In this document: positions 1 through 64,000 of the stretch, one piece after another
Numbering within the stretch: position 1 is the first letter of the stretch
Layout: each line of letters begins with the position of its first letter
Origin: Klebsiella phage 05F01
DNA length: 64,000 bases
Reading direction: 5' to 3' (one strand)
Sequence record: LC483177.1
Made by a program: the position numbers and the translations under genes
Notes under the pieces: generated by a model
Databases searched by the model: none
Seen by the model: the letters and a program-made list of their open reading frames with translations, nothing else
What the model was told of the DNA's origin: nothing

Positions 1-459
1 GGTGATATTACTAAGCTTGGTAGTTTCTCTGAGGCAGACCCACTTGAGTTTGATATGGAAGGTCCTGTTGTATTTAACTTATATACTCAGTATGGTTATT
101 GGGGACGTAATCAAGGTAAGCGTGACCTTAACTATGATGCTATCTATAATGCACTTTCAGCAATGGCAGAACGTATGCATGATTTTGACAAAGGAGACCA
201 AGAACGCCATGTAGTAGGACTACCAAAAATTGGTGCTGGGTACGCGGGTGGAGATTGGGATATCATTGAACTGATTATTAAGAAAACTCTATGTGCGCAA
301 GGTATCGATGTTATTATCTATGTCCTTACAGAAGAAGAGATTCCAAGTAACATGCAGAAATTAATTACCTGTATGCAAGAAACTCTTGGTTGCTCGCGTC
401 ATGAGGCAAAGAGCCTTATCTATCGTCAAGTTTATAGTATGGATGGTGGTAATGTATAA
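1..459 (+). CDS. Macro-domain protein (C-terminal part; gene begins upstream of the window), possibly a PARG/DUF2263-like ADP-ribose hydrolase
   Basis: Frame 1 is open from nt 1. The motif VGLPKIGAGYAGGDWDII resembles the macro-domain glycine-rich loop (GxG[YF]xG) and the bacterial PARG LGAWGCGVFGND segment. The upstream part is consistent with the macro fold. Confidence 0.45.
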   Translation, partial: GDITKLGSFSEADPLEFDMEGPVVFNLYTQYGYWGRNQGKRDLNYDAIYNALSAMAERMHDFDKGDQERHVVGLPKIGAGYAGGDWDIIELIIKKTLCAQGIDVIIYVLTEEEIPSNMQKLITCMQETLGCSRHEAKSLIYRQVYSMDGGNV

Positions 460-484
460 ATTCCCTGCTTCTGTTATCAAGAAT

Positions 485-1261
485 ATGAAGGACAAGTATC
501 CTCTTCATGCCGAAGCTACTATTGAGGTTGCCCTACGGGGCTTCCTTGAGTATATAGAATTAGTGAAATTGTATGGTGAAGTGCCTATGTTCTCTAAATC
601 GGTAGATGATGTTTGGCATTTTATGATCCTTGATACAAAGGAGTATCAGAAATTTTGTGAAGAACGTTTAGGATATTTCTTGCATCATGTTCCTACAGGA
701 GAAGGGGACAAGACCCAGGAAGAAGAAAATAAAGCACTTCGTCTTTTATGGATGAGAGCCTGTAAACTTAGAGGATTTAACCCTTTTTCATATAGTCCTT
801 ATGAGTGCCCTGACTTATTTTATGCAGACAAAGTACTACATTCTACTTCTATTTCAACAATCAACTTGGTTGGGGAAGTGACATATGCTAAAGCATCAGT
901 AGAAAATAGAGAAAAAGGTTTGTTTTCAGTTTTTCGTAAAAAAGATACATCTGATTATACTAAGGCGTTAAAAGATAAGTATGACTCATATGGTAAGGAA
1001 GTGTATGACCCCAATACTGATCTTATGCTGCAAACACTAGTTGTGTCTAGTATTTTTGATAGTTCTGGTAACGTAAAGGAAGATGTAAAGAAAGAAACTA
1101 TAATTTCATCTGATCCTCTTGACATCTATTCCAGTTCATATTACGATACACCTACATCGAACAACCACCACACGCATAGTTGTAGTAGTTGTTCAACTAG
1201 TTCATGTTCAAGTAGCAGTTGCTCTTCAAGTAGTTGTTCGAGTAGTAGTTGCTCTAGTTAA
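485..1261 (+). CDS. Hypothetical protein with a C-terminal tandem (S-S-S-S-C)n Ser/Cys tail
   Basis: ORF in the 386..1261 frame, with the start moved to ATG 485 to avoid overlapping the upstream gene. The C-terminus HHTHSCSSCSTSSCSSSSCSSSSCSSSSCSS is encoded by AGT/AGC-TGT/TGC repeats. Confidence 0.5.
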   Translation: MKDKYPLHAEATIEVALRGFLEYIELVKLYGEVPMFSKSVDDVWHFMILDTKEYQKFCEERLGYFLHHVPTGEGDKTQEEENKALRLLWMRACKLRGFNPFSYSPYECPDLFYADKVLHSTSISTINLVGEVTYAKASVENREKGLFSVFRKKDTSDYTKALKDKYDSYGKEVYDPNTDLMLQTLVVSSIFDSSGNVKEDVKKETIISSDPLDIYSSSYYDTPTSNNHHTHSCSSCSTSSCSSSSCSSSSCSSSSCSS

Positions 1262-1271
1262 GGGAGATATT

Positions 1272-1709
1272 ATGAGTATTGTTACACAAATGAAAGCTGA
1301 TCGCATTGTGGCACGAGTTTCTGATAAAGGTACTTTTGCACTTCTTACTAATATTATTGGTGAGTATGACCTTGCTCGCACTCAAAAAGCTAATTTGAGT
1401 AAGTCAGAAGACGATGTTATGACTAAAGTTGTTAAGGTAGGTATTTCACATGCCAAGGAACAGCTATCTTCATTACAAAAAGTAGGTGCACCACAATCAC
1501 AGATTGAACGTGCCATGCGAGATATTGTAGTTCTTGAAAATTACCTCCCAGAAATGTTAAGTGAAGAGGACTTACGTGATATTGCAGAGAACTCTAAACT
1601 TTTGGGATGGAAAATGCCAGATATGATGAGACATCTTCGAGAGGGGTTTCCTAATTGTTATGATGGTGATCTTGCTGTAAAAATCGCAAAAGAGGTGTTA
1701 GATAAATGA
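1272..1709 (+). CDS. GatB/YqeY domain protein
   Basis: RBS GGGAGA precedes ATG 1272. Motifs LENYLPEMLSEEDLRDI and MPDMMRHLREGFPNCYDGDLAVKIAKEVL match the YqeY/GatB C-terminal domain signature (EYLP..LSEEEL..; GKVMG-like tail). Confidence 0.6.
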   Translation: MSIVTQMKADRIVARVSDKGTFALLTNIIGEYDLARTQKANLSKSEDDVMTKVVKVGISHAKEQLSSLQKVGAPQSQIERAMRDIVVLENYLPEMLSEEDLRDIAENSKLLGWKMPDMMRHLREGFPNCYDGDLAVKIAKEVLDK

Positions 1710-2608
1710 AACTTAAAGACTTACTTGTAAAGTATTCTGATGACGTTGACCATCTACTTGACAAGATTAAAAATATCTGGGATAGTGACGTAGAATTCAT
1801 AACTCAAGACAATAGTGGTGAAGTTTGTTTTTGGAGGAATGTTAATTTATATCATGAATCTAAAGATAAAGGCTGGTTTAGTGAGGAAGGTGATTCTCTG
1901 GTTATATATGAATTCCTCTTTAACGGTGAGGTTGCAGATGATTATGAGACAGCAGTAATTAAAAAAGAGGATTATTTAAACATGGTAAATAAAAAAGATA
2001 TTTATAAACTTGCATTCTATACTAATACAATTACAAAGGATCAGCTGCAAAAACTTTATGATATTTTACATGACAATGGTGTAGATACCTACTTTGAATC
2101 AGCAGAAGCACATGCATCAAGTAGTAATATCTTTAGTAAAGACGATCATACTATTTTTCTATGTGGTGATGTTGGTATTGAAGGGGGTAGACACAATGCT
2201 AATCTGCGAGAGATTGTCTCTTATGAGGAATTTTATTCTTTACTAAAAGAGAAACACCCGTTGGTAAAAGAAAAATCACCATCTCCACGTTTCCATAAGA
2301 AGCGAATCCCTGTTCCTGTTCGCAAGAAGGTGGATGTTGTTGTAAAATATAAAGATGGGTCTAGATATTGCTTTAAAGATGTAGTATACTGGAATGCTAC
2401 CGAAAACTCCTTCTATGTTAAAGAACGTAAAGTGGTTTCAGAAGGCATTGAGTCATCTATTGGTACATACATTGATAAAAAATATATCCAATCAGTTAAT
2501 ATCAAAGAGATTGGTGGATCTGTGAACATTGTCAGTGTAACGGATTTCTGGTATTACGGAGACTCAAGTAAGTTTTTCGGTGAAGGACTCTTCTCAAAAT
2601 CTTACTAA
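1706..2608 (+). CDS. Hypothetical protein
   Basis: 300-aa ORF with an ATGA overlap onto the upstream gene. A terminator follows it. Confidence 0.5.
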   Translation: MKLKDLLVKYSDDVDHLLDKIKNIWDSDVEFITQDNSGEVCFWRNVNLYHESKDKGWFSEEGDSLVIYEFLFNGEVADDYETAVIKKEDYLNMVNKKDIYKLAFYTNTITKDQLQKLYDILHDNGVDTYFESAEAHASSSNIFSKDDHTIFLCGDVGIEGGRHNANLREIVSYEEFYSLLKEKHPLVKEKSPSPRFHKKRIPVPVRKKVDVVVKYKDGSRYCFKDVVYWNATENSFYVKERKVVSEGIESSIGTYIDKKYIQSVNIKEIGGSVNIVSVTDFWYYGDSSKFFGEGLFSKSY

Positions 2609-2611
2609 TAT

Positions 2612-2637
2612 AAGCCCCTTTTGGGGCTTTATTTTTA
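2612..2637 (+). terminator. Rho-independent terminator (AAGCCCCTT-TTGGGGCTT hairpin plus T-run)
   Basis: Perfect GC-rich inverted repeat followed by TTTATTTTTAT. Confidence 0.7.
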
Positions 2638-2647
2638 TCTAAAGTAG

Positions 2648-2677
2648 TTGACATAGTATGTAGGGTAAGATAAAGTG
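2648..2677 (+). promoter_or_regulatory. Sigma70-like early promoter (TTGACA -35, TAAAGT/TAAGAT-like -10)
   Basis: A consensus TTGACA sits immediately downstream of the terminator. An A/T-rich -10 is about 17 bp downstream. The same architecture recurs at 13606 and 27187. Confidence 0.5.
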
Positions 2678-2702
2678 TATTCATGAAAACAAATGAGGAA
2701 AC

Positions 2703-3365
2703 ATGATGACTATCAAACATATCTCTTTCGATGTATGGAATACCTTAATCACTGCCAATAAGGGGTATGCTTTAGAGCGTTCTCAGGTGATATCTTACTT
2801 TGCAGGTATTTCCACTAAAGAAGCAGCAGAAGCTTATGCACTTGTTAAAATGTCACTTGATATGGACGCTTCTCTTGGTATCTGTAATGGTGTAAGTCAT
2901 GCATGGTATGAACTAGGTAAGTTTTTGGGAGTAGATAGGTCAACAGCAGATAAAATCAGAACGCACTGTGAGAAAGCTTTTATTGCAAACCCACCTCACC
3001 TTGATAAATCTCTGGTTGACGAGTTATCTGCTCTTAGTAATAAACATGAGTTGAGTATTAAAAGTAATACCAACTTTATTTCAGGAGAGGTATTATCTGA
3101 GACTTTGGGTTTTTATGAGATGCCGTGGTGGAGCTTCACCCACTTCTCGGATGATTATGGTTGGTGCAAACCAGATCCACTATTCTTCCAATGGACACAG
3201 GTTTGTAGTGATATTCAAGGTATTCGTGCAGAAGAAATTTTACATGTAGGTGATAGTGAAATTTTTGATGGCAAATGTGTTGACATTGGATTTAACTTCT
3301 GTAAAATTGATAACCCTGAACACTTACTGAATAAACTTAAAAATGGAGAACTCATTAATGCGTAA
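2703..3365 (+). CDS. HAD-superfamily phosphatase/hydrolase-like protein
   Basis: RBS GAGGAAA. N-terminal ISFDVWNTLI resembles HAD motif I (DxDxT variant). C-terminal HVGDSEIFDGK resembles HAD motif IV (GDxxxD). Confidence 0.5.
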   Translation: MMTIKHISFDVWNTLITANKGYALERSQVISYFAGISTKEAAEAYALVKMSLDMDASLGICNGVSHAWYELGKFLGVDRSTADKIRTHCEKAFIANPPHLDKSLVDELSALSNKHELSIKSNTNFISGEVLSETLGFYEMPWWSFTHFSDDYGWCKPDPLFFQWTQVCSDIQGIRAEEILHVGDSEIFDGKCVDIGFNFCKIDNPEHLLNKLKNGELINA

Positions 3366-4185
3366 AACAACTCAATTCTTTGCACACAATTTTTCATCTC
3401 TGGCTGATGCAGGTTTTTCTACAGATGACTACTCCAAACTTAAATTTGGTAGTAATCAGTCAGCAAAGCGTTTGGGTTATGAATTAGCAGATAGGTTCTT
3501 TATTACTAAATGTGCTGATAAGTTTAATGAGCGATTCGTGGTAATTCCTTCACCATACAATCATGTTCACAATGCAGCAACAGAAATGTCTAATCATTTT
3601 GTAAACCGATTGAATTATCTATTCTCATGCAATAAGTATAAGAATAGTGTGGAGTGGGATATTATTCACCGTAAAGTCAGTTATATCAATGATTATGGTT
3701 TCTTGAGCAAAGAGGATCGTAAATCACTTATTGATGGGGATAGCTTCTACCTCAATAAAGAATTCTGGAGTGGAAAGACACTTATTTTTATTGATGATGT
3801 CAACATTACTGGTACCCATGAAGATAAGCTAGTAGACATTCTTAACGAAAATGAAGTAGAAAATGACACTTATTTTCTTTACTTTGCAAAATACACAGGG
3901 ACCGAGGCTAATACCGAAGCTGCATTAAACTTCAGCTATATCCATAGTGTAGAGAAGTTTATTGAGATGATTAAGGAAGAACATGATGCTAAATGTCTGG
4001 TTCGACCAATTAAGTATTTGATGTCTCAACCTGAGATAACATTTAAAGTGGCGATTTCACAATTACCAACCAACTATGTTGAACACTTGTTTTTCGGTTG
4101 CTTGGCAGAAGGCTATGACAAGATTGAAAAATACAATGAGAACTTTGAGTTCTTGAAACATTTCTATGAAAGTAATATCATGTAA
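3358..4185 (+). CDS. Type I phosphoribosyltransferase (PRTase) domain protein
   Basis: TLIFIDDVNITGTHEDK matches the PRPP-binding motif of type I PRTases (hydrophobic-DD-x-x-TG-T). The start was moved to ATG 3358, which is preceded by GGAGA. Confidence 0.55.
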   Translation: MRKTTQFFAHNFSSLADAGFSTDDYSKLKFGSNQSAKRLGYELADRFFITKCADKFNERFVVIPSPYNHVHNAATEMSNHFVNRLNYLFSCNKYKNSVEWDIIHRKVSYINDYGFLSKEDRKSLIDGDSFYLNKEFWSGKTLIFIDDVNITGTHEDKLVDILNENEVENDTYFLYFAKYTGTEANTEAALNFSYIHSVEKFIEMIKEEHDAKCLVRPIKYLMSQPEITFKVAISQLPTNYVEHLFFGCLAEGYDKIEKYNENFEFLKHFYESNIM

Positions 4186-4196
4186 GGAGAGATAAA

Positions 4197-4823
4197 ATGA
4201 GTAAATTTAAAGCAGGTGATGTAGTGGTTCGTATCAATTCCACTCTAGGCGAGTCTAATTACAGCTTAGAAGAAGTGCCTATTGGATATGTGGGTGTTGT
4301 TTATGAAGGGTTCACTGATGATGATTATTTTGATTTTGGTGACAAATTCAAATACACGTATGACGATGAGGATTTTGTGTTAGCAATTTCATCTTCACCA
4401 TTATTGAGTAAGTCAGCTTATGGTGAATTCCTTGAATCAGCACAGGCGATTGCTAAAGTGCAAGGGAAAGCTTGTATTGATGAAATTACAGCTACTATTA
4501 GTAAACTTACTGCTATCCACACATATGTTGACGATGTAATTGCTGAGTTGGAAAAAATTAAAGATGAAGTATCTAAGGTTGAAAAATTCACATCAGAGCA
4601 ACTTGAAATTCTTTCAGCTTCTGTAAAAATCACCAAGTTAGTGGGTGAATACTATCGTGATGGTAAAAGTGAACCTCTGTTCTTGAATGGTAGTGGTAAG
4701 ATTCGTCCTCCTATGAACACTCAACTGCCAACAGATACATTTAGTATTGATGAAGTAGAAGGGACATTGGCTGGTATTTCTTTAGATAAAGAAGCTATCC
4801 TCACTTTGCTGCGTAGTTTTTAA
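4197..4823 (+). CDS. Hypothetical protein
   Basis: 208-aa ORF with RBS AAGGAGAG. A terminator follows it. Confidence 0.5.
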   Translation: MSKFKAGDVVVRINSTLGESNYSLEEVPIGYVGVVYEGFTDDDYFDFGDKFKYTYDDEDFVLAISSSPLLSKSAYGEFLESAQAIAKVQGKACIDEITATISKLTAIHTYVDDVIAELEKIKDEVSKVEKFTSEQLEILSASVKITKLVGEYYRDGKSEPLFLNGSGKIRPPMNTQLPTDTFSIDEVEGTLAGISLDKEAILTLLRSF

Positions 4824-4826
4824 ATA

Positions 4827-4851
4827 AAGGGGCGCAAGCCCCTTATTTTTA
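4827..4851 (+). terminator. Rho-independent terminator (AAGGGGCGCAAGCCCCTT plus T-run)
   Basis: GC-rich stem with a GCAA loop and TATTTTT. Confidence 0.7.
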
Positions 4852-4860
4852 GGGTACAAT

Positions 4861-5202
4861 ATGTCAGACTTCAGTTATGTAAAGATGGTTAAAGCAAATA
4901 AAGTCCATAGATGTTGTGAATGTAGGGGTAAAATACATAAATCAGATAAGTATGAAAAATCTTTTATTGTTCAGGATGGTGATGTAAGTGAATATAAAGT
5001 ATGTAAACACTGCTGTGAGTCTCGTGATTGGTTATTAGACCATACAGACTGGAACCATGATATTGATGGAGAAGGGCATTCTTTTTATTACACAATGCTA
5101 CGAGAACATCTGAAGGAGCAAGCCACATATGGTAATAAAGATCTATCTTTTGCTTGCTATAGACATATCGTGAGAATGGACCAAAGGAGAAAAAATGAAT
5201 AA
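4861..5202 (+). CDS. Small Cys-rich zinc-ribbon protein
   Basis: Four CxxC-like pairs (CCECRG, CKHCCE). Confidence 0.45.
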   Translation: MSDFSYVKMVKANKVHRCCECRGKIHKSDKYEKSFIVQDGDVSEYKVCKHCCESRDWLLDHTDWNHDIDGEGHSFYYTMLREHLKEQATYGNKDLSFACYRHIVRMDQRRKNE

Positions 5203-5333
5203 ACTATATTGGATACTCCTTATTTTGTCATACATCATGTTGAGTTATAATACAATTGAGTCATCTATATTTGGTTCAATGATTCTTATATCTGCAAATA
5301 CAATAGTATTTTATGATTGCAAAAGGAGGGAAA

Positions 5334-6614
5334 ATGTCAGAAAGTAAAATGTTGATTATGTTCGATTCTAAGAATAACAACAATAAATATTATGAAGCTA
5401 CATTAGATGATGCAGGAAATATCTCTGTTCGTTATGGGCGTGTTGGTGGTGGTGCTCAAACCACATCATATTCTGGTGGTAAACGTAAATTTGATAGCCT
5501 CATCTCCTCTAAAATTAAGAAAGGGTATAAAGAGGCACAACTTGAAGTGGTGAGCAGTGATACCGGATTAGTTAAACGTGGTAACGTTGTTGATGTTGCA
5601 CTGAAGCAGATTGATACTCAAGATGATATGAGTCGTGCTTTAATTCAGACCATCGCTAAAGCAAATATTCATAACATCACAAGCAGCACTAACATTAAAT
5701 ATGATGAAAAAGATGGCTTGTTTAAGACTCCTCTTGGAGTAGTTAAGAAGGAGGCTGTAGAAGAAGCAACTGCTTTACTGAGTAAGATCGAAGTTCATTT
5801 ACCTGCTTACTTAAATGATGGGAGTATGGAAGCAGAAATCTCTTCCCTAAATGACTCTTATTTTGTGCTTATTCCAAATAAGGTAAATACTACACGAGAT
5901 AAACGTTTTCTTCTCTTTAGTCAGAAAAATATTGATGTTCAAAAATCTGTATGTAAGGCACTATTGGAGACACTAGACCTTATTGAAGATCTTAAAAACA
6001 ATACAAATGAAGAAGAAAAAGTTGAAGTAGAGAAGATCTTTAACTTAGAAATCTCTCATGTAGAAGATGCCCAAACTATTGACCGTATTGTAAAATACTA
6101 CAATGAGAGTAAAAACTCCGATCATGGTGGTAGAATTATGGGGAGTCGTGTTAAAAACATTTACAAGATTAATCTGGGTAATCAGCAACAGCCTTTTGAG
6201 GAAGCTAAAGAGAAGTATGGGAACGTCCATGAGTTCTGGCATGGCACACGTGTAGCTAACCTCCTCTCTATCTTCTGTAAAGGACTTATGATGCCTAAAG
6301 AGAGTCCTGGAGCTAAGGCTGGTGCAATGTTTGGTTATGGAATTTACTTTGCTAACCAAAGTTCAAAAAGTATTAACTATTGTGACGGAATGTACTGGAC
6401 AGGTGGAAGTAACAGTGGTAAAGTTTACATGTTCCTTGCTTCTGTGGCTGTAGGTAAAGCGTATACGCCACCTCATTCTACACAAAGTAATCCACCAAAA
6501 GGTTATGATAGCTATTGGGCTAAAGCAGGTAAGTCTGGTGTTAGAAACGATGAGATCATTGTCTTTGACTTGAGTCAAGTTAGACTTGATTATTTACTCG
6601 AAATTGAAATCTAA
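5334..6614 (+). CDS. PARP-like ADP-ribosyltransferase with an N-terminal WGR domain
   Basis: RBS AGGAGGG precedes ATG 5334. WGR-like KYYEATLDDAGNISVRYGRVGGGAQTTSYSGGKRKF..KKGY. Catalytic-domain motifs are present: FWHGTR (H-G-S/T), GYGIYFANQSSKSINYC (Y-F-A...SKS) and NDEIIVFDLSQVRLDYLLEIEI (catalytic Glu). These correspond to the PARP1 H-Y-E signature. Confidence 0.75.
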   Translation: MSESKMLIMFDSKNNNNKYYEATLDDAGNISVRYGRVGGGAQTTSYSGGKRKFDSLISSKIKKGYKEAQLEVVSSDTGLVKRGNVVDVALKQIDTQDDMSRALIQTIAKANIHNITSSTNIKYDEKDGLFKTPLGVVKKEAVEEATALLSKIEVHLPAYLNDGSMEAEISSLNDSYFVLIPNKVNTTRDKRFLLFSQKNIDVQKSVCKALLETLDLIEDLKNNTNEEEKVEVEKIFNLEISHVEDAQTIDRIVKYYNESKNSDHGGRIMGSRVKNIYKINLGNQQQPFEEAKEKYGNVHEFWHGTRVANLLSIFCKGLMMPKESPGAKAGAMFGYGIYFANQSSKSINYCDGMYWTGGSNSGKVYMFLASVAVGKAYTPPHSTQSNPPKGYDSYWAKAGKSGVRNDEIIVFDLSQVRLDYLLEIEI

Positions 6615-6630
6615 TTAAGGGGAAGGTTTT

Positions 6631-7560
6631 ATGAAGAAGATAGTCTCTGAGAATGGTATGGTGACAAAATACCTCCATAATAATGGAACAGAAACATCCT
6701 TTAAGAAACAGTTATCAGGTAGCTACGTAGATTCACTAGTTAAGCCTGATTTTAAAGATAAGAAAAAGTATAGCTTAGTTTTGTCATGTTCTCATGGATG
6801 TCAGTTATCTTGTTCATTTTGCCACTTAACTCAAAATGGTAAACCTTTCAATAAGATCAACACTGAAGATGTTATTGAAAATATTAAAGAGGTCATTACT
6901 GATCAAATTAATGAAGATCCTTCACTGAAAAGTAAGTATATAAAATTTTGCTGGCTGGGGGAAGGTGAACCATTACTTAATTATGAGATGATTAAGCGTG
7001 CTACTATTGAAGTGCTATTTTGGGTATTAGAAAACAAATATGCTCTTGGTTTGGATGGAGTTGACATTTCAACTTCAATGCCAAGGGTCAAGAAAGAAAC
7101 AATAAAGGATCTTAAATGGTTCAATAAATATCTTTCTGTATTCAATAAAAACCCAAACAACAAAGATAAAACAGCACTAAGATTATTTTATTCTTTACAT
7201 GCAGTAGATAATGACATTAGGTCTAAAATGATGCCAAAAACCATTCATATTAATGATGCTGTGAAATGCATGAAGGAAGTTGGTGATGAATTTGGAATTG
7301 ACACAATTTTCCATTATACATGGATAGAAGGTAAGAATGATTCAGATGATGATGTAGATAATCTTATTAAGTTTTGGAATGAGAACTCTCTACAGAAAAG
7401 TCAACTTCGTGTCTTAAGGTACAATAGTGGGACTAATCTAGATGAAGAAAGTGAAAATCTTGGTAAGATAATTTCAAAATTAAAGAAATTCATTCCAAAT
7501 CTGAAAGTTCAACATTCAGCAGGAAAAGAGGTCCAATCTTCTTGTGGTATGTTCAACTAA
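6631..7560 (+). CDS. Radical SAM enzyme, RlmN/Cfr-like
   Basis: SCSHGCQLSCSFCHLTQNG contains the CxxxCxxC radical-SAM cluster in an RlmN/Cfr-type context (GCxLxCxFCxTxQxG). WLGEGEPLLNYEM matches the RlmN GMGEPLLN motif. Confidence 0.55.
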   Translation: MKKIVSENGMVTKYLHNNGTETSFKKQLSGSYVDSLVKPDFKDKKKYSLVLSCSHGCQLSCSFCHLTQNGKPFNKINTEDVIENIKEVITDQINEDPSLKSKYIKFCWLGEGEPLLNYEMIKRATIEVLFWVLENKYALGLDGVDISTSMPRVKKETIKDLKWFNKYLSVFNKNPNNKDKTALRLFYSLHAVDNDIRSKMMPKTIHINDAVKCMKEVGDEFGIDTIFHYTWIEGKNDSDDDVDNLIKFWNENSLQKSQLRVLRYNSGTNLDEESENLGKIISKLKKFIPNLKVQHSAGKEVQSSCGMFN

Positions 7561-7613
7561 TCTTGATTAAGATCATTATAAAAAGTGATGGAATACGTTA
7601 AAATAATAAGACA

Positions 7614-7640
7614 CAAGCCGGAATTTTCCGGCTTTATTTC
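7614..7640 (+). terminator. Rho-independent terminator (AAGCCGGAATTTTCCGGCTT plus T-run)
   Basis: Perfect inverted repeat followed by TATTTC. Confidence 0.65.
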
Positions 7641-7654
7641 ATTATGGAGGATAA

Positions 7655-9769
7655 GTGAAAAAAGTTATTAAGCGTGATGGCAGAAAAGAAAATTATGATG
7701 AAGGCAAGATTTATCAGGCAGTGTATCAGGCTGCAAATAGTATCAACCTACTATCATTAACTTGTGAAGAAATTGCTAATGATGTTGCAGAGCACATTTC
7801 AAATAAAGTAAAGAATAGAGATGAATTAAAAATAAAAGATATTGAGTCTCTGGTAGAAAATTATCTTATGTCAAAGAATAAGACCAGAGATGTGGCAAGA
7901 AAGTATATTGAATATCGTCATGATAGAGATAGTGCAAGAGAATCTGGCGGAAAACTCTATAATGATTTGTTAGGTTTTCTTGACCAAAGCAATGAAGAGT
8001 TCACGAGAGAGAATGCCAATAAACCAAGTACCCTCGTAAACACCCACAGAGACCTCTTAGCGGGTATTTTAAGTAAACACATAGCAACCACACAGATTCT
8101 CCCTAAAAACCTCTCAGAATGGCATAGAGAAGGTTGGGGACACATTCATGACTTAGATTATTTAGTTAGTCCTCTCACGAATTGTTGTTTGGTTAACTAT
8201 CGTGATATGTTAGAGAATGGATTTAAGATTGGTAATGCTCAAATTGAAAAACCCAAGTCAATTGGTGTAGCTACTACAGTGCTTACTCAAATCATTCAAG
8301 CTGTAGCATCTAGTCAATATGGTGGACAAACTTGTGCTCATATTGATTCAGGATTGAAACAGTATGTAGAACTCTCTTTCAATAAGAATGTAAAACTTAT
8401 TAGGAACTTGTTTGGTGCTGAAATAAAAACAAACGCTATGCAACTCACCGAACAAGATGTATATGATGCAATGCAGACGCTTATCTATCAAGTCAATACC
8501 TTAATGAGTGTAAATGGTCAATCTCCTTTTATTACTATCAGTCTGGGACTAGATACCTCAGAATTTGGTAGAATGATCACCAGGAATTATTTACAGATCC
8601 ATAAAGAAGGGTTAGGGGTTGATAAAGTCACTCCCGTATTCCCTAAAGTTATCTTCTTCCTTGAAGAAGGTGTTAATATGAATCCAGGTGACCCTAATTA
8701 TGATTTAAAACAATTGGCACTGGAGTGTTGTTCTGAACGTATTTATCCAGATTTTATTTCAGTTCCTCGTAATAAGATGGTAACTAATTCTTCTGATGGA
8801 CATGTAACCAGCATGGGATGCAGGTCGTTCCTTTCTTACTATGCTACTGAGCAAGGTGAGAAATATGATGGGAGATTTAATCTTGGTGTTGTCTCTGTCA
8901 ATCTTCCTATGATTGCCAAAGATTGTGTAGTAAATGGGAAGCTCTTCATTGAAGAACTCTATAAGCACATGAGGAACGCCTTTGATGCCCATATGGTGAG
9001 GATTAATCGGTTAAAAGGAACAAAAGCAAAACAAAATCCTGTCTTGTTCATGGAAGGTGCATTATCACGTCTGGATGCAGAAGATACTATTGACAAACTT
9101 TTCTATAAAGGATATGCTTCAGCTAGCTTTGGCTATGTTGGGTTATATGAAGCTGTTCAGATTTTGTATCCTAATACATCTCTAGAAGAGTATCGAGAAA
9201 AAGGATCTTTTATTCTTGATCGAATGCAGAGTATGTCAGATGAATATAAAAATAAGACTAATATTAGCTTCAGTCTTTATGGTACCCCTGCTGAAAGCTT
9301 GTGTTACAAATTTGCATCTCAACTTAATGATAAGTTCCCTGGAACATTAGAAAAAGATTATTTAACAAACTCTTTTCATGTCCCTGTTGATGTAGCTGTT
9401 AACCCATTCACTAAATGGGAAATTGAATCTGGATTTGACATTTTAAGTAGTGGTGGGAATATCGGGTATGTTGAGACACCTAATCTAAAAGGGAATATGA
9501 AAGCACTAGAGACGCTTGTTGACTTTGGTTATAGTAATATACATTACTTTGGTATCAATCAGCCAATTGATAAGTGCTTTAAATGTGGGTTCAGTGGTGA
9601 GTTTAAAGCCACACAAGATGGATTTAGTTGTCCTGAATGTGGTAACTCAGATGAAGAAACTATCAGTGTGATTCGTCGTGTTAGTGGATACTTATCTAGT
9701 CCTAATAGTAGACCTTTTAACAAAGGGAAGATGCAAGAAGTTGTCCAACGTGTGAAACACACTAGTTGA
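7655..9769 (+). CDS. nrdD: Anaerobic ribonucleoside-triphosphate reductase (class III RNR)
   Basis: GTG start after GGAGGA. N-terminal ATP-cone KRDGRKENYDEGKI. Extensive colinear similarity to E. coli NrdD (GNAQIEKPKS, DPNYDLKQLALEC, TSMGCRSF, the C-terminal Zn ribbon CFKCGF..CPECGN and the glycyl-radical motif RRVSGYL). Confidence 0.95.
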   Translation: MKKVIKRDGRKENYDEGKIYQAVYQAANSINLLSLTCEEIANDVAEHISNKVKNRDELKIKDIESLVENYLMSKNKTRDVARKYIEYRHDRDSARESGGKLYNDLLGFLDQSNEEFTRENANKPSTLVNTHRDLLAGILSKHIATTQILPKNLSEWHREGWGHIHDLDYLVSPLTNCCLVNYRDMLENGFKIGNAQIEKPKSIGVATTVLTQIIQAVASSQYGGQTCAHIDSGLKQYVELSFNKNVKLIRNLFGAEIKTNAMQLTEQDVYDAMQTLIYQVNTLMSVNGQSPFITISLGLDTSEFGRMITRNYLQIHKEGLGVDKVTPVFPKVIFFLEEGVNMNPGDPNYDLKQLALECCSERIYPDFISVPRNKMVTNSSDGHVTSMGCRSFLSYYATEQGEKYDGRFNLGVVSVNLPMIAKDCVVNGKLFIEELYKHMRNAFDAHMVRINRLKGTKAKQNPVLFMEGALSRLDAEDTIDKLFYKGYASASFGYVGLYEAVQILYPNTSLEEYREKGSFILDRMQSMSDEYKNKTNISFSLYGTPAESLCYKFASQLNDKFPGTLEKDYLTNSFHVPVDVAVNPFTKWEIESGFDILSSGGNIGYVETPNLKGNMKALETLVDFGYSNIHYFGINQPIDKCFKCGFSGEFKATQDGFSCPECGNSDEETISVIRRVSGYLSSPNSRPFNKGKMQEVVQRVKHTS

Positions 9770-9779
9770 GGATATAACA

Positions 9780-9998
9780 ATGAATGATAGATATGAAGTT
9801 AAACAAGTAGATTGTGATGATACAAGTTTAGTTCTTGATAATATAAATGGAAAATACATAGGAATTTATATCAGAGAGTCTGGAATAGGGTACACTAGAA
9901 AGATCATAACTTATGAAGAAGCCCTAAGATTAAATGAATGGTTAAGTTTTCAATTGAAAGGTACTTCATTAGGAGGTAAGAATGGGAGAACGAGTTAA
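9780..9998 (+). CDS. Hypothetical small protein
   Basis: 72-aa ORF immediately after nrdD. Confidence 0.4.
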   Translation: MNDRYEVKQVDCDDTSLVLDNINGKYIGIYIRESGIGYTRKIITYEEALRLNEWLSFQLKGTSLGGKNGRTS

Positions 9999-10116
9999 GG
10001 TAGTGATAGAAAGACGTGGGGACAAATGGTATTCTCTTGGTAAATACTTTAAGCGCTTTGGTCAGTGTAAGAAATATGTCTGGTCAAAGGGATTTAATGG
10101 CGTTAGATTAGATTAA
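9982..10116 (+). CDS. Hypothetical small protein (44 aa), not in the ORF track
   Basis: ATG preceded by a strong RBS AGGAGGTAAGA. Basic peptide MGERVKVVIERRGDKWYSLGKYFKRFGQCKKYVWSKGFNGVRLD. Confidence 0.3.
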   Translation: MGERVKVVIERRGDKWYSLGKYFKRFGQCKKYVWSKGFNGVRLD

Positions 10117-10126
10117 GGAGAGAATA

Positions 10127-10672
10127 ATGAATTATAACTTTAAAGGTAGTCCAGGTAATTGGTTTTATGGGGAGTATGGTGGTGTTGACGGACAGGGCTT
10201 CTTTGTTGGCTCTAATCAGTATTACGACGGCTGCAATTATGTTGCTCGTATAAATGGAACAACAGAAAAACATAAAGCTGATGCAAAACTCATTTCTAAA
10301 TGTCCAGAATTACTTAAAACAATCATTGGAGATAATCACACTCTTCCAGAATTACTAGATTGGGTTGCTGACAGGTTGGTATATGTCTATCATGAGCACC
10401 ATAATGTAGATTTTGTTCAGGAGTTACGGAATAGATCGAAGAAACTTCAAAGTATTCTTGATGAAGTTGTTCATGAAGAGTTGCCAAAGATACTTTCAAG
10501 AGATGAAAAGATAGAGTTCATTAAAATTAGGTACCTCAATAACGAGAATGGTGTTTATTTTTGTAATCAAGATGGTGTCGCTACATATTTTTCACATATG
10601 CATAATATTGTTTTCTCAAGAAAAGAGTGGGAAGATGAAATTTGGCCTAAGTTGCAGCAGGAGGTAAAATGA
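10127..10672 (+). CDS. Hypothetical protein
   Basis: 181-aa ORF with RBS AGGAGAG. Confidence 0.5.
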   Translation: MNYNFKGSPGNWFYGEYGGVDGQGFFVGSNQYYDGCNYVARINGTTEKHKADAKLISKCPELLKTIIGDNHTLPELLDWVADRLVYVYHEHHNVDFVQELRNRSKKLQSILDEVVHEELPKILSRDEKIEFIKIRYLNNENGVYFCNQDGVATYFSHMHNIVFSRKEWEDEIWPKLQQEVK

Positions 10673-10827
10673 ATGCATACAAAGAGATCATTGAGGCATT
10701 AGAGTGGTATTTAGGCGATGGCGTAAACCCACTGAGTTCAGACTGTATATATGAAATTATTAATCAAGAGCACGACCCTATTGAAACAATAGCAAAAGCT
10801 CTGGATTATTATAGGGAAAATAAATGA
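10669..10827 (+). CDS. Hypothetical small protein (52 aa), not in the ORF track
   Basis: It is translationally coupled by ATGA overlaps at both ends, with the upstream ORF and with nrdG. It fills an otherwise non-coding 150-nt gap. Confidence 0.35.
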   Translation: MNAYKEIIEALEWYLGDGVNPLSSDCIYEIINQEHDPIETIAKALDYYRENK

Positions 10828-11312
10828 ACTACGCAGGGTACATTTTTGGTGACCTTGTGAATGGAGAGGGAGCTAGATGTTCCCTTTTTGTTTCTGGTTG
10901 CTCAAGAGGTTGTGAAGGGTGCTTTAACAAAGAGACTTGGGATTATTCCTATGGTTCTGTGTATACAAAAGAAACACAAGAAATGATTCTAAGAGATTTA
11001 TCAAAAGGTTACATCTCAGGACTGAGTATCTTAGGAGGTAATCCTTTAGAGAGAAAGAATTTTGATGTAGTGTACAACTTATGTGAAGAAGTTAAAAACA
11101 CATTTACAAACAAAGACATATGGATTTGGTGTGGTCAAACTTTTGAAGAAATCTCAAATGATAGTAAATTTAGTAAGATATTGCCCTTGACAGATGTTTT
11201 GGTGGATGGTAAATTTATCCCATCGAAAGCGAATCCTTCCTTGAAGTGGAGAGGTTCAAGTAATCAGAACATTTGGGTTAAGAGGGATGAAGAGTGGATT
11301 ATTCAACATTAA
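10824..11312 (+). CDS. nrdG: Anaerobic ribonucleotide reductase activating protein (radical SAM)
   Basis: Near-colinear with E. coli NrdG: DIVNGEGARCSLFVSGCSRGCEGCFNK, DIWIWCGQTFEE, VLVDGKFIPSKANPSLKWRGSSNQ. Confidence 0.95.
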   Translation: MNYAGYIFGDLVNGEGARCSLFVSGCSRGCEGCFNKETWDYSYGSVYTKETQEMILRDLSKGYISGLSILGGNPLERKNFDVVYNLCEEVKNTFTNKDIWIWCGQTFEEISNDSKFSKILPLTDVLVDGKFIPSKANPSLKWRGSSNQNIWVKRDEEWIIQH

Positions 11313-11695
11313 GTGACCTTGAGATTGCTATCTTAGTAGGGAAACACTTTCCAGATGAGGTTATTGTTTCAGAAGATTATGCATACAAGTTAATTCCTTG
11401 TGCGGCATCTGCATATACAGGTATTGACTATGAAGAGGTTGATTTTGACCCTTGCAATAATGTTTATGATGCATGGAAGGTCATTGTTGAGAACCGGATT
11501 TTTATTGGCCCTATTTTTGTTAGTGATTGGTGTGCAACATCTGAATGTGATAGCTATCGTAGTATTAATAAAAACCCACTCAGGGCTGCTATGATTGTGT
11601 TCATTATGATGAAGGAAAGTGAGACAATTTCTAAATGTATGTTAGATAATCTCAAAAACACAGCTAAACATGAGGATTTCAATACTTATGAATAG
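11294..11695 (+). CDS. Hypothetical protein
   Basis: 133-aa ORF with an apparent GTG start overlapping the nrdG 3' end. The start is uncertain. Confidence 0.4.
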   Translation: MDYSTLSDLEIAILVGKHFPDEVIVSEDYAYKLIPCAASAYTGIDYEEVDFDPCNNVYDAWKVIVENRIFIGPIFVSDWCATSECDSYRSINKNPLRAAMIVFIMMKESETISKCMLDNLKNTAKHEDFNTYE

Positions 11696-12050
11696 CTCTT
11701 ACGACCTCATGGTAGATATTGATGGTAAGTTTTATGAATTTGATTTCGTAGAACAATTTATTCCTTATGGAAATAAAAGGTATCTGCACATTCCTTCACA
11801 TGGATACTTTGAATTAAAAAAGATGAAGAATCCACCTGCAAGTGAATGGTTGAAAATAATGAATAAAATAATTGAGTCAGGTATTCCTTGTGCTGTATGT
11901 GATTGTATTGCATACACTAAAGAATATATTGACTTCTTTGTAGCGCATACTGAAAAATTTATCCGTATGTTTTACACTGAAGAAGCGGGTAAGGTTAATT
12001 TTACTAATGTCGTCTTTATTGATGGACCAACTGAGTGGGGTAAAAGTTAA
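11670..12050 (+). CDS. Hypothetical protein
   Basis: 126-aa ORF. Confidence 0.45.
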   Translation: MRISILMNSSYDLMVDIDGKFYEFDFVEQFIPYGNKRYLHIPSHGYFELKKMKNPPASEWLKIMNKIIESGIPCAVCDCIAYTKEYIDFFVAHTEKFIRMFYTEEAGKVNFTNVVFIDGPTEWGKS

Positions 12051-12377
12051 ATGAAAGTAATTGTTAAAGAGTACATAGTAAAACCTGGTGACACTTTGTC
12101 AGGTATTGCTAAAGAACTGTATGGAGACTCGTCTACTTATCTCGATATAGCTGAGGTGAATAAAATTGAGAATACAAATCTTATTTTCCCTGGACAAGTG
12201 CTTAAACTACCTTATCCGGCAACAGATAAAAACTTTACCTTAGTTACAATTAAGCCTACAAGAGAGGCATTGGACAGAATCTCTAGTCTATTTTCACCAG
12301 GTTTCTGTGATGGAAGAATGGAGTATGCAATTTATGCAGCAGCTCTGGGAGTAGAAGAGCAATCTTACAATACATAA
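12051..12377 (+). CDS. LysM domain protein
   Basis: VKPGDTLSGIAKELYGD...IAEVNKIENTNLIFPGQVLKLP is a canonical LysM peptidoglycan-binding motif. Confidence 0.75.
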   Translation: MKVIVKEYIVKPGDTLSGIAKELYGDSSTYLDIAEVNKIENTNLIFPGQVLKLPYPATDKNFTLVTIKPTREALDRISSLFSPGFCDGRMEYAIYAAALGVEEQSYNT

Positions 12378-12434
12378 GAACTGAAGAATAGCCTGCTGTG
12401 GGATCGGGAGTCTTTTACTGGCAGTAAAAATACG

Positions 12435-12462
12435 TTGACATCATAGAAATTGTATGTAGAAT
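12435..12462 (+). promoter_or_regulatory. Sigma70-like promoter (TTGACA-16-TAGAAT)
   Basis: Consensus -35 and a near-consensus -10, upstream of the TerC-like gene. Confidence 0.55.
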
Positions 12463-12470
12463 ATTTATCA

Positions 12471-12492
12471 AGAAGGGGGATGTCCCTCCTTC
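12471..12492 (+). promoter_or_regulatory. 5'-leader hairpin (AGAAGGGGGA / TCCCTCCTTC) between the promoter and RBS of the TerC-like gene
   Basis: Imperfect inverted repeat in which a SD-like arm pairs with an anti-SD-like arm. A possible mRNA stability or attenuation element. Confidence 0.3.
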
Positions 12493-12510
12493 ATAAACAG
12501 AGGAAAATAA

Positions 12511-13575
12511 ATGAACACTTTTATGAAATTTTACAAATGGCCCACATTCTTCTTTGTGTTGGCACTTTTAGCAGGGGCATGGATTGGCTTCGTTGAGGCT
12601 GGTGTAAGTGGAATGTTAAGTAGTGTATTGGCTGTTGGTATTCTGTGTATTCTTGAAATCTCACTGTCATTTGACAATGCGGTATTGAATGCTAAAAAAC
12701 TTCAAGATATGGAACAAAAATGGCGTGATTGGTTTATTAAGTGGGGGATGCTGATCGCCGTTTTCGGAATGCGCTTGGTTCTTCCTATCCTTATCGTATC
12801 TGTCTTAGGTGGAATGGCTCCGTGGACTGCTGTAAGCTTAGGTCTACATGACCCAGCTAAGTATGCAGAGGTGTTGCAAAGTAGCCACCATATTGTAGCT
12901 AGCTTTGGTGGTGCGTTCCTGATGATGGTTGCTCTTGAGTTCTTCCTTGATCATGAAAAAGATGTTCACTGGATGAAATGGATTGAATATCCTGTTAGTC
13001 ATATTGGTAAAGTGGGTATTGTTGCAGAAGCTTTCATTACACTTCTTATGATTATTGGAGCAAGTTTTGGTGCTCATGGAGATGATCAAGTGATGTTTAT
13101 TATCTCAGGTGTATGTGGTATCCTGCTCTTTGTGGGTATTCATTTCCTGAAAGAGTATCTTGAATCGAAGGATGAAGAGAAAGCAGCGGCATCTGTTGGT
13201 GCAGTAGTTAAATCAGGATTGGCTGGTGTTCTCTACCTAGAAGTTCTGGATGCATCTATGTCTTTTGATGGCCTGATTGCTGCATTTGCGATTACACAAT
13301 ATTTTCTTGTGATTATGTTAGGTTTGGGTGTTGGTGCCTTCTTTGTCCGAGAAATGACACTGCATGTTCTTGATAGTGGACATCTTGCTGAATTCCGTTA
13401 CCTTGAACATGGTGCTTTCTATGCTATCTTTTCTCTGGCTAGCATCATGCTCCTAAACTTCTTCTTTGAAGTCCCAGAAGTTGTCACCGGATTGATTGGT
13501 GTAGCATTCCTTACAGCAGCAGTGTGGCATAGTCATATCCTTAATAAACGTGAAGAGTCTCTTGTTACAAGTTGA
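12511..13575 (+). CDS. TerC-family (DUF475-like) integral membrane protein
   Basis: Multiple TM helices. LEISLSFDNAVLNA matches the TerC-family E-x-SLS-x-DN hallmark. A second DASMSFDG repeat shows the internal duplication typical of TerC. Confidence 0.6.
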   Translation: MNTFMKFYKWPTFFFVLALLAGAWIGFVEAGVSGMLSSVLAVGILCILEISLSFDNAVLNAKKLQDMEQKWRDWFIKWGMLIAVFGMRLVLPILIVSVLGGMAPWTAVSLGLHDPAKYAEVLQSSHHIVASFGGAFLMMVALEFFLDHEKDVHWMKWIEYPVSHIGKVGIVAEAFITLLMIIGASFGAHGDDQVMFIISGVCGILLFVGIHFLKEYLESKDEEKAAASVGAVVKSGLAGVLYLEVLDASMSFDGLIAAFAITQYFLVIMLGLGVGAFFVREMTLHVLDSGHLAEFRYLEHGAFYAIFSLASIMLLNFFFEVPEVVTGLIGVAFLTAAVWHSHILNKREESLVTS

Positions 13576-13576
13576 T

Positions 13577-13606
13577 AAAAAGCCCCGAAAGGGGCTTTAT
13601 TTTTAT
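13577..13606 (+). terminator. Rho-independent terminator (AAAAGCCCCGAAAGGGGCTTT plus T-run)
   Basis: GC-rich hairpin with a GAAA loop followed by ATTTTTATT. Confidence 0.75.
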
Positions 13607-13634
13607 TGACAGAATATCACTGGTAAGATAAGAT
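13606..13634 (+). promoter_or_regulatory. Sigma70-like promoter (TTGACA-17-TAAGAT)
   Basis: Exact TTGACA and a 17-bp spacer. The same -10 TAAGAT occurs at 27210. Confidence 0.6.
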
Positions 13635-13659
13635 GTATCTATCAAATGAAGAGGAGAAA

Positions 13660-14220
13660 ATGATGAACGTAACTAAAGATATGATTGATGCTTGGGTTAA
13701 GGATGCACCTGAATGGGCGGTAGGGATTGTTAAACGTGAAAGTAAACACGAACATAACAACTGTGCTTATGCATATGTAGGTGAAAAATTTGGGTATCAA
13801 TATATACTTTTTTCAAATGACGTATATCTTGACTATGTAGGTAAAAAATTTGCTTTTCAGGAATTTCAAACAGATGGTGATTCCTTCAAATATGAAGTGC
13901 TAGCGAAAACACATCAAGAACCTGTTGTTGGTGAAGATGTATTGGTCCACTTTGATGGAGATAATTCTAGTGTTTGGACGAAGTTTAAATTAGAATACCA
14001 GAAAGGTGACGTTGTTGTTCTATATGACTATCGTATTGAAGATGTAGAGACTTACAGATTTTCTCGTATCACAATGAAGAAATATGTTAAAACTGTAAGA
14101 GAAAATGCTATTGACCAGATTGCAAGTTTAATTGGTCGTGGGACTTTTGCAGAAGATGCTGAAGCAATCTATGATGCAATCAAGAGTAATGAGATCTCAA
14201 TTTTTACAGAGGAGAAATAA
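13660..14220 (+). CDS. Hypothetical protein
   Basis: The start was moved to ATG 13660, which is preceded by GAGGAGAAA. Confidence 0.45.
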   Translation: MMNVTKDMIDAWVKDAPEWAVGIVKRESKHEHNNCAYAYVGEKFGYQYILFSNDVYLDYVGKKFAFQEFQTDGDSFKYEVLAKTHQEPVVGEDVLVHFDGDNSSVWTKFKLEYQKGDVVVLYDYRIEDVETYRFSRITMKKYVKTVRENAIDQIASLIGRGTFAEDAEAIYDAIKSNEISIFTEEK

Positions 14221-14221
14221 A

Positions 14222-14656
14222 ATGAAAAATAAATTTATGGTGGCGGTTGTTCTGTCTTGTGCATTTCTTTTTGGTTGTGATGAAGATGTGCAACAGACTG
14301 CTGTTCCGGTATATCAGCAAGAACCTAACCCGGCTCCTGTGGTTGTAAATAATCCCGCACCTGTTGTAGTTCAAAATCATGATAGTGGTATGGGAAGCTT
14401 TATTGCAGGTGCCTTAGTTGGACATGCACTTAGTGGTGGTAGTAACACACGGGAACGTGTTGTTGAGCACCATTATTATGACAATCGTCCTGCCTCTACA
14501 AGCAATTACCGTAGTAATGGAAGTAGTAGCTCTCAAACAAAATACTCTGCTCCTAGTAGTCGTATCCAGACAATGAAGACACAACCTACTAAACGTAGCA
14601 CTTATACACCATTTAGCCGTTCTAGTAGCTCTAAATATTCTTCACGTAAACGTTAA
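14222..14656 (+). CDS. Lipoprotein with a glycine-zipper motif
   Basis: Signal peptide plus lipobox MKNKFMVAVVLSCAFLFGC. GMGSFIAGALVGHALSGG is a glycine zipper. The C-terminus is Ser/Thr/Arg-rich and low-complexity. Confidence 0.6.
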   Translation: MKNKFMVAVVLSCAFLFGCDEDVQQTAVPVYQQEPNPAPVVVNNPAPVVVQNHDSGMGSFIAGALVGHALSGGSNTRERVVEHHYYDNRPASTSNYRSNGSSSSQTKYSAPSSRIQTMKTQPTKRSTYTPFSRSSSSKYSSRKR

Positions 14657-14657
14657 T

Positions 14658-15236
14658 ATGCAAACTGAAGAATCTATTAAAGTCTTGTGGCGTAAGGTGA
14701 TGACTGAACTAAAGGAACATCACCCTACCTACTATAAACTACTTCTTGACAACGGGTACCGTGTAGGAGTAAGATTTAAGCATAATAATTCTTTTGGGTG
14801 GGCAAATGGAGTGGAGAAACTTGCTATTATTAATTTGTTTCTACATAGGAATAGTAATGATAGTATGGTGGTAGATACAATGTGGCATGAGTTGGCCCAT
14901 TGCATTGATTACTGTAAAAGAGGGTATTCAGATCATGGACCTAAATGGAAAGCTATAGCATCTGAAATAGGTGCAACACCAGAACGTGTTTCAAAAAGAG
15001 CAGTAAAAGTTGATTATAAATATGTTTGTGTGTACAGAAAGAGTAGTGTAGAATACATAGTATTGAAAGGGTATCACAGGAAACCTCCAGGATATAAAGC
15101 TAATAGCTTAATGTCAGATACATTCCAACGTGGCAACAAAGAAGGTAGCTACGGAAAAGTTTGGCTATATACTTGGGATAAATGGAAAGATATCTGTGAA
15201 CAACTAGGCAAATCTCCATATAAAGAGGAAAATTAA
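14658..15236 (+). CDS. SprT-like zinc metalloprotease domain protein
   Basis: The HExxH motif lies in WHELAHCIDYC with a downstream Cys/His, as in SprT/Spartan-like domains. Confidence 0.55.
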   Translation: MQTEESIKVLWRKVMTELKEHHPTYYKLLLDNGYRVGVRFKHNNSFGWANGVEKLAIINLFLHRNSNDSMVVDTMWHELAHCIDYCKRGYSDHGPKWKAIASEIGATPERVSKRAVKVDYKYVCVYRKSSVEYIVLKGYHRKPPGYKANSLMSDTFQRGNKEGSYGKVWLYTWDKWKDICEQLGKSPYKEEN

Positions 15237-15818
15237 ATGAAAAAGTGGAAAGTGGTTAAAGGTGATGGTAATCTTTTTAAAAATGCACCCAAATGGTGTA
15301 CTCAAATTTCTTCCGATGAAGATGGAACTCGCCGTTATTATGAGGAAGCTTTTGGTGTTAATGGGGCAAAATTTCAGAACATTCGTGAAGGTGCTGTTTG
15401 GTGTTTGAACAATAAAGACACCTTTAATGATGGCCTTGTAGTTATCGCTGAACGCGAATTAATTGAAGAAAAAGAAACTTCACCTAAACGAGTTAAAGGT
15501 CCTAAGCAACCTAAGAAAACATCCAATAAAGTTGTTGTAAACTATAATACAGGAGAAACCTACACAATTAAAGGTGTTGCTAGTGTGTCCCTGGAAGATA
15601 ACTCTTTCCAAGTATTCAAAGAATACAAACACGTAAATGAAATATTTAAATTTAATGGGTGTGAATTCCCATCTAAAGATGTTGCAAGTATTGAAATTCA
15701 TGGGGTTAATAAGACATATATTATTCACAAAAGTGAGGATTTTACAAACAACTTTGCATTTGTAACACAAAGCGGGGATTTTATTCTTAGTAATAGTTTT
15801 TCCTTAGTTGATTTTTGA
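15237..15818 (+). CDS. Hypothetical protein
   Basis: 193-aa ORF. Confidence 0.45.
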   Translation: MKKWKVVKGDGNLFKNAPKWCTQISSDEDGTRRYYEEAFGVNGAKFQNIREGAVWCLNNKDTFNDGLVVIAERELIEEKETSPKRVKGPKQPKKTSNKVVVNYNTGETYTIKGVASVSLEDNSFQVFKEYKHVNEIFKFNGCEFPSKDVASIEIHGVNKTYIIHKSEDFTNNFAFVTQSGDFILSNSFSLVDF

Positions 15819-15825
15819 GGTGACA

Positions 15826-16974
15826 ATGAAAAAAGTAAAACTAAGTATTGTTGAAGATTACGTAAGTCACTGGTCTTGGTGGGAAGGTGTCCGAGAACTT
15901 TTACAGAACGCCATCGATACAAAAGAATATGAAGTTGATTTTCTTTCCAATGCGATTAAGATCTCATCTCATGGAGGTAAAATACCTACACAAGCACTTC
16001 TGATGGGGCGCTCATCTAAGCAAGATGATGAAAGCACTATTGGTAAGTTTGGTGAAGGTATGAAACTTGGTTTTCTTGTCCTTATTCGTGAAGGTGCAAA
16101 AGTTCATGTTAATAACTTCTCAGATGTTTGGGAACCTGCTATGGAAATGGATGACACATTCGATCAGGAGATTCTGTGTGTGAATATTCATGAGAATATT
16201 TTACCAATGAATCAGAAAGTCGAAGTGGTGATTAATAATATCCCTAACCATGCTATGGCAGAGATTAAAGAGAAATTTGCACCACAAAAAGATTTAAAAG
16301 TGGCAATATCCAATGATAAGGGAACTGCTTACTTTAAAGATCGTGAAGGAAGTGATTGTAATTTATATGTTAGTGGGCTATTTGTATGCTCTGTTCAGGG
16401 TAAATACAAATTTGACTATGATTTCAAACCGGATGTGTTTGAACTCGATCGTGATAGGGATTCTGTTAGTGAGTTTAATGTTCAGTATTATGCATCACAA
16501 CTCATCTCTGAAAGTGACGATATCGAACTGTTGGTTGAACTTGCAATGGAAGAGTTTGACGATTTGAAATACTTTGAGGGTCGTAGAAAGAAAAACTCTG
16601 TAGGTAAATATTGGGGATGTTCATTAGATGAAAGTGAAGAAGATATTCTCACTGACCATGCTGTTGAACTTTTTGAAGAGAAGTATGGATATGATGCTGT
16701 CCCTATCAACGATTCCTGGAGTCAAGAGAAGAAATCCACTATCACAAAAGTGGCTATCTCTAAGGGATTTACTCCTATTGCAGTTAAAAAATCCCTTTAC
16801 AGTATGATTCAAGGTAGATACAATATTGAAGGTGAAGTTAACGAAATCTTGAAATTTGATGCTCTGGATTTCTTGGAGAATTTCCTTAAAAAATATGAGC
16901 GTAAGTTGTATAATAAGCCACGAAAAGAAATTGAGAATGTTATCTTCAAACTTAAACTTGCAAAAGAAAAGTGA
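15826..16974 (+). CDS. GHKL-type (Hsp90/MORC/MutL-like) ATPase domain protein
   Basis: N-box RELLQNAIDT (ExxxNAxD). A G2-box-like IGKFGEGMKLGFLV resembles Hsp90 IGQFGVGFYSAF. The start was moved to ATG 15826 after GAGGTGACA. Confidence 0.5.
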   Translation: MKKVKLSIVEDYVSHWSWWEGVRELLQNAIDTKEYEVDFLSNAIKISSHGGKIPTQALLMGRSSKQDDESTIGKFGEGMKLGFLVLIREGAKVHVNNFSDVWEPAMEMDDTFDQEILCVNIHENILPMNQKVEVVINNIPNHAMAEIKEKFAPQKDLKVAISNDKGTAYFKDREGSDCNLYVSGLFVCSVQGKYKFDYDFKPDVFELDRDRDSVSEFNVQYYASQLISESDDIELLVELAMEEFDDLKYFEGRRKKNSVGKYWGCSLDESEEDILTDHAVELFEEKYGYDAVPINDSWSQEKKSTITKVAISKGFTPIAVKKSLYSMIQGRYNIEGEVNEILKFDALDFLENFLKKYERKLYNKPRKEIENVIFKLKLAKEK

Positions 16975-16980
16975 GGTAGT

Positions 16981-18036
16981 ATGACAAGCCCTTTTAAACA
17001 ACAAACAGCTACAAAAGCTAAGTCACCGTTTGGTAACGTAGAGATTAAGAATAGTCCTATCAAGGCCCCAACTATTTCTAAAATTCCTAAAACACCTGTT
17101 ATCCGTTTGACTGAAGAAGAGATTGAATCCCTTGGAAGTGCTACTGGCACTTCTTTGAGGGCAGTATCTGGACAAATGCTGGCATTTCAACAGAACAATT
17201 CTAATGATGAAATGACCAGTCGTCTCAACACTATGATGCTGGAAGCTAAAAAACTTGATCCAGATTCTATCAAGCAAGCTAAAGGTATTTCTAAATTCAT
17301 TAAAAAGATTATGGGTGTAAAAGAAAACCTCTTTGCTGAATTTAAGACAATTGAGGCTCGCATTAATGAACTGTCAGAAGAAATTATGAAGGATATCCGA
17401 AAGCAAAATGATAGCTTGGTGTTCCTTGATAATTTAAAACGATCTGTAGGTGAGTTTCTACTTTCTATGGAACGTGACCTACAAATTCTGCAAGCAGAGT
17501 ATGAGAAGACTGAAGAAGACTTTAATATTGCTGATCCAGAAGACAAAAATGAACTACAGGCACGTCTTGACCTTATTTTAACTCGTGTTGCAGATATTAA
17601 AGGATTCAGAATCCTTTGTGTTCAGATGGGGCAGCGCATTGACAATATGAAGAAAACCAGTAAGATGCTTACTGTAGGTGCTAAGAACTTGCTAGAAAAA
17701 GCTGTTCCGGCTTATGCAGCATCTTTCTCCATTTACATTACAGCGAAAGAACAAGTTGAGGCTGCTAAAACTCAGAATAATATTATTGATGGATTTAATG
17801 ATGTTATTCAGAAAGGTAATGAAATGGCTAATGTTGCTCAAATTGAAGCAACTAAACTGTCAAATAAACAGACTGTTTCTCTTGAAACACTAAACCATGC
17901 TAAAGAGTCAATGTTCACTCTATTTGATGAAGTTGACCGCCTTAATAAAGAGGCTCGTGCAAACACACTTGAGTATATCAAAGCAGCAGATGTCCTTGAG
18001 TCCGATATTGCTAAACGTATTAGGGATGCCCGATAA
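16981..18036 (+). CDS. TelA-like (toxic anion resistance/KlaB family) coiled-coil protein, tentative
   Basis: 351 aa with a Lys/Pro-rich disordered N-terminus followed by a long all-helical body. It lies two genes upstream of the vWA-TerD pair. The assignment rests on composition and context only. Confidence 0.3.
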   Translation: MTSPFKQQTATKAKSPFGNVEIKNSPIKAPTISKIPKTPVIRLTEEEIESLGSATGTSLRAVSGQMLAFQQNNSNDEMTSRLNTMMLEAKKLDPDSIKQAKGISKFIKKIMGVKENLFAEFKTIEARINELSEEIMKDIRKQNDSLVFLDNLKRSVGEFLLSMERDLQILQAEYEKTEEDFNIADPEDKNELQARLDLILTRVADIKGFRILCVQMGQRIDNMKKTSKMLTVGAKNLLEKAVPAYAASFSIYITAKEQVEAAKTQNNIIDGFNDVIQKGNEMANVAQIEATKLSNKQTVSLETLNHAKESMFTLFDEVDRLNKEARANTLEYIKAADVLESDIAKRIRDAR

Positions 18037-18230
18037 TGAAAACTATTACATTGACACCACTAGAACTCATTACTATCATGGAAGATGCTTTTATTGATGG
18101 GTGGAATAAAGCAGAACAAAATGAATGGTGGGACCCAAAATTGTTCTTAGAACTTTATAAAGAGGAAGGTGATTCATCAGAAACCACAACTGCAATAGAA
18201 GATATTAAGGAGGAATACAATGTCTCGTAA
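18036..18230 (+). CDS. Hypothetical small acidic protein
   Basis: 64-aa ORF with an ATGA overlap. Confidence 0.35.
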   Translation: MKTITLTPLELITIMEDAFIDGWNKAEQNEWWDPKLFLELYKEEGDSSETTTAIEDIKEEYNVS

Positions 18231-18939
18231 TGTGGAAGATCCAAAAGAGGAAGTATGTAAAGAGGGGAGTTTACATGACTACTCTATCACACACCCAGCA
18301 TATGGTATTGTTACGGTTACTCACCCAACAGGTGGTGAAATGAAATTGTTTGGTAGTGACATGAAGCATAATAACCGTGTGTGCCTAACTTTCTACAAGG
18401 CAGTGGAAGACCGTTCACTAAGTAACTCTTGGATACACGGGAAAGAGATTCTTATGGAAGTCGAACTATCTGAAACTCAGTGGGCTAGTTTAGTTAGCAG
18501 TAATATGGGAAGCCCTACACCGATCACTTATCGTCACTATCGTGATGGAAACTTGGTAAATGTCCCTCTTATTGGTCAACAGAAGACAGAAAGAGAGAAG
18601 TTTAGTAAGGAATACCAGGATACTATCAGAACCCACATGGAGCGTGGTCAAGCTGCTTTAGCTAAACTTATGGAGCTTAAAGAAAAAGGTAAAGCTGGTA
18701 AAAAAGATATTGACGACCTTATCAGTATTATGCAACAATCATTAGGTAGATTCGCGGCAGATACAGTTTTCTCTGCTAAATGCTTTGAAGAAGTTATGGA
18801 GAAAACTGTTACACATGCTCAAGTTGAGATTGAGAATTCAATCAGCAACCTGGCAAAACGAATTGGCGCGGAACATTTAGGTATTAGCTTAGATAAAAAT
18901 TTATTAAGCAACATTAAAGAGGAAGACAATGACAATTAA
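18220..18939 (+). CDS. Hypothetical protein
   Basis: 239-aa ORF between the TelA-like and vWA genes. Confidence 0.45.
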   Translation: MSRNVEDPKEEVCKEGSLHDYSITHPAYGIVTVTHPTGGEMKLFGSDMKHNNRVCLTFYKAVEDRSLSNSWIHGKEILMEVELSETQWASLVSSNMGSPTPITYRHYRDGNLVNVPLIGQQKTEREKFSKEYQDTIRTHMERGQAALAKLMELKEKGKAGKKDIDDLISIMQQSLGRFAADTVFSAKCFEEVMEKTVTHAQVEIENSISNLAKRIGAEHLGISLDKNLLSNIKEEDNDN

Positions 18940-19201
18940 GTTTGATAAAGTTAAGAAAGAAAATCAAAGTGATGTAGTGACTAAGTTTAGATATCTTGGT
19001 TTAGGTGAAACTTTTATGTATGAGGCTGCATACCGTTCTGATGGCCTAGATTTGGAGACTAATGTCTTATTTATTAAAACTGACCATAATACTGCGTTAG
19101 AACTTAACTATACAGGCAATAACTGTACTTGTGATGATGATTTAGGAGTTGTTGCTGTAGATTTAGAAGTTAGTTCTGTAAAACTGAAAGGAGAAAAATA
19201 A
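18929..19201 (+). CDS. Hypothetical protein
   Basis: 90-aa ORF. Confidence 0.4.
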   Translation: MTIKFDKVKKENQSDVVTKFRYLGLGETFMYEAAYRSDGLDLETNVLFIKTDHNTALELNYTGNNCTCDDDLGVVAVDLEVSSVKLKGEK

Positions 19202-20010
19202 TGAGTAAAATTTCACTACAAAAACGTCAAGAGGTTCTTAAAATTAGCCTTAAAAAGGCTAATGTATCCGACAAGCTTACACTACGTGTTGCTTGCGCAT
19301 TAGATATTTCAAGTAGTATGCAAAATCTCTATCGTAATGGTAGTGTTAGTGAGTTGGTTGGAAAGCTACTTCCTTTTGGTATGATGTTTGATGATAATGC
19401 ACAGATTGATATGTGGGCTTTTAATCATGGGAGCAGTGAACTTCCTCCTGCTACAGAATCTGTTTACGATGATTATGTAAATAATTGCATGAAAAATATT
19501 TCTATTAGTGGTGGAACTAATTATGCACCTGTTATGGCAGATATCTATAACGAATACTTTGGTGGTGGAATTGTTACCAAGACCGTGTATAAAGAAGTAG
19601 AAGTCGATGAATATGTTCCAGCTAAGGGTTTTATGGCTAAATTAACAGGTAAAAAAGAACTTGTTAAAGTCAAAAAACAGGTATCTGAGCAAGTTGTCGA
19701 TCATGAAGCAATGGCTAATGTTGATACTACTCCTGCTATGGTTTTCTTCCAGACTGATGGCTCCAATTCAGATGAAAGTGCTGTAATTAGTTTGTTAAAT
19801 CGAAACAAAGATAAACCTATCTATTGGTTTATGGTTGGTGTAGGTGACCCACGTTACTTTGGATTCATCAAACGTATCTCTGACGAATTTGATAACGTTG
19901 ATTTTATTTCTGTAAAAGACCTTGACTTGTCAGATGAAGAACTTTACAATAAACTTCTATCTGGCGAATTTGGTCAGTGGATTAAAACTGTTGGTGTTAA
20001 AGGCGCTTAA
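19201..20010 (+). CDS. vWA-domain protein (TerY/TerF-like) with a TerD-like N-terminal leader
   Basis: N-terminal KISLQK..KISLKK repeat, like TerD. MIDAS motif DISSSM (DxSxS). Downstream GGTNYAPVM matches vWA MIDAS Thr/Asp positions. Confidence 0.6.
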   Translation: MSKISLQKRQEVLKISLKKANVSDKLTLRVACALDISSSMQNLYRNGSVSELVGKLLPFGMMFDDNAQIDMWAFNHGSSELPPATESVYDDYVNNCMKNISISGGTNYAPVMADIYNEYFGGGIVTKTVYKEVEVDEYVPAKGFMAKLTGKKELVKVKKQVSEQVVDHEAMANVDTTPAMVFFQTDGSNSDESAVISLLNRNKDKPIYWFMVGVGDPRYFGFIKRISDEFDNVDFISVKDLDLSDEELYNKLLSGEFGQWIKTVGVKGA

Positions 20011-20038
20011 TAATTTAAATAAATAAGGAGATATAAAC

Positions 20039-20638
20039 ATGGCTAAGATTTCACTGAAAAAAGGTTCCACTAATAAGATTTCTCTTAAAAAATCTGCACC
20101 ACTTCTTCGTAAGATTCGTGTAGAATTTTCTTGGACCTCTAATAGTAAACTGGACCTTGATGCAAGTGCATTGCTGTGTCGTAAAGACTCAAATGGTGCT
20201 GCACAAATTATTAGTGAAAAGCATATGGTTTTTTATGCACAAGGCTGTCAATTTGACCAATCTAAATCAGTGTTCTACGGTGGTGATGTTCGAGATGGTA
20301 GTGGTGATAAAGAAACAATTGAGATCAATCTTGAAACTCTCCCATCAGATATTGAAATTATTCCTCTGATCCTGACTATTGATGACCCACGTGATCAAGG
20401 ACTTACTTTTGGTAATGCAACTGGCGGTTTGCTTAAAATTATTAACGCAGAAACTGATGAAGAGATCCTTGACTTTGATTTCCTGGCTGACGATCTTAAA
20501 AACCTCAGCATTATTCATGTTGCAAATATTGAAGTAAATGGTGCTGATTGGAATGTTGAAGGTGTTGGAGTTGGTGGTGTAGGTGGTATTCTTGATGCAT
20601 TCCTCATGTTCGGTGCTTCTGCTGACTGGTTTGAATAA
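20039..20638 (+). CDS. TerD-family stress protein
   Basis: MAKISLKKGSTNKISLKK..IRVEFSWTS...LDLDASALL...YGGDVRDGSGDKETIEINL...IIPLILTID matches the TerD domain consensus (kISLsKg, DlDasall, GDnrtGegdgddE, vdL.kvp, ivfvvsi). Confidence 0.8.
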   Translation: MAKISLKKGSTNKISLKKSAPLLRKIRVEFSWTSNSKLDLDASALLCRKDSNGAAQIISEKHMVFYAQGCQFDQSKSVFYGGDVRDGSGDKETIEINLETLPSDIEIIPLILTIDDPRDQGLTFGNATGGLLKIINAETDEEILDFDFLADDLKNLSIIHVANIEVNGADWNVEGVGVGGVGGILDAFLMFGASADWFE

Positions 20639-20646
20639 GTAGGTAG

Positions 20647-20672
20647 AGAAGGAGGGTAATTCCCCTCCTTTT
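20647..20672 (+). terminator. Rho-independent terminator (GAAGGAGGGTAATTCCCCTCCTT plus TTTTG)
   Basis: GC-rich hairpin with a T-run. Confidence 0.6.
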
Positions 20673-20698
20673 GCATAATCCCTCTAAATGTGCTATAA
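20670..20698 (+). promoter_or_regulatory. Sigma70 promoter with an extended -10 (TTGCAT-17-TGcTATAAT)
   Basis: Perfect TATAAT with an upstream TG and a 17-bp spacer to TTGCAT. Confidence 0.6.
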
Positions 20699-20718
20699 TA
20701 GATAGACATAAACACAAA

Positions 20719-21255
20719 ATGGAGGTAGTATTGCATAATAAAATTAAGAAATCCTTATTAGGTGGATTGTTGGTAACAGCTTTTACCTTTTCTCCTATTA
20801 ATGCAGAAGCAAAAGTAAAGGCAGTTAATAATCAAGTAGTACATATCTGTAATAAGAAAGATACGCCTGTTAACTTACTTGCTTGTGCCATGTATGCTGA
20901 AGGACGTGGAGAAGGTGAGAAGGGTATGTTTGCTATAGGGAATGTCATACTAAATAGAGATTCATCAGAAGATTTTCCCGATGGAATACACTCTGTTGTC
21001 TACCAAAAAGGGCAGTTTACATACCTAAAAAGATTTTCTATTAGAATAAAAGATAAAGACTCTTGGGAAAAAGCACTGAAAGTTAGTAGAAAACTAATTT
21101 ATCTAAATGACAATTTTCCTGAGTTACGTGTAGCTAATGATATAACACGTGGTGCCACCTATTACAAAAGGTGGGATGTCCATCCTAAGTGGTCTAAGAA
21201 AATGAAAGTTGTCTATAGATATAAAGGTCATGTTTTTTATAAGGAGAGGAAATGA
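20719..21255 (+). CDS. SleB/CwlJ-like cell-wall hydrolase with a signal peptide (candidate endolysin)
   Basis: The start was moved to ATG 20719 after GGAGG. Signal peptide LLGGLLVTAFTFSPINAEA. CAMYAEGRGEGEKGMFAIGNVILNR..FPDGIHSVVYQKGQF matches the Hydrolase_2 (SleB) core. Confidence 0.65.
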   Translation: MEVVLHNKIKKSLLGGLLVTAFTFSPINAEAKVKAVNNQVVHICNKKDTPVNLLACAMYAEGRGEGEKGMFAIGNVILNRDSSEDFPDGIHSVVYQKGQFTYLKRFSIRIKDKDSWEKALKVSRKLIYLNDNFPELRVANDITRGATYYKRWDVHPKWSKKMKVVYRYKGHVFYKERK

Positions 21256-21542
21256 ACAATCTTTTTGATACAGGGCAATATGTAGCATCCTTTGCGGTTA
21301 AAGGTATGAGTGAAGAACAACTACTCTTTGCACGTAAACTGCTGCAAGGTGTTGCTGCAATTTATTTTCCGCAAGGTGCTGATGATACAATGTGGTGTAT
21401 CTCTTTTATAGTTGTAAGTGGTGAGACTCAACTTGTTCTTATCATTGATAAAGATTACTACGATGATTTTGTTGACAACAACCAGAATTTGGAGTACTCT
21501 TTATTTGAAGCGCAACCAGCAATCATTGAGGAGACACATTAA
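21252..21542 (+). CDS. Hypothetical protein
   Basis: 96-aa ORF with an ATGA overlap. Confidence 0.4.
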   Translation: MNNLFDTGQYVASFAVKGMSEEQLLFARKLLQGVAAIYFPQGADDTMWCISFIVVSGETQLVLIIDKDYYDDFVDNNQNLEYSLFEAQPAIIEETH

Positions 21543-21778
21543 TGGGCGAAGTTATTGAAGTTAACTTTAAAGAAAAGAAAAAGATCCAGAAGTATGTGAT
21601 CAAGAATTATATTTGTCTTGTTTGTAATCAGAAGTTTGTAAATGATAGCCGTTTAACTGAAGAAGAAAACCCTAGTCTCATCTCTGTAGGTGTCCGTGGG
21701 TATTGTGTCTGTAAGGATTGTGCTGTAGATGTAGCAAATGTTGTTAAAGAAGAGAAATGGGAGAGCAGCCATGACTAA
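21542..21778 (+). CDS. Small zinc-finger protein
   Basis: CLVCNQ...CVCKDC gives two CxxC pairs. Confidence 0.4.
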   Translation: MGEVIEVNFKEKKKIQKYVIKNYICLVCNQKFVNDSRLTEEENPSLISVGVRGYCVCKDCAVDVANVVKEEKWESSHD

Positions 21779-22235
21779 TATCATAGAACTGGCGCGGAGC
21801 ATGAAAGTAGCGTCAGAGAAAGCCAAACATGCAGGGGAGTCTCCTATAATGCCGTTTGATAATCGGATCTCTGCACTGAATGAATACCAGATTACGGTAT
21901 GCCCAGATAATGTTCTCGCTTTGGTAGAGGCGCTGGAGAAGGCTCATACAAAAGCAGATGTATACGACATGCTTCGTGATGACTACGGTTTGCGCAAAAA
22001 AGGTGTTGGGCTTGCAGATTTCGTTGACTGGCAGGCTAATCGTATCGCAGAGCTAGAGTCCCGCACCGTCAACATCAAATTTGCGCCAATTCAGGTAGAG
22101 GAATTGGGCAATGTTCGTGATGGGAAAAAGCATCCCTATATGTTCGGAGCTGGCTATAACAGCGCAGTTATTCACTGTGAGAGCGTTATTCAGCAGGAGT
22201 TAGACGCTAAAGGCATCAAGTGGGAGGCTGAGTGA
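21771..22235 (+). CDS. Ead/Ea22-like protein (lambdoid prophage-type), GC-rich
   Basis: The motif DNVLALVEALEKAH is typical of the Ead/Ea22-like family. Local GC is about 45-50% against about 35% around it. The start was moved to ATG 21771 (ATGA overlap). Confidence 0.5.
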   Translation: MTNIIELARSMKVASEKAKHAGESPIMPFDNRISALNEYQITVCPDNVLALVEALEKAHTKADVYDMLRDDYGLRKKGVGLADFVDWQANRIAELESRTVNIKFAPIQVEELGNVRDGKKHPYMFGAGYNSAVIHCESVIQQELDAKGIKWEAE

Positions 22236-22465
22236 TGTCAAATGCAAAACTAATTTCTGTTGCACCACAAATGCTAGATTCTTTGGTTTGGTCATTACAA
22301 CTTGCAGAAGTTGCTTTAGAAGATTGCAGAATAAACCGTATTAGATGCGGTCACTTAGATATCGTTAGTAAATACAAAGATGGTCGTGTATGTATTGGCC
22401 TGTGGCAAGATGAAGTAGATAAACTAGAGTCAGCTAGGGAAGTTTTACGAAAGGTTTTAGAATGA
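22232..22465 (+). CDS. Hypothetical protein
   Basis: 77-aa ORF, translationally coupled. Confidence 0.4.
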   Translation: MMSNAKLISVAPQMLDSLVWSLQLAEVALEDCRINRIRCGHLDIVSKYKDGRVCIGLWQDEVDKLESAREVLRKVLE

Positions 22466-22659
22466 TGAATAAAAAATCCATATTTATTAGGGTTATATTG
22501 TTCCCTGTCTATCTTATTTTATGGACATTAGGTCTTTTAGCTATTATAGGTAGCTTTATTTTCAATGAATTCTATGACAAAATGGATTATATACGAGACT
22601 TATTTCAAATGTGGGTTGATAAAATTGCCCCTTTAGACAACAAAAAAGGAGAAAAATAA
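22462..22659 (+). CDS. Small membrane protein
   Basis: 65 aa with a single hydrophobic helix IFIRVILFPVYLILWTLGLLAIIGSFIF. Confidence 0.4.
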   Translation: MMNKKSIFIRVILFPVYLILWTLGLLAIIGSFIFNEFYDKMDYIRDLFQMWVDKIAPLDNKKGEK

Positions 22660-22841
22660 TGGATCATGAAATCCGTCACTATGATTTAAATAAAATTGAG
22701 AGCATTCCTACTGATAAATTGATTAAGATCCGAGATGTTCAGAAGGCATATGCTGCCCAATGTTATCAAGAGTTTAGTGAAGCACGTAGCACAGAGACTC
22801 TGATTAAGATGGAATTGGAGCGTCGTTTCACTAAAAATTGA
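22659..22841 (+). CDS. Hypothetical small protein
   Basis: 60-aa ORF. Confidence 0.35.
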   Translation: MDHEIRHYDLNKIESIPTDKLIKIRDVQKAYAAQCYQEFSEARSTETLIKMELERRFTKN

Positions 22842-22844
22842 TAG

Positions 22845-22872
22845 GAAAAACCTCCTGGACTTACGGGAGGTA
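22845..22872 (+). terminator. Hairpin ACCTCC-N10-GGAGGT (putative terminator/processing site)
   Basis: 6-bp GC-rich stem followed by ATTATGTT. Confidence 0.3.
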
Positions 22873-22890
22873 TTATGTTAAGGTGGTTAT

Positions 22891-23496
22891 ATGAATCCAA
22901 TATATGTCCACCACATTACACCATTCCTGGATGGTGATATTGTTGGTGGTATCAACAAAGCAATTGAAAACCTTCCTGATGATGCTATCATCTGTCTACG
23001 AGATGCAGATACTCTCTTTCTCTTACCAAATCAACAAGAACAAGTTGATCATTTGGCAAGAGTTTATATACAATCCGGTGAATACGATGTAATCTCATGC
23101 ATGACAAATAGACTTGGTAGAAAACAATCTCATCAACTCTATCTAGGAGAAAGAAGCGATAACACAGACATCATAGAACATATGTGTATTGCAGCAGACC
23201 TACAATCAATGAAATACTTGAATGTAAAACCTGTCCCTGAAGGTAAGATAGTTGCAGGTGTTATGTTAATGTTTAAGAAATCTCTCATAAAAGAAGTACC
23301 TATGCTCCAACGTTCTGTCCAATTCGATATTATATGGAGTAGAGAGTTACATAATAAAAATAAAAAGATTGGTATCGCAGAAGGACTATATCTATGGCAT
23401 ACGTATCGTCTAGGTTCTGATGATCCAGAACGTGCTCTAGGTCACTTAATAAAAGCACAAGACTTTGATCTTGTTATCTCTTTGGAGGAAAATTGA
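22891..23496 (+). CDS. Glycosyltransferase-like protein (DxD)
   Basis: ICLRDADTLF DxD motif near the N-terminus. Confidence 0.4.
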   Translation: MNPIYVHHITPFLDGDIVGGINKAIENLPDDAIICLRDADTLFLLPNQQEQVDHLARVYIQSGEYDVISCMTNRLGRKQSHQLYLGERSDNTDIIEHMCIAADLQSMKYLNVKPVPEGKIVAGVMLMFKKSLIKEVPMLQRSVQFDIIWSRELHNKNKKIGIAEGLYLWHTYRLGSDDPERALGHLIKAQDFDLVISLEEN

Positions 23497-24215
23497 TTAC
23501 AATTGATGATAAAGACTTTAAAGTGGGTGTAGGTGTAATTACTATAGGAAAAAGGAAATTACCTGACTATAAAACAGAAAAATCTGGTGCTGACTTTAAG
23601 GTCTTTATAGATAAAGATAGGAAAGGGGTGGCATACGCAAGGAATATGTTAATAAAACAGTTTTATGATTCAGGTTATGATTACTGGTTTATTTTTGATG
23701 ATGATGTATATCCAAATGAGCCAGATCATGTAAGCTATATTAAATATTTTACTGAAACAGCATACAAATTCAACTATGACTGTTTTCTAAGTCCTGAGTA
23801 TTTTAGAGACAGTATATGCGGTTCTACTGATAATGGTGAGGTAATTCTATTTAGTGATGCGATGAGCCAATTCATGTTTTGCAGTAGAAAAATGGTAGAA
23901 GTTATTGGCTATATACCTACTCTCCCTAATAATTATGGGTATGAGGATGCGCTATTTTTGGATATGTTAAAACTTGCCCAAAGAAAGGGATTAATTAATA
24001 ATGGTGTAAATGGAATACCTTGTCCAACTAAAGCTTTGTGCTTTATACATCCAACTGATATGTACTCGGATAATATAGAGTCATTTACAAATATGACTTA
24101 TGAAGAGAAACAAAGCGCAATTTCAGCTAATGCCCCTTATTTTGAAAAAATCAAAAATAAAATATCTGAAGGTAAATACTTTTTCTCTTTTGATGAGGTA
24201 ATGGATGGAAAATAA
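23493..24215 (+). CDS. Glycosyltransferase-like protein (GT-A-like, DxD)
   Basis: YWFIFDDDVYP DxD motif. Confidence 0.4.
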   Translation: MITIDDKDFKVGVGVITIGKRKLPDYKTEKSGADFKVFIDKDRKGVAYARNMLIKQFYDSGYDYWFIFDDDVYPNEPDHVSYIKYFTETAYKFNYDCFLSPEYFRDSICGSTDNGEVILFSDAMSQFMFCSRKMVEVIGYIPTLPNNYGYEDALFLDMLKLAQRKGLINNGVNGIPCPTKALCFIHPTDMYSDNIESFTNMTYEEKQSAISANAPYFEKIKNKISEGKYFFSFDEVMDGK

Positions 24216-25128
24216 ACTTGCTTTAGATGTTAAGTATGGAACATCATGTGATTTCCATAGAATAATTTTACCATATTCATGTTCAAATATTACTTCTAAA
24301 GTTGATACTATCGTATTGAATAGGACACTGACTCAAGGAACACCACATTTGAAACGTATGAAGCGTGATGGGTGGAAAGTTGTTCTTGACTTAGACGATT
24401 ATTGGATGTTAAATAAAGAACATTACCTATACAATCATTATAAAAGCTTAGTTACTGATGTTATCATTGAGAATATAAAACTTGCAGATATTGTAACTGT
24501 AACAAATGTAGAGCTTGCAGAGAAAGTTACTCCGATAAACCCTAATGTGGTAATCGTGCCTAATGCACTACCTTTTGATGAATATCAGTTTACTAAGTCA
24601 CAAGATATTACGTCTAAATCTCCTTTAGTTTATGTAGCAGGTGCATCCCATTATCAAGATAGCTTAATGATGCGTGGAGGAATCAATCCTGCTGAATTGA
24701 CTTTGGCTGGTTATGAAGAAAATCATCCAGAGTGGATTAAAATGAAGGATGCATATCGCAACGCAAGACTAGATTCCCCTTTACCTGTTCATAACTATAT
24801 GAAACTTTATGATGGACATAAGATTGCACTAGCTCCTTTGATTAATAACGAGTTTAACCGTTGCAAGAGTAATCTTAAAGTATTGGAAGCAGGTGCAAAA
24901 GGTATTCCTATTGTATGTTCAAAAGTTTATCCATATTATAATGAAGTTGATAAAGATATTGTATTATATGCGGATTCCAAACCTGATTGGTATTATTTAA
25001 CTAATCGACTCAAAAAAGATAAGTCTTTTTATGAAGATAAAGCTAACTCTTTGATGGAGTTTGTGAGGGAAAAATATAATATGGAAAGTGCAAATAAAAT
25101 TAGACAGCAGGTGATGGATTCTTTATGA
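24205..25128 (+). CDS. Glycosyltransferase-like protein (GT-B/GT4-like)
   Basis: C-terminal LEAGAKGIPIVCS resembles the GT4 E-x7-E region. Confidence 0.35.
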   Translation: MENKLALDVKYGTSCDFHRIILPYSCSNITSKVDTIVLNRTLTQGTPHLKRMKRDGWKVVLDLDDYWMLNKEHYLYNHYKSLVTDVIIENIKLADIVTVTNVELAEKVTPINPNVVIVPNALPFDEYQFTKSQDITSKSPLVYVAGASHYQDSLMMRGGINPAELTLAGYEENHPEWIKMKDAYRNARLDSPLPVHNYMKLYDGHKIALAPLINNEFNRCKSNLKVLEAGAKGIPIVCSKVYPYYNEVDKDIVLYADSKPDWYYLTNRLKKDKSFYEDKANSLMEFVREKYNMESANKIRQQVMDSL

Positions 25129-25385
25129 TTAATAATATTATTACAGTAGATGTGGAAGTAAATGATGAAAGTTATGGTGATATTGTTTTAGAGATATCTT
25201 TTATATTTAATCCGGCAGACCCACTAGATTTTAGTTCTGATTGGAATTATGAAGGAAATATTGATATAACTTCAGTAAAAGCTTATGATGGAAAGCGTGA
25301 GTTAAATAATTATAAACTATCGGATCATGAAGCCTTGAATTTTGTTAAAGCAGCAATTAGAGAGGCAGAATTATCTAAAATGTAG
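25125..25385 (+). CDS. Hypothetical protein
   Basis: 86-aa ORF. Confidence 0.4.
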   Translation: MINNIITVDVEVNDESYGDIVLEISFIFNPADPLDFSSDWNYEGNIDITSVKAYDGKRELNNYKLSDHEALNFVKAAIREAELSKM

Positions 25386-25392
25386 AGGAAAT

Positions 25393-27183
25393 ATGTCTAA
25401 TACTATTACACGGTTTGGAGAGGTAATTGATTTAAGCATCGAGGGTCATACTGGATGCCCTCGTTGTCACTCTAAAGGGAAAGATAATAACAATAACAAT
25501 TTAATGGTTTACGGTTTAAATTTGAAAGGTGAACATCAAGGTGGTTATTGTTTTTCTTGTGAATACACAATCCCTAGTGAAGAGTGGTTGCGTGAACATG
25601 GTGAAGAATTAGAAGAGGAAGAGGAGGAATTAGTGGGAAGTGAGTTTAATCCAGAAATTCATAAGAAGTTAAAAGAACAGACAGGAACAAATCCAAAAGA
25701 GTATCGTGGTATTCGTGAAGATATTTCTAAACCCCTTGGTGTTAGACATTCATATGATTTGGAGAGTGGACTAGTGAATGAAACATTTTACCCCATCACC
25801 AAGAATTATGAGATTTCTGGTTATAAACGCCGAGTTCATCCAAAAGAATTTGCTTCACCTGGTCCAATTGGTGAAACAGGGAAAGATTGTGACCTGTTCT
25901 GTCAGTTTAAATACCGAAATCACAATGGAACATTACTTATTGTAGGTGGTGAACATGACTGTTTAGCTGCAACTCAAATGATTGCAGACAACAATAAGAA
26001 CTCTAAATATCAACTCCCAGCGATTGTATCAGGGACATGTGGCGAAGGTAGTTTGTATAAACAGCTTCAGAACCAATATAAATTCCTAAATCAATTCAAA
26101 AAGATTATTCTTTGCATGGATAATGATGATGCTGGTCGTAAGGCTGTAGAAAAATGTGTTAAAGTCTTGCCACGGAATAAAGTTTATATCATGGATCTGA
26201 CAGAAGTTAAAGACCCTAATGAGGCACTTCAGTTAGGTAAACAAGACCACTTTATCTCTCAGTATATTAAATCTCAAACTAAGCTGTATACTCCTGCTGG
26301 TGTATATGCATCTAATATGTTGTATGAAGCTGCACTTGAATGTCTTGAAGCAAAAGTAATTACTCTTCCAGCTTTCATGCGAGTAGCTGCAAATATGCTA
26401 GGTGGAGGTCTGGTAGAAGAAGAGATTACAGTTATTCTTGCTAAGACAAGTATTGGTAAGACGTTATTGGTCAATGAGATTACAAAGCATATTATCATAA
26501 ATCACCCAGAAAAAACTCTAGGTGTGCTCTCTCTAGAAGCAACTTATAAGAAATACTCACGTAACCTTTTGTCATCTTTCTTGCATATCCCTCTTCATCG
26601 TAAGACTGTTGAAGAGAAAAAGCTTATTCTTGAAGATAATAAAGATAAAATTGAACGCTTCTATACTCATGAAGATGGTCGTCCTAAATTCTTCGTGTGT
26701 GATGACCGTGGGGCTAATGTAGAGGATATCAAAGAGAAAGTGCTAGAAATGATCCAAAGCTATGGTGTAGATATTCTTGTCATAGACCCATATTCTGACT
26801 TACTTTCTGGTATGGATGTTTCTGCTCAAGAAGAGCTAGCCACCTGGTTGAAGCGTATTATGAAGGAATTTGGGATTACTATCATTGTAATTTCTCATGT
26901 GAAGAAATCTGCTAACAACACAGCGGAACACATCACTGAGGACGATGCAATGGGCAGTAGCTTCCTTGCTAAAGGTGCAGGTATCACTATTGCACTTGAA
27001 CGAGATAAGCAAGCAGAGAGCGTTATAGAACGAAATAGGACCTATTGTTATATTCTCAAGAACCGTGAATTCTCTGAGACTGGACCTGCTGGTAGCTTTT
27101 ACTATGACATCCCTACAGCAGCACTGCATGACTATGACACATACTTTGAAGGTGCAGACCCTCAACAAAAAGATGCAGCATAG
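25393..27183 (+). CDS. DNA primase/helicase (T7 gp4-like bifunctional)
   Basis: Zn-binding CPRCHS...CFSCEY. TOPRIM LCMDNDDAGRKA. Helicase Walker A LAKTSIGKTLL and Walker B VLVIDPYSDL. The start was moved to ATG 25393 after GAGGAAAT. Confidence 0.8.
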   Translation: MSNTITRFGEVIDLSIEGHTGCPRCHSKGKDNNNNNLMVYGLNLKGEHQGGYCFSCEYTIPSEEWLREHGEELEEEEEELVGSEFNPEIHKKLKEQTGTNPKEYRGIREDISKPLGVRHSYDLESGLVNETFYPITKNYEISGYKRRVHPKEFASPGPIGETGKDCDLFCQFKYRNHNGTLLIVGGEHDCLAATQMIADNNKNSKYQLPAIVSGTCGEGSLYKQLQNQYKFLNQFKKIILCMDNDDAGRKAVEKCVKVLPRNKVYIMDLTEVKDPNEALQLGKQDHFISQYIKSQTKLYTPAGVYASNMLYEAALECLEAKVITLPAFMRVAANMLGGGLVEEEITVILAKTSIGKTLLVNEITKHIIINHPEKTLGVLSLEATYKKYSRNLLSSFLHIPLHRKTVEEKKLILEDNKDKIERFYTHEDGRPKFFVCDDRGANVEDIKEKVLEMIQSYGVDILVIDPYSDLLSGMDVSAQEELATWLKRIMKEFGITIIVISHVKKSANNTAEHITEDDAMGSSFLAKGAGITIALERDKQAESVIERNRTYCYILKNREFSETGPAGSFYYDIPTAALHDYDTYFEGADPQQKDAA

Positions 27184-27186
27184 TGC

Positions 27187-27215
27187 TTGACATACCTAAC
27201 CTCCTCTTGTAAGAT
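27187..27215 (+). promoter_or_regulatory. Sigma70-like promoter (TTGACA-17-TAAGAT)
   Basis: Identical hexamers and spacing to the promoter at 13606. Confidence 0.55.
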
Positions 27216-27247
27216 TAGTCACATCAAACACAAGAGGAGAAACAAAA

Positions 27248-27673
27248 ATGCGTATGACTTTAAACCTGAAAGCAAAAATCGAAAAAGCTGGTGCACTTGG
27301 TAAAGGTGTTGCTAAAAACGGACAAGCAATTGCTTTTGCTATGCCACATATGATTTGTGAAGACAATCAAGATTTTGAGATTGTCCATCTAGATAACATT
27401 ACTGTGATTCGTCATAAACTCACTGGAAAGAGCTACAAAGTTTGTTGTTCTAAATCATACCGCTTTGACATCAGCCCTTCCTTTACTAAAGGTGTTGGAC
27501 GTAGTAAAGATAAGATTTACTCTTATAAATACTACATTAATAAAGTTGCTGATGGTATTGCTTTCTGTCATGTTGCAAATAAAGAGTCTGTAGAAATTAT
27601 TTTCAAAGACACCAAGAATATTGTTCATAACGAGGATGGTATTGTTCACCTAATGGGAGATTATATTGAGTAA
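27248..27673 (+). CDS. Hypothetical protein
   Basis: 141-aa ORF with RBS AAGAGGAGA. Confidence 0.5.
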   Translation: MRMTLNLKAKIEKAGALGKGVAKNGQAIAFAMPHMICEDNQDFEIVHLDNITVIRHKLTGKSYKVCCSKSYRFDISPSFTKGVGRSKDKIYSYKYYINKVADGIAFCHVANKESVEIIFKDTKNIVHNEDGIVHLMGDYIE

Positions 27674-28439
27674 ACGTAATACTTTAGACCAGTATTACAC
27701 TAACCCAGAATATGCCGCATATCTTTGCGGCATTATTCATTCTAAGTGTAAGACTAAAAATTTTATTGAACCTTCAGCAGGATCTGGGGCATTTTCCAAA
27801 AACTTTGAATCAATAACATCATATGATATACATCCAATGTTTGATGGTTGTATCGAAAAAGACTTCTTGTCTATAAACCCAGATTCATTTCCAGATTCTT
27901 TAACATTTGTTGGAAATCCCCCATTTGGTAAAAATTCAAGTCTTGCTGTAAAATTCTTCAATCACTGTGCTATTAAATGTGATTATATCTGCTTTATATT
28001 ACCTAAAACATTCAAAAAGATATTTTTCAAAGATAAATTGAATAGTTCTATGCACTTAGTATTCGAAGTTGATTGTCCAGATAATGCATTTATTCTTAAT
28101 GGACAAACTTGGGATGTCCCTTGTGTATTCCAAATATGGGAGAAGAGTTCTTTTCGAAGAGAAAAAACTTATTTAGGACCTAATAAATGGTTTATTCAGT
28201 CAAATGAAAAGGATTACGATATCGCTGTTCGTAGGGCTGGAGGTAATGCAGGTAAAGTTTTAACAGATGGGGATTCACTTACACCAAGTTCAACATACTT
28301 CCTTAAGTCTAAAGTAGATAATCTTGATATTTATATTAGGAATATATACTCAGAATTGAGAGAGGAAGCCAGTAAAACTGCCGGAGTAAGGAGTTTAAGT
28401 TTAAGGGAATTGCAGTATATACTTGACATGAATTACTAA
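27666..28439 (+). CDS. N6-adenine DNA methyltransferase (gamma-class)
   Basis: Motif I EPSAGSGAF and motif IV VGNPPFG (NPPF), in the order typical of gamma-class amino-methyltransferases. A TTG start is likely. Confidence 0.7.
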   Translation: MSKRNTLDQYYTNPEYAAYLCGIIHSKCKTKNFIEPSAGSGAFSKNFESITSYDIHPMFDGCIEKDFLSINPDSFPDSLTFVGNPPFGKNSSLAVKFFNHCAIKCDYICFILPKTFKKIFFKDKLNSSMHLVFEVDCPDNAFILNGQTWDVPCVFQIWEKSSFRREKTYLGPNKWFIQSNEKDYDIAVRRAGGNAGKVLTDGDSLTPSSTYFLKSKVDNLDIYIRNIYSELREEASKTAGVRSLSLRELQYILDMNY

Positions 28440-28474
28440 TTAATGTAGAGTATTGCCCTTTATTAGGAGGATAG

Positions 28475-30649
28475 ATGAAGCAAATAACAAACTGGAGTCA
28501 AGCAACAGTATTCGACTGTGAAACTAATGGCCTCCTTAAAGAGGCAGTCCTTTACCATGTATTAAGCTTCCAAATGAAAGGTAAAGAAAATCCCTCTAGT
28601 ATCCCTGGAGAAGTGAAAGATCGATTAATAAACTTCTTCAAGTGGCACCTAGATAACAAAGTCCCTGTAGTAGCTCACAATGCTATTCTTTATGATATCC
28701 CGGTTGCGGAAAAACTATTAGGACTAGACCTCTCTGAGTTAATGGTAATTGATACATTGCCCCTTAGCTGGTACCTCAATGTTAATCGGAAGCAACACGG
28801 TTTAGATAGTTTCCACGCGGATTATGGTATTGAAAAACCAAAAATTGAGGATTGGAGTAATCTTTCTTACGAAGAATATAAGCATCGTTGTCAAGAAGAC
28901 GTTAAAATTAACGTGGCACTCTGGGAAGATTTTAAAGAGCGTTTAGTTGATATGTATACTAAAGCTAAAGATGCAATAGATGCAGGTTTAGTTGGTGGTA
29001 AACGTATTAGTGATGATGAAGTTATTTATATAGACAGATTGAAAGGTATTCCTGTTGAACAGCATATTGACCGAATATTGACATTCTTGATGGGTAAGAT
29101 GGATACATACCGTTTACAGGAAAAGCGTGGATTTCTAATGGATGTAGAACACTTAGTCATGAAAGATAAAGAATTCGATGAAAAGATTAATAGTGTTAAA
29201 ACAGAGTTAGAGTCTGTCATGCCGATGGTACCTGAGTATACTAAGAGGAAAAAACCTAAAGAGTTATTTAAAAAGAATGGAGATTACTCTGTATCTGGTG
29301 CTAAGTGGATTGAACTCGTAAGAAAATATAAAGAGAAAGAACTTGATGAGCACGGTAATCAAATAGTCATAATTAGTGATAATGAGATTAAAGATTCTGA
29401 GGGAAGAGTTAGATCTGCTGATTTTATTGAAGAGTTTAAAGAGATTACTAAATACAAACCAGCAAATGCAAACTCAGTTGACCAGATCAAATCCTTGCTT
29501 TATTCTCATGGTTGGGTTCCAGAGTCCTTTAATGAGGTAGATGATGAACCTGCAATTGAGAAATGGATTGCTAATGGAAAACGATGGAAAGATAAGCCAC
29601 CAAAACGAAAAGTCCCTCAAGTAACTATTAAAGGTGAGGATGGGAAAGAACTATGTCCTTCTGTAGAACGTTTAGCAGAAGATGTACCTCAAATCAAACT
29701 GTATTCAAACTACAACTTAGTTAAACATCGGTCTGGTGTTATTAAGGGATTCCTTAAGAATATGGACCCGGATACTCACCACATTGAAGCATCTATCGGA
29801 GGACTTACAAATACATTACGTGTATGTCATCGTAACGTTGTAAACTTAGTGGGGGTAGATAAACCCTATGGTGAAGATATCCGTGGAGCATTCATTGCAG
29901 GTGAAGGTAATATTGCATTAGGTAGTGACCTCTCTTCATTGGAAGATAGGGTTAAACACCACTTCATGATCCCCCATGATCCTGAGTATGTAAAAACCAT
30001 GATGGCACCTGATTTTGATCCTCACATTCTTATGGCTTTAGTGGCTAAATTTATTACACAAGAAGAATTTGATAATTTTAAGAAAGATAAAGACCATGCA
30101 CCTAAGCATGTTAAATCTGCAAGGAAATCAGGAAAATCAACAAACTATGCCAGCCAATATAATGCAGGTGGACCAACAATTGCTAAGACTGCTGGAGTAA
30201 GTGAAGCTGAAGGTTATATACTTCATGAAGCTTATTGGGACCTTAACTGGAGTATTAAAAAGATTGCTGAGGAACAAGTTGTTATTGAGACTTGTCGGAA
30301 TATTAGAGACCCTTTAAAATGGCTCATTAACCCAATTAACGGTATGTTATATAATATCCGCAAAGAAGGGGACATATTCTCTACTTTGTGTCAAGGGACT
30401 GGTAGCTTTTTCTTTGATATGTGGATTGACAATGTTCTTAATGCAATGTATGATGCATTTAAAATGAAAACTATTTCTCTTCAAATGCATGATGAGGGTG
30501 TTTGGGTATTTAAGGACACTGAGAAATTTAGAAAAATGTTCTATGGTTTTGTTGACAATGCAATCAAAAAGGTTAATGTTGATTACCTGCTACGCCGGGA
30601 GTTGGCATGTGATATTCAATTCGGACACCGTTACAGTGAAATTCACTAA
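28475..30649 (+). CDS. DNA polymerase, family A, with a 3'-5' exonuclease domain
   Basis: Exo I VFDCETNGL. Motif A GSDLSSLEDR. Motif B RKSGKSTNYASQYNAGG. Motif C QMHDEG. Confidence 0.85.
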   Translation: MKQITNWSQATVFDCETNGLLKEAVLYHVLSFQMKGKENPSSIPGEVKDRLINFFKWHLDNKVPVVAHNAILYDIPVAEKLLGLDLSELMVIDTLPLSWYLNVNRKQHGLDSFHADYGIEKPKIEDWSNLSYEEYKHRCQEDVKINVALWEDFKERLVDMYTKAKDAIDAGLVGGKRISDDEVIYIDRLKGIPVEQHIDRILTFLMGKMDTYRLQEKRGFLMDVEHLVMKDKEFDEKINSVKTELESVMPMVPEYTKRKKPKELFKKNGDYSVSGAKWIELVRKYKEKELDEHGNQIVIISDNEIKDSEGRVRSADFIEEFKEITKYKPANANSVDQIKSLLYSHGWVPESFNEVDDEPAIEKWIANGKRWKDKPPKRKVPQVTIKGEDGKELCPSVERLAEDVPQIKLYSNYNLVKHRSGVIKGFLKNMDPDTHHIEASIGGLTNTLRVCHRNVVNLVGVDKPYGEDIRGAFIAGEGNIALGSDLSSLEDRVKHHFMIPHDPEYVKTMMAPDFDPHILMALVAKFITQEEFDNFKKDKDHAPKHVKSARKSGKSTNYASQYNAGGPTIAKTAGVSEAEGYILHEAYWDLNWSIKKIAEEQVVIETCRNIRDPLKWLINPINGMLYNIRKEGDIFSTLCQGTGSFFFDMWIDNVLNAMYDAFKMKTISLQMHDEGVWVFKDTEKFRKMFYGFVDNAIKKVNVDYLLRRELACDIQFGHRYSEIH

Positions 30650-30658
30650 GGAGAAATT

Positions 30659-31246
30659 ATGAATTATAATTTTGTAACTGCACAGTATCAAAGATCTGTT
30701 GCTAAAGACCTTCTTTCTCAAATCTCTATTGTAGATCCTTCAGCTATCTTGGCTGGAGGTGCTGTAAGAGATTGGTATCTAGGTGCACCTGCTAAAGATT
30801 TAGACATCTATGTTAGATGCCCTAATCACCAGACATACGATGATAAAGTGGATATGCTTACTAAAGTTGGTTTAGAAAATATTAAACCGTTATCCAAAAA
30901 TGGCGCAGCAAACTATGCTTCTTTACCAGGGCTATTGTCTGTATTTGAGGGAGATTATTGTGGAATGAGAGTTAATATTATGTTTATGAACACTTATTCA
31001 TATGGTGAAAATATTATCAAAGAATTTGACTGTAGTATTTGTGAGTGTTTTATGAACAAAGATGGTGAGTATTTTTACAGTAATAACTTCCTCAAAACAA
31101 TCGAATCTAAAGTTATTTTTGTGAATGAACGTTATACAGGTAATGAGCAGCATGTTATTAAGATGGCTGAACGTTTTCCAGAGTATATTTTAGCTAAAAT
31201 AATTAAGAAGTCTAAAAAAGAACTTGACTCATTTGAGAAATTTTGA
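30659..31246 (+). CDS. Minimal Pol-beta-superfamily nucleotidyltransferase (CCA-adding enzyme head-domain-like)
   Basis: LAGGAVRDWYLGAPAKDLDIYV matches the CCA-enzyme/poly(A) polymerase head motif (GGaVRDxxLGxxxKDxDi). Confidence 0.5.
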   Translation: MNYNFVTAQYQRSVAKDLLSQISIVDPSAILAGGAVRDWYLGAPAKDLDIYVRCPNHQTYDDKVDMLTKVGLENIKPLSKNGAANYASLPGLLSVFEGDYCGMRVNIMFMNTYSYGENIIKEFDCSICECFMNKDGEYFYSNNFLKTIESKVIFVNERYTGNEQHVIKMAERFPEYILAKIIKKSKKELDSFEKF

Positions 31247-31250
31247 TAAT

Positions 31251-31664
31251 ATGACGATATCAAATCAAAACAAAGTTAAAGTCTTGGATGTGGAACTTGA
31301 GTATGTCCCAAACAAACCTACATCAAGACTTTCTTTATCTTACTTCAATCCTGATGTAGATTATGGATTTTTTATTCAATTCATCTCCTTTCAATTAGGG
31401 GAGTTCATACTCCAGACAAGGGTAGATGATAGTGAATACATATCTATTTCTATAAAGAAAAAAGAATTTATGCTTATTCAAGATTCTTTCTGTCACATTA
31501 TTGATAATGAAGATACTATGGCGGAACTTAAACTTGGAGAGCATAATATACAGATAGTGAATATAAAAAACACTATCGGTATGCAGGTAGGTAAAATGCG
31601 ATACAGGATTCCAAAAGAATCTGTAATTAAATTAAGAAAATTCTCGGTAGAGATCTTTGACTGA
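31251..31664 (+). CDS. Hypothetical protein
   Basis: The ORF frame is 31224..31664. The first ATG is at 31251. Confidence 0.4.
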   Translation: MTISNQNKVKVLDVELEYVPNKPTSRLSLSYFNPDVDYGFFIQFISFQLGEFILQTRVDDSEYISISIKKKEFMLIQDSFCHIIDNEDTMAELKLGEHNIQIVNIKNTIGMQVGKMRYRIPKESVIKLRKFSVEIFD

Positions 31665-31689
31665 AAAACTAGTGAATAAAGGAGAGTAA

Positions 31690-32547
31690 ATGTCTGTAAT
31701 TAAAACTGAAACTGATCGTAAAGGTAAAACTGTAACTTACGCAACAGGTATTATTGATTTTGTTAAGCTGGATAAGTTTGCAGAACCAAAAACATTCCAT
31801 TGGGATGGTAAAGCGATTGTTTCTACCCACCGAGCATCTATTGCCATTAAAGAGAAAGGTGCAAAGCCAGAAGACAAAGGTATTTGGATCGGACTTGGTG
31901 ATATTGAACTTAAAGAAGGTTATGAAAATCTTCAGGTTAAGGTTGATGATAAATATGTCACCTTAGTGAAAGGTGTCGAGGTTAGCATTGACATTGATAA
32001 AGTGGATAAAAAAGGTGATAAAGTTTACTATAACACCAAAAAATCTCGTATCTCTGTCATCTCAACTGAAGGGGCTATTCAACCTCCTCAGAAAGGAACT
32101 AAAAACGATTCTAAGCCTACTTCTCAGAAACCACGCGATAACACTGGACAGTTGGTAGGACATGCTGTAGGTGGCGCTGCTACTCTTCGTGAGCGTGGTA
32201 ATGAAGTAGACCTGATTGACTTAGCTAAGTTGTTCCATGAAGCTACTTCAGAAGCAAAAGATATCATTGCTAAAGAAAGTTCACTCAATGAGTATGAACT
32301 TGGTGCAGGTGTAGGTAACGCTATTAACAGTGCTGCTAAAATTGTTGATATTAACTCAGAAGACCTTAAAGGTGAACTCGTTAATGTAGCAATTGATATC
32401 TATCGTAATGTAAGTGTGCCTATGCATGATTTTATTAAATCAGGAACAAAAACCACTGAACTTCCTAAAGTAGAAAAGAAAAAGGAAACTAAACCAGTAA
32501 AATCTGAAGAACCTCCAATGGACTTCGATGATGATATTCCGTTTTAA
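31690..32547 (+). CDS. ssb: Single-stranded DNA-binding protein
   Basis: The C-terminus PPMDFDDDIPF is identical to the conserved acidic tip of bacterial SSB. A Gly/Gln-rich linker precedes it. Confidence 0.7.
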   Translation: MSVIKTETDRKGKTVTYATGIIDFVKLDKFAEPKTFHWDGKAIVSTHRASIAIKEKGAKPEDKGIWIGLGDIELKEGYENLQVKVDDKYVTLVKGVEVSIDIDKVDKKGDKVYYNTKKSRISVISTEGAIQPPQKGTKNDSKPTSQKPRDNTGQLVGHAVGGAATLRERGNEVDLIDLAKLFHEATSEAKDIIAKESSLNEYELGAGVGNAINSAAKIVDINSEDLKGELVNVAIDIYRNVSVPMHDFIKSGTKTTELPKVEKKKETKPVKSEEPPMDFDDDIPF

Positions 32548-32551
32548 TATA

Positions 32552-32582
32552 AATAAAGGGAGCCTAATGGCTCCCTTTTCTT
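32552..32582. terminator. Bidirectional rho-independent terminator between convergent modules (AAGGGAGCC-TAAT-GGCTCCCTT)
   Basis: Perfect 9-bp GC stem flanked by an A-run on the 5' side and a T-run on the 3' side. Plus-strand early genes and minus-strand late genes converge here. Confidence 0.7.
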
Positions 32583-32882
32583 TTATACTAACTTAGCTCC
32601 AGAAAAACTATCAAGAGATAGTAGATAGCTATCAACCTGGCTAAAGATATCTCCGCTATCTGAATTATAATTAAAACTATATGTCTGTAAAAGAGGTGCC
32701 TCTATGTTATTTAAAACAGTAGAAACTTGAGCAGTGACAATATTGTCAGCTATTGTCACACTTTTTACAGTGAAAACTGCACTTACTTCAAGGGTCTCTG
32801 TCCCTAGCTGGATTCCAAACTCCGGGACTACCTTTAAAACTGAAACTTCTTTATTTAGTGATATTGCCATTACTGTTCCCAT
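32583..32882 (-). CDS. Hypothetical protein (last gene of the late operon)
   Basis: 99-aa ORF. Confidence 0.4.
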   Translation of the reverse strand: MGTVMAISLNKEVSVLKVVPEFGIQLGTETLEVSAVFTVKSVTIADNIVTAQVSTVLNNIEAPLLQTYSFNYNSDSGDIFSQVDSYLLSLDSFSGAKLV

Positions 32883-34549
32883 CCAATATTATTACCAGAA
32901 TTTCCTGAAATATCTTTATTACTATTTACTGTCCCTGCGCCTATTGCAGGGGAATTAAAACTTAAAGAGATAATTTTAATTGCTTCTTTAAGACCTGCGG
33001 GAGGTACTTTAGGAGGCATAAAATTAAATTCAGGGTCTGTGAAGTAATTAGATTCGGTCGTTACTCCAGGTAAGCTTGGAGTGCTAGACCCCCATTTTTC
33101 AGAATAAAAGATATTATTTGAAAATTTAAACTTAGTCATTAATGCACCAAAAGAGTCCACATCCTTCTGGCTTATTAAACTTGTAGCATTCCTATTTTTC
33201 CAATAGAAAATACAACTATCTACTAACATAGAATTTGCTGTGGTATTATCATCAGTCTGCGGGTTACACGCTAAGATATAATCATTCTCTGTTGAAACAG
33301 TGTCAATAAAAACAATGTTTCTTGCAGTATTATTATAACAATACCTATAGGCCGCTGCTTTTCTCCAGTAGATATCTTCAGACCTTTTTGTTCTTCCTAT
33401 TCCATCGTTATATGATAAAATGTATTCATATACATTATCATAGCAGCCAGCACCATATGTGTAATACAGCGTATATGGGTCTGTACTTAGAGGTGTATAC
33501 CCATGCCCAGAATACCAACTATTTGAGAATGGCCCTTGAATAAACATAAAAGATTTAGCATTGTTGGTTGTATATCCCCAACGCATGACACAATTATTAC
33601 AATGCCAATCAAAATCTAAGGCATACCTGTCCGGCTTACCGGGACCAGATCCATGTACCTCAAAATTTTGTCCTGTAACATAAGAGCACATAGTCATCCA
33701 TAGAGGCACACCATATCTTGCTGTAGTATATCCATAAGGGTCTGTATTAGGGTTATAAACATTAGTTTTATAAGAAGAGTAATATATTCCATCAAAGCCC
33801 GATTCCATATCATCCGTTCTTACGTTTCTATTTTTATTTTTACTAGCACACCCTGCTAATAAAACCCCATAATTTATAATATTAGTAAAAGATACATCTA
33901 TAACTCTAACACCATAACTTTTCTTTTGATCTCCCCTGTATGTCGTAGTATCTGATAAGTGGGGATTACCTCTGACAAATATTCCACAATTAACATGGTC
34001 AGCATATATATCATGTATATATATTTTATGTGCAATATTATTGGCTCCACCATTATCTACAAGTAATAAGATCATAGATATTTCTTTACTTCCTACAGAC
34101 CCACCTATAGACTCAGGTGTACCGATAAAATCTAAATTATAGAATTCTAAATTACATAGATTACTATTTGCAGTATTTCCGTAAGGAACACCATATAAAT
34201 AACCACCGGTAAATTCACCACCGCTAGGTGGTGAGATCTGTAAGTCATGAAAAGCAACATTCATTAAACTAGAATATAAATGTCTTTTATCTAGTCCCAT
34301 AGAAAACCATATTGGTTTTTTCCCTTCCCCATAGGATGTAATATGACTTTGTGTTGTTGATGTGTTATAAAATATTGAGTTTGTTGTCAAATCTTGGTAA
34401 GACCAACTAAATGTTGTTCCTCTTTTTATATAAATAGTATAGGGGAAAGAAACGCCTGATGAAACTAAAGCATCCATACTATTAAATGGGGATTCTTTTG
34501 ATCCATTACCATTGATATTTTGAGATGGATCTACATAATAATAATTCAT
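32870..34549 (-). CDS. Tailspike/depolymerase-like protein (right-handed beta-helix, pectate-lyase-like)
   Basis: N-terminal NGNGSKESPFNSMDALV resembles the pectate-lyase-type tailspike signature. The start was moved to ATG 34549 after AGAGGAAAA. Confidence 0.5.
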   Translation of the reverse strand: MNYYYVDPSQNINGNGSKESPFNSMDALVSSGVSFPYTIYIKRGTTFSWSYQDLTTNSIFYNTSTTQSHITSYGEGKKPIWFSMGLDKRHLYSSLMNVAFHDLQISPPSGGEFTGGYLYGVPYGNTANSNLCNLEFYNLDFIGTPESIGGSVGSKEISMILLLVDNGGANNIAHKIYIHDIYADHVNCGIFVRGNPHLSDTTTYRGDQKKSYGVRVIDVSFTNIINYGVLLAGCASKNKNRNVRTDDMESGFDGIYYSSYKTNVYNPNTDPYGYTTARYGVPLWMTMCSYVTGQNFEVHGSGPGKPDRYALDFDWHCNNCVMRWGYTTNNAKSFMFIQGPFSNSWYSGHGYTPLSTDPYTLYYTYGAGCYDNVYEYILSYNDGIGRTKRSEDIYWRKAAAYRYCYNNTARNIVFIDTVSTENDYILACNPQTDDNTTANSMLVDSCIFYWKNRNATSLISQKDVDSFGALMTKFKFSNNIFYSEKWGSSTPSLPGVTTESNYFTDPEFNFMPPKVPPAGLKEAIKIISLSFNSPAIGAGTVNSNKDISGNSGNNIGWEQ

Positions 34550-34557
34550 TTTTCCTC

Positions 34558-36282
34558 TTAAATTAATGTTGTGTGAACATCTAACCAACTATTCACTGGT
34601 ATATCAACTAAGTTACCTAGGGCTGGAGTAGCTACAGAGCCACTAACTGTATATGTTATAGCTCTAACTTCTATTGTTATAGTTGACCCGGTGTCACTTA
34701 CAATAGTTGCAACTAGTCCCTGTATTCCACCATTAGTAGTCTGAAGTGGAGATTTTATTTTCCATAGGTTACTTGCAGTACCTGTAGTTGCACCAGTTAT
34801 TGTATATGTTCCTTTGGCAGTCTTATTTACTGTAACTAACCCCAAACCAGCATAACCTCTGTTTATCGCAGAATATGTATCATTTTGTAAAAATGAATCT
34901 CTAACAGGACTTTTTGTTGAAGAAGAAATACCGTTTGTAATTCTGACAACAGCTCCTGTTGTTTTAACTATCTCTCCAGTATTAACTGGAACATATGTAT
35001 TAGATGTTAAAGATTTGGCAATATCAATATAAACTATACCACTAGGTTCTGTAGTTAAATAGCTATCCCCTACTTGATTAACAATAACTTTATTACTTCC
35101 GTCTGATGATTTTTTAGCAATTCTTATAGGTATTAATGTAGCACCTTCATTTCTTGTTGCCAACTTGGAATAAACTTTTAGTGTACCATTTGCTGCATCG
35201 TACACATATCCAAAAGAAACTAAATTAGATGTTGTAAATCTATAATCTGAATCATCTCTAAGATTCGTCACCCTCAACACATGTTTTGCTGTATAAGTGT
35301 TTAAAGTAGATACAAAAACATCATTACACTCTATCAAATAGGTATAAATAGATTCAGATAGAGAGCCACCTACTGTATATAACCCTGTAAAGTTTGGCCC
35401 AGAATTAGTTATACCTACCTTAACAGTAAATAACTCTGTCCAGATAACTGAAGAATTTTGAGAAATTGGATTTATGGTGCCTAATAATAGTGGGTCTACA
35501 ATATCTTTTGTAGTGACTACTCTTGGAGAGACTATTTTAGAGTCTTCATAAGGGGGTGCAAAATTAGTATATTGACCTGGCCCAGCAATATACATATCTG
35601 AAGACCCATCGTCTTTAGGGATAAATATTAAACTAGAGTGTAAAGAATCATCTTCTGCCCCTGCAAAAGGAATTCTTAAGATATTCCCATTTAATCCATC
35701 AGTTCCTTGTCCATATAATTCACTAAAAGGTATTGCAACTCTGGATGCAGTAATAATACCATCTTTAACTGAGTAAGTTTGTAGTCTTCCGCGTTCATCA
35801 ATTAGGAGAGAACCTTTATTATTCTCTCCCCCAAAAGTTATCCCTGCGATACCTTTAGGATCTGATGCCCCTTGAATAACTTCGTATTGACCTCTTTGTT
35901 TAATCCTATCAAAAATAGAATTAAAATCACTTCCTACAAGAGACTCCCCTTCAGCAGTAAAGAAATTACCAACATATTGATATCCAATACTACTCCCTAA
36001 TTCTTGATCAGATAAAATTATAGCTTTTTTTAGACTATAAGTTCCTTCATCTGTATTAACTAGGAGTACATCATCAGAGATAGTCCAAGAAGTTGGTGTC
36101 CCTATAGCTTGATCACGATACCAGCAAGTTTGTGTATCTTTATCATATAAAATTGTATATGAATCTACTGCGGTTGAAGTAGATAAATACCCAACTTGTC
36201 TCTTTTTAAGCCCGTATACACGGGCTATTGCTTCTTTATTAGTCTCTTTAGAGACCATTCCTTTTGGTTGTGTTAATTGCAT
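34558..36282 (-). CDS. Tail fiber protein
   Basis: 574 aa, Ser/Thr/Gly-rich, with no catalytic motifs, in the fiber cluster. Confidence 0.5.
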   Translation of the reverse strand: MQLTQPKGMVSKETNKEAIARVYGLKKRQVGYLSTSTAVDSYTILYDKDTQTCWYRDQAIGTPTSWTISDDVLLVNTDEGTYSLKKAIILSDQELGSSIGYQYVGNFFTAEGESLVGSDFNSIFDRIKQRGQYEVIQGASDPKGIAGITFGGENNKGSLLIDERGRLQTYSVKDGIITASRVAIPFSELYGQGTDGLNGNILRIPFAGAEDDSLHSSLIFIPKDDGSSDMYIAGPGQYTNFAPPYEDSKIVSPRVVTTKDIVDPLLLGTINPISQNSSVIWTELFTVKVGITNSGPNFTGLYTVGGSLSESIYTYLIECNDVFVSTLNTYTAKHVLRVTNLRDDSDYRFTTSNLVSFGYVYDAANGTLKVYSKLATRNEGATLIPIRIAKKSSDGSNKVIVNQVGDSYLTTEPSGIVYIDIAKSLTSNTYVPVNTGEIVKTTGAVVRITNGISSSTKSPVRDSFLQNDTYSAINRGYAGLGLVTVNKTAKGTYTITGATTGTASNLWKIKSPLQTTNGGIQGLVATIVSDTGSTITIEVRAITYTVSGSVATPALGNLVDIPVNSWLDVHTTLI

Positions 36283-36469
36283 TAGTCTTTTTCCTTCAAC
36301 TTAAAATCTATTGCTTGAGAAATTGAACACCCTGTAGAAAATAGGTCGATCCAATCTCCTTTATAACTAGTGTCAATGTCCAAAGATTTTGATTTTGCTT
36401 CTGTAACTAGGTCATCAAACCAAGACTCAAAAGCCGGATTTTGTAACTCTTCCATTATTTCTCCTATAA

Positions 36470-38707
36470 TTATGGGTATAAAGTAATCCTACTTTTTCTC
36501 TCTATCCCATCAACATTAGTTAGTGTCACAGTTAAAAGTGTACCATCTGAACTTAGGCTCCAGTTCACTATTACTCCAGTTGCAGCACTATCCGTCCCAA
36601 TTCTAGTAGTAGTAGCTACAGTCTTCCCTACCCACTGAGATACAGATCTACCTGCTTCATATCTAAAAATTAGAGGCATATCTAAGATATCATAAGAGCC
36701 TGTACTTAACCGACATTCCACTTTTAGCAATCTTTCAAGTATGGCACCATATTGTACTGGGCCAGAGAAATCATCTACAGGTATTGACAAACTAAAAGAT
36801 GCCTTAGCACCTACAGTAGGTGCTAAGGTACTCTGTTTCATATCAATACAACTTCGTAAAAATTGAACCTGAGAGTTTCCTGTTGTAATACGGTCGTTAA
36901 TTCCTCTATTACCCCTGATAACCGCAGATGGAGTCAATTTTACATTTTCTACTTGTGTAACAAAACCAGACATATCTGAACCAGCAATAGTAACCTTAGG
37001 AGTACCAGAACCGGAGTAGGTAAGGCTAAACGACGGGGAGATAGTACCAGTACCATCATCGTTAGCACCAGAACCTGTTTTTACACCATTAATAATGATC
37101 TCACCATTATCGATTAGGTGAACATGCGAAGAATAGTTATCCCCTAGAGTAACAGAAGCACCACTACGACGGAGAACAAGATCGCTTAAGATAAGAGAAC
37201 CTGTACCTGAAACGACTACTCCTGCACTCCCTGCTCTATCTATCAGATCTCCAGATACTATGTTCTGAATAGCATTATAGACGTAAATATTATATGTTGT
37301 ATTCCATTCGATACGGTTATCTGCAAAGTTATTGTTATTAGCTCCAGTTAAAAGAGCAATACCCCTATTATTTGCATTCATTACACAACCAATTACACTA
37401 GAGTCTATAAGATTTTTTACTGCATCCCCGCAAGCAGAAACAGAACATCTAAGGGCAAATAGTGTACCTGTGTAGTTATTCCATCCTAAGCCAACAGCAA
37501 ACCTATATATTCCACATTCTTCAAATCTTGTTCCATTAAATTGAGTGCTGGAAGATGTAGAATAAAGTAATTGTGTGGTTTTATCCCTACCATCAAAATT
37601 TATCCCCCTAAAAATGTGCCTTCCAGTCGAAATAAACGGGGCTGGAGCGCCTGTAGCTGTTCTCCATGTTATTCCTGTCCCTGTGAACGAAGAGTCTGAA
37701 GAGATAGTGTAAGGTCTTCTAGAAGAATTTCCCCATAAAACAAAACCAAGAGGGAGTGTTGCAAGGTTTGATCCTGATGTATAAATCCCTACTGCCCAAG
37801 GTATACGTAAAGACATCTCCCCAGCGCTTATTGCAGACGCTAATGCATAGTCAACATTAACTTCTGCACCACTAGATGTGGTTATTGTTTGGATATCCTG
37901 CGCAGTCATATAATCAAAAATGGTTCTCTCTAAAACTTGCTTCAACTTAGCGGAACCAGATGAAATATTCACAGTAGATAATGTCTCAAAATTATTATCT
38001 AAACTTTGTAATCTATCCTCGACTGAAGACCCATCAGAGGTTCCTATAATATCTGCCGCTGTAGATGTAGCTAAACTATTATACGTTACATAGTTAGTTT
38101 CAGGGTCACCTTCTTCAACTTTACCTAAATAACAGAAGAGGATATCTGGATATTCTGCATCAGGCTCTATTTCCAATGGAGAGGTAAAATGTATTACACT
38201 ATCAGTAATAGTATAATCTTTTGTGGCGGTTAAAACAACGCCATTATACACAACTATAGCAGTGTCAAATGTGTATGGAGGACTAACAGAGGTCTGCTGT
38301 TGGCTGATCTCAACATACCAAGGATAGACTTCTGCTGGTGTAGAGCGAGAAACTGGAGTATATAAAACCCAATTATCATCACCTACTGGAGTACTTCCTA
38401 AAGAAACAGGGTTTTCTGTCGTGGCACTTGGTGCATAATACCAACCATTAACTACTTCATCATCATAAAAATAGTAAAGTTGATTAAATACTGTAGATGT
38501 CCCTCCGCTAACCCACCTAATCGGTGTTTTGAAGAAAAAATTATCTACTAGTGCTTTTCTAACAGAAGGGATATCACCATTTTCTGTTTCAATAGTAGTA
38601 GTTGCATCACCATTAATTACATTATGTAGTTGGTTAGATGCAAAGATAGAAAGTTCCACTGCCTGTTCAAAGGTAGTAGCAGGATATGTTGGAAATGTAG
38701 TCGCCAT
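36470..38707 (-). CDS. Tailspike protein with a beta-helix (second depolymerase-like receptor-binding protein)
   Basis: 745 aa. Repetitive NNNNFADNRIEWNTTYNIYVYN and GS-rich beta-helix-like repeats. Confidence 0.5.
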   Translation of the reverse strand: MATTFPTYPATTFEQAVELSIFASNQLHNVINGDATTTIETENGDIPSVRKALVDNFFFKTPIRWVSGGTSTVFNQLYYFYDDEVVNGWYYAPSATTENPVSLGSTPVGDDNWVLYTPVSRSTPAEVYPWYVEISQQQTSVSPPYTFDTAIVVYNGVVLTATKDYTITDSVIHFTSPLEIEPDAEYPDILFCYLGKVEEGDPETNYVTYNSLATSTAADIIGTSDGSSVEDRLQSLDNNFETLSTVNISSGSAKLKQVLERTIFDYMTAQDIQTITTSSGAEVNVDYALASAISAGEMSLRIPWAVGIYTSGSNLATLPLGFVLWGNSSRRPYTISSDSSFTGTGITWRTATGAPAPFISTGRHIFRGINFDGRDKTTQLLYSTSSSTQFNGTRFEECGIYRFAVGLGWNNYTGTLFALRCSVSACGDAVKNLIDSSVIGCVMNANNRGIALLTGANNNNFADNRIEWNTTYNIYVYNAIQNIVSGDLIDRAGSAGVVVSGTGSLILSDLVLRRSGASVTLGDNYSSHVHLIDNGEIIINGVKTGSGANDDGTGTISPSFSLTYSGSGTPKVTIAGSDMSGFVTQVENVKLTPSAVIRGNRGINDRITTGNSQVQFLRSCIDMKQSTLAPTVGAKASFSLSIPVDDFSGPVQYGAILERLLKVECRLSTGSYDILDMPLIFRYEAGRSVSQWVGKTVATTTRIGTDSAATGVIVNWSLSSDGTLLTVTLTNVDGIERKSRITLYP

Positions 38708-38710
38708 TTA

Positions 38711-39076
38711 TTATCCCTTTTTTATAGATTTAGAAACATCTTCTAACATGACTCTGATTGTTTCATTTTTAAGATCGATTATTCTCTCTATCTTGTTTTC
38801 TAGAGAGACATTATTCTGTGCTAACGTTGCATTAATTTGATTTAGTAATTGTGCCAACTCAGCTTTAGTGGCGTATGTGGCTTCTACATGAGAGAGTTTT
38901 TTATCTAATTGTCTGGTTATTTCTTCTAGTTCCTCTGAAGAATCTTCCAAACTTTTAATTTTCTCATTAAAAAAGTACCATATCAATCCCATTAGGGGTA
39001 ATATAACTTCTTTGGCTATTGACCATATGTCTTCTAAGTTCATTGACACGTTACCTCCATTGGGTATATGGGCCAC
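38711..39076 (-). CDS. Membrane-anchored coiled-coil protein (holin-T-like or fiber-associated)
   Basis: N-terminal TM IWSIAKEVILPLMGLIWYFF followed by a heptad-rich helix. Confidence 0.3.
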   Translation of the reverse strand: MAHIPNGGNVSMNLEDIWSIAKEVILPLMGLIWYFFNEKIKSLEDSSEELEEITRQLDKKLSHVEATYATKAELAQLLNQINATLAQNNVSLENKIERIIDLKNETIRVMLEDVSKSIKKG

Positions 39077-39549
39077 TTAATGTTCAGTGGGTAATTTTTA
39101 GAATCTTTTGCTTTTCTTAATTCTACAAGATATTCTTTTATCTTTCTTATATCTTCCATGTCACTTTCAGTATTAAAACCTAAAGTATCCATAGCTTTTA
39201 TCTCGGTTATGTGGTCTATTGCTCTTCTTTTTAAACGTAAGTATTTTTTATCACAAATATCTTTATGTTTCTCTAAGTCCTTTATCAATATACTGGAGTA
39301 TTTGTCAACAAAATAAGAACTTTCTGTTTCTACAGTAAAAATATTATCTATACAAAGGATGGATACAACCTGACCATAGCTTAAAGATAGATCTTCACCT
39401 GAATTTTTAACCTCAAGGATTGTTCCATCTTCGGTTGAGTAGAGGACTTTATTTTCATATCTAAGGAGGCTTCTCACCTCCTTTGTATAGGAGATATCTA
39501 CATAATTTATGTTATGTTGTCTCATAATAAGGAACTTCCCCTGAACCAT
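39040..39549 (-). CDS. Hypothetical protein (fiber-cluster small protein)
   Basis: 169-aa ORF. Confidence 0.4.
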   Translation of the reverse strand: MVQGKFLIMRQHNINYVDISYTKEVRSLLRYENKVLYSTEDGTILEVKNSGEDLSLSYGQVVSILCIDNIFTVETESSYFVDKYSSILIKDLEKHKDICDKKYLRLKRRAIDHITEIKAMDTLGFNTESDMEDIRKIKEYLVELRKAKDSKNYPLNIKWPIYPMEVTCQ

Positions 39550-40006
39550 CTGTATTGATATAGGCCCTTAAAGCTATTCTATAAGATGTAAGTTGTGATT
39601 TAATATCTAATAACTTATCCTCTGAATAGTCTGAATAGTCTTTATCTTCTATCATGTAGCCATATTCAGTTAATTCATTTGTAGTTGTATAATAAAGAGA
39701 TTTCGCTTTTTCAAGTCTACTTTTTTTATCTAGAACAACTTGTTCAGCTTTTTGTTCTTCTGATTGTATCCAAGTCTTTGTATCTGTATCAAAGGAATAT
39801 AGAATTGATGGTCTAGCATCATCAGATACAGTTAGTGTGTCTTCTGATAGATAGACAAAATACCCCTCATTTATCTTTGATAAGTAGTCAATCCAAGACT
39901 TTTCATCTATTGTAACTAAGTCAGAGGGAAGCGTTGAGTACTCAAGTTCCTCACTGTAAAATGCTTGATTTTTTGGACTAAATAACATATTATCTCCCGA
40001 TTGCAA
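39512..40006 (-). CDS. Hypothetical protein (possible tail fiber assembly/chaperone)
   Basis: 164 aa and acidic, between fiber genes. Confidence 0.35.
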   Translation of the reverse strand: MQSGDNMLFSPKNQAFYSEELEYSTLPSDLVTIDEKSWIDYLSKINEGYFVYLSEDTLTVSDDARPSILYSFDTDTKTWIQSEEQKAEQVVLDKKSRLEKAKSLYYTTTNELTEYGYMIEDKDYSDYSEDKLLDIKSQLTSYRIALRAYINTDGSGEVPYYETT

Positions 40007-41018
40007 TCCAGTAACATGGTTGTGCTACACCAAAGTCTTGCCCTGAGTTGCTATCACCCCATAGATTAAAACCTGTAGTAGTGCCATTCACACAAGCTAA
40101 AACTGTAATATTACCAGTAGATAAGTTCATTTGATTCAACTTAGGATTAGCACTAATAGAGTATACAGTATTAGGGAAAGTTATAGGAAATGTAACAGAT
40201 GCCGATGTTTGAGCAACACGAGATGTTGTTGGAAGTGTTACGGAACCCCACTGAATGATAGTTCCGGTATTTACATCTTTCCAATAACCATTAGCTGCAA
40301 ATGACGCAGTACTTTTAGAATCAATATATGATCTTAGTGTGCTATCTAATGTACTAATGTTACTGCTGATTTTGTTATCTACATAATCCTTTCGTGTAAG
40401 ATCTGCACTATCTGTCCCCTGTGTGCTTCTTGAACGTGGTGAAGTTAGTTCTACTCTTCCGTTGTATAAAACTATTTCAGCGGTTTTTGCAGTTGGAGTT
40501 CCTTTATAGATAGTAATAACATCGCCTGAACGACCCCAGGCGAAAGAACCTTTTTGCACATTACTATTTGCTTGGTCATATATTCGATAATCAAAATTCT
40601 GACCTGCTGGTGCATATCCGTACATATTCTGTAAAGCCCCAAATCCACCTCCGCTATCCCTTTTAACTAAAGTATTCACTATAGGATTAGATGTTGCAGC
40701 ATTTAGAGTTGCTGATGATAACTCAACTGATGTTGCACTATCACCATTCCATGTAGCAGTTCCAGTAATATCTCCTGTGAAAGATAGGGATGTACCATTT
40801 ATTGGTAAATATGTAGGTAAAGCCTCTTCATTTAAGTAATAAATCCACTGGTACATGTTATTAAACAGCCAGTTGAATTCTTCTGCACTTGGTATTTGAC
40901 CTTTATCCCAGCCGATTTCTCTTAGCGTAGTTTTAGGTCTTATTTTATTTGTTTGATCTGTGTTAGGAAGTGTGGTATCTTCCGTTGCCCATAGAGGGTA
41001 ATATGTAGGTTGTGCCAT
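39990..41018 (-). CDS. Tail fiber / baseplate-attached fiber protein
   Basis: 342 aa. Its position after the gpI-like gene follows the Mu/P2 order. Confidence 0.45.
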   Translation of the reverse strand: MAQPTYYPLWATEDTTLPNTDQTNKIRPKTTLREIGWDKGQIPSAEEFNWLFNNMYQWIYYLNEEALPTYLPINGTSLSFTGDITGTATWNGDSATSVELSSATLNAATSNPIVNTLVKRDSGGGFGALQNMYGYAPAGQNFDYRIYDQANSNVQKGSFAWGRSGDVITIYKGTPTAKTAEIVLYNGRVELTSPRSRSTQGTDSADLTRKDYVDNKISSNISTLDSTLRSYIDSKSTASFAANGYWKDVNTGTIIQWGSVTLPTTSRVAQTSASVTFPITFPNTVYSISANPKLNQMNLSTGNITVLACVNGTTTGFNLWGDSNSGQDFGVAQPCYWIAIGR

Positions 41019-41027
41019 CTCATTTCC

Positions 41028-41663
41028 TTAACTCGTTGCATATAGAAGGGATGCTAATCTACCACCTTCAGTAGGTTCACCTGAGTCTGTATCAAAGTAA
41101 GAACCTAATCCTGTTAAAAAATCTGTATCATTATCATCATAATAAGATCCAAACATCAAAGGTGTGCCACCTTTTGATAGTAATCTGTAAGATGATACTA
41201 CGGGGAAAACTTTGATAAGTTCGTCTACAGAATTTGCACCATTTAAACACATAGTGTAAAATGCAATATCAAATGACTTATTTCTTCCAACATATGTGTC
41301 AACATCTGTTGTTTCTGTTCCAGTAAATCGACTAAACAAATCTATTATGTCTGGTCTAGTGCCATTTGTAGTTACTCTGTATGCCCTTATTTGAAGAAGT
41401 GCTCTATACTCTTCATCTGTAGAATCTTCCCTATCAACACCAAGCTCTTGTCCTATGACATCTAAATAAGCACCAGTAGCGGTGCTTATAAGTCTATATT
41501 TAGCCATGTAGATCATTGCTTGGTCAATTATCTGTTTTTGAGAAGACATAATATATGTAACTTTAACTATATTTTCAGAGGACTTAAAGTCCTCTATAAG
41601 TAAGTTTTTTACATCAGAGTTAATGTTTTCCCAAACTGTTACGTGGTCTACACTATTAGCCAT
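41028..41663 (-). CDS. Baseplate protein (P2 gpI / Mu gp48-like)
   Basis: Its size and its position after the J-like gene. Confidence 0.35.
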   Translation of the reverse strand: MANSVDHVTVWENINSDVKNLLIEDFKSSENIVKVTYIMSSQKQIIDQAMIYMAKYRLISTATGAYLDVIGQELGVDREDSTDEEYRALLQIRAYRVTTNGTRPDIIDLFSRFTGTETTDVDTYVGRNKSFDIAFYTMCLNGANSVDELIKVFPVVSSYRLLSKGGTPLMFGSYYDDNDTDFLTGLGSYFDTDSGEPTEGGRLASLLYATS

Positions 41664-43150
41664 TATACCGCCCCGTAAGAGTATGAAATGTTATCTAAAT
41701 CGAGGCTTGGTATCTCATAATAAGCTGGAGATATATCATCTGTTGAATAAGATGAATCTTCCTCATTACTTAGTTTAACATAAACAGTAAGTGAAGTCAA
41801 GCGACCAAAAGATAAAGCACCATAAACAACCCCTTTTATTTGATCAAGATAAATCCCACTACCTATCTCAAAGTTAGCTTCTAGTGTAGTTAATGCAGAA
41901 ACAATGGCAGCTTTCTCAGTTGTCGTTAAAGATTTCTCATTAGACGTTGTATACTGGAGTTTGATATCATAATCAGCTTCAGATGCAGGTGTATATTTTA
42001 TAGTTTCAGTTCCACCATCTTCTGTAGATATTATTGTAGAGACAGACCCATAGGTTTTAGTGTTAATAGGTTTAGTTTCATATAGAGTCTGAGCTATATC
42101 TGCCTGATTTCCACCTGATACTATGGTATTGAATGTAAAAGCTTCTGCTTCAGTTGAATCGATATTGGTTGGGTTATCATAGATTCTAACTTTAGTGACA
42201 CCATCTAGATCTAGAATTGCTCTGATAATTGCAGGTCTTGTTGATGCCTGTGCTTCATCTTGCTCATCATTAAACCTTGCTCTAAATTCAGCATCAGTTT
42301 CTACATCAGTTCCAGAGGAGAATTCAGTAAAATTCCCTGTTGCAGAATATCCAGTGAATGTTGAAGAGATACCACTAATACCACCCTTACCTAATGCATA
42401 ATAACCTTTTGTAGAAGCTGTAACAGGAATTAAACTCCATTTTGTGCCTAAAGAATAGTTAGCATACAATGAAACTGAATTTGTTAATCCCACTGGATTA
42501 GTTAAGTCACTTGAATCAAATCCTACATATAATGTATTAGATGAAACAAATACATTAGACGTATCTGAATCAGAAACATTATCCTGAATAAAGGTAGCTA
42601 GATTAGAGAGAAAATTAACATCTGTTGTGGTTAATGTTGTAGAACTAAGTGCACCTGTTGAGTAGTTTGAACAATAAAAAGTAACACTGGTGGCTGTAGA
42701 TGTAGCTGAAGATCTTGTTAATGTGTATGCGGATACCTTAGATTTTAGGTCAGTATCAGAAGAAACATAATATAAAATATCATTAGTTCCTGTAAAATAA
42801 GTATCTGTAGTTATTTCATAAGACCAATCTGCACTTGCAGTTGTTTTGACAAAAGCGTAGCCTGCCCCTGCTGATGCTGATTTTCTATAAAGGCCCCTTT
42901 TAGAGAATAGATCATCTAGATAAACACCCTCTGCACCATTTAATGTCTGTGTATTATAGACACCCTGAAGTCCTTCCCATAAAGTATAATCAGTATATGC
43001 AAGGATCCTAAAGAACTGTCCAAAGACAGTATCTTCTCCTGTTGCTACATCGGTACCAAATGTATCAGATAGTGCATTTAAATAATTATCCAAAACTTGA
43101 TCATAAGTTGGCATTATAAAGCCGTTATCTGTTAAACCATAGCTTGCCAT
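41663..43150 (-). CDS. Baseplate wedge protein (gpJ-like)
   Basis: 495 aa, in the conserved position of the baseplate order. Confidence 0.4.
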   Translation of the reverse strand: MASYGLTDNGFIMPTYDQVLDNYLNALSDTFGTDVATGEDTVFGQFFRILAYTDYTLWEGLQGVYNTQTLNGAEGVYLDDLFSKRGLYRKSASAGAGYAFVKTTASADWSYEITTDTYFTGTNDILYYVSSDTDLKSKVSAYTLTRSSATSTATSVTFYCSNYSTGALSSTTLTTTDVNFLSNLATFIQDNVSDSDTSNVFVSSNTLYVGFDSSDLTNPVGLTNSVSLYANYSLGTKWSLIPVTASTKGYYALGKGGISGISSTFTGYSATGNFTEFSSGTDVETDAEFRARFNDEQDEAQASTRPAIIRAILDLDGVTKVRIYDNPTNIDSTEAEAFTFNTIVSGGNQADIAQTLYETKPINTKTYGSVSTIISTEDGGTETIKYTPASEADYDIKLQYTTSNEKSLTTTEKAAIVSALTTLEANFEIGSGIYLDQIKGVVYGALSFGRLTSLTVYVKLSNEEDSSYSTDDISPAYYEIPSLDLDNISYSYGAV

Positions 43151-43168
43151 TAATTCCCCTCTTTTATC

Positions 43169-43402
43169 TTATCTATCGCCAGGGCCTCTGCCCCAGCGTA
43201 AATCAACAAGGTTTTTCATTAACCTTGAAGGTGTTATCATAAATGCATAAATCCACCCCAACCATTCAGGGATCTCTTTATAAATACCTAAATATATAAA
43301 CATACCAGTTATTGTTATTATCCCTACCCCGTTCCAAAATTTAGTGGAACTAGCACGATCCGTGTGATAATTTCCAAATATACCTTTTAAAAAGTCTTTC
43401 AT
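43169..43402 (-). CDS. Small two-TM membrane protein embedded in the baseplate module
   Basis: Two hydrophobic helices GVGIITITGMFIYLGIY and LGWIYAFMI. Confidence 0.4.
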   Translation of the reverse strand: MKDFLKGIFGNYHTDRASSTKFWNGVGIITITGMFIYLGIYKEIPEWLGWIYAFMITPSRLMKNLVDLRWGRGPGDR

Positions 43403-43411
43403 TTATTAACC

Positions 43412-43951
43412 TTATGTCGTTATAGTTGCCCACATGTTCCACCACGTAGCAAATGTGTCTACAGGAAGTCCTTCATAGTTTTCAAAGTAATAAAGTTCAT
43501 CTGCATATTCTCTGAAATTAACAAGGCTACATGATACAACTGGCCCACCTTCGGTCGGAGTTGGATAAAAATACTCTTCAGAGGGTCTCGTGCTAAATGA
43601 TGTTGAAACTGTTTCACCTGCAACGATTACAGTTACAGTCATTGTGTAATATCTTTCATCTCTGTCATATGTAGAGCTATAAGACTTTATGCTATCAACA
43701 TATTCATTTGCAGCTATTTGGCTAAGAAATACTTTATCAACTACTTCTTTTTTACGTGCTACACCAATTATTTGTTGTAAATATGGAACACCAAATGTTG
43801 TGTCTAAGAACCATTCACCACGCCAAGTTTTGAGAGTAATCCCTAATGTTTGAACACACATTTCGGTATTAGTTGTTGTAAGTGTTAAATCTCCTGATGT
43901 TAACAGGAGATCATTATTTTTATCTAATTTTAAATCAAATGCAACTGCCAT
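43412..43951 (-). CDS. Baseplate protein (gpW/gp25-like position)
   Basis: 179 aa, immediately downstream of the spike gene. Confidence 0.3.
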   Translation of the reverse strand: MAVAFDLKLDKNNDLLLTSGDLTLTTTNTEMCVQTLGITLKTWRGEWFLDTTFGVPYLQQIIGVARKKEVVDKVFLSQIAANEYVDSIKSYSSTYDRDERYYTMTVTVIVAGETVSTSFSTRPSEEYFYPTPTEGGPVVSCSLVNFREYADELYYFENYEGLPVDTFATWWNMWATITT

Positions 43952-43952
43952 A

Positions 43953-44687
43953 TTATTCTCCTACAGGAATATCAGATTCTACTGTAGAACTACCAGACTC
44001 AACACCAGAAACTCTATGTGTATGTGTATGGAATGCGACACCGTTACTATCAGTAATTAGACCATTCTCATCTATAATAAGCCCATTTATATTAAATGTT
44101 CCACCATTAAAGGTTAAATTTCCACCTGTTAAAGAGAGTGTACCTGAACCATCTGTCAATGAGATTCCTGTTGTTGTTAAATCAACCTTCATTCCTTGAC
44201 TATTATAAATAGAGATGTTACCATCAGGATCAAATGAGCTATATGTATTTTTATTATTTGAAATAACAATACTATTTTCATCAACAGACTCTGTAGAATC
44301 TGTTCCAGTTGCTATTTTAGGTATAAAACAAACAGGGTACATGCCGCATGGTTGAATTATACTTGCACTAGAGGCTTCCTCACCAGAAGTTTGCATAGCA
44401 TTTGATATATCTCTTTCAGCAAATATAACTGTACCAATGTCACCTGATTTTATGGGAAAGGATATTCTAGCATTTCCACCACCATTAATCATAAAAGGCA
44501 CATCATACATTGTTGGGTAGCTTATCTCATCATCACTACCCCTTTTATTCTTTACTATTGACTCTAGATGAACTGTTTTTGCACCATAATCAACAGATGT
44601 CACTCTTGCTGGCAGCGAAGTATGTATCTCAGAAATATGGTCCATAATTAGTTGTCTAAAGGATGTTACAATATTAAGTGCATCCAT
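43953..44687 (-). CDS. Baseplate central spike (gpV/gp5-like) with a C-terminal beta-helix and an HxH metal-binding tip
   Basis: C-terminal repeats GGNLTFNGGTFNINGLII and the HTHTH motif, as in P2 gpV and phi92 gp138 apex iron sites. Confidence 0.55.
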   Translation of the reverse strand: MDALNIVTSFRQLIMDHISEIHTSLPARVTSVDYGAKTVHLESIVKNKRGSDDEISYPTMYDVPFMINGGGNARISFPIKSGDIGTVIFAERDISNAMQTSGEEASSASIIQPCGMYPVCFIPKIATGTDSTESVDENSIVISNNKNTYSSFDPDGNISIYNSQGMKVDLTTTGISLTDGSGTLSLTGGNLTFNGGTFNINGLIIDENGLITDSNGVAFHTHTHRVSGVESGSSTVESDIPVGE

Positions 44688-44694
44688 TTTAACC

Positions 44695-45702
44695 TCAGTT
44701 TTTTATTACTCCTGATACAGAAACAGCCTCTACATCAGATGTCCAATCCCTTCCTTCATAATCACCAGAATGTGTTACGCTTACTACTTTAAATGCCCCA
44801 TCATAATCATGACTCTTCAACCAAACAGTTTTTTCTGGTAATATGCTTCCATTAACTTGACAACGAAATTTTACACCGTCTGTTGGCTTCTTAGCTTTAT
44901 TGCTGGATTTTGTAGTTTTCTTAGCTGGCTTAATATCATTGTGGAAAGGTTGAGGGCTACCAATTAAACCAGTTTCAGGGCTGATATAAGCAGACCGATT
45001 GCTGGACCTTTTTGATCTAGGTGTGATATAAACAGAACCATCCTGTATTGAAACATTATGGTCTATGCTTTTACAGTAGGACTCAAGATTTGCAGAAGTA
45101 TTTCCGCAAATGTGTGCAGGGGATGATATTGCAGCATCACTGTCGATATTAACTGTTCCTCTAGTCGTTCCCATATCAGTAACTAAGTCATTTACAATAG
45201 TTTTAACTTTAGTTCCTTTCTGGTAACTTCTACTAGTTCTGGCTTCTTGTATGTTAATACCGCCATCAACACAATTTAGTTCAGTTTTTCTATCAGTACC
45301 TGAAAATGTATCACTCACCCACTGGACAGTTCCTTTAAATATCATTATAAGGTCTTGGCCTTGATAACCTACAGAAAGCGCCACTGCTAGGTTGTTTCTT
45401 ATATTTTTGTTTATGTAGTTAACTGTATCATCAGTTAAGTTATAAATTGTTATAGTTGCTTTATTAGGGTCTTTATTGTTATCTTTTCTTACATTAAAAG
45501 TTATTTGATGTTCAGTCATTAGTATCAAATTACCAGTAGAACGTGTAGTGCTTTCTAATTTATTATCCAGGTCTACTGTAGACTTAAATGAAGAGTTACT
45601 GTTTTTTATTGATTTAGTATTGGTAGCAGCTCCTATTAAAAGTTTATATGCATGGTTTAGGTTAGGATCTGCTGCTCTACTAACTTTTTGTGTATCTGCC
45701 AT
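44695..45702 (-). CDS. Baseplate hub / tail protein
   Basis: 335 aa, in the conserved position. Confidence 0.35.
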   Translation of the reverse strand: MADTQKVSRAADPNLNHAYKLLIGAATNTKSIKNSNSSFKSTVDLDNKLESTTRSTGNLILMTEHQITFNVRKDNNKDPNKATITIYNLTDDTVNYINKNIRNNLAVALSVGYQGQDLIMIFKGTVQWVSDTFSGTDRKTELNCVDGGINIQEARTSRSYQKGTKVKTIVNDLVTDMGTTRGTVNIDSDAAISSPAHICGNTSANLESYCKSIDHNVSIQDGSVYITPRSKRSSNRSAYISPETGLIGSPQPFHNDIKPAKKTTKSSNKAKKPTDGVKFRCQVNGSILPEKTVWLKSHDYDGAFKVVSVTHSGDYEGRDWTSDVEAVSVSGVIKN

Positions 45703-46130
45703 TAATCTTGGTCCTCCAATGCATCTATATATACGAGAACAAACCGCTTTTCTACCCCCGTATCATCATAACCTGGTCTACCATTAATTTTTACAGTATC
45801 TATAAGATAAAGTTGCCCATCAGGAACTGAGTCAAGATACTTATATGGGGTTAATAGGTCCAAGCCATTTGTGACTTTAAATGTGACGGATGGGTCATCT
45901 CCAGAAAGCCCTAATAGCATCTGCCAAGACTCATCTCGTGTATTCCATCTTAACCTAATATCGTAGTCTACACTATCTAATGTCACGGTATATATTTGGT
46001 CAGTATCTTCTTCTGTTTTTAAATACCACACACCATAACTAGGGTTATTATTCATGAAAACTGCTAAATAACCTTTGTTGGTTGTATCTTCTCTTAAAAC
46101 AGAAGCAAAAGTTAAGTATGCATTTGCCAT
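45702..46130 (-). CDS. Tail/baseplate assembly protein, hypothetical
   Basis: 142-aa ORF. Confidence 0.35.
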   Translation of the reverse strand: MANAYLTFASVLREDTTNKGYLAVFMNNNPSYGVWYLKTEEDTDQIYTVTLDSVDYDIRLRWNTRDESWQMLLGLSGDDPSVTFKVTNGLDLLTPYKYLDSVPDGQLYLIDTVKINGRPGYDDTGVEKRFVLVYIDALEDQD

Positions 46131-46795
46131 TATTGTGATGTCCCTGAATTAGTAGATGTACCACTTACTGTAGCTGCTTGCTGAGTAAGATTTGATTTAG
46201 GGGCCGCTGTTTTTACAGTCTTACCTTTACTAGATGTGCTCTTTGTCTTTGTAGCTATACCTGCAACAGTAGCACTATTGACCAGTCTAATTCTTTCAAA
46301 AGTCATTTCAAATTGTGCAGCATATTCAGGAGAAGATGAATAACTGTACCCTGTGAAGACAATATCTTCATACGCCCTATATTCTGTTACTAGAACAATT
46401 GTTTGTCTTGCTTCAAGTATTTGGTCTAAATATTCAATTGCCTGACTAACCCTAGTACCATTTAATCCTGATGCATAAAGTAAGTCATTTTTTAATCTAA
46501 TTGGAGTCTCTGTAATTACGCCAGTTAAAGTGAATTTATCATTTTTTATCTGGACATGGTCAGAAACATCTGTTATTGTTGTTCCCTTGGTTGCTTCAAC
46601 TGCATATGAAGTAACTTCAGCAGACCTCTCAATCTCTTGTGAAGGGATACTGTCAAAAACTATTGCTTGATAATTATTTATATAACTATCACTTGAATTA
46701 TTATAAAGGCTTGCTATTATAGCAAACCCATTTTCAGATTTAACTGTAGAACTGCTAGAGTTAGCGTTCATAGTCGAGTTTACACTAGTTGCCAT
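46130..46795 (-). CDS. Tail protein, hypothetical
   Basis: The start was moved to the second ATG (46795), which is preceded by AGAGG. Confidence 0.35.
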   Translation of the reverse strand: MATSVNSTMNANSSSSTVKSENGFAIIASLYNNSSDSYINNYQAIVFDSIPSQEIERSAEVTSYAVEATKGTTITDVSDHVQIKNDKFTLTGVITETPIRLKNDLLYASGLNGTRVSQAIEYLDQILEARQTIVLVTEYRAYEDIVFTGYSYSSSPEYAAQFEMTFERIRLVNSATVAGIATKTKSTSSKGKTVKTAAPKSNLTQQAATVSGTSTNSGTSQ

Positions 46796-46843
46796 AAAAC
46801 CTCTATTAATTTTAAGAAATAAATAAAGTCCTCCTATCATATT

Positions 46844-46872
46844 ATTGTATCATGATTTAATCTATTTGGCAA
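46844..46872 (-). promoter_or_regulatory. Sigma70-like promoter on the minus strand (TTGCCA-17-TACAAT) driving the baseplate operon
   Basis: Good hexamers and 17-bp spacing, located right after the tape-measure gene terminator. Confidence 0.5.
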
Positions 46873-46887
46873 ACTTTATCACTACAT

Positions 46888-46919
46888 ACATAAAAATAAA
46901 GCCCCAAAAAGGGGCTTTT
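46888..46919 (-). terminator. Rho-independent terminator after the tape measure gene (AAAGCCCCTTTTTGGGGCTTT plus T-run on the minus strand)
   Basis: Perfect hairpin followed by ATTTTTAT in the minus orientation. Confidence 0.65.
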
Positions 46920-46920
46920 A

Positions 46921-48828
46921 TTAATTACTACCAGATGCTGATGTGGCTGAATTTACTCCTAATGTTAATTGATTCATAAAACTCTCGCTAGTGGCTTTAG
47001 CTGTATAATCAATATACTGACCTAACTGACTACCATCAGGAAGAACATTCACATTAATAGTTGGTTCAGGAAGAGTAATATTCACTCCACCATTATTAAG
47101 AGTTCCATAACCATAGAAAGAGTTTGTCCCTTTAAGATTTTCTAATGAAGGCATACGAGTGGTTCCATCACCAAATCCAAGAAGGTCTTTAAAATGTGAA
47201 ACTAGACTGTTATTAGCGGTATCACTCAAAGCTACAACATTAGGATCTGTATGATCCCAAGGGGCAGAAGTATTCTGATAAACACCAGTAGTATATCCGC
47301 TTGTAGCTTGTGCAACAGCAGCCTTACCTTCTGGAGTATCCCCTGCAAATGGACCACTAGTTAACTTGTCATACCAACCTTTGATAGTTGATACGGTGTC
47401 TTTGATGCTTGTAACTAATTCACCAAAGTGTTTAACTAGTTCACCAATCTGCTGACCTAACCATTTTGCACTCTCATCCAATATCTGTGCATTCTTATAG
47501 AGGTCATCTCCTTTGAAGTTCTCCATAAACCCTGTTAAGAAGTTATTTTGCATTCCTTGTGAAACTAAATTGAGTTGATTAGCTAGTCTAGAATACTCTT
47601 GTGATGCATCTATTTGCTCTTGAGAAAGTAAAGCACCTGATCGGTTAACTTCATTAAGCATTTTAATAAACTCTTCACCATTTTTAGAGAACATTCTCTG
47701 ATAGTGCATTAAGTCATCGCCTAAGTTTTCCATTAATCTACCGATCTGAGCAGAGTTCATCCCCCTTCTCTGTCCTTCATTAACTACTGCACCAATAAAG
47801 TCAAATGGATTATTTTGATATTGTTTAATTTGATCAACATTCCAACCAAACTGATTCATGATATCATTAATACCACTATCACCACCTTTCCATTTTCCTG
47901 TTTTTTGGTCAAACGTAGAATTCATTGCGGAGTTACCTAGTCTTTCCCTAACATCCTTAATGTTATCTATAGATTTTATGATATTAGCAGAGTCAACACC
48001 ATTTCTCTGTCCCCAAGCTGTCATAGCTTGAATTACTGCTGGAGATGTTTGAACGTTCTCTGCACCCCTTGAAATAAGGTTATTACGTTCTGCTGTTGAA
48101 TTTAATGTCTCAATAGTCCTGCTACCAACTTCATAAGCTGCTGCCACTCCAAGACCGCCAGCAACCATCCCTGGGTTAAGTGATAAACCACCTTCACGGA
48201 TTTTATCAAATCTACGACGACGACGGTTACTCTCAACTTCTGCGGCCCTTTCAGCACGTCTCTGTAATCTCATCTCTTCCTGTAGATCAGCCATTTTTTG
48301 ACGGTGAATTCTTCTTAGTGTATCTAATTGCTGTGCTAGTGTTTGGTTCATAGACATCGCAGTTATTTCACCTTTACGATAAAGATCTAATGTAGCTGCA
48401 ACTTCTCTCTGAATACTTTTTTGTGTATTTTTATCTACCCCTGTAAAACCCTGAGCACGATAATCAAAATTTCTTTGTCTAACCTCAGCAGTATCTAATC
48501 TACGTTGTCTTTGTCTCTCTTCTGCTGAAGGTCTATTTGTATTAGTAGGTCTTGGGGTATTACTCGATGTAGGTTTATTTGTTCTAGGTGGTACAGGTGT
48601 ATTACCAGGCACACCGCCTGGTATATTTACCATTTGTCTTTGGATAGCTTTAGCGTATCTTTCAGCTTCCCTCATTTGTCTTTTAAATTTATTAAGATTC
48701 ATTTGTGGCTGTAAGCCTTCAATAAAATCTTTGATGCCTTTAATAGATTCCTTAGCTTCTCTTAAACTGTTTTTATCTACAGTAAAGTCAACTACGTTTC
48801 TAATTCGGCTAACTTTAATATCTAACAT
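46921..48828 (-). CDS. Tail tape measure protein
   Basis: 635 aa, helical and Arg/Gln-rich. It is immediately downstream of the chaperone/frameshift genes. Confidence 0.65.
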   Translation of the reverse strand: MLDIKVSRIRNVVDFTVDKNSLREAKESIKGIKDFIEGLQPQMNLNKFKRQMREAERYAKAIQRQMVNIPGGVPGNTPVPPRTNKPTSSNTPRPTNTNRPSAEERQRQRRLDTAEVRQRNFDYRAQGFTGVDKNTQKSIQREVAATLDLYRKGEITAMSMNQTLAQQLDTLRRIHRQKMADLQEEMRLQRRAERAAEVESNRRRRRFDKIREGGLSLNPGMVAGGLGVAAAYEVGSRTIETLNSTAERNNLISRGAENVQTSPAVIQAMTAWGQRNGVDSANIIKSIDNIKDVRERLGNSAMNSTFDQKTGKWKGGDSGINDIMNQFGWNVDQIKQYQNNPFDFIGAVVNEGQRRGMNSAQIGRLMENLGDDLMHYQRMFSKNGEEFIKMLNEVNRSGALLSQEQIDASQEYSRLANQLNLVSQGMQNNFLTGFMENFKGDDLYKNAQILDESAKWLGQQIGELVKHFGELVTSIKDTVSTIKGWYDKLTSGPFAGDTPEGKAAVAQATSGYTTGVYQNTSAPWDHTDPNVVALSDTANNSLVSHFKDLLGFGDGTTRMPSLENLKGTNSFYGYGTLNNGGVNITLPEPTINVNVLPDGSQLGQYIDYTAKATSESFMNQLTLGVNSATSASGSN

Positions 48829-48836
48829 AAGCCCTC

Positions 48837-49609
48837 TTAATTAGGTAATGATTGGAACAATTTACCAATCCTATTCCTTTGTGATGCAATGTCTACACTA
48901 GATTTTTGCTGAAGTGCATTCATATACTCATCGAAAGATATGTATTCAAATACATCCATTAAATAATCAACACCATATCTATCTAGACTTTCCATAGTTT
49001 CAGATGTATTCTTAATAACTTTAAAGATAATTACTTTCCACCAGGTTAAAGACAAGGTTTCAGAGGCGATATCCATCGCCTTTTTTACAGAAGGAGTTAG
49101 ATGCGATTCAGTTCCGCTACCTTCCGCAGTGGGTTTAATAGATTTTTGAAACCTCGTTTGAAAAAAGGGCCATAGTTTGCCTCCAGTGTTGCAGCTAAGA
49201 GGTCAATAACTAATTCAGGGTGTTCTTTAAATATCTCATCAAAGTTATCTTTCACTGAATACCCAGACTCAGTATAGACATCATCTAAAATCTTTTTAAT
49301 AAACTCAGAAAGGTTTTTCTCATCTAAACCATTAAATAGTTGCATCAATGCCATAGCGATACCTTCTTCATAAGAACGTTCACCATCTAATGCACCTAAA
49401 CCAGCATTCTCTTCTGCTGCTGAATACATAACTGCTGGAATTGCTAATACACTACCTAGTTCAGGAAGACGTTCAAATACTTTTGTAGGAGACCAACGAA
49501 CAATACGGAAAGTTACCTTACGTTCCTCATCAATATTAATATCAACTTTAACTTCAGGTCGTGCTAATTGTTGAAATACACTTTTTTCTTCATTTTTATT
49601 ATCTTTCAT
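48837..49609 (-). CDS. Tail assembly chaperone pair (G/GT-like) with a putative -1 programmed frameshift
   Basis: The 170-aa ORF 49097..49609 and the 79-aa ORF 48837..49076 lie in the -1 frame. The downstream frame is open across the last ~35 codons of the upstream ORF. The slippery heptamer T_TTT_TTC is at about 49160-49169 (minus strand). Confidence 0.55.
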
Positions 49610-49619
49610 TTTCTCTCCA

Positions 49620-49648
49620 TAAAAAATAAGGCGGCATAAGCCGCCTCT
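49620..49648 (-). terminator. Rho-independent terminator after the tail tube gene (GAGGCGGC-TTAT-GCCGCCTT plus T-run on the minus strand)
   Basis: GC-rich stem. ATTTTTTAT follows on the minus strand. Confidence 0.6.
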
Positions 49649-49649
49649 A

Positions 49650-50120
49650 TTACTGAATTGTCAGCGCACTGATTGCATTAAGAGCAAGGTCAGATGCTGT
49701 TCTCAGAAGCGATGCATCTTTCAGTCCGATAACCCATTGGTTTTCACCAATAGTTTCACCAATTGTATCTTCTGGTTGACTTTGAATCCAACCGATAGTA
49801 CTAATGTAATATCCCATAGGATCTTCCAGATACACTGTGAATGCTACTTCACGAGTAGTATATCCTTGCTGAACGAATGCAGTGAGGATTTCATTAGCAT
49901 CGGAGGTTCTTTGGAGAGATAATGTCATAGTCCCAAGTCTGTTACGAGATTGAGCTAATGAAACATCTCCATCGGTACCTGCATATGGGTTTATAATGTC
50001 ATTAGTTTTAGATACAACAATCTTAGTGTCTGCTGCCCATCCATAAGGAGACCAACCACCAAGAGTGAGGGTTACGTTAGAAGGATCATAGGCTGATGTG
50101 CCAGTTAACATCTTATCCAT
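49650..50120 (-). CDS. Tail tube protein
   Basis: 156 aa, immediately downstream of the sheath gene. Confidence 0.55.
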   Translation of the reverse strand: MDKMLTGTSAYDPSNVTLTLGGWSPYGWAADTKIVVSKTNDIINPYAGTDGDVSLAQSRNRLGTMTLSLQRTSDANEILTAFVQQGYTTREVAFTVYLEDPMGYYISTIGWIQSQPEDTIGETIGENQWVIGLKDASLLRTASDLALNAISALTIQ

Positions 50121-50170
50121 TTTTATTCCTCAAGTCAAGTATTATTTAGGGGATTTCTCCCCTATTTATA

Positions 50171-51586
50171 TTAAGCAGATACTGTGGTAGTATTGCTGTT
50201 GGTCGAAGTGGTAGTTGCAGTTCTGTTTGTAAGAACATTAACCTGAACTTTAACGTAGTGAAGGAATCCAGCGTATACGTATTCAATTTTCATACCTTCA
50301 ACAATACGAGAGTTGATCTGCGTATTAGTCATATCAGCACGAGAAGGAATATACACTGTAGGTTTCAAGTTCACGTACATACCTGTATCTTCTGAAGTCA
50401 CTACTTCATTTGCAATACTTCCATTCAGGATACCAACGTTAATTGGATTCTCAAGGACAGCTTGGCGAATAAGAGCAAGACCAGAAGTAGTAGCCCTTAC
50501 ACCTGAACCCAGCATAGACTGCTGTTTGAATAAGCTGAAAAGAGACTCTTCTACACGTGCTTTAAACCAGAGAGCATGGCACACATAATCAAAGAAATAA
50601 CCGTTAACCATAAAGCCATCACGGTAAAAAAGTAAACCATGTTCTTTACGGTAGATATTACCGTTATTTGAGACGATGTTCGTTTCTTGCGTCGTGGTAA
50701 GTTGCTCAAGAGTAACTCCAACTAAAGTTTTACCATGAAGAGTAGTTGTTCCCGGTTGTGCTGAACAGATACTACCAACTACGGCAGCTTCTGGGTAAAC
50801 AACATCTGCATCAGACATCCATAATGCAAAACAAGTGTTGACATATCCTGTATTAACCAGAGTAATAAGTAAATTATTATCTGCATTATCACGAATATCT
50901 TCATCTTGACTACTAAAGAAATAAACTTTATCGTGTTCTTCTACATATGCAGCACAAGCTTCTACATCAGCAGCTTCATGGCTGTCAGACAGCAGGAAGA
51001 ACCAAGTATTATCTTTTTCTGCAATAGCAGCAATATCTTCAGTGATATTTGATGCGAAAGTTTTTGTAGCAACAAAGTTATCACTATACGCAAAGTCAGC
51101 AACAACACCAGATACAGGAGTAAGGGTAATTGCAGTAGAAGAACTTGCTACAGTAAAGTATGTGCTATAAGTTGTATCTGCATTAATTAGTGCAGCTAAC
51201 CCAGCAGTAATCTCTGCTACAGTGGCATCAGTATCTGATGTGAAACTAAAAGTCTTAGACGCTGTTCCATGTTTAATTGAAATTGTATATGCTGTAGAAT
51301 CTTCTGCTTCAGGGGTCAATGTGAAAGATGATACTTCACGCTTACCAATAATAACTTCATCTGGAGAGAAGAGACCATTAAAAAGTAACTCGGACATCAC
51401 ATAAGCAGGGCTGTTAACAGTAAAACCTGCTGCTAAAACTGCATCAGTGGATGTGAATACATCAACTAAATTGCCAGTAGCATTATGACCAGTTAGAATT
51501 AATGGGATATCAAATTGTGTTTCAGAAATAGTTGTAGCACCATAAACTAATGTGACGCTAACAACCTTGTCGCGGAAAGTTGCCAT
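50171..51586 (-). CDS. Tail sheath protein
   Basis: 471 aa, followed by the tube, chaperones and tape measure in the canonical myovirus order. Confidence 0.6.
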   Translation of the reverse strand: MATFRDKVVSVTLVYGATTISETQFDIPLILTGHNATGNLVDVFTSTDAVLAAGFTVNSPAYVMSELLFNGLFSPDEVIIGKREVSSFTLTPEAEDSTAYTISIKHGTASKTFSFTSDTDATVAEITAGLAALINADTTYSTYFTVASSSTAITLTPVSGVVADFAYSDNFVATKTFASNITEDIAAIAEKDNTWFFLLSDSHEAADVEACAAYVEEHDKVYFFSSQDEDIRDNADNNLLITLVNTGYVNTCFALWMSDADVVYPEAAVVGSICSAQPGTTTLHGKTLVGVTLEQLTTTQETNIVSNNGNIYRKEHGLLFYRDGFMVNGYFFDYVCHALWFKARVEESLFSLFKQQSMLGSGVRATTSGLALIRQAVLENPINVGILNGSIANEVVTSEDTGMYVNLKPTVYIPSRADMTNTQINSRIVEGMKIEYVYAGFLHYVKVQVNVLTNRTATTTSTNSNTTTVSA

Positions 51587-51596
51587 TTAAGCTCCT

Positions 51597-52325
51597 TTAA
51601 CTTGTTATCCAGGTATTATACCATGTTGAATATGTTAATTTAGGTAGTCCTTCTAAGTCGATAAATTTATATAAGTCAGAGGAACTTAATATAAATGTTA
51701 GAGAAGGAAATTCTCTTGTGAACTCTAAAGATAATTCGTTTATCCTCCAATAGGTTTCACTAGAGGTTAGTGTTGCATTAACACCAACTATTTCACTTGT
51801 CTCAGTATCTTCAGAGATAAGTCTAGAATTGAACGTAAGAACTAATCTTGCTCTTTGTTCAGTTTTATCTCCATCCAACACAGTATTAGATTGAGAGATA
51901 TTTGAAGCTGATAGGAAGCCTATACCTTTACTTATTAAGTATTGGTATTTTAATTCATCCCAACCTCTAAATGCAGAAAGCAGATATGACAATGCAGTTA
52001 TTGGTCTTCCTCTGTAGGCCATTATTTCTATTGTATAAGTCTGGTCCATAACATAAGTAAAAGCACCAGAGGATGACATAGACTGTTTTTGTCCCCATCC
52101 CCCTGAGTCATTCGATGTAATTATTCGGATGCCTATATAAGGTTTATCAGGACTTATTGAAGGTTTTCCTATAATATAAATAGGGAGTGCATCATCAAAA
52201 ACCTTACTTACAAAAGTAGATATATTTTCAAGTATAGCATCCTCATAAGCGATAATTTGATCAAATATATTAGCCATAGTTTCCACCTTCTCCACTGTAA
52301 TCAAATTCACTATTTTGGCTATCAA
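51597..52325 (-). CDS. Hypothetical virion protein (head-tail joining region)
   Basis: 242-aa ORF. Confidence 0.4.
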   Translation of the reverse strand: MIAKIVNLITVEKVETMANIFDQIIAYEDAILENISTFVSKVFDDALPIYIIGKPSISPDKPYIGIRIITSNDSGGWGQKQSMSSSGAFTYVMDQTYTIEIMAYRGRPITALSYLLSAFRGWDELKYQYLISKGIGFLSASNISQSNTVLDGDKTEQRARLVLTFNSRLISEDTETSEIVGVNATLTSSETYWRINELSLEFTREFPSLTFILSSSDLYKFIDLEGLPKLTYSTWYNTWITS

Positions 52326-52707
52326 GAATAGCTACACATTGATCATGAATAAGGAATGTGGTTCTTGTCCAATCCCGCAGTGAATAAATAGAATACCATT
52401 TACCATCTATTAATATCTGGTCTGATAATTGGTCAGATCCTTCTTCTAGGGACCTAATGTCTGTTTTTGTCCAGAATGTATATTGTGCTTTTGTTCTGTA
52501 TGCTTCAGGGAGGGCCTGTAGTGTTTTCCCACTTATAGGTTGCAAGGAAGAACTTTGGATAGCAAACTCTTCATATGTAATACTATTATTAAGATTCTTA
52601 ATAACACCACTACCTTGAACATAATTTCTATGTCTACCTTGATATTCTGTCAAATCTAATAATTTAAAATCATCTAATAACACTAGGTATCTCCTATTAG
52701 TATACAA
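52270..52707 (-). CDS. Hypothetical virion protein
   Basis: 145-aa ORF. Confidence 0.4.
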   Translation of the reverse strand: MYTNRRYLVLLDDFKLLDLTEYQGRHRNYVQGSGVIKNLNNSITYEEFAIQSSSLQPISGKTLQALPEAYRTKAQYTFWTKTDIRSLEEGSDQLSDQILIDGKWYSIYSLRDWTRTTFLIHDQCVAILDSQNSEFDYSGEGGNYG

Positions 52708-52718
52708 TAAATGTAATA

Positions 52719-53210
52719 TTATTGCAAGTCATTTCTTTTATTAGAGACTTTATCACTCAGGGAGTTTATTAGATATCCTCTATCTATTAATATTGCAGAT
52801 GATCCATTTCCCCTAGCTTGTCTCCAACTTAGTGTTGCAGGAGATAGTGGTGTAAATCTTTGCATAGCTATTGCTTTAGCTATTGCCTCTCTGCTAACCT
52901 TGCCTATCAATTTAAAAGCAGCTAATCCTTTATTATGAAGAAAGTAGTCTCTAAAAACTTCGCCCCATAAATGTGAAATATCTTCTGATGCTATAACTGC
53001 ACCATCTGTCATAAATGGCCTTTCTGGTATATTGTTTCTGATACTACCAAATTGGTTAATATAAGCAATTGCTGGAAGAGGGAAATCAGTTTCAGGGTGT
53101 TTCTTATTTTCAAGTACACCTGCACTTATCTCTATTTTATCTAATCTCTCTATTTTCCTGAAGTAAGATTCGAGGGACATATCATCCCCCTTCATTATTT
53201 TACACTTCAT
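52719..53210 (-). CDS. Virion morphogenesis / tail completion-like protein
   Basis: PLSPATLSWRQARGNGSSAILIDRGYLINSL resembles the phage virion morphogenesis (Mu G / P2 S-like) family. Confidence 0.35.
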   Translation of the reverse strand: MKCKIMKGDDMSLESYFRKIERLDKIEISAGVLENKKHPETDFPLPAIAYINQFGSIRNNIPERPFMTDGAVIASEDISHLWGEVFRDYFLHNKGLAAFKLIGKVSREAIAKAIAMQRFTPLSPATLSWRQARGNGSSAILIDRGYLINSLSDKVSNKRNDLQ

Positions 53211-53755
53211 TATGGTCTACCAAATGGGTAAAAAGGGTTTCTCCTACGGTTCCAGTCTGTATTTTTAGATCTTCTGTCAACACTTGCAACAGAACCAAGT
53301 CCATTTACAGAAACAGGATTAGAGTTAACTCTTTCAATCTCACAGGCATTTACACCACCGACTAAGACTTTATCAGAGGCACCATTAACACCAGAACATC
53401 CCGGTATCTTAAAATCACCATTAAGGTAACTTTTATAAATGTCTTCCCAAGGGGAGGTATAGTATGTATTAGGTGTATATGTTACACTTACTTGAACTTC
53501 ACCTACCTTTTCAGTTCTGCCAGCCATGCTACCAACTTCTGTCCCTTGCTTAATAAGATCGGTATTCCATAGATACTCTAAAACAGATATAAGACTGTTC
53601 CACAAGACTTTACATTTATTTTTATCATCATCCCCAAAAATATCTATCCAACTTTCTATAATCTGTAAGATAGTATCGTCAGAGATCATGTCCTGTGTAG
53701 GATTATATGCCAGTAGTCTTATTCTTGCAACTAATTCAGATGCTACTAATGCCAT
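53210..53755 (-). CDS. Hypothetical head-tail connector protein
   Basis: 181-aa ORF. Confidence 0.4.
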   Translation of the reverse strand: MALVASELVARIRLLAYNPTQDMISDDTILQIIESWIDIFGDDDKNKCKVLWNSLISVLEYLWNTDLIKQGTEVGSMAGRTEKVGEVQVSVTYTPNTYYTSPWEDIYKSYLNGDFKIPGCSGVNGASDKVLVGGVNACEIERVNSNPVSVNGLGSVASVDRRSKNTDWNRRRNPFYPFGRP

Positions 53756-53765
53756 ATTTCACCTC

Positions 53766-54122
53766 TTATTTATTATCTGCCTTTGCACGTCTACGTGCAG
53801 CAGAAGCTTTAGCTGGGGTAACTACTTCAACAGATTCTTCTACAATTTCTGTAGTATTATATACAACAGGTTCATAACTATTGTAGTGGATTAGAAAACC
53901 ATTGGGAATTTCCTTACATACATTAACACTAATATCAATCCCAAGAACATCTCTGATTTTCATCAAGAATACTTGAAAACTGCCAGCCAGAGTAATTAAA
54001 CCGTCTTTAGTATAGAATGAAAGATAAGGCGCTTTAATTAAAGTTTTTTCCACATCAAGAATACTTGAAAGGCTACCAAAATCACTGATAAGTGCGTGAT
54101 AAGAGATATATTCTTTATACAT
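53766..54122 (-). CDS. Hypothetical head completion protein
   Basis: 118-aa ORF with a basic C-terminus. Confidence 0.4.
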   Translation of the reverse strand: MYKEYISYHALISDFGSLSSILDVEKTLIKAPYLSFYTKDGLITLAGSFQVFLMKIRDVLGIDISVNVCKEIPNGFLIHYNSYEPVVYNTTEIVEESVEVVTPAKASAARRRAKADNK

Positions 54123-54138
54123 TATTTTCTCCTCAAAT

Positions 54139-54172
54139 TAAAAAAGCCCACCCACCAGGGCAGGCTTTTATT
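54139..54172 (-). terminator. Terminator-like hairpin after the major capsid gene
   Basis: AAGCCTGCCCTGGTGGGTGGGCTTTTTT on the minus strand. Confidence 0.5.
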
Positions 54173-54184
54173 AGAAACTATCTA

Positions 54185-55216
54185 TTACGGATTAGCGTCA
54201 GACAGTTTAACAACCAGTTCAGGGCGGGTGTTCATACCCAACAGAGAGAACTCAGTTTGCAGACGCAGAACGCGATTTGCTTCGTCCTGAATCAGGAACT
54301 GATAGTAATCCTGACCAATCTGGTTAGCATAAGAGTAATGGTCAGCAGGTGCATAGTGCGCCTGGAACATGTTTGCAACACCACGTGGGAATGCATATGC
54401 TTCAGAGGTTGGGACGTTACCATGAATATCTTCAACGTAAGTTACGTTACGGAATTCAAAGGTACGTGCATTCAGGCTACCGCCAACACGGTCAAACAGC
54501 AGGTTAGGATTACGTCCAGCAGCTACAGCAGAAGCATAAATGGTGCGGATGTATGGGCTTGTAATCAGTTTGGAGAAGAATGAACGTCCACAAACAACAA
54601 CCATATCTGTTACAGAACTACCATCTTTGATGGTATCAATCATGTAAGCACGAACTTGTTCTTCGATTATATCAGTAGGGTCGATAGTAGTAGAGGTAAA
54701 GTCTACAGTAGCGGTTTCCTGAGTAACACCCCAAAGAGTGTAGTAATCGTAATTGAAGTTCTGGTTAGAGAAACCATCACGGTCAACACCAACATACTGA
54801 CGCCCCATCAGAGCATTTGCAAGAATAGCTTCTTTAGTGTAAGCTGCGTTACGCATTGCAGTTGCAACATAACGTGACACTACACTCTGAGTGGCTTCCA
54901 GAACAGTGTCAGTAGTAGACAGGAATGCACGGAAGTCTTGAACATCTTCAGCTTTAATGTTATGGTCAAGTGGGAAGAATGGAATACGAACAGGACGAAC
55001 GTCATAACCAGTCTGAGTCATCCAGTTACGCTCACCACCACGCTCACGCGCTGGGATTAATGCATCACCACTAGTGGTTCTTACAATCTCTTGAAGAGTA
55101 GTTGCGTGACGATAAGTATCGAAAATATTCATGCTCGAAATCAAGGTATTCGGAGTGTCTACCAGTTCGATCATTGGGGTAAAATCAATTACCTTATCAT
55201 TATCAAAAAATGCCAT
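54185..55216 (-). CDS. Major capsid protein (lambda gpE-like family)
   Basis: 343 aa, comparable to the 341-aa lambda E, with a gpD-like decoration gene immediately upstream. GC is elevated as expected for a highly expressed gene. Confidence 0.65.
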   Translation of the reverse strand: MAFFDNDKVIDFTPMIELVDTPNTLISSMNIFDTYRHATTLQEIVRTTSGDALIPARERGGERNWMTQTGYDVRPVRIPFFPLDHNIKAEDVQDFRAFLSTTDTVLEATQSVVSRYVATAMRNAAYTKEAILANALMGRQYVGVDRDGFSNQNFNYDYYTLWGVTQETATVDFTSTTIDPTDIIEEQVRAYMIDTIKDGSSVTDMVVVCGRSFFSKLITSPYIRTIYASAVAAGRNPNLLFDRVGGSLNARTFEFRNVTYVEDIHGNVPTSEAYAFPRGVANMFQAHYAPADHYSYANQIGQDYYQFLIQDEANRVLRLQTEFSLLGMNTRPELVVKLSDANP

Positions 55217-55237
55217 TAAATAGCTCCTTTATAGTTA

Positions 55238-55630
55238 TTAGGAAGTAGCTAGGATTTTAGCTGTCAGTTTCAGTCCACGTTCTTCAAGAGCAAGAACACC
55301 AGCATCGTCTACAGCATCACCTGAGCTATAAACACAAAGATAGCGGTTCAGAGTAACATCACGAACTGCTGCAACAGCAGTAAAGGTGTCGCCTACTGGA
55401 ACGTCATCAATAGAAAACATTGCATTAGTCCAAACCAGAACTTTGTCAGCATCGGCAGAAGATGCAGCTTCTACATTACTTGCGGAAAGAACACTTCCCA
55501 ATTTCATGGTTGCGGTTTTAACCAGATTAACTTCACGGAAGCTATGTCCAAGGTCAGTGCTAATAACACCACCAAGAACTAGATCGCTATAGAACTGGCG
55601 GTTTAATTCTTTAGAAAAATATGTTGCCAT
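55238..55630 (-). CDS. Head decoration protein (lambda gpD-like)
   Basis: 130 aa. DKVLVWTNAMF...DTFTAVAAVRDVTLNRYLCVYSSG parallels lambda D (KLVAWDGTT...STTLTFYKSGTF). Confidence 0.55.
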   Translation of the reverse strand: MATYFSKELNRQFYSDLVLGGVISTDLGHSFREVNLVKTATMKLGSVLSASNVEAASSADADKVLVWTNAMFSIDDVPVGDTFTAVAAVRDVTLNRYLCVYSSGDAVDDAGVLALEERGLKLTAKILATS

Positions 55631-55648
55631 TTATTTACAACTCCTTTA

Positions 55649-56743
55649 TTAGTTTTTACGGGCAGCTTTGATAGCAGCGGCACGTTGAGTTACCAGTTCG
55701 CTAGCACTTTTTGCTACTTCAACACCTGCTGCATCACTACCATGTTCTTTAGTGAATTCATTGCGCAGATCAGTAATAGTTTCGCCAGCTTTTTCAAAAG
55801 TCTTAACAATAAGATCTGCAACTTCTGAATCAGCCATAAGAGCTTTAACAATTTTTTCTACATTTGCTTCTTCAACAAACTCGAAAGATTTAACAACGAT
55901 TGTATAGTCTTCTTCAATACGTTTTTCTTGAGCTTTTTTCAGTTCTTCAAGAGCGTTATTAGCTTTAAGAATTTCTGCATCAGCGGATTCTTTGATTACG
56001 CTAACTTGTTCAGAAACAGCTTTAGTAATAAGAGCCTGAATATCTGCGGATTTAAGCAGTTCTTCTAGATTAATATTTTCCAAAGGTTTTTCTCCTTTAA
56101 TTGTTTCGTTTGTGTTTGCAGGGGCATTTTTTGTCACTGCTAGGGTGTCCTCTGCAATCACAGAGTTTTCTTCTTTATCAACGCCTTTAGCTTTGATTAG
56201 AAATTCTTTAACTGTTTCAGTTTTGAAAGATTTTTGAACCAAACTTTGTAGTGCTTCATCGACTAATTTATCGAAGAAATCTACAGAAACTAGTATCTCA
56301 CCATCAACAACCTGATATTCAGTCACTCTCACAACTGGAGTTGCAGTGTCTGCAATAGTAACTAATAAGTCGTTAATTTCAAATGTAGTTGAATATAGTC
56401 CATCATCAGTTGCGAATATTACGATACTGTTATCGAAGTCAATATCTACTAAATATACCCAATTCCAATCAATACTATATTTTTCATCTAATTTTTCAGA
56501 TACTAGATTAGATATCTGGCTCATATAAGATTTAGTTAGTTGAGTCACATCTTCTCCAAGTTCTGCTAGAGCCTTAATCGCACCCTTAGATGGAGTAGGC
56601 TTTACATTTGCTTTAAAAGCTAAAGCAGTATTATAACCAGAAGCTGCACCACCTTGTTCTTCAAAGGTGTATGCCAAATGTGCTCCCAGAGAGTCTTCTG
56701 TTTCTTCTGAAGAGAAATCAATATCACTTAAATATTTTGCCAC
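55649..56743 (-). CDS. Scaffolding protein
   Basis: 364 aa, acidic, with a coiled-coil C-terminus, between the portal/protease and decoration/capsid genes. Confidence 0.5.
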   Translation of the reverse strand: MAKYLSDIDFSSEETEDSLGAHLAYTFEEQGGAASGYNTALAFKANVKPTPSKGAIKALAELGEDVTQLTKSYMSQISNLVSEKLDEKYSIDWNWVYLVDIDFDNSIVIFATDDGLYSTTFEINDLLVTIADTATPVVRVTEYQVVDGEILVSVDFFDKLVDEALQSLVQKSFKTETVKEFLIKAKGVDKEENSVIAEDTLAVTKNAPANTNETIKGEKPLENINLEELLKSADIQALITKAVSEQVSVIKESADAEILKANNALEELKKAQEKRIEEDYTIVVKSFEFVEEANVEKIVKALMADSEVADLIVKTFEKAGETITDLRNEFTKEHGSDAAGVEVAKSASELVTQRAAAIKAARKN

Positions 56744-56754
56744 AAGTTGCTCCG

Positions 56755-57231
56755 TTATTTTTCTTCAGTTCTTGCCATGCAACCAATGCTCACACCAAGT
56801 AATTTACCTGATTTTCTTGCTTGATATAATTCTGCATCATAAAACTGAACTTTAACTAAAGGTGTTCCTTCTACGACAAATTCTTCACCAATATAACAAT
56901 CTGTTTCATTAACCCAAGCTTTCATAGGTTTGAACTTATCTGTATTTTGGAGATGACCAAGATTGCCTTTGATGTTATTTATATTGTCGTTGAAGTTGTC
57001 TACCATTTTTCTAATTTCGATTTCAGACATACGTTCACCGTGCAAGTCATCCTTTTCTGGAGGACAATATAGCACTTCTATTACTTGCATTTTTTCTTCG
57101 TCGAATTGATTTTTCTTGACAACTTGAGGAGTTGGTGTAGGATCTTCAGAGTGGGGATCTATTTCACTTTTACCTTTGAAAGACGAGAATGTCTTAAAGA
57201 GGTCCCATAAGCTGTCCTTGTTTATTTCCAA
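56755..57231 (-). CDS. Putative prohead protease / head maturation protein
   Basis: 158-aa ORF between the portal and scaffold genes. Assigned by position only. Confidence 0.3.
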   Translation of the reverse strand: MEINKDSLWDLFKTFSSFKGKSEIDPHSEDPTPTPQVVKKNQFDEEKMQVIEVLYCPPEKDDLHGERMSEIEIRKMVDNFNDNINNIKGNLGHLQNTDKFKPMKAWVNETDCYIGEEFVVEGTPLVKVQFYDAELYQARKSGKLLGVSIGCMARTEEK

Positions 57232-57309
57232 GGTTGCCTCCGTTTAAGAGTGAATACCCTATAGATGTTATTCTATAGGATATTTTAGTTTTTGTCAAGT
57301 AATTATTTG

Positions 57310-58887
57310 TTAATTAGCTAAATTTGAAACAGAAGTGTCTGTAGATGACACAGAAGTAGAAGTTCCGTTACCAGAAGTTCCTTGTGCCATTCCGTCACCA
57401 GACCTTGAAGTTGAGTTTGGTAAATAATTATCACAGAACTCTTTAAATTTAACAGGGTCTGAAACTATATCTTCAGGAAGTCTATATTTCATATTTAGCA
57501 TCTCAAAGAACTCATTGAGTATCTCTGGTGTTAGAGGAATTGCACCCGCTGCTACCACACGTTGGATAGCTGATGAGTTTGTATCAACATCAGGGTCACC
57601 AATATCTTGACTAGCAAATTTAGGTATGTCTGCATCATCAAGAGAGAATCCATTAATTCTTAAAAGTTGTGGTATGATTTGAGTATTAATCATCTCAATA
57701 ATAATATTAACATCTCTCTCTATGTAATGAGAAAGTAATGTTTGTTTATTATCTGAAAGTGAGTAACTACCCCCTTCATTACCCATAATAAGAACACCAG
57801 CACCAAATCTATTAAATATATCCAGTTGTCTTTGCTTTATTAGGACATTAGTATCAAACTGCTTACCATTACCTTCAACACCTTGGAATGTCAATTCATA
57901 TTGCTGCATACTCGTATTTTCATACAAGTCAGATGGCATCACCATATATTGCTGTTCACCTGCATGGAGGTTGGCAATATTTTGTTGTAATATTAAAAGA
58001 GATTGTGCTTCTTCTCCACCAGGGTCTAAAGCTGCCCTATTAAGAATAGTTGATGGAACTTTTAATACTGGCATACCACCTAAATCTTTAGAGACACCAA
58101 CAACTTCATATTCCTGAATAAGACTTTTTTCTCTCCAGCTTCTATACACGGCTGCAAGAGGACTTTCACCTAATGGATTTCCTTCTGTAATGTTATTACC
58201 TACCAAGATCATTTTAGACATTGGGATGTTTTTAACACCAGATGATTGTGGTGAGAAAAATCTACTATTTAAAGATTTAACTATATTCTGATTAACAGAT
58301 AATATTTCCCTTCCATCATCAGAAAAGACAAAAGGGTTAGTTATATCAAGTGTATCTTGTGGACGTGCTGCCAGCTTCTGTAATCTGTAGTATCCATAAT
58401 AAGGACTAGATGGATTAGTATCTTGCTGATAAACTTTTTCTGCTAAAGCAAAACCGAATTGCTTATATGAAAGTAGAGACCTGATATACTGTCTCAGTGG
58501 TGCTTCCATATTTCTTAATGTGTAATCTACAAATTTTGCTGCTTTCTTTGATTTTGCAGATTTTGTGTTATAGTTGATTGTGAAATCAAAAAACGCTCTA
58601 TCTACAAACGTGTATGTGGCATCTAATGCTGTTGCTACATCAGGGTCATAACCCATTTCTTTATATGTTCGGATACACTCTGGAAATCTTAGCTCATAAT
58701 TTTGAAGAAAGTTAGTAAATAGCTGTATGGAGTTAAGACCTAATGTGCCTATCTCTTTAGAGATTACTAATCTGGCCTCTTGAGTGTCAACTGGAGCAGC
58801 GGGACTTGCCGCTTTACTAACATTCTTATTCCAGTATTCCGAGCGTTTAGTATACTTTCTTTTCAACGGCTCCTCCAGAATAAACAA
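57310..58887 (-). CDS. Portal protein
   Basis: 525 aa, immediately downstream of the large terminase. Confidence 0.6.
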   Translation of the reverse strand: MFILEEPLKRKYTKRSEYWNKNVSKAASPAAPVDTQEARLVISKEIGTLGLNSIQLFTNFLQNYELRFPECIRTYKEMGYDPDVATALDATYTFVDRAFFDFTINYNTKSAKSKKAAKFVDYTLRNMEAPLRQYIRSLLSYKQFGFALAEKVYQQDTNPSSPYYGYYRLQKLAARPQDTLDITNPFVFSDDGREILSVNQNIVKSLNSRFFSPQSSGVKNIPMSKMILVGNNITEGNPLGESPLAAVYRSWREKSLIQEYEVVGVSKDLGGMPVLKVPSTILNRAALDPGGEEAQSLLILQQNIANLHAGEQQYMVMPSDLYENTSMQQYELTFQGVEGNGKQFDTNVLIKQRQLDIFNRFGAGVLIMGNEGGSYSLSDNKQTLLSHYIERDVNIIIEMINTQIIPQLLRINGFSLDDADIPKFASQDIGDPDVDTNSSAIQRVVAAGAIPLTPEILNEFFEMLNMKYRLPEDIVSDPVKFKEFCDNYLPNSTSRSGDGMAQGTSGNGTSTSVSSTDTSVSNLAN

Positions 58888-58951
58888 AATGGGGGAATGT
58901 TAATCCCCCAATATGATTAATATTAACATGTATATCTTTTTTTGTCAATAC

Positions 58952-61051
58952 CTACCGCTTATTGAACCTTGGGATTTTAGATAATGGCCTCTTATTTGTC
59001 AGTCCATAACTTGATGCCTTAGTTCTACTTGAAATAGCTGATGGTATTGCTACAGCAGTAAATATCTGCTCTTGTTGGATTGTATTAAAAGCAGATGCAC
59101 AAGCATCTGGAATATCATCCTTAACAGTTGCTGTTGATCTCTCACCATTGAATACTTCAAGTTCACGATAGAAATGGTCTAATGTTTCTTGATTAGGGAA
59201 TGAATCCTCTACTATATAAACAAAACCGTTTTGACATGCACTACTAAAAGGGGTGAACTTTTGTAGTTTTTTCTTATTGCCGGGCATTGCATCAGACTTC
59301 ACAGCAAGTCCATTTGAAATAAGTTTTTTAGCAGACTCTTGATACTCTACAGCACCTGCTGCTGATGGATCTTTTGGTAACACTACCGTGATATTAATAT
59401 TATGTTCTTCATTATCGTAAAGAGATTGTTTCAATATCATTGTATCCCTTTCTCCGGGTAGTCTTCTAAATCTTCCATAGATTTTAGACTTCTCATCTAT
59501 AGAATCAAGAATATAGTCACCGAAAATATAGATATTACCATTAGAATCTTTAGCCATTTTAATAGATACTGTATAGTCAGGGTATTTATATTTTTCAGTG
59601 GGGATAGATGCAGCTTTATCCCATGCCCTTACATACTTCATGTTCTTTGGTATTTTATCATATGTGATTTTATTTAGCCATTCTCTTTGAAAATAGCTAG
59701 ATGCTTGTTCACGTGCATACCAACAACCATCCAAAAGTCTTTCTCTGTTAACTTTTGTTTGTGCTTTAAGAGATGCAAGATACCCTGGATTGAGCCTAAT
59801 AAGCGCCGGGTTATCAAATATTGTTCCACCTATAAACATAAACGTCTTAGGTTTAATTTTAACCATCTCATCTGTGTTTGGATTATACTGTTCACAGAGA
59901 TCAGGATATTTTTCTTCCAACTCTTCTGCTGAATCTGAGAAAACAGGTTCATTATTATTAATCAGAAAATATAATTGCTTTCCACACATCTCATCTGTTG
60001 GAAAACCTTTATCATCTAAATAAGGTATTACCCACTGTAAAACCCAGCTATCAGCATCAGGGTTACATGTAGATAGGCAGAAGCTTTCTGTTTCTGATTC
60101 AGAACGTAAACGTCCTATTAGATAGAGAAATTGGGTGATACTGAAATGTGTAAGTTCGTCAAATCCTACCATGGAGTACTGTGTACCTTGGTGGTTTGCC
60201 TCTGCTGTTGATTCAAGCTCAAGATGGTCAAACTTTAATTTTCCACCAGTTGTAGCTTGAAACTCAATTTCCATCACAGTTTCTCTTACAATAGGTCTTA
60301 ATGGAGCATATAATTTCTTGGCTTCTGTAAATAATCCACCTGCACTTCTGTGTGCCTTAGTTGTTCTTCTAAAAAGAACTCCATCAAAAAGGGGGTCTTT
60401 GTGAGCAAATTTTAATGCTTTTAATAACAATAATCTACTTTTACCACTATTACCTGTTACAAAGGTATGCCCACCTCTTCTTAAAATAAGATAAGATGAA
60501 GGAGTTTCAAAGCAATACTTATACCCATCTGTTGGAACTGTCTCAAATATTTTAAGGTATGTATTCTCTTTACCTAAGATATTGAATGGAATTCTCTTAC
60601 CATAGTAAGTTTCTACATATCCTCTTAAAGGGTGTCCTGCCTGTTGAAGAGCGATAAGGTCACCTACAGCTATCTCAAAATGTTTTTTTGATTTTTTCTT
60701 TTTATAAAAGACAAATCTATGCTCCATACTAAGCTCTTGAAATATCCCTGAAGCATTCTCTATGCGATATAGATTATCTTTTGTCTCTATCTCATCAAAG
60801 TAAGGGGTAATCTTTTCTATTTTTTTATTATCTGGATTATACTGATAGATATCCTCACCAGAATAATCTTTAATTTTTCTCCAACCAAATTCAGATAGAT
60901 ATTCAGTTTCAGCACTGACACAACCAGCAGCACCTCCATAAATCATTACATCTGGCATACTATCCATTGCAATAGTTTGTTTTCCTGGCTGTGCTTCTAT
61001 TTTAAATACTGTATTTTTTAAATCATTCTTTGCTTGCTTTCTAGGTGCCAC
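58952..61051 (-). CDS. Terminase large subunit with a mini-intein inserted in the Walker A motif
   Basis: GTG start after AGGAGA. The Walker A is split as IYGGAAG | C...N | SGKSRLLLL. The 158-aa insert starts CVSAETEY, has block B LSMEHRF (TxxH) and ends HTFVTGN before the +1 Ser. Confidence 0.8.
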   Translation of the reverse strand: MAPRKQAKNDLKNTVFKIEAQPGKQTIAMDSMPDVMIYGGAAGCVSAETEYLSEFGWRKIKDYSGEDIYQYNPDNKKIEKITPYFDEIETKDNLYRIENASGIFQELSMEHRFVFYKKKKSKKHFEIAVGDLIALQQAGHPLRGYVETYYGKRIPFNILGKENTYLKIFETVPTDGYKYCFETPSSYLILRRGGHTFVTGNSGKSRLLLLKALKFAHKDPLFDGVLFRRTTKAHRSAGGLFTEAKKLYAPLRPIVRETVMEIEFQATTGGKLKFDHLELESTAEANHQGTQYSMVGFDELTHFSITQFLYLIGRLRSESETESFCLSTCNPDADSWVLQWVIPYLDDKGFPTDEMCGKQLYFLINNNEPVFSDSAEELEEKYPDLCEQYNPNTDEMVKIKPKTFMFIGGTIFDNPALIRLNPGYLASLKAQTKVNRERLLDGCWYAREQASSYFQREWLNKITYDKIPKNMKYVRAWDKAASIPTEKYKYPDYTVSIKMAKDSNGNIYIFGDYILDSIDEKSKIYGRFRRLPGERDTMILKQSLYDNEEHNINITVVLPKDPSAAGAVEYQESAKKLISNGLAVKSDAMPGNKKKLQKFTPFSSACQNGFVYIVEDSFPNQETLDHFYRELEVFNGERSTATVKDDIPDACASAFNTIQQEQIFTAVAIPSAISSRTKASSYGLTNKRPLSKIPRFNKR
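60449..60922 (-). mobile_element. Mini-intein (about 158 aa, no homing endonuclease domain) within the terminase large subunit
   Basis: Its removal regenerates a canonical terminase P-loop GGAAGSGKS. The N-terminal residue is Cys and the C-terminal residues are G-N followed by a Ser nucleophile. Blocks A and B are recognisable. Confidence 0.7.
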
Positions 61052-61059
61052 ATAATCTC

Positions 61060-61392
61060 CTATTTACTTATAATGTTTTTATCTTTTAATAATTTTATGT
61101 AGTCTTGTAATGTTTTTAATCTGTTACGATCATTTTCCCAAAGAGCATTATTCAATGTTTGATTTTTAACTACATCAGAAACACTTACACCATGTCTGAT
61201 TTGTGACTCTGTATATAAAATTGGCGTTGATATTGTATCTAGATCAGACTGATCTGGGGACTTAATATCCTCTGTAGCTACAACTTTACATTGCTCAGTT
61301 ACTATTGGGGAAACTTTCGTTGATGATGCGCAGCCCACTACTGTCAGACTTAAAGCAAGTAGAAATACCTTCAGAACTTTTTTCATAGTCAC
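61060..61392 (-). CDS. Outer-membrane spanin lipoprotein (o-spanin, Rz1-like)
   Basis: Lipobox LTVVGC after a signal peptide. The gene start is embedded in the 3' end of the upstream i-spanin gene in a different frame. Confidence 0.6.
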   Translation of the reverse strand: MTMKKVLKVFLLALSLTVVGCASSTKVSPIVTEQCKVVATEDIKSPDQSDLDTISTPILYTESQIRHGVSVSDVVKNQTLNNALWENDRNRLKTLQDYIKLLKDKNIISK

Positions 61393-61729
61393 TAACCTTT
61401 TTATTGATATTAGTTTGTTTCTTATTTAATTCATTTTGTAATTTTGTGTTTGATTTTTTTAGATCACTTATCTGGGAATTCAATGCTAAACGTTCTGAAT
61501 CTGCCTCTTTCTGTTTCTGATCTAAGTAATCTATAACTTCTTTTTGTTTATTGTTAAATACTTCTGTTTGGTGTACAATACCTGCATCATATCCATTAGC
61601 GTATATTTTATTGTATCCCCAATAACCACCAAATGAAATAGCTGCAATAATGGCTATAACTATTGCCGTTGTCCTAATGGAGCTATTCTCCTTCAGGAGG
61701 TTGTAAACTGACAGTATCATTGTCAACAT
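61295..61729 (-). CDS. Inner-membrane spanin (i-spanin, Rz-like)
   Basis: N-terminal TM TTAIVIAIIAAISFGGYWGY followed by a coiled-coil periplasmic domain. It overlaps the o-spanin gene. Confidence 0.55.
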   Translation of the reverse strand: MLTMILSVYNLLKENSSIRTTAIVIAIIAAISFGGYWGYNKIYANGYDAGIVHQTEVFNNKQKEVIDYLDQKQKEADSERLALNSQISDLKKSNTKLQNELNKKQTNINKKVSDYEKSSEGISTCFKSDSSGLRIINESFPNSN

Positions 61730-61844
61730 CTTCTGTCTCCAAGTTATCTAAGTAATCTTCTTTCCATTGACGAGAATAATCATTTTTCTTGTCACGATGA
61801 ACAGAACTTCTGTTGTAGTCATTCTTTATTACAAAATTTCTCAT
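61683..61844 (-). CDS. Hypothetical small charged protein (53 aa), not in the ORF track
   Basis: Strong RBS GGAGGGTAT before the ATG. It overlaps the i-spanin start. Confidence 0.25.
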   Translation of the reverse strand: MRNFVIKNDYNRSSVHRDKKNDYSRQWKEDYLDNLETEDVDNDTVSLQPPEGE

Positions 61845-61943
61845 ATACCCTCCAAATAAAAATACCCCTCACCAATGACGGATAAGGGGCTAGTAATGAT
61901 ACCAAAAATAAGACAGGACGAACAGTCCAAAGAGGAGAGAAAT

Positions 61944-62237
61944 TTAGATGCGAATTTCTTTTGGTAATGAATCTTCTTCAACTTCCACTTCTGCGGGTTC
62001 AAGTGATTCATAATATTCTTCTAGCCAGTCTTCAACTTGTTCTTTGACAAATTTAGAAGCAGCAAGACGGGTGGTTTGTGATGCAGTCTTATCCGTTACT
62101 AAGTTTGCAATATACTCCATAGCTTTAGGATAAGTATCAGCGAACTTCTCCTTAACACCTGCTAAACTATCTTCCATAGCATAGATATGCTGCATTTCTT
62201 TTGGTGGTCTTCCTCGACCGCGTTTTAATTTCTTCAT
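61944..62237 (-). CDS. AT-hook DNA-binding protein with an acidic C-terminus
   Basis: The N-terminus MKKLKRGRGRPPKE contains the AT-hook core GRP flanked by basic residues. The C-terminus EEYYESLEPAEVEVEEDSLP is acidic. Confidence 0.5.
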   Translation of the reverse strand: MKKLKRGRGRPPKEMQHIYAMEDSLAGVKEKFADTYPKAMEYIANLVTDKTASQTTRLAASKFVKEQVEDWLEEYYESLEPAEVEVEEDSLPKEIRI

Positions 62238-62288
62238 ATTTACCTACCAATAAATATCCATTATCAATGTATAATGTCCCTAATATTT

Positions 62289-62317
62289 ATATTATCATTA
62301 ATTAATAGATAAATCAA
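62289..62317 (-). promoter_or_regulatory. Sigma70-like promoter on the minus strand (TTGATT-17-TAATAT)
   Basis: Located between the terminator hairpin and the AT-hook gene. Confidence 0.4.
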
Positions 62318-62321
62318 GTTA

Positions 62322-62371
62322 AATTTTTTAACATAAAACAAAAAGCCCCTCAAGAATTCTTGAAGGGCTTT
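62322..62371 (-). terminator. Long palindromic hairpin terminator (AAGCCCCTCAAGAATTCTTGAAGGGCTT plus T-run on the minus strand)
   Basis: A 13-bp arm palindrome centred on GAATTC, followed on the minus strand by TTTTGTTTTATGTT. Confidence 0.6.
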
Positions 62372-62453
62372 AAATAAATGCGTTACAGTCGCATCCCTGA
62401 AACTCTTCGAAGGAACTAGGCATGTTTCTTTGAAGATACCGCTGGCGCGGAAT

Positions 62454-63293
62454 TTATGATTCAACTATAGGAGTTCCAGCCTCTAGCCAATATAATTTAA
62501 ATACTACTCTATTCTGATTTCCTGATGTATTTATTAAGTTTATTTGAAAATTTGAATTTTTATTAAATATAGAATAACCTTGAACTCTTGAAGATGTTGA
62601 CGCTGTTCTTTGTGAAGGATTACTACCACTAAGTGGAACATATAGTAATATATCCTCCAAAGTTCCAATCGTTGTTGGCTCTGATGTTAATGAGTTTATG
62701 GTTAAAGAAGAGCTACCATAAAACTTATTCATGGACTTTATAGGATAGGTATTCTGGTTAGTCATACCTGATGAATTAACATAGAGTTTGGATTCAAATC
62801 CTGTTAAGGCAGGTGTTATTTCTAAATTTACTACTGCTATTTCTTTATCAATAGGAGTTAAAAAATTAAACCATTTTGTTTCAGCGGGCGCTAAGTTTAT
62901 ATCTATTAGTGAGTAAAAGACCCTTCCCTCTATTGAAGCTGCTTCAACTTGAGTCAGTGATTGGGATAGAACCCTTGGGTCTGACAATCTATCTATTTTT
63001 CTTAGAGAGACCCTAATATCACTAGCATCTGCTATTCTAATAGATATCTTAGCTAATTGATTACCATCCGATAGTAATCTAACTGAAGTTAAATTCTTCT
63101 GTATAAAGAATTCTTCATTTGGCTGTATAATAGGGCAGAATTTCATTTCTGATAATGACTCATCATTAATAGAAATCCTGACAGGTATCGATGATATATT
63201 TTCTATAACGTAATTGTTTTTTCTATCAACATTCTCTATATCATAAAATGACATCCAGGATGTATTTGGTATATTTCCAGATATAATCTTCAT
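62454..63293 (-). CDS. Hypothetical protein
   Basis: 279-aa ORF upstream of the terminator. Confidence 0.45.
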   Translation of the reverse strand: MKIISGNIPNTSWMSFYDIENVDRKNNYVIENISSIPVRISINDESLSEMKFCPIIQPNEEFFIQKNLTSVRLLSDGNQLAKISIRIADASDIRVSLRKIDRLSDPRVLSQSLTQVEAASIEGRVFYSLIDINLAPAETKWFNFLTPIDKEIAVVNLEITPALTGFESKLYVNSSGMTNQNTYPIKSMNKFYGSSSLTINSLTSEPTTIGTLEDILLYVPLSGSNPSQRTASTSSRVQGYSIFNKNSNFQINLINTSGNQNRVVFKLYWLEAGTPIVES

Positions 63294-63371
63294 AAATTAA
63301 CCTATATATAGTTTCACTATATTAATAGTATCATAAAAAATCTTAATTTAATTTAAGATTAATCTCAATTT

Positions 63372-63560
63372 CTACCCGTAATATACTGAAACTGTTTTAC
63401 CATTCTGATTCATTACATATGCAACTTCATTTTCTTTTAGAAAGATATTACGCTCTAAACCTGACACAGATATGCTTTTTTGTTTTGGATTAAATCCTAC
63501 ACTCGCCCCATCATGTATCTCTTCACCGCCATTTGGTGACATTACTTTAACTGTTAACAT
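63372..63560 (-). CDS. Hypothetical small protein
   Basis: 62-aa ORF. Confidence 0.35.
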   Translation of the reverse strand: MLTVKVMSPNGGEEIHDGASVGFNPKQKSISVSGLERNIFLKENEVAYVMNQNGKTVSVYYG

Positions 63561-63817
63561 TTGCTGCTCCTATATTTTACCATCTCTGGTAATGAAGATT
63601 ACGTCCTATCTTTAATAAAGTCGAGTTCTCAGCAGACGTAGGCACCTAAGACTACATAGGCTCTATTAAAGTGTGCTAGGCTCACCCCACCCACTAAGTG
63701 ATCTTTGGTGGGCTACGCTACATAAATGTTTCATCTCATCTCAGAGAATCATCAGGCGTATTAATTGATCACCCCGGATACCTACTTGCCTAGCATGGTA
63801 TCGTATGCTCTTTAAAA

Positions 63818-63893
63818 TGGTGGGGCCAGATGGATTCGAACCACCGACACCCTGATCTTCAATCAGGTGCTCTACCAACTGAGCTATAACCCC
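63818..63893 (-). tRNA. tRNA-Phe (anticodon GAA), 76 nt with encoded CCA
   Basis: Minus-strand sequence GGGGTTATAGCTCAGTTGGTAGAGCACCTGATTGAAGATCAGGGTGTCGGTGGTTCGAATCCATCTGGCCCCACCA. It has a 7-bp acceptor stem, a D-arm GCTC/GAGC, an anticodon loop TTGAAGA and a T-arm GGTGG-TTCGAAT-CCATC. Confidence 0.85.
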
Positions 63894-64000
63894 TAGATAG
63901 TCAGAAACTTGCGTTACTCCAGGATCGGAATCCACATTAAGTACGCCTACTTAACCCTACTCACATTCAACCAGAGTCTGACTATTTTTATGGTGGGCAA

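Follow-up and report, generated by a model that had tools for sequence, protein, structure and literature searches.

Two macrodomain proteins whose function has been described stand closest to the phage gene analyzed here, Tk.4 of phage T4 and SCO6735. In a recent preprint, tk.4 alone among the T4 genes was depleted on a host with DarTG2, and its clean knockout made T4 sensitive to DarTG2; the gene was named adfM, for anti-DarT factor Macrodomain, and the evidence is a genetic phenotype without biochemistry (bioRxiv 10.1101/2025.11.20.689424). T4 lacking adfA and adfN stays resistant to DarTG2 (PMC11825919). PhiKZ gp104, which is also called AdfM, strips the ADP-ribose added by DarT2 off DNA in vitro (PMC13309987). 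SCO6735 removes DarT-made ADP-ribose from thymidine in single-stranded DNA faster than DarG or TARG1 does; its Q85A variant is inactive and N27S nearly so, while Val25 has been proposed to act through its backbone oxygen (PMC9411070). SCO6735 also hydrolyzes Glu-linked mono-ADP-ribose on PARP1 E988Q (PMC5087735) and ADP-ribosyl-uracil in RNA (PMC13036486). PARP genes have been noted in jumbo phages, without a macro partner. In the literature that we searched, we found nothing specific on a phage macro-PARP operon or on Klebsiella phages 05F01, FBKp34, and KP13-16.

Here, we analyzed a 64,000-nucleotide stretch of Klebsiella phage 05F01 (LC483177.1), referred to below as the window, which opens inside a macrodomain gene (Table 1). 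Frame 1 contains no stop codon before the TAA at positions 457 to 459, and the next gene begins within this end, with an overlap of 8 nt. The macro gene runs across the start of the window, and its 5' part lies outside. Using the protein encoded by the neighboring gene as the query, we recovered a Logan contig (DRR175056_41, L003) that matches window positions 1 to 6137 at 100% identity, with no mismatch, and reaches 1,880 nt 5' of the window start. The upstream sequence needed to complete the reading frame was thus obtained: the missing first 55 codons are found at L003:1716-1880, and the complete ORF (L003:1716-2339) encodes 207 aa, with the N-terminus MLKYKVGDLIEAARNGEVNYIGHGCNCYTTMGSGIAPLIKAAFP. 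Sequence databases list the identical protein, in a 147-kb contig, under the name “putative phosphatase [Klebsiella phage 05F01].” The nearest annotated relatives belong to the Stephanstirmvirinae, namely, Citrobacter phage Tr1 and Klebsiella phages FBKp34 and KP13-16.

Table 1. Coordinates of the features discussed in the text, in the window or in the other sequence named
Feature	Sequence	Coordinates	Strand	Remarks
Macrodomain gene, C-terminal part	Window	1..459	+	152 codons (residues 56-207) plus stop
Gln85 codon (CAG)	Window	88..90	+	Position of TARG1 Lys84, DarG Lys80, and SCO6735 Gln85
Second phosphate-binding loop, VGLPKIGAGYAGGDWDII	Window	214..267	+	Fragment residues 72-89; segment quoted by the first-pass annotation
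C-terminal tail, ca. residues 170-207	Window	343..456	+	Two predicted helices
Gene following the macro gene	Window	452..1261	+	UCP032817-like (Pfam)
Terminator-like hairpin	Window	2612..2629	+	In the 94-nt gap before the HAD gene
Promoter-like site	Window	2648-2676		After the hairpin at 2612..2629
HAD-type phosphatase gene	Window	2703..3365	+	PHROG 14393, 1e-82; NCBIfam HAD family IA, 9e-9
PRTase_3 (ComF-like phosphoribosyltransferase) gene	Window	3343..4185	+	PF15610, 4.1e-44
Gene with conserved C-terminal part	Window	4197..4823	+	208 aa
Terminator-like hairpin	Window	4827..4844	+	In the 37-nt gap before ORF 4861-5202
PARP gene	Window	5334..6614	+	WGR, helical regulatory, and catalytic domains; reading frame open from 5313, MSESK (5334) is the start in homologs
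Radical SAM gene	Window	6631..7560	+	309 aa, between PARP and nrdD
Terminator-like hairpin, third	Window	7615-7634
Example of an adjacent macro-PARP pair	L054	9533-9970 (macro), 10001-11197 (PARP)
Macro genes of the second PARP cluster	L018, L020-L023, L027, L029, L035, L037	e.g., L029:13583-14062

The full-length protein passed the Pfam Macro family (PF01661) marginally, with 22.7 bits against a gathering cutoff of 22 (E value, 9.8e-5), and this was its only Pfam family at an E value of ≤1. The fragment inside the window had no Pfam match at that threshold, the N-terminal 55 residues being needed. This fragment alone matched PHROG 335 (“phosphatase”) at 1.3e-28 as well as two macrodomains of known structure, BT1257 and SCO6735, with E values near 1e-7, so the resemblance was more than chance. 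In searches of PDB sequences, the complete protein matched BT1257 (2e-7), SCO6735 (5e-7), and DarG (3.5e-4), and weak phmmer matches to ALC1/CHD1L were also found. DarG was the sole match in PADLOC (1.7e-10) and antitoxin_DarG the sole match in NCBIfam (1.1e-8), in both cases over the macro part only. Thus, the DarG antitoxin model NF048014 reached 34.8 bits of the 250 required and aligned along positions 2 to 161 of its 338, and no second domain homologous to DarG was present in the macro protein.

An AlphaFold model computed with 73 homologs (pLDDT, 92; pTM, 0.84) displayed a three-layer alpha/beta/alpha macro fold with two glycine-rich phosphate-binding loops, MGSGIA and IGAGYAGG. The best Foldseek match was TARG1 (8e-11; TM score, 0.86), followed by BT1257, DarG, Poa1p, and SCO6735, these proteins filling ranks 1 to 20; there were 150 PDB matches at an E value of ≤0.001, and the best 50 of these 150 were almost all macrodomains. 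The protein is therefore a macrodomain of the ALC1/TARG1/DarG class, and its core of 165 of the 207 aa has the size of a minimal macrodomain. The first-pass annotation had taken the truncated first ORF for a macrodomain gene, which the full-length protein, its Pfam family, and its fold bear out.

The same annotation had likened the glycine-rich segment to both the diphosphate-binding loop of macrodomains and a segment of bacterial PARG, and it had placed this segment at the end of the ORF. The macrodomain half of this comparison held: VGLPKIGAGYAGGDWDII is the second loop for phosphate binding in the macro fold, its counterpart being PRIGCGLDRLQW in TARG1 and, by alignment, PRIGCGLAGG(K/T)W in BT1257 and SCO6735. 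It is followed by 63 more residues and hence does not end the ORF. The PARG half did not hold in the very checks that the annotation had suggested. A bacterial-type (DUF2263-like) PARG that degrades poly(ADP-ribose) chains finds its one argument in the visual likeness of the loop to the PARG segment, and we rejected it on the grounds that the GGG-X6-8-QEE signature is missing from the complete 207-aa sequence. Against it are also the lack of a Pfam match to PARG or DUF2263 at an E value of ≤1 for the full-length protein, the absence of any PARG from the best 50 of the 150 structural matches, and the minimal macrodomain size of the protein. The probability of this reading is close to negligible.

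HMMER alignments to SCO6735 and DarG were used to place the active-site residues. Five residues (N26, G34, Q85, G139, and W141) were invariant in the 73 homologs, and N26 aligned with SCO6735 N27. The protein has both marks of the Gln-type (SCO6735-like) subclass, a Gln at the position of TARG1 Lys84 and DarG Lys80 and a conserved Asn. Val or Ile was not found at the position of SCO6735 Val25, which is taken by Gly24 (HGCNC versus HVCND). The conservation of Q85 and N26, together with the activity data for SCO6735, led us to assign the window protein to the Gln-type ALC1-class hydrolases.

Beyond the core, the two helices of the C-terminal tail (residues 171 to 184 and 188 to 201) were modeled by AlphaFold with moderate confidence (pLDDT, 72 to 86). 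The last ca. 30 residues of this tail are missing from all close homologs, which stop at ...YVLDEAEIPENATVIK. The macro proteins of the PARP-bearing phages KP13-16 (L002:6907-7422) and FBKp34 (L005:9073-9588) are unusually divergent, with NARKRGIA instead of TMGSGIA in the first phosphate loop and QQCNC in place of HGCNC; the KP13-16 protein has Arg at the otherwise invariant Gln85.

Tk.4 of T4 (NC_000866, 60922-61389) and the window protein share 37.6% identity over 149 residues (blastp E value, 4e-27), a level at which their substrates may still differ. Tk.4 scored 130 bits (3.3e-39) with the family HMM of the window protein, and the homology extends over the whole domain. A crude neighbor-joining tree, in which the human TARG1 sequence was included as a marker only, grouped the window protein with the homologs of Tr1, FBKp34, and other phages and with T4 Tk.4, next to SCO6735 and apart from DarG/PhiKZ gp104, TARG1, and the PARP-linked macros described below.

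On this basis, we propose, with a probability of about 0.6, that the window gene encodes a stand-alone ADP-ribosylhydrolase of the T4 Tk.4/AdfM and SCO6735 kind, whose role would most likely be counter-defense against DarT2-type DNA ADP-ribosylation. We infer the substrate and the phenotype as follows. A host DarT2-type toxin would ADP-ribosylate thymidines in single-stranded phage DNA; the macro enzyme would bind the ADP-ribose in its cleft, with Gln85 and Asn26 positioning the distal ribose, and would hydrolyze the base-ribose bond, after which replication could resume. Removal of Glu/Asp-linked ADP-ribose added by the phage's own PARP would be a chemically plausible second role because SCO6735 has both activities, and it is not required to explain the gene. 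In practical terms, this Klebsiella phage is predicted to resist DarTG2-type defense, which is relevant to the choice of therapeutic phages.

The database name “putative phosphatase” has its source in a different reading, according to which the protein would clean up metabolites as an ADP-ribose-1''-phosphate phosphatase or O-acyl-ADP-ribose deacylase (Poa1p/TARG1-like), for example, after RNA repair or sirtuin reactions. Poa1p structures were indeed among the Foldseek matches (4e-9), T4 Tk.4 is annotated as “phosphatase; A1pp motif,” homologs are labeled O-acetyl-ADP-ribose deacetylase by JGI, and a gene with an RNA-repair-type nucleotidyltransferase domain lies a few kilobases upstream in FBKp34. 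However, these names are automatic annotations and not experiments. Moreover, no Tpt1/KptA, RNA ligase, or sirtuin family was detected with Pfam in the first ten genes of the window, or in the 25 families listed out of the 35 matched in a survey of the 65 ORFs between 9.8 kb and the window end, and of the characterized relatives, SCO6735 has ADP-ribosylated nucleic acid as a substrate and Tk.4 protects against this modification. Metabolite clean-up is accordingly very improbable as the function of the gene, and the identification of a macrodomain ADP-ribosylhydrolase corrects the database label.

A PARP gene had been reported ca. 5 kb downstream by the first-pass annotation, and it is present on the same strand, at a distance of 4.85 kb, with an intact H-Y-E triad. 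Pfam recognized the PARP catalytic domain (4e-26), WGR (1.1e-7), and PARP_reg (4.6e-6), and the protein matched human PARP1 with an E value of 2.7e-21. The triad residues H310, Y345, and E414, which align to WHGSR, GIYFA, and YNEYIVYD of PARP1, were invariant in five phage PARPs. Judging from these residues, the phage PARP looks active.

The co-occurrence of the two genes had been taken as a potential writer/eraser pair, in which the macro protein would mainly reverse Glu/Asp-linked mono-/poly-ADP-ribosylation of proteins carried out by the phage's own PARP, so that the phage would have an ADP-ribosylation cycle contained in itself. The intact triad and the PARP1-like helical and catalytic region of the PARP are consistent with this idea, and so is the activity of SCO6735, a member of the same Gln-type branch, on PARP1 E988Q. 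Moreover, each of the three PARP-bearing relatives (05F01, FBKp34, and KP13-16) has the macro gene on the strand of PARP, 2.4 to 4.9 kb upstream of it, and in FBKp34, a single annotated promoter and a single annotated terminator flank the two genes. Furthermore, the 64-kb window contains no ALC1-class macro besides this gene: AdfM-type and TARG1-type HMMs revealed no second, cryptic macro either in the window or near PARP in the relatives, and a K-type macro HMM found nothing else in the window.

Against the pair stands, first of all, the distribution of the two genes. Homologs of the macro protein were detected by tblastn in 1,590 of 50,697 phage records and PARP homologs in 9, so nearly all of these macro-bearing phages are devoid of PARP and the macro gene does not depend on it. 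Its occurrence in PARP-less members of the subfamily indicates that it predates the acquisition of PARP; in one of them, Tr1, it is found two small genes downstream of a HAD-PRTase pair. Similarity levels pointed in the same direction. The window macro shares 59% identity with its homolog in the PARP-less Tr1 and only 45% with the one in FBKp34, in contrast to 80% identity between the PARPs of 05F01 and FBKp34, and this discordance implies that the two genes were not inherited as a unit and have different histories. When window positions 1 to 8000 were compared with phages by megablast, the PARP gene was the sole match (KP13-16, 74.7%).

Transcription signals and the enzyme itself also argue against a dedicated pair. 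Eight genes and two strong terminator-like hairpins separate macro from PARP; the total number of terminator-like sites in the region was not above the shuffle expectation, and it is their placement in the intergenic gaps that is informative. With Q85, GAGYAGG, 4.85 kb to PARP, and two hairpins in between, the locus does not conform to a TARG1-type pairing. The enzyme has neither the Lys/Asp dyad of TARG1 nor the PARG machinery for the ribose-ribose bonds of poly(ADP-ribose), and it clusters with T4 Tk.4 rather than with PARP-linked macros. Taken together, distribution, phylogeny, and transcription signals give no specific support for a PARP-eraser role in 05F01, where the macro gene is an ordinary representative of a family widespread among phages, whose role in T4 was assigned recently.

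In order to put this locus into perspective, we collected 80 loci with a WGR-PARP homolog from viral contigs (IMG/VR) with 10-kb flanks, 1.42 Mb in all, using an alignment of five phage PARPs as the query; the alignment was needed, as a single PARP protein retrieved no related viral loci. The HMM of the window's macro family gave 55 matches in these loci at an E value of ≤1 and 51 at ≤1e-6, where ca. 1 was expected from the overall density of the macro family in phage genomes. A member of the macro-like cluster, defined by blastp, was found within 10 kb of PARP in 52 of the 80 loci, a number that is an upper bound because a few cluster members (e.g., L054:16857-17393) are not macrodomain-like. 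In 42 of the 80, a macro gene of ca. 145 aa ended at most 150 nt upstream of PARP on the same strand. These PARP-adjacent macros are of the TARG1 type: the macro protein of the L054 example matched human TARG1 at 1.2e-27 and retained the equivalents of Lys84 and Asp125. The 42 loci look like a conserved viral TARG1-PARP operon.

A second PARP cluster, with 10 loci, had a macro gene 1 to 3 kb downstream of PARP in 9 or 10 of them, and according to their motifs (HQCNC and GQY), 8 of these macros were Gln-type (SCO6735-like) and 1 was unclassified. This is a PARP-macro association independent of the TARG1-PARP operon, with another subtype and another arrangement. Single-linkage clustering at 50% identity yielded 13 PARP clusters, and macro linkage was confined to these 2. 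The other 11 (22 loci), which include those nearest to the window PARP (L008-L017 and L047), had no macro within 10 kb, nor was there one within 20 kb of the PARPs of XacN1 and RAS14, a further point against pairing in 05F01. The neighbors of the PARPs nearest to the window encode an ATP-dependent DNA ligase, an AAA_33 kinase, and an AbrB/MazE-like protein. Therefore, PARP-macro coupling is real and recurrent in some viral lineages, with other macro subtypes, and was not seen in those nearest the window. The frequent coupling of TARG1-class macro genes to viral PARP genes supports the idea of a reversible ADP-ribosylation cycle in some phages.

The linkage in two other PARP lineages (42 of 80 loci and 9 or 10 of 10) makes a PARP-related role for the window macro more credible, so part of the original suggestion gains from it. 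Given the prevalence of the macro gene without PARP, its grouping, the hairpins, and the discordant similarities, a dedicated writer/eraser pair is nonetheless doubtful, and reversal of the phage's own PARP is unlikely to be the main function of the gene. Somewhat apart from this is co-option, in which a resident AdfM-type macro would have been recruited as the eraser for the phage's own PARP in the 05F01/FBKp34/KP13-16 lineage. We hold it to be quite unlikely, but if true, a complete viral ADP-ribosylation cycle would have been built from a counter-defense enzyme, and it would be the third independent PARP-macro association, beside the TARG1-PARP operon and the PARP with a Gln-type macro. The 05F01 lineage would lend itself well to asking if an anti-DarT macrodomain is able to work for a phage PARP as well.

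The genes between macro and PARP include the HAD phosphatase and the PRTase, for which a connection to ADP-ribose/NAD metabolism had been suggested. Ter-type genes are found at ca. 10 to 20 kb of the window (TerD, TerC, a TerF-type vWA protein, TelA, and DUF475), and, according to Iyer and colleagues, PRTases and HAD phosphoesterases form a predicted arm of the Ter system for the synthesis of signals, with some phages having the whole system (PMC7824862). A Ter-system biosynthetic module would fit the HAD and PRTase_3 genes and explain them better than NAD/ADP-ribose recycling does, and the suggested metabolic connection finds no support. The alternative of an Adprp/Namat-like PRTase fared no better: the protein matched PRTase_3 only, with no PRPP-synthetase-like or Nampt-like domain and no match in NCBIfam. 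With that sole Pfam match and Ter-system genes nearby, NAD reconstitution of the NARP1 kind was rejected for the PRTase, and NARP3 was discarded as a comparison, being an unrelated PnuC/NadR pair (PMC13464706). As an observation in its own right, the Ter cluster together with the HAD/PRTase_3 genes resembles a complete Ter system with a predicted nucleoside-signal biosynthesis arm.

Other neighboring genes deserve a brief description. The gene that follows the macro gene encodes a protein with a Ser/Cys repeat at its end (HSCSSCSTSSCSSSSCSSSSCSSSSCSS); neither Tr1 nor KP13-16 has a detectable homolog of it. Upstream of the PARP gene, neither the 208-aa ORF nor ORF 4861-5202 belongs to a Pfam family. 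The C-terminal ca. 140 residues of the 208-aa protein are kept directly upstream of PARP in KP13-16 (L002:9528-9965, 38% identity) and FBKp34 (L005:11535-11972, by position), and it is the only gene conserved immediately upstream of PARP in these two phages. The best matches of the radical SAM protein are RlmN/Cfr-type RNA methyltransferases (2.5e-17, far below the family cutoffs) rather than the NrdG activase, and its gene is missing from the equivalent position in KP13-16 and FBKp34.

Compared with the known systems, human TARG1/OARD1 is of the ALC1-like class and is the top structural match to the window protein, and TARG1-type macros and the window macro alike occur in genomes with a PARP gene, but TARG1-type enzymes have the Lys84/Asp125 dyad, and the window protein has Gln and Ala/Gly (GAGYAGG) at those positions. 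DarG (PDB 5m31 and 5m3i) and PhiKZ gp104 belong to the same macrodomain class, but both are Lys-type (FPTK) where the window protein has Gln. PhiKZ gp104 is DarG-like and distant from the window protein (E value, 0.004), and the window protein is without the C-terminal DarT-binding domain of DarG. SCO6735 and BT1257 (PDB 5e3b and 2fg1) have in common with it the fold, the Asn and Gln residues, the GxG loops, and a long basic mobile loop, although identity is only about 26 to 29%; SCO6735 is a cellular protein without a known partner toxin. T4 Tk.4 resembles the window protein in being a stand-alone phage macrodomain of like core size, and both carry the motifs HGCNC..TMGSG, FNLYTQ (with Gln at the catalytic position), and P(K/R)IGAG..G.WDII. 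The window protein differs from Tk.4 in its longer, SCO6735-like loop after Gln85 (YGYWGRNQGKRD), in the ca. 30-residue C-terminal helical tail that is unique to it, and in its genome, that of a Stephanstirmvirinae-type Klebsiella phage with a PARP, which T4 does not have.

Follow-up and report, generated by a model that had tools for sequence, protein, structure and literature searches.

A HAD-fold hydrolase and a PRTase_3 phosphoribosyltransferase of a Klebsiella phage as a probable two-enzyme biosynthetic arm of its Ter system

The window analysed here, a stretch of 64,000 nucleotides from Klebsiella phage 05F01 (sequence record LC483177.1), harbours two overlapping genes encoding a HAD-fold hydrolase and a type I phosphoribosyltransferase (PRTase) which probably constitute the minimal two-enzyme "biosynthetic arm" accompanying Ter (TerD/TerC/TelA/vWA) systems and making a nucleoside-like product. 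The phage is lytic and belongs to the myoviruses of Klebsiella, with phi92 and phAPEC8 as relatives. Ter loci occur widely and have clinical associations (Klebsiella, E. coli O157, Yersinia), and they have been implicated in resistance to phages, colicins and tellurite. To our knowledge, no product has so far been assigned to their PRTase/HAD arm. The pairing of the two enzymes has already been described by comparative genomics in 2012 and 2021. As later literature relates, the biosynthetic module of the 2012 Ter study consists of two or five enzymes and always includes a PRTase and a HAD protein (PMC11994780), and PRTase/HAD modules of the Ter type were also reported in phages (PMC7824862; Iyer et al. 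2021). A nucleoside-like metabolite which acts together with the Ter proteins is a published prediction (PMC11994780, PMC7824862).

The two genes and the elements surrounding them are arranged as follows.

2612-2629, + strand: terminator-like hairpin (AAGCCCC-TTTT-GGGGCTT followed by a T-run) which closes the upstream gene 1706-2608 and would form the 5' boundary of the unit
2648-2676, + strand: sigma-70-like promoter candidate (TTGACA, 17 nt, TAAAGT; 10/12)
2703-3365, + strand: gene of a HAD-fold hydrolase of 220 aa, subfamily IA with a helical C1 cap
3358-4185, + strand: gene of a type I phosphoribosyltransferase, PRTase_3 (PF15610), with an alternative start at 3343 (280 aa)
4197-4823, + strand: orf208, a 208-aa ORF of no assigned function which begins 12 nt past the PRTase stop
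4827-4844, + strand: terminator-like hairpin, 3' boundary of a putative HAD-PRTase-orf208 unit

As stated in a preliminary description of this DNA, the HAD and PRTase genes are adjacent; they lie on the + strand and overlap by 8 nt if the PRTase starts at ATG 3358 (the HAD stop codon occupying 3363-3365) or by 23 nt if it starts at ATG 3343. The former start, which is preceded by GGAG at a distance of 7 nt and agrees with a 275-aa homologue in GenBank (P0001), appears more likely from the sequence, and translational coupling of the two genes is plausible. The promoter candidate is situated within the 94-nt intergenic gap directly 5' of the HAD gene, and the hairpin at 2612-2629 is one of only three terminator-like sites on the + strand within positions 1-8000. 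Neither class of sites is enriched over shuffled controls (36 promoter-like sites found versus 32.7 expected, four terminator-like sites versus 3.3), so that the operon boundaries are only suggestive. orf208 is probably co-transcribed with the pair, as it begins 12 nt past the PRTase stop and ahead of the next terminator. Its membership in the module, however, is not supported by sequence comparison, tblastn having matched orf208 in none of 61 related loci. While a megablast search of the region at the DNA level against the phage collection gave no matches, searches at the protein level were informative. The PF15610 match, the presence of homologues in 156 phage records and the high pLDDT of the structure models (93.4 for the HAD protein and 96.5 for the PRTase) indicate that both are real genes and not chance ORFs.

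The PRTase is assigned to PF15610 (PRTase_3, "PRTase ComF-like") with 151.4 bits at a cut-off of 28.7 (E 4e-44), its residues 13-271 covering profile positions 6-264 of 264. The PRPP-binding motif pointed out previously is indeed present: LIFIDDVNITGT, encoded by nt 3781-3816, is the sole PRPP-loop match on either strand of the 64 kb window, and the loop of the protein, LIFIDDVNITGTHE, combines the hydrophobic run, the two acidic residues and the T-G-x with a type I fold. Neither PF00156 nor any Pfam or NCBIfam model for PyrE, Hpt or Upp is matched, identity to structures of such PRTases amounts to 10-16%, and a search of the PRTase profile against the sequences of solved structures returned only insignificant matches to the HGPRT loop (E 0.45). 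By fold, the protein most closely resembles ComF (H. pylori, structure 7p0h), at 12% identity. In contrast to ComF, the phage protein possesses one Cys within its first 60 residues and thus no N-terminal Cys-rich zinc-finger region, lacks a PF00156 match and has some 90 further residues at its C-terminus which form a helical domain (approximately residues 186-275). No com genes were found near it. An affiliation with ComF or the orotate enzymes, which would have spoken against a Ter-type PRTase, is thus not what the protein exhibits. In GenBank, homologues are labelled "putative orotate phosphoribosyltransferase", which, judged from the sequences, is a common mis-annotation. Our literature searches yielded no biochemical data on phosphoribosyl transfer by PF15610 members, no characterised enzyme of this family or of the HAD clade described below, and nothing relevant in terms of functional work on gp186/gp187 of phi92 and phAPEC8.

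The HAD protein has a Rossmannoid core, into which a helical C1 cap is inserted past motif I. Both motifs named in the preliminary description are found in the + strand ORF, namely FDVWNTL at residues 9-15 (motif I, D10-V-W12-N-T14) and GDSEIFD at residues 183-189 (motif IV, G183-D184...D189). Across 73 sequences the nucleophile Asp10, Thr14 at position +4, motif II (S121-N122), motif III (K156-P157) and motif IV are invariant. The position two residues past the nucleophile, at which the general acid/base Asp is expected, is occupied by Trp12 (D-x-W-x-T). This Trp, too, is shared by all 73 sequences, as well as by each of eight copies examined from phages and bacteria; it may represent a caveat new to the literature, as in its presence the rate or even the type of reaction could differ from that of an ordinary phosphomonoesterase. 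In the profile searches proposed earlier the protein matched no Pfam family at E<=0.01, PF00702 and PF13419 at their thresholds included, both of which are carried by more distant relatives; in NCBIfam, TIGR02252 scored 35.3 bits, below its cut-off of 155.2. The protein does not belong to the 5'-nucleotidases of the dNMP-salvage type. Compared with PH0253 from Pyrococcus horikoshii (PDB 2om6), an uncharacterised "probable phosphoserine phosphatase", the HAD protein is 21% identical.

The association of the two genes is obligate. In all 49 evaluable loci the PRTase gene is immediately preceded by the HAD gene on the same strand, with gaps from -5 to 252 nt. Each of the two proteins occurs in 156 phage records with an identical breakdown by organism, and among the matches listed the genes are adjacent in every case. 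Their pairwise identities co-vary (r 0.88, 28 pairs). Furthermore, 14 of the best 149 family representatives are HAD::PRTase_3 fusion proteins which retain the N-to-C order of the separate genes and whose HAD domains are recognised with E-values from 1e-23 to 1e-48. The contexts of two of these fusions (P0330 and P0256) are too short to be informative. A scan of species-representative genomes by means of strict peptide patterns returned four loci, a number which is no gauge of how rare the pair is in bacteria.

The Ter genes of the window, whose location at 12.5-20.6 kb had been correctly described, are assigned by Pfam and share the strand of the pair.

12511-13575, + strand: TerC-like integral membrane protein (DUF475/TerC; PF04332 E 5e-93, PF03741 E 3e-17)
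16981-18036, + strand: TelA-like protein (PF05816 E 8e-27)
19201-20010, + strand: vWA domain protein of the TerF-C type (PF10138 E 1e-38)
20039-20638, + strand: TerD-domain protein (PF02342 E 1.4e-30)

The pair is located 8.3 kb from the nearest of these genes, with a PARP gene, a radical SAM gene and NrdD/NrdG in between. Ter genes are present within 10 kb of the pair in 13 of 15 close loci and in 9 of 21 distant ones, while tblastn detected none within this distance in 12 of the 21 divergent loci whose flanks are long. In close relatives TelA is retained at a distance of 4-6 kb downstream of the two genes, and vWA-TerF occurs in 195 phage records which span the phage groups in which the pair is found. 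When 23 divergent loci are compared, the families recurring as neighbours in at least three are TerD, vWA-TerF, TelA, DUF475 and TerC plus two non-Ter families, an R2K ATP-grasp and a 430-aa ORF without a Pfam match (three loci each). The pair is embedded in ter clusters at seven loci (L005, L012, L013, L039, L050, L063 and L065); DUF475/TerC homologues immediately precede the HAD gene in L012, L013 and L039, and TerD genes flank the pair in L005, L039, L040, L046, L050, L054 and L063. Divergent phage and metagenome loci show the order TelA-vWA-...-TerC/DUF475-HAD-PRTase-TerD, and one fusion protein resides within a TerD-TerD-...-fusion-...-TerC locus. The pair is also found in two bacterial ter loci: in a Haliea MAG the genes are ordered DUF475-TerD-TerYx3-PP2C-...-TerD-HAD-PRTase, and on a Hymenobacter plasmid a DUF475-kinase-PP2C-VWAx2-TerDx3 cluster is divergent from HAD-PRTase. 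The earlier claim that PRTase and HAD genes are recurrently linked to ter genes is thereby substantiated. In jumbo phages, Ter genes lie 25-87 kb from the pair, and the copies of an Akkermansiaceae MAG and of Rhizobium pRL10 have no Ter neighbour.

Compared with the two-enzyme module of Anantharaman, Iyer & Aravind (2012), which exists in bacterial ter loci and phages alike, the pair agrees in PF15610, in the HAD partner and in the linkage to TerD, TerC/DUF475, TelA and vWA (TerF/TerY) genes. It differs in that it forms a small unit of its own with the unrelated 208-aa ORF, away from the Ter genes, and in that genes for TerY-kinase-PP2C, TerB, ATP-grasp, TIM-barrel and second PRTase proteins are missing. 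Neither a second PRTase (searched for by PRPP-loop regex) nor an R2K ATP-grasp, which neighbours the pair in three jumbo-phage-like contigs, is present in the window; hence the phage has the two-enzyme and not the five-enzyme version. A search of IncHI2 and Klebsiella ter plasmids with the HAD protein gave no match, the HAD of the Klebsiella/IncHI2-type ter island being not detectably related to it. PADLOC assigned neither the HAD nor any Ter protein to a defence system, and a literature search for Ter genes of Stephanstirmvirinae, or for TerY-P together with a PRTase, returned nothing relevant.

PRPP-dependent phosphoribosylation followed by 5'-dephosphorylation is the most likely chemistry of the pair. 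We infer the following sequence of reactions, acceptor, product and role. PRTase_3 would bind PRPP via its intact loop and transfer ribose-5-phosphate to a nucleophilic acceptor, presumably, in line with the literature prediction, a base-like small molecule. The HAD enzyme, using Asp10 as nucleophile and the Mg2+ site of motif IV, would then strip off the 5'-phosphate to yield a ribosylated, nucleoside-like product. This product would act together with the membrane-associated Ter proteins of the phage during infection and might, as suggested in the literature, serve envelope or ion homeostasis or the exclusion of competing phages.

That such a sequence of reactions is real chemistry is known from CriT/CrpP and gPRT/PRP of capsule and O-antigen synthesis, in which a PRPP-dependent transfer is followed by dephosphorylation by a HAD enzyme (PMC10299916, PMC11231755). 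These systems (CriT/CrpP from H. influenzae Bcs3; gPRT/PRP from Klebsiella O4/O7 and Thermobacillus composti, PDB 8a0c, 7shg) share the two-step logic with the phage pair; there, too, the HAD precedes the transferase and both fused and split versions exist. In motif I of the CrpP HAD, too, the first Asp is retained and the second missing (PMC10299916; PMC11231755). The likeness suggests an alternative in which the chemistry is the same but ribose-5-phosphate from PRPP is placed on an acceptor other than a nucleobase, such as a glycan, a lipid, an envelope component, a protein or a nucleic acid, before the HAD removes the 5-phosphate. We consider this rather unlikely. CriT and gPRT exhibit no sequence similarity to PRTase_3, and no homology of the transferase domains was found; the comparison concerns the way of working and not family membership; the PRTase_3 model is nearer to ComF and the nucleobase PRTases than to CriT. 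The context of the phage pair consists of Ter genes, that of the comparators of capsule or O-antigen clusters. In an extension to which we give only a small chance, HAD(D-x-W-x-T)::PRTase_3 would be no nucleoside synthase but a general PRPP-dependent "ribosylase" of non-base acceptors (an envelope lipid or glycan, a Ter protein, a nucleic acid); it could be analogous to CriT/CrpP and have evolved independently from a ComF-like PRTase.

The preliminary description had offered, as its own alternative, a function in NAD/ADP-ribose salvage beside the PARP. The pair would then operate in NAD+/ADP-ribose metabolism jointly with the PARP and a macrodomain protein, recycling ADP-ribose or nicotinamide or processing ADP-ribose-derived signals. 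The PARP gene (5313-6614) indeed lies 1.1 kb downstream of the pair, and the window contains a macrodomain gene ending at 459. All 16 evaluable close relatives have a macrodomain gene behind the PRTase gene, which it overlaps in phage JohannJBalmer, and in Rhizobium phage RHph_Y65 an NMN adenylyltransferase/Nudix gene is situated 250 nt downstream of the pair. Yet none of the 61 related loci contains a match to the PARP, and a macrodomain gene is located downstream of the pair in none of 22 divergent loci; that of the window sits upstream, behind three genes and a terminator. With PF15610 as its sole Pfam match and none in NCBIfam, the PRTase hit no NAD-salvage family, and the bacterial copies of the pair reside in ter loci, not in NAD loci. 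As the PARP is never a neighbour elsewhere and the macrodomain gene is confined to the closest phage lineage, this function is improbable and the earlier suggestion has little in its favour.

That the pair serves phage DNA replication by plain nucleotide salvage or house-cleaning, with an orotate or purine PRTase and a 5'-nucleotidase as the GenBank label implies, is very improbable: besides the missing profile matches and the low structural identities reported above, salvage would be defeated by dephosphorylating the nucleotide just made, linkage to NrdD is limited to the close lineage, and neither so strict a pairing with a HAD gene nor the fusions nor the linkage to Ter genes would be expected of salvage enzymes. 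Hardly any probability remains for a non-biosynthetic PRTase, a nucleotide-depleting or -binding effector or a regulator directed against the host or rival phages after the manner of retron type III-A PRTase effectors, ShosT, PurR/PyrR or ComF: PRTase domains do occur in defence toxins, as the accessible parts of PMC11961720 and PMC12746101 report, ComF as best fold match is a PRTase domain without an assigned catalytic role, and PADLOC gives a weak match to the retron PRTase_III-A effector (PDLC02935, E 1.6e-5, 22 bits), but this match is at superfamily level and restricted to the core region (residues 27-180), no reverse transcriptase gene, ncRNA or antitoxin partner accompanies the PRTase, an obligate HAD partner whose active site is intact is more in keeping with a two-step pathway, and the 69% identity of the PRTase to its counterparts in E. 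coli phages (NrdD, 71%), which places it among the most conserved proteins of the region, suggests a housekeeping-like constraint in the phage.

The two-enzyme Ter arm thus probably occurs here in its smallest form, which the phage has in common with its E. coli relatives phi92, phAPEC8 and the BASEL phages JohannJBalmer, PaulScherrer and EmilieFrey: two overlapping, strictly conserved genes which are elsewhere sometimes fused. The invariant Trp of the HAD, the HAD::PRTase_3 fusions and the parallel with PRPP-dependent ribofuranosyltransferases refine the published prediction. Should the less probable "ribosylase" prove true, what has been sought since 2012 as the Ter metabolite would turn out to be a macromolecule or a component of the membrane that has been ribosylated, and phages would deploy it to remodel the envelope of the infected cell. 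Since these phages infect genetically tractable hosts, the question of what the PRTase/HAD arm of Ter systems produces becomes testable.

The preliminary description had placed a HAD-like gene next to a phosphoribosyltransferase (PRTase) gene, and both are indeed present as overlapping open reading frames on the plus strand. The first contains the motifs FDVWNTL and GDSEIFD, while the second harbours the PRPP loop LIFIDDVNITGT (nt 3781-3816), the sole PRPP-loop match across the whole 64 kb window. The phage is a Klebsiella myovirus of ~147 kb, kin of the phi92-like (Justusliebigvirus) and phAPEC8-like (Phapecoctavirus) phages, to whose homologues its PRTase is 63-70% identical. The region comprises the following features:

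2612-2629, plus strand: terminator-like hairpin 5' of the HAD gene
2648-2676, plus strand: promoter-like site TTGACA-17-TAAAGT 5' of the HAD gene
2703-3365, plus strand: HAD ORF, 220 aa
3343-4185, plus strand: PRTase ORF in its longest form, 280 aa
4827-4844, plus strand: next terminator-like hairpin, downstream of a third ORF of 208 aa

ATG 3358 is the more likely PRTase start compared to 3343, since it is preceded by GGAG 7 nt 5' and agrees with the start of the 275-aa GenBank protein of "Klebsiella phage 05F01" (P0001), which is 100% identical to the window PRTase. It leads to an overlap of 8 nt between the PRTase start and the HAD stop codon. As the promoter- and terminator-like sites are not enriched compared to shuffled sequence, a transcription unit comprising HAD, PRTase and the 208-aa ORF is only a suggestion. 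Further upstream, the ORF at 386-1261 (+) ends in a Ser/Cys-rich low-complexity C-terminal tail, …HSCSSCSTSSCSSSSCSSSSCSSSSCSS (nt 1150-1261), which shares its DNA, read in a different frame, with the first part of the ORF at 1119-1709; from about nt 1269 on the latter encodes a GatB/YqeY-like domain (phrog_1460).

The HAD and PRTase genes are one unit. We collected 61 loci with a PRTase relative from phage records, species-representative genomes, viral contigs and metagenomes; in all 49 whose upstream sequence spans 700 nt or more, to which the count was limited, the HAD gene lies directly 5' of the PRTase gene on the same strand, with gaps of -5 to 252 nt. Within the phage collection each gene occurs in exactly 156 records with identical organism breakdown, and the two abut in every row among the matches listed, examples being phi92 gp186/gp187, phAPEC8, Caulobacter phage CcrColossus as well as Rhizobium and Brevundimonas jumbo phages. 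Their pairwise identities co-vary (r 0.88 for 28 non-independent pairs). A profile search over 1.84 billion cluster representatives retrieved 812 members of the PRTase family, PRTase_3 (E<=1e-3). Among the best 149 of these 812 there are 14 HAD::PRTase_3 fusions, which put the HAD domain first in accordance with the gene order, one protein of PRTase-HAD-PRTase architecture (P0220) and six with PRTase_3 domains in tandem, two or three per protein. Two such domains are found in P0239, P0255 and P0332, three in P0277 and P0296; at locus L067 a stand-alone PRTase_3 gene precedes a fusion gene. Five records of ~146-151 kb labelled "Campylobacter phage" (MG065639, MG065645, MG065650, MG065656 and MG065689) show HAD and PRTase identities equal to those of E. 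coli phi92-like phages, and in four of them the same holds for vWA-TerF or TelA; this may reflect contamination or a wrongly assigned host.

The Ter arm, previously located at 12.5-20.6 kb, is encoded at 12511-20638 by four genes, all co-oriented with the pair:

12511-13575, plus strand: TerC-like DUF475 protein
16981-18036, plus strand: TelA
19201-20010, plus strand: vWA domain protein of TerF-C type
20039-20638, plus strand: TerD

The claimed link of the pair to Ter loci is borne out by bacterial ter loci, divergent contigs and neighbouring gene families. In a Haliea MAG the pair lies at the end of a locus of canonical layout (DUF475-TerD-TerY x3-PP2C-...-TerD-HAD-PRTase, one TerY having TerY_C), and a plasmid of Hymenobacter monticola carries it in divergent orientation to TerD x3-VWA x2-PP2C-kinase-DUF475. 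Divergent phage-like contigs, whose PRTase is 45-51% identical, show the order TelA-vWA-...-TerC/DUF475-HAD-PRTase(-TerD), and one natural fusion protein has two TerD genes on one side and TerC on the other. When all ORFs within ~6 kb of the pair were clustered for 23 divergent loci, the families present in at least three were TerD (6), vWA-TerF (5), TelA, DUF475, TerC, an R2K-type ATP-grasp and a 430-aa ORF without Pfam match (3 each). Ter genes lie no more than 10 kb from the pair in 13/15 close loci and 9/21 divergent loci with long flanks, counts which are lower bounds because the window's own proteins served as tblastn queries. vWA-TerF occurs in the phage groups that have the pair, and TelA in most of them. 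Since Ter genes are distant from the pair in jumbo phages (25 kb in CcrColossus, 87 kb in RHph_TM30), occur in some phages that lack it, and are missing from its neighbourhood in an Akkermansiaceae MAG and Rhizobium pRL10, the pair behaves like an arm accessory to Ter systems, not always in physical linkage with them.

Several further genes were observed in these neighbourhoods. A SleB-like cell-wall hydrolase gene (20671-21255, +; PF07486, E 1.6e-19) directly follows TerD, and its homologues adjoin Ter genes or the pair in close relatives and in the distant loci L019, L042 and L059. The Ter arm includes a gene for a SprT-like metalloprotease domain protein (14658-15236, +), kept directly 5' of TelA in the relatives L008, L014, L023 and L030. 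An R2K-clade ATP-grasp (PF14243, E 2e-19) is encoded ~2.5 kb upstream of the pair in the jumbo-phage-like contigs L015, L018 and L037 (L037 6605-7495), all three devoid of detected Ter genes over 10 kb; this may represent an extended biosynthetic module. The radical SAM protein encoded at 6631-7560 (+) has a distant RlmN/Cfr likeness (TIGR00048 E 2.5e-17, far below cut-off; phrog_27142), and a homologue (25% identity) is found ~6 kb downstream of the pair in CcrColossus (L006 19105-20010).

Although the window HAD protein itself has no match in Pfam and only a sub-threshold match to NCBIfam TIGR02252 (REG-2-like HAD), its membership of the HAD fold is firm, as PF00702 or PF13419 is found in more distant relatives and its profile recovers PDB 2om6 (E 3.7e-19). 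The nucleophile Asp10, Thr14, Ser121-Asn122 (motif II), Lys156-Pro157 (motif III) and Gly183-Asp184...Asp189 (motif IV) are unvarying in 73 sequences. The Asp+2 position of motif I is Trp without exception in the same set, and D-x-W-x-T is also found in bacterial ter-locus HAD copies and in 2om6. In ordinary HAD phosphatases this residue is the general acid/base and matters for phosphomonoester hydrolysis, so that the Trp is a caveat for a phosphatase role. CrpP, however, a characterised HAD phosphatase which takes the 5-phosphate off ribofuranose-5-phosphate, likewise retains just the first Asp of motif I (PMC10299916).

This precedent suggests that the same two-step chemistry may serve a different acceptor, which need not be a nucleobase. 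In capsule and O-antigen ribofuranosyltransferases a glycan receives Rib-5-P from PRPP through a PRTase-like domain, and the phosphate is taken off by a HAD domain (PMC10299916, PMC11231755); they share with the pair the order HAD then transferase and the occurrence of fused and split forms. Since the PRTase_3 model does not resemble them, the likeness is one of functional analogy, not of membership. A defence-toxin-like role of the PRTase is suggested by a single observation, a weak match in PADLOC, at core level, to the PRTase effectors of retrons (E 1.6e-5).

The alternative that the pair acts in NAD/ADP-ribose metabolism rests on its proximity to a PARP gene (5313-6614, +) and to a macrodomain gene cut by the left window edge (ending at 459), and it fared poorly. 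The PARP, eukaryote-style with WGR (E 1e-7), regulatory (5e-6) and catalytic (4e-26) domains, is unmatched by tblastn throughout the 61 related loci, E. coli phage relatives included, and therefore looks like a lineage-specific acquisition. A macrodomain gene directly follows the PRTase gene in 16/16 close relatives but in 0/22 divergent loci; in the window it lies upstream of the pair, separated by three genes and a terminator, which indicates a rearranged region. Its fragment (1-459, +, frame 1 from nt 1) aligns to residues 145-243 of the macrodomain protein of the related E. coli phage JohannJBalmer and has a weak DarG-like PADLOC match. Rhizobium phages show a nucleotide/NAD-metabolism neighbourhood around the pair which differs from other lineages; in RHph_Y65 (L007 5834-6406, 10186-11436) an annotated NMN adenylyltransferase/Nudix gene follows 250 nt after the pair and an adenylosuccinate synthetase gene is nearby. 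Ordinary nucleotide salvage, the basis of "orotate phosphoribosyltransferase" annotations, is backed by no HMM and clashes with the obligate phosphatase partner.

Strict pairing, fusions and recurrent Ter linkage thus support the reading of the pair as the PRTase/HAD arm of Ter-associated systems, a kind of pairing already described by comparative genomics, of which the window provides a further example. As reported in PMC11994780, Anantharaman, Iyer and Aravind (2012) describe Ter biosynthetic modules of two or five enzymes, each with a PRTase and a HAD, whose likeliest product is a pyrimidine-derived ribonucleoside. With neither a second PRTase nor an ATP-grasp relative found in its 64 kb, the window corresponds to the two-enzyme version. 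In Iyer et al. 2021 (PMC7824862), PRTases and HAD phosphoesterases are listed as the part of Ter systems that makes the signal; the authors report a fairly complete system in one jumbo phage, also name "certain other related smaller tailed phages" and suggest an involvement in the contest with superinfecting phages. To this framework the present analysis adds how strict the pairing is (49/49 loci, 156/156 phage records, fusions), the invariant Trp at the general-acid position of the HAD, the evidence against a PARP link and for a macrodomain link within one lineage, and, as a precedent for the two-step chemistry, CriT/CrpP of the H. influenzae Bcs3 capsule. No biochemically characterised family member was found in the literature. 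For identifying the Ter-associated product, a long-standing aim, the coliphage and Klebsiella-phage pairs offer a convenient minimal system.

Follow-up and report, generated by a model that had tools for sequence, protein, structure and literature searches.

A WGR-HD-ART protein of the PARP family encoded by Klebsiella phage 05F01

Introduction

For human PARP2 and PARP3, the binding of DNA breaks by the WGR domain, autoinhibition by the helical domain (HD) and the requirement for a 5'-phosphate are established (PMC10789625), and the DNA-break contacts of PARP2 have been defined experimentally as N127, N129, K130, Y132, W151, R153, K179/K183 and Y201 (PMC6294510). Two bacterial enzymes, HaPARP of H. 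aurantiacus and the PARP of C. difficile, follow a WGR-(HD)-ART plan, carry an H-Y-E triad and form PAR in vitro (PMC8120803, PMC4245714). The activity of HaPARP needs DNA, and each of the two bacterial PARPs is accompanied by its own PARG, which reverses PARylation (PMC8120803). PAR signalling in bacterial cells is still an open question (PMC4245714, PMC8120803). In fungi, the Pyl1-class PARPs were described as a distinct class of yeast enzymes, sparsely distributed, and no origin was put forward for them. Pyl1 of Y. lipolytica auto-PARylates and also PARylates Ku70/80, with verified PAR chains, and it is active in vitro without added DNA (PMC12412787).

Among phages, T4 Alt, ModA and ModB are NAD+-dependent protein modifiers that act in host takeover. 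They are R-S-E (cholera-toxin-type) ARTs from another branch of the superfamily, transfer mono-ADP-ribose only and have neither WGR nor HD. Reports of phage PARPs date from 2005, 2014 and 2021 and are bioinformatic only, and our literature search on phage PARP function returned nothing relevant, with no biochemistry for any phage PARP. Here we describe a PARP gene of Klebsiella phage 05F01 (LC483177.1), located in a stretch of 64,000 nucleotides that we call the window. The phage is a phi92-like (Stephanstirmvirinae-type) lytic myovirus of the Klebsiella/Escherichia type, in which the PARP gene is an accessory early/middle gene.

Results

The gene and its start codon

The coding sequence and its ribosome-binding site are as follows.

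5334..6614, + strand: PARP coding sequence, 426 aa plus stop codon (ORF list, Pfam, PHROG 23333, PDB matches, dN/dS and codon usage)
5323..5329, + strand: Shine-Dalgarno AAGGAGG, read from the sequence, ending 4 nt before the start ATG of the PARP gene

The ORF list gives a + strand frame of 5313..6614, and the ATG at 5313 was discarded as start codon, as it has no ribosome-binding site. The start was placed at 5334 because AAGGAGG, a strong ribosome-binding site, lies 4 nt upstream and the public gene calls agree, their product being identical to the window protein (P0001, 426 aa, 100% identity). The coordinates 5334-6614 proposed in the initial annotation are thus upheld, and every motif it had listed was found in the translation (RYGRVGGGAQTTSYSGGKRKF, KKGY, FWHGTR, GYGIYFANQSSKSINYC and NDEIIVFDLSQVRLDYLL). 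The protein matches PHROG 23333 with E=3.4e-57. The GC content of the gene is 36.7%, vs 35.7% for the window, and its codon usage is like that of the neighbouring genes and the phage, with an RSCU correlation (r=0.89) inside the control range. The gene is intact and resident in the phage genome, and its dN/dS of 0.07-0.14 shows purifying selection.

Three domains of the PARP plan

The translation divides into three domains.

5334..5549, + strand: WGR domain, residues 1-72, in which the WGR motif takes the variant form YGRVG and an NNNNKYY motif also occurs (Pfam, model, family profile)
5586..6005, + strand: helical regulatory domain (HD / PARP_reg), residues ~85-224 (Pfam, phmmer, model)
6045..6611, + strand: ADP-ribosyltransferase (PARP catalytic) domain, ART, residues ~238-426 (Pfam, alignment, Foldseek)

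Scored against the Pfam gathering cut-offs, PARP was matched at residues 249-397 with E=3.8e-26 (92.3 bits, cut-off 26.7) and WGR at residues 6-69 with E=1.1e-7 (32.3 bits, cut-off 22). Both domains of the proposed WGR-PARP architecture are therefore significant by HMM, and the match of the protein is far beyond chance. PARP_reg was matched at residues 103-224 with E=4.5e-6, a marginal score because it reaches 27.2 bits against a cut-off of 26.8; PF02877 is present in most relatives. The WGR module and PARP core of the initial annotation are hence borne out by Pfam and Foldseek, while its two-domain layout gives way to three domains, since it had overlooked the autoinhibitory HD that lies between them.

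A sequence search of the PDB returned human PARP1 as the top match (E=2.7e-21), followed by PARP3, PARP4 and PARP2. The window protein and PARP1 align as WHGTR with WHGSR, GIYFA with GIYFA, and NDEIIVFD, the C-terminal strand, with YNEYIVYD, and in phmmer the PARP1 HD alignment begins at residue 122 of the window protein. The window WGR searched against the PDB as a single sequence gave nothing real, and a family profile was required; with this profile the best match was the WGR of PARP3 (E=6.7e-8), followed by that of PARP2 (E=2e-7) and, weakly, that of PARP1 (E=0.02-0.16).

The AF2 model was confident (pLDDT 85.5, pTM 0.75). In it the WGR domain folds as a sheet of four strands followed by a helix and a final strand (pLDDT ~90), and the HD is a five-helix bundle (helices 85-92, 98-117, 139-162, 166-179 and 197-224). 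Foldseek matched the model to WGR-HD-ART chains of PARP1 and PARP2 on DNA breaks with probability 1.00 and TM up to 0.67, the best matches being 8g0h_D (E=4e-26), 4dqy_C and the PARP2-DNA complexes 7aeo and 6x0l; PARP1 catalytic domains were also matched with probability 1.00. The ART fold expected from the initial annotation is thus present in the model, and the H-Y-E residues were aligned by sequence. These results confirm the window protein as a WGR-HD-ART member of the PARP/ARTD (diphtheria-toxin-like ART) catalytic family.

Among the human enzymes, PARP1 is the best match in both sequence and structure for the HD and ART (TM 0.66-0.67), with 29% identity over 276 columns and with H-Y-E, SKS and GIYFA motifs in common, but its three zinc fingers and BRCT are missing from the window protein. 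PARP2 and PARP3 have the WGR-HD-ART core plan in common with it at ~21% identity in the structural alignment; unlike them, the window protein lacks a disordered N-terminal extension and has YGR in place of WGR. HPF1 is, to our knowledge, absent from bacteria.

Conserved active site and DNA-contact positions

Conservation was assessed in a set of 57 sequences comprising relatives down to 41% identity. The triad codons are listed below, each assigned by alignment and invariant in 57/57.

6240..6242, + strand: His303 codon, equivalent to PARP1 H862, triad H
6345..6347, + strand: Tyr338 codon, equivalent to PARP1 Y896, triad Y
6552..6554, + strand: Glu407 codon, equivalent to PARP1 E988, catalytic Glu

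The intact H-Y-E triad described in the initial annotation is therefore present, in a correspondence to PARP1 that rests on sequence alignment together with the fold match. G304, F339, K345 (PARP1 K903), S346 and Y349 (Y907) are likewise invariant in all 57 sequences, and M332, the equivalent of PARP1 M890, is kept in 54 of them; we take K903 and M890 of PARP1 to be acceptor/elongation-site residues. An 'MFG' of the PARP1/2 type is retained in the loop preceding GIYFA, and the position of PARP1 Y986 is occupied by an invariant Asn across the family. In the WGR domain, the equivalents of the PARP2 contacts (N15, N17, K18, Y20, R36, K60 and Y65) are all invariant in the 57 sequences, and position 34, corresponding to W151, is aromatic (Y/F/W) in 56/57. 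The pairings of Y65 with Y201 and K60 with K179/183 are inferred, that of Y65 from its location immediately ahead of the final strand of the WGR.

Retention of the catalytic Glu had been read as a sign of poly- rather than mono-ADP-ribosylation capacity. By itself the Glu does not bear this out, and H-Y-E alone is no proof of poly-activity, because PARP3, a WGR-HD-ART enzyme, performs mono-ADP-ribosylation only (PMC10789625). Chain synthesis is better supported by homology to the Pyl1 class, whose Y. lipolytica member forms PAR. Because Pyl1 works in vitro without added DNA, members of this family need not be DNA-dependent.

Phage relatives

By tblastn, PARPs of the window type occur in 9 of 50,697 phage records, and 338 cluster representatives out of 1.84 billion match at E<=1e-30. 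The architecture had been called rare in phages and eukaryote-typical; the records agree with its rarity, whereas the family proved to be mostly phage and bacterial, with the fungal members nested in it.

The closest phage relatives are found in Klebsiella phages vB_KpM_FBKp34 and KP13-16, whose full-length orthologues are 78-80% identical to the window protein. FBKp34 gp111 (QQV91759.1, 80% identical) carries the annotation 'poly [ADP-ribose] polymerase' together with a GenBank note that lists these three domains; the gene goes unmentioned in the FBKp34 paper. The KP13-16 orthologue (UYL04435.1) is recorded as 'hypothetical protein'. The PARP identity of the window gene is thus already known in kind, and it is unsurprising because it was already annotated in a sister phage. 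In both Stephanstirmvirinae genomes PARP lies upstream of nrdD, nrdG and TerC/Alx, as in the window, but the immediate neighbours differ, the window having a Cys-rich 113-aa ORF and an RlmN/Cfr-like radical-SAM gene.

More distant are the PARPs of jumbo phages of other bacteria, namely Xanthomonas phage XacN1 (BBA65562.1) and its relatives Xoo-sp13 and Stenotrophomonas CM1/RAS14, which have a full-length architecture like that of the window protein at 33-37% identity. In XacN1, unlike in the window, a vWA gene directly follows PARP. The PARPs of Aeromonas phage Aeh1, whose catalytic domain forms a fusion with a coat-like region, and Cellulophaga phi4:1 were not among the tblastn matches to the window protein.

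Relationship to the fungal Pyl1 class

The nearest named relatives of the window protein are fungal PARPs, including the Pyl1 class. The homologue from Yarrowia sp. B02 has 56.5% identity over 418 columns, and the Smittium and Hesseltinella PARPs have 49-52% over about 418 columns. The fungal Pyl1 class (Yarrowia, Trichomonascus, Smittium, Coemansia and Hesseltinella) belongs to the same family as the window protein: the alignment runs end to end through the WGR, both halves of the helical region and the ART, and the Pyl1 triad H470-Y505-E576 matches the H-Y-E of the window protein. The Yarrowia proteins differ by an insert of ~160-200 aa, low-complexity or coiled-coil, within their helical region, and PARP_reg was reported to be missing from them. 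Pyl1 is moreover a eukaryotic enzyme with Ku70/80 and telomere-related targets, unlike the window protein.

The phylogeny nests the fungal Pyl1-class PARPs inside the phage/bacterial family, beside the window clade. The fungal sequences were monophyletic in 100% of bootstraps, with the window protein in a sister phage clade. As judged from these alignments and trees, the window protein belongs to the same family as the Pyl1 class and not to the same clade.

Genome neighbourhood

The gene is flanked at a distance by two terminator-like hairpins.

4827..4844, + strand: terminator-like hairpin, putative 5' limit of the transcription unit (stem of seven pairs, five of them G-C, with a T-run; intergenic)
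7615..7634, + strand: terminator-like hairpin, putative 3' limit of the unit (stem of eight pairs, five of them G-C, with a T-run), between the radical-SAM gene and nrdD

These hairpins are consensus matches, of a kind whose overall count is not above chance. They would delimit a transcription unit of 4861..7560 comprising the Cys-rich 113-aa ORF, PARP and the radical-SAM gene. A sigma-70 promoter scan gave 26 sites where 32.5 were expected, which is not above chance, and therefore no promoter was assigned. Genes of DNA and nucleotide metabolism surround PARP (nrdD, nrdG, SprT-like and primase-helicase).

When the neighbourhoods of 56 loci were clustered, no gene emerged as a conserved partner, eraser or target of PARP, and PARG was absent both from the scanned window ORFs and from the recurrent neighbours. 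We know of no PARG in enterobacteria. A DarG-like macrodomain gene, at 1..459 in the window, lies ~5 kb upstream of PARP, and a macro-like gene of this kind occurs near PARP in 5 loci, the window included. It was considered as the eraser of a dedicated writer/eraser module and rejected as a specific PARP partner: tblastn places it in 2,989 phage records, against 9 for PARP, and these 2,989 include phAPEC8, ESCO13 and Av-05, which lack PARP. The two other genes of the proposed unit were likewise rejected as partners; the Cys-rich 113-aa ORF is present in 15 phage records, 0 of which carry PARP, and homologues of the radical-SAM gene have only ~25% identity and come mostly from jumbo phages.

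At other loci, a protein of ~220 aa is encoded directly downstream of PARP in 8 cases, and vWA (4 loci), DNA ligase (4), rIIA/rIIB (6) and GMP reductase (5) genes recur as neighbours; the ligase that adjoins PARP in 4 other viral loci is ATP-dependent. None of these genes adjoins PARP in the window, and we regard them as leads only.

Discussion

The reading we favour, to which we give about even credence, is that the window protein is an active PARP2/3-like, DNA-dependent enzyme that is activated by breaks and represents a minimal WGR-HD-ART form. Its WGR domain would bind a DNA nick or end, probably one that is 5'-phosphorylated, and the binding would be relayed to the HD, which would then unblock the NAD+ pocket. 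H303-Y338-E407 would move ADP-ribose from NAD+, most likely as chains, to the enzyme itself and to neighbouring proteins and/or DNA ends; in the infected cell these marks may label or shield DNA ends or the proteins at work there, or regulate them. Counted in favour of this reading, besides the domains and the conserved residues, were the surrounding genes of nucleotide and DNA metabolism and the ATP-dependent ligase that adjoins PARP in 4 other viral loci. The marginal PARP_reg score, a WGR that is most PARP3/PARP2-like and the invariant Asn at the Y986 position were counted against break-activated PAR formation.

The enzyme might instead be a break-activated mono-ADP-ribosyltransferase like PARP3, placing single units on proteins or on DNA 5'-phosphate ends. 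PARP3 has the same WGR-HD-ART plan and only MARylates, its WGR is the best PDB match of the family WGR profile, and the Asn that replaces Y986 fits the same picture, as does DNA modification by PARP2 (PMC8190142). We nevertheless consider mono-activity rather unlikely, because the closest characterised relatives, the Pyl1 class, make verified PAR chains, the equivalents of K903, M890 and E988 are kept (K345 57/57, M332 54/57 and E407 57/57), and the PARP1/2-type 'MFG' is retained before GIYFA. A different role, proposed for jumbo-phage PARPs (PMC7824862), is host takeover in the manner of T4 Alt/ModA/ModB but with PAR, in which a DNA-independent transferase would target RNA polymerase or translation factors of the host, with the WGR as no more than a tether. 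The DNA independence of Pyl1 in vitro and the early/middle location of the gene are compatible with such a role; the invariant PARP2-type DNA-break contacts and the autoinhibitory HD argue for regulated, DNA-coupled activity, nothing in the data points to a host target, and takeover is a doubtful explanation.

The protein could also serve chiefly to consume NAD+, or to counter or mimic NAD-dependent immunity (Thoeris, Sir2-type, DarTG-like), as the initial annotation had suggested. PARP uses NAD+, and a Gad2-like anti-defence gene ~9 kb upstream on the same phage contig, as well as the DarG-like macrodomain, could be seen in this light. This role is quite improbable in our view, since the window protein has no match among PADLOC models at E<=1e-3 or NCBIfam models, the 56 clustered loci share no recurrent defence or anti-defence partner, the DarG-like gene is unlinked to PARP, and NAD+ depletion would presumably harm the phage itself. 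As the closest named homologues are fungal, an inactive relic, eukaryotic contamination or an assembly artefact was also considered. The gene, however, sits within a phage contig, and two separate sequencing runs each yielded it; its synteny with FBKp34 and KP13-16 (PARP, nrdD, nrdG, TerC), phage-like GC and codon usage, low dN/dS and fully intact catalytic residues refute this reading, whose likelihood we put close to nil.

Returning to the break-activated PARP, we tentatively extend the proposal, as a possibility with the balance somewhat against it, to a phage enzyme that senses 5'-phosphorylated nicks or ends in infected enterobacteria and decides what becomes of phage or host ends by PARylating itself, end-processing proteins or the ends themselves, and to a Pyl1 class of yeasts and early fungi that derives by horizontal transfer from the phage/bacterial family. 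The nesting of the fungal proteins in this family makes horizontal transfer a testable origin for Pyl1-class PARPs. The cultured sister phages FBKp34 and KP13-16, which grow on a tractable host, make the window protein, which is compact, intact and under selection, a practical entry point to phage PARPs. If both parts of the extended proposal are true, the phage enzyme and the fungal chromosome-end enzyme would be close cousins with analogous jobs at DNA ends.

Domain architecture of the PARP

The PARP gene is contained in an open reading frame at 5313..6614 on the + strand in the ORF list. A Shine-Dalgarno sequence, AAGGAGG (5323-5329), was found 4 nt 5' of the ATG at 5334. The ATG at 5313 has no ribosome-binding site and was rejected as the start. 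The start proposed in the initial annotation, 5334, is therefore correct, and public gene calls from two independently assembled contigs contain a 100% identical 426-aa product (P0001). Every motif quoted in the initial annotation was found in the translation, and its WGR-PARP assignment was confirmed by Pfam matches to PARP (PF00644; E=3.8e-26, 92.3 bits against a cut-off of 26.7) and WGR (PF05406; E=1.1e-7, 32.3 bits against 22). A third domain that it had missed, the helical regulatory domain (HD), matched PARP_reg (PF02877; E=4.5e-6, 27.2 bits against 26.8). The product also matched PHROG 23333 ('polymerase') with E=3.4e-57.

A phmmer search of PDB sequences revealed human PARP1 as the best match (E=2.7e-21), followed by PARP3, PARP4 and PARP2, the PARP2 match extending over its WGR. 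WHGTR, GIYFA and NDEIIVFD of the window protein were aligned with WHGSR, GIYFA and YNEYIVYD of PARP1, and therefore H303, Y338 and E407 correspond to PARP1 H862, Y896 and E988; the claimed H-Y-E triad is intact. In an alignment of 57 relatives with 41-80% identity to the window protein, H303, G304, T305, Y338, F339, K345, S346, Y349 and E407 are invariant.

The AlphaFold2 model calculated from this alignment is confident (mean pLDDT 85.5, pTM 0.75). Two linkers, residues 75-81 and 225-231, have low confidence and join three well-defined modules:

Modules of the AlphaFold2 model
Residues 1-72: WGR domain, β-sheet plus helix
Residues about 85-224: helical bundle
Residues about 238-426: ART domain, α/β

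A Foldseek search of the PDB using this model revealed, as top matches, the WGR-HD-ART chains 8g0h_D (E=4e-26) and 4dqy_C of human PARP1 on a DNA double-strand break, with TM 0.66-0.67 across the whole chain. The PARP2-DNA complexes 7aeo and 6x0l ranked next. The PARP observation is real: the finding holds and has good support.

Poly- or mono-ADP-ribosylation

The initial annotation took retention of the catalytic Glu to suggest poly-ADP-ribosylation. This is too strong for the Glu alone: PARP3 shares the WGR-HD-ART plan and performs mono-ADP-ribosylation only (PMC10789625), and PARP4 is named a mono-ADP-ribosyltransferase in its PDB entry. The closest named relatives are fungal and provide better support: Pyl1 of Yarrowia lipolytica makes PAR chains. 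Pyl1 PARylates itself and Ku70/80, and digestion with PARG and phosphodiesterase, together with MALDI, confirmed the chains (PMC12412787). Across 418 aligned columns, Pyl1 homologues of Yarrowia sp. are 56.5% identical to the window protein, and they are colinear with it apart from a low-complexity stretch inserted in their helical region. The acceptor-site residues K903 and M890 of PARP1 have conserved equivalents in the family, and the PARP1 Y986 position is an invariant Asn. Poly-activity of the window protein is somewhat more likely than not.

WGR domain and proposed DNA-break sensing

A search of the PDB with the WGR as a single sequence gave no match. A family profile built from 23 WGR sequences matched the WGR of PARP3 (E=6.7e-8) and PARP2 (E=2e-7), and that of PARP1 weakly (E=0.02-0.16). 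Crystal structures and mutants of PARP2 have defined the break contacts of its WGR: N127, N128, N129, K130, Y132, R153 (R153A is inactive), Q159, K179 and K183, together with W151, stacked on the ribose of the 5' end, and Y201, which senses the 5'-phosphate; the Y201F mutant is no longer activated by DNA (PMC6294510). The equivalents N15, N17, K18, Y20, R36, K60 and Y65 are each invariant (57/57). Position 34 holds an aromatic residue in 56 of the 57 sequences (Y in 41, F in 11, W in 4), and Q42 is kept in 40 of 57. The alignment with PARP2 has an indel around Y65 and K60, where Y65-Y201 and K60-K179/183 are putative pairings; Y65 is proposed to match Y201 because both just precede the last WGR strand. 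By these residues, the WGR looks like a working DNA-break sensor.

PARP1, PARP2 and PARP3 bind breaks via the WGR, the HD obstructs NAD+ access until it unfolds on DNA binding, and PARP2 and PARP3 require 5'-phosphorylated ends (reviews; PMC10789625). The phage protein has exactly the same minimal plan as the PARP2/PARP3 core, without N-terminal extensions. Because Pyl1 was active in vitro without added DNA (PMC12412787), we infer DNA dependence of the window protein with reserve and find it only slightly favoured.

Distribution and relationship to fungal PARPs

The initial annotation called such proteins rare in phages, and tblastn found a PARP in only 9 of 50,697 phage records. The sister Klebsiella phages FBKp34 and KP13-16 encode PARPs with 80% and 78% identity, respectively. 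The KP13-16 protein is annotated 'hypothetical protein'; for that of FBKp34 the annotation reads 'poly [ADP-ribose] polymerase', and its note names WGR, regulatory and catalytic domains. Identity was 33-37% for the jumbo phages XacN1 and Xoo-sp13 and for CM1 and RAS14; two uncultured megaphages were among the nine records, and Bacillus phage YungSlug matched in the catalytic domain only. Pattern-based scans, which give lower bounds, found at least 41 IMG/VR loci, many on 150-440 kb contigs. In a set of 185,579 bacterial species genomes they found at least 11 loci, in Sulfurovum, Thioploca, Omnitrophota, Armatimonadota and Myxococcota and on a plasmid of Paracoccus and a megaplasmid of Pseudomonas serbica. 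An exhaustive phmmer search of 1.84 billion cluster representatives gave 338 matches at E<=1e-30, and almost all of the best 150 were compact full-length proteins of 400-450 aa. Where context was checked, it was phage-like for the window, P0016, P0035 and the 286-kb contig with P0097, bacterial chromosomal for P0050 and P0071, and eukaryote-like for P0049.

Neighbour-joining trees (418-419 trimmed columns, rooted by human PARP1 HD-ART) were calculated including the fungal proteins P0031, P0034, P0041-P0048 and P0058. The entire family forms a single clade distant from PARP1 (29% identity). Three further sequences join all of the named fungal members (Yarrowia, Trichomonascus, Smittium, Coemansia, Dipsacomyces and Hesseltinella) in a monophyletic clade (200/200 and 100/100 bootstraps). 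It lies inside the diversity of phage and bacterial sequences in 192 of 200 replicates; once 28 more distant representatives were included, it did so in 100/100. The phage clade of the window, whose members are mostly metagenomic sequences with genomic context verified in four, is its sister group in 75 of 100 replicates. These distance trees, with one long outgroup branch, suggest horizontal transfer between the phage/bacterial family and fungi, whose direction is read only from the nesting. Yeast Pyl1-type proteins have been termed a 'distinct class' with 'sparse distribution', in a paper that mentions neither phages nor horizontal transfer (PMC12412787).

Genomic setting

The window represents a new phage related to the Stephanstirmvirinae (phi92-like myoviruses), with only patches of DNA-level matches to known Klebsiella and Escherichia phages. 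The order PARP, nrdD, nrdG, NinX, TerC/Alx is the same in FBKp34 and KP13-16. The PARP gene has a GC content of 36.7% (window, 35.7%), a GC3 of 0.29 that falls within the spread of nine other genes, and an RSCU correlation with those genes of r=0.89 (control range 0.76-0.91). Its dN/dS is 0.07-0.09 against the two closest orthologues, with synonymous sites saturated, and 0.14 between FBKp34 and KP13-16 (dS=0.30). In composition and coding constraint, this is a resident, functional phage gene.

Two terminator-like hairpins bracket a possible unit of three genes:

Possible PARP unit
4827-4844: terminator-like hairpin, 5' side
4861..5202, +: Cys-rich 113-aa ORF (CxxC ... CxxCC) just upstream of PARP; PHROG 28814, function unknown
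5334..6614, +: PARP
6631..7560, +: radical-SAM protein, 309 aa, starting 17 nt past the PARP stop
7615-7634: terminator-like hairpin, 3' side

Homologues of the Cys-rich ORF occur in Klebsiella siphophages and Serratia phage Parlo and in none of the PARP-carrying phages. The radical-SAM protein is weakly RlmN/Cfr-like (TIGR00048, E=2.5e-17, far under the cut-off), and its phage homologues, mainly in jumbo phages, are about 25% identical. Neither gene co-occurs with PARP in other phages. A 50-aa hydrophobic ORF (5195..5347, +) with its own ribosome-binding site, AAAGGAG, overlaps the first 14 nt of PARP and is absent from the public contig annotation.

ORFs within about 6 kb of PARP were clustered across 56 loci. 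An unannotated protein of about 220 aa follows divergent PARPs in eight of them (L015, L016, L018, L020, L021, L022 and L025, viral; L055, Omnitrophota), directly in most and a few kb off in L022. It is absent from the window and has no Pfam or PADLOC match; no other protein is a candidate conserved partner. Other neighbours were rIIA and rIIB (6/56), GMP reductase (5/56) and a vWA protein (4/56; directly downstream in XacN1). In four IMG/VR loci (L026, L027, L038 and L051), PARP adjoins a gene for an ATP-dependent DNA ligase (PF01068, E=5e-11) whose N-terminal 90 aa or so are unassigned. This arrangement fits a link to DNA-end metabolism.

A macrodomain-like protein occurs near PARP in 5/56 loci, including the window and FBKp34:

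1..459, +: DarG-like macrodomain gene, 207 aa; the window starts inside it, and it is complete at 4512-5132 of L002, a contig of the same phage reaching further upstream

It matched DarG in PADLOC (E=2e-9) and antitoxin_DarG in NCBIfam (E=9.5e-8), with Pfam Macro at 20.6 bits, slightly under the cut-off of 22. Homologues were found in 2,989 phage records, mostly annotated 'phosphatase' and including PARP-less phages of the same subfamily, so we rejected it as a dedicated PARP partner. It may be an ADP-ribose eraser, acting for example against DarT-type DNA ADP-ribosylation. No PARG, ARH, NADAR or NAD-salvage gene was seen among + strand ORFs of at least 90 aa (about 55..30,650). The PARP thus behaves like an accessory gene standing alone.

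The phage also carries a Ter-type stress-response gene set (12511..20638, +) and related genes:

Ter-type set and related genes
2703-3365, +: HAD hydrolase
3343-4185, +: ComF-like PRTase_3
12511-13575, +: TerC/DUF475
14658-15236, +: SprT-like protein
16981-18036, +: TelA
19201-20010, +: vWA-TerF-like
20039-20638, +: TerD

Together with the SprT-like, PRTase_3 and HAD genes, this set presumably resembles Ter-linked systems that make a nucleoside-like metabolite. Upstream of the window start, about 6-10 kb 5' of PARP, L002:1-3561, on the contig that also encodes the identical PARP, encodes a UvrD-like helicase and a protein of the anti-Gabija family Gad2 (PF26128, precomputed gene annotation). 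Two adjacent putative glycosyltransferases (23493..25128, +), one with a weak TET-associated match and the other Glyco_trans_1-like, lie directly 5' of the genes for primase-helicase and DNA polymerase A and may hint at DNA base hypermodification.

Significance

Phage PARP homologues have been reported from bioinformatics since 2005, in Aeh1 (PMC1266365), Aeh1 and phi4:1 (PMC4245714) and XacN1 (PMC7824862), and the window PARP belongs to a kind already known and annotated. Herpetosiphon and C. difficile each possess a WGR-(HD)-ART PARP that makes PAR in vitro, accompanied by a PARG enzyme of its own (PMC8120803). No functional study on any phage PARP was found in the literature searched. The window PARP is a clean and tractable candidate for the first such study, and the phage-fungus relationship gives it further interest.
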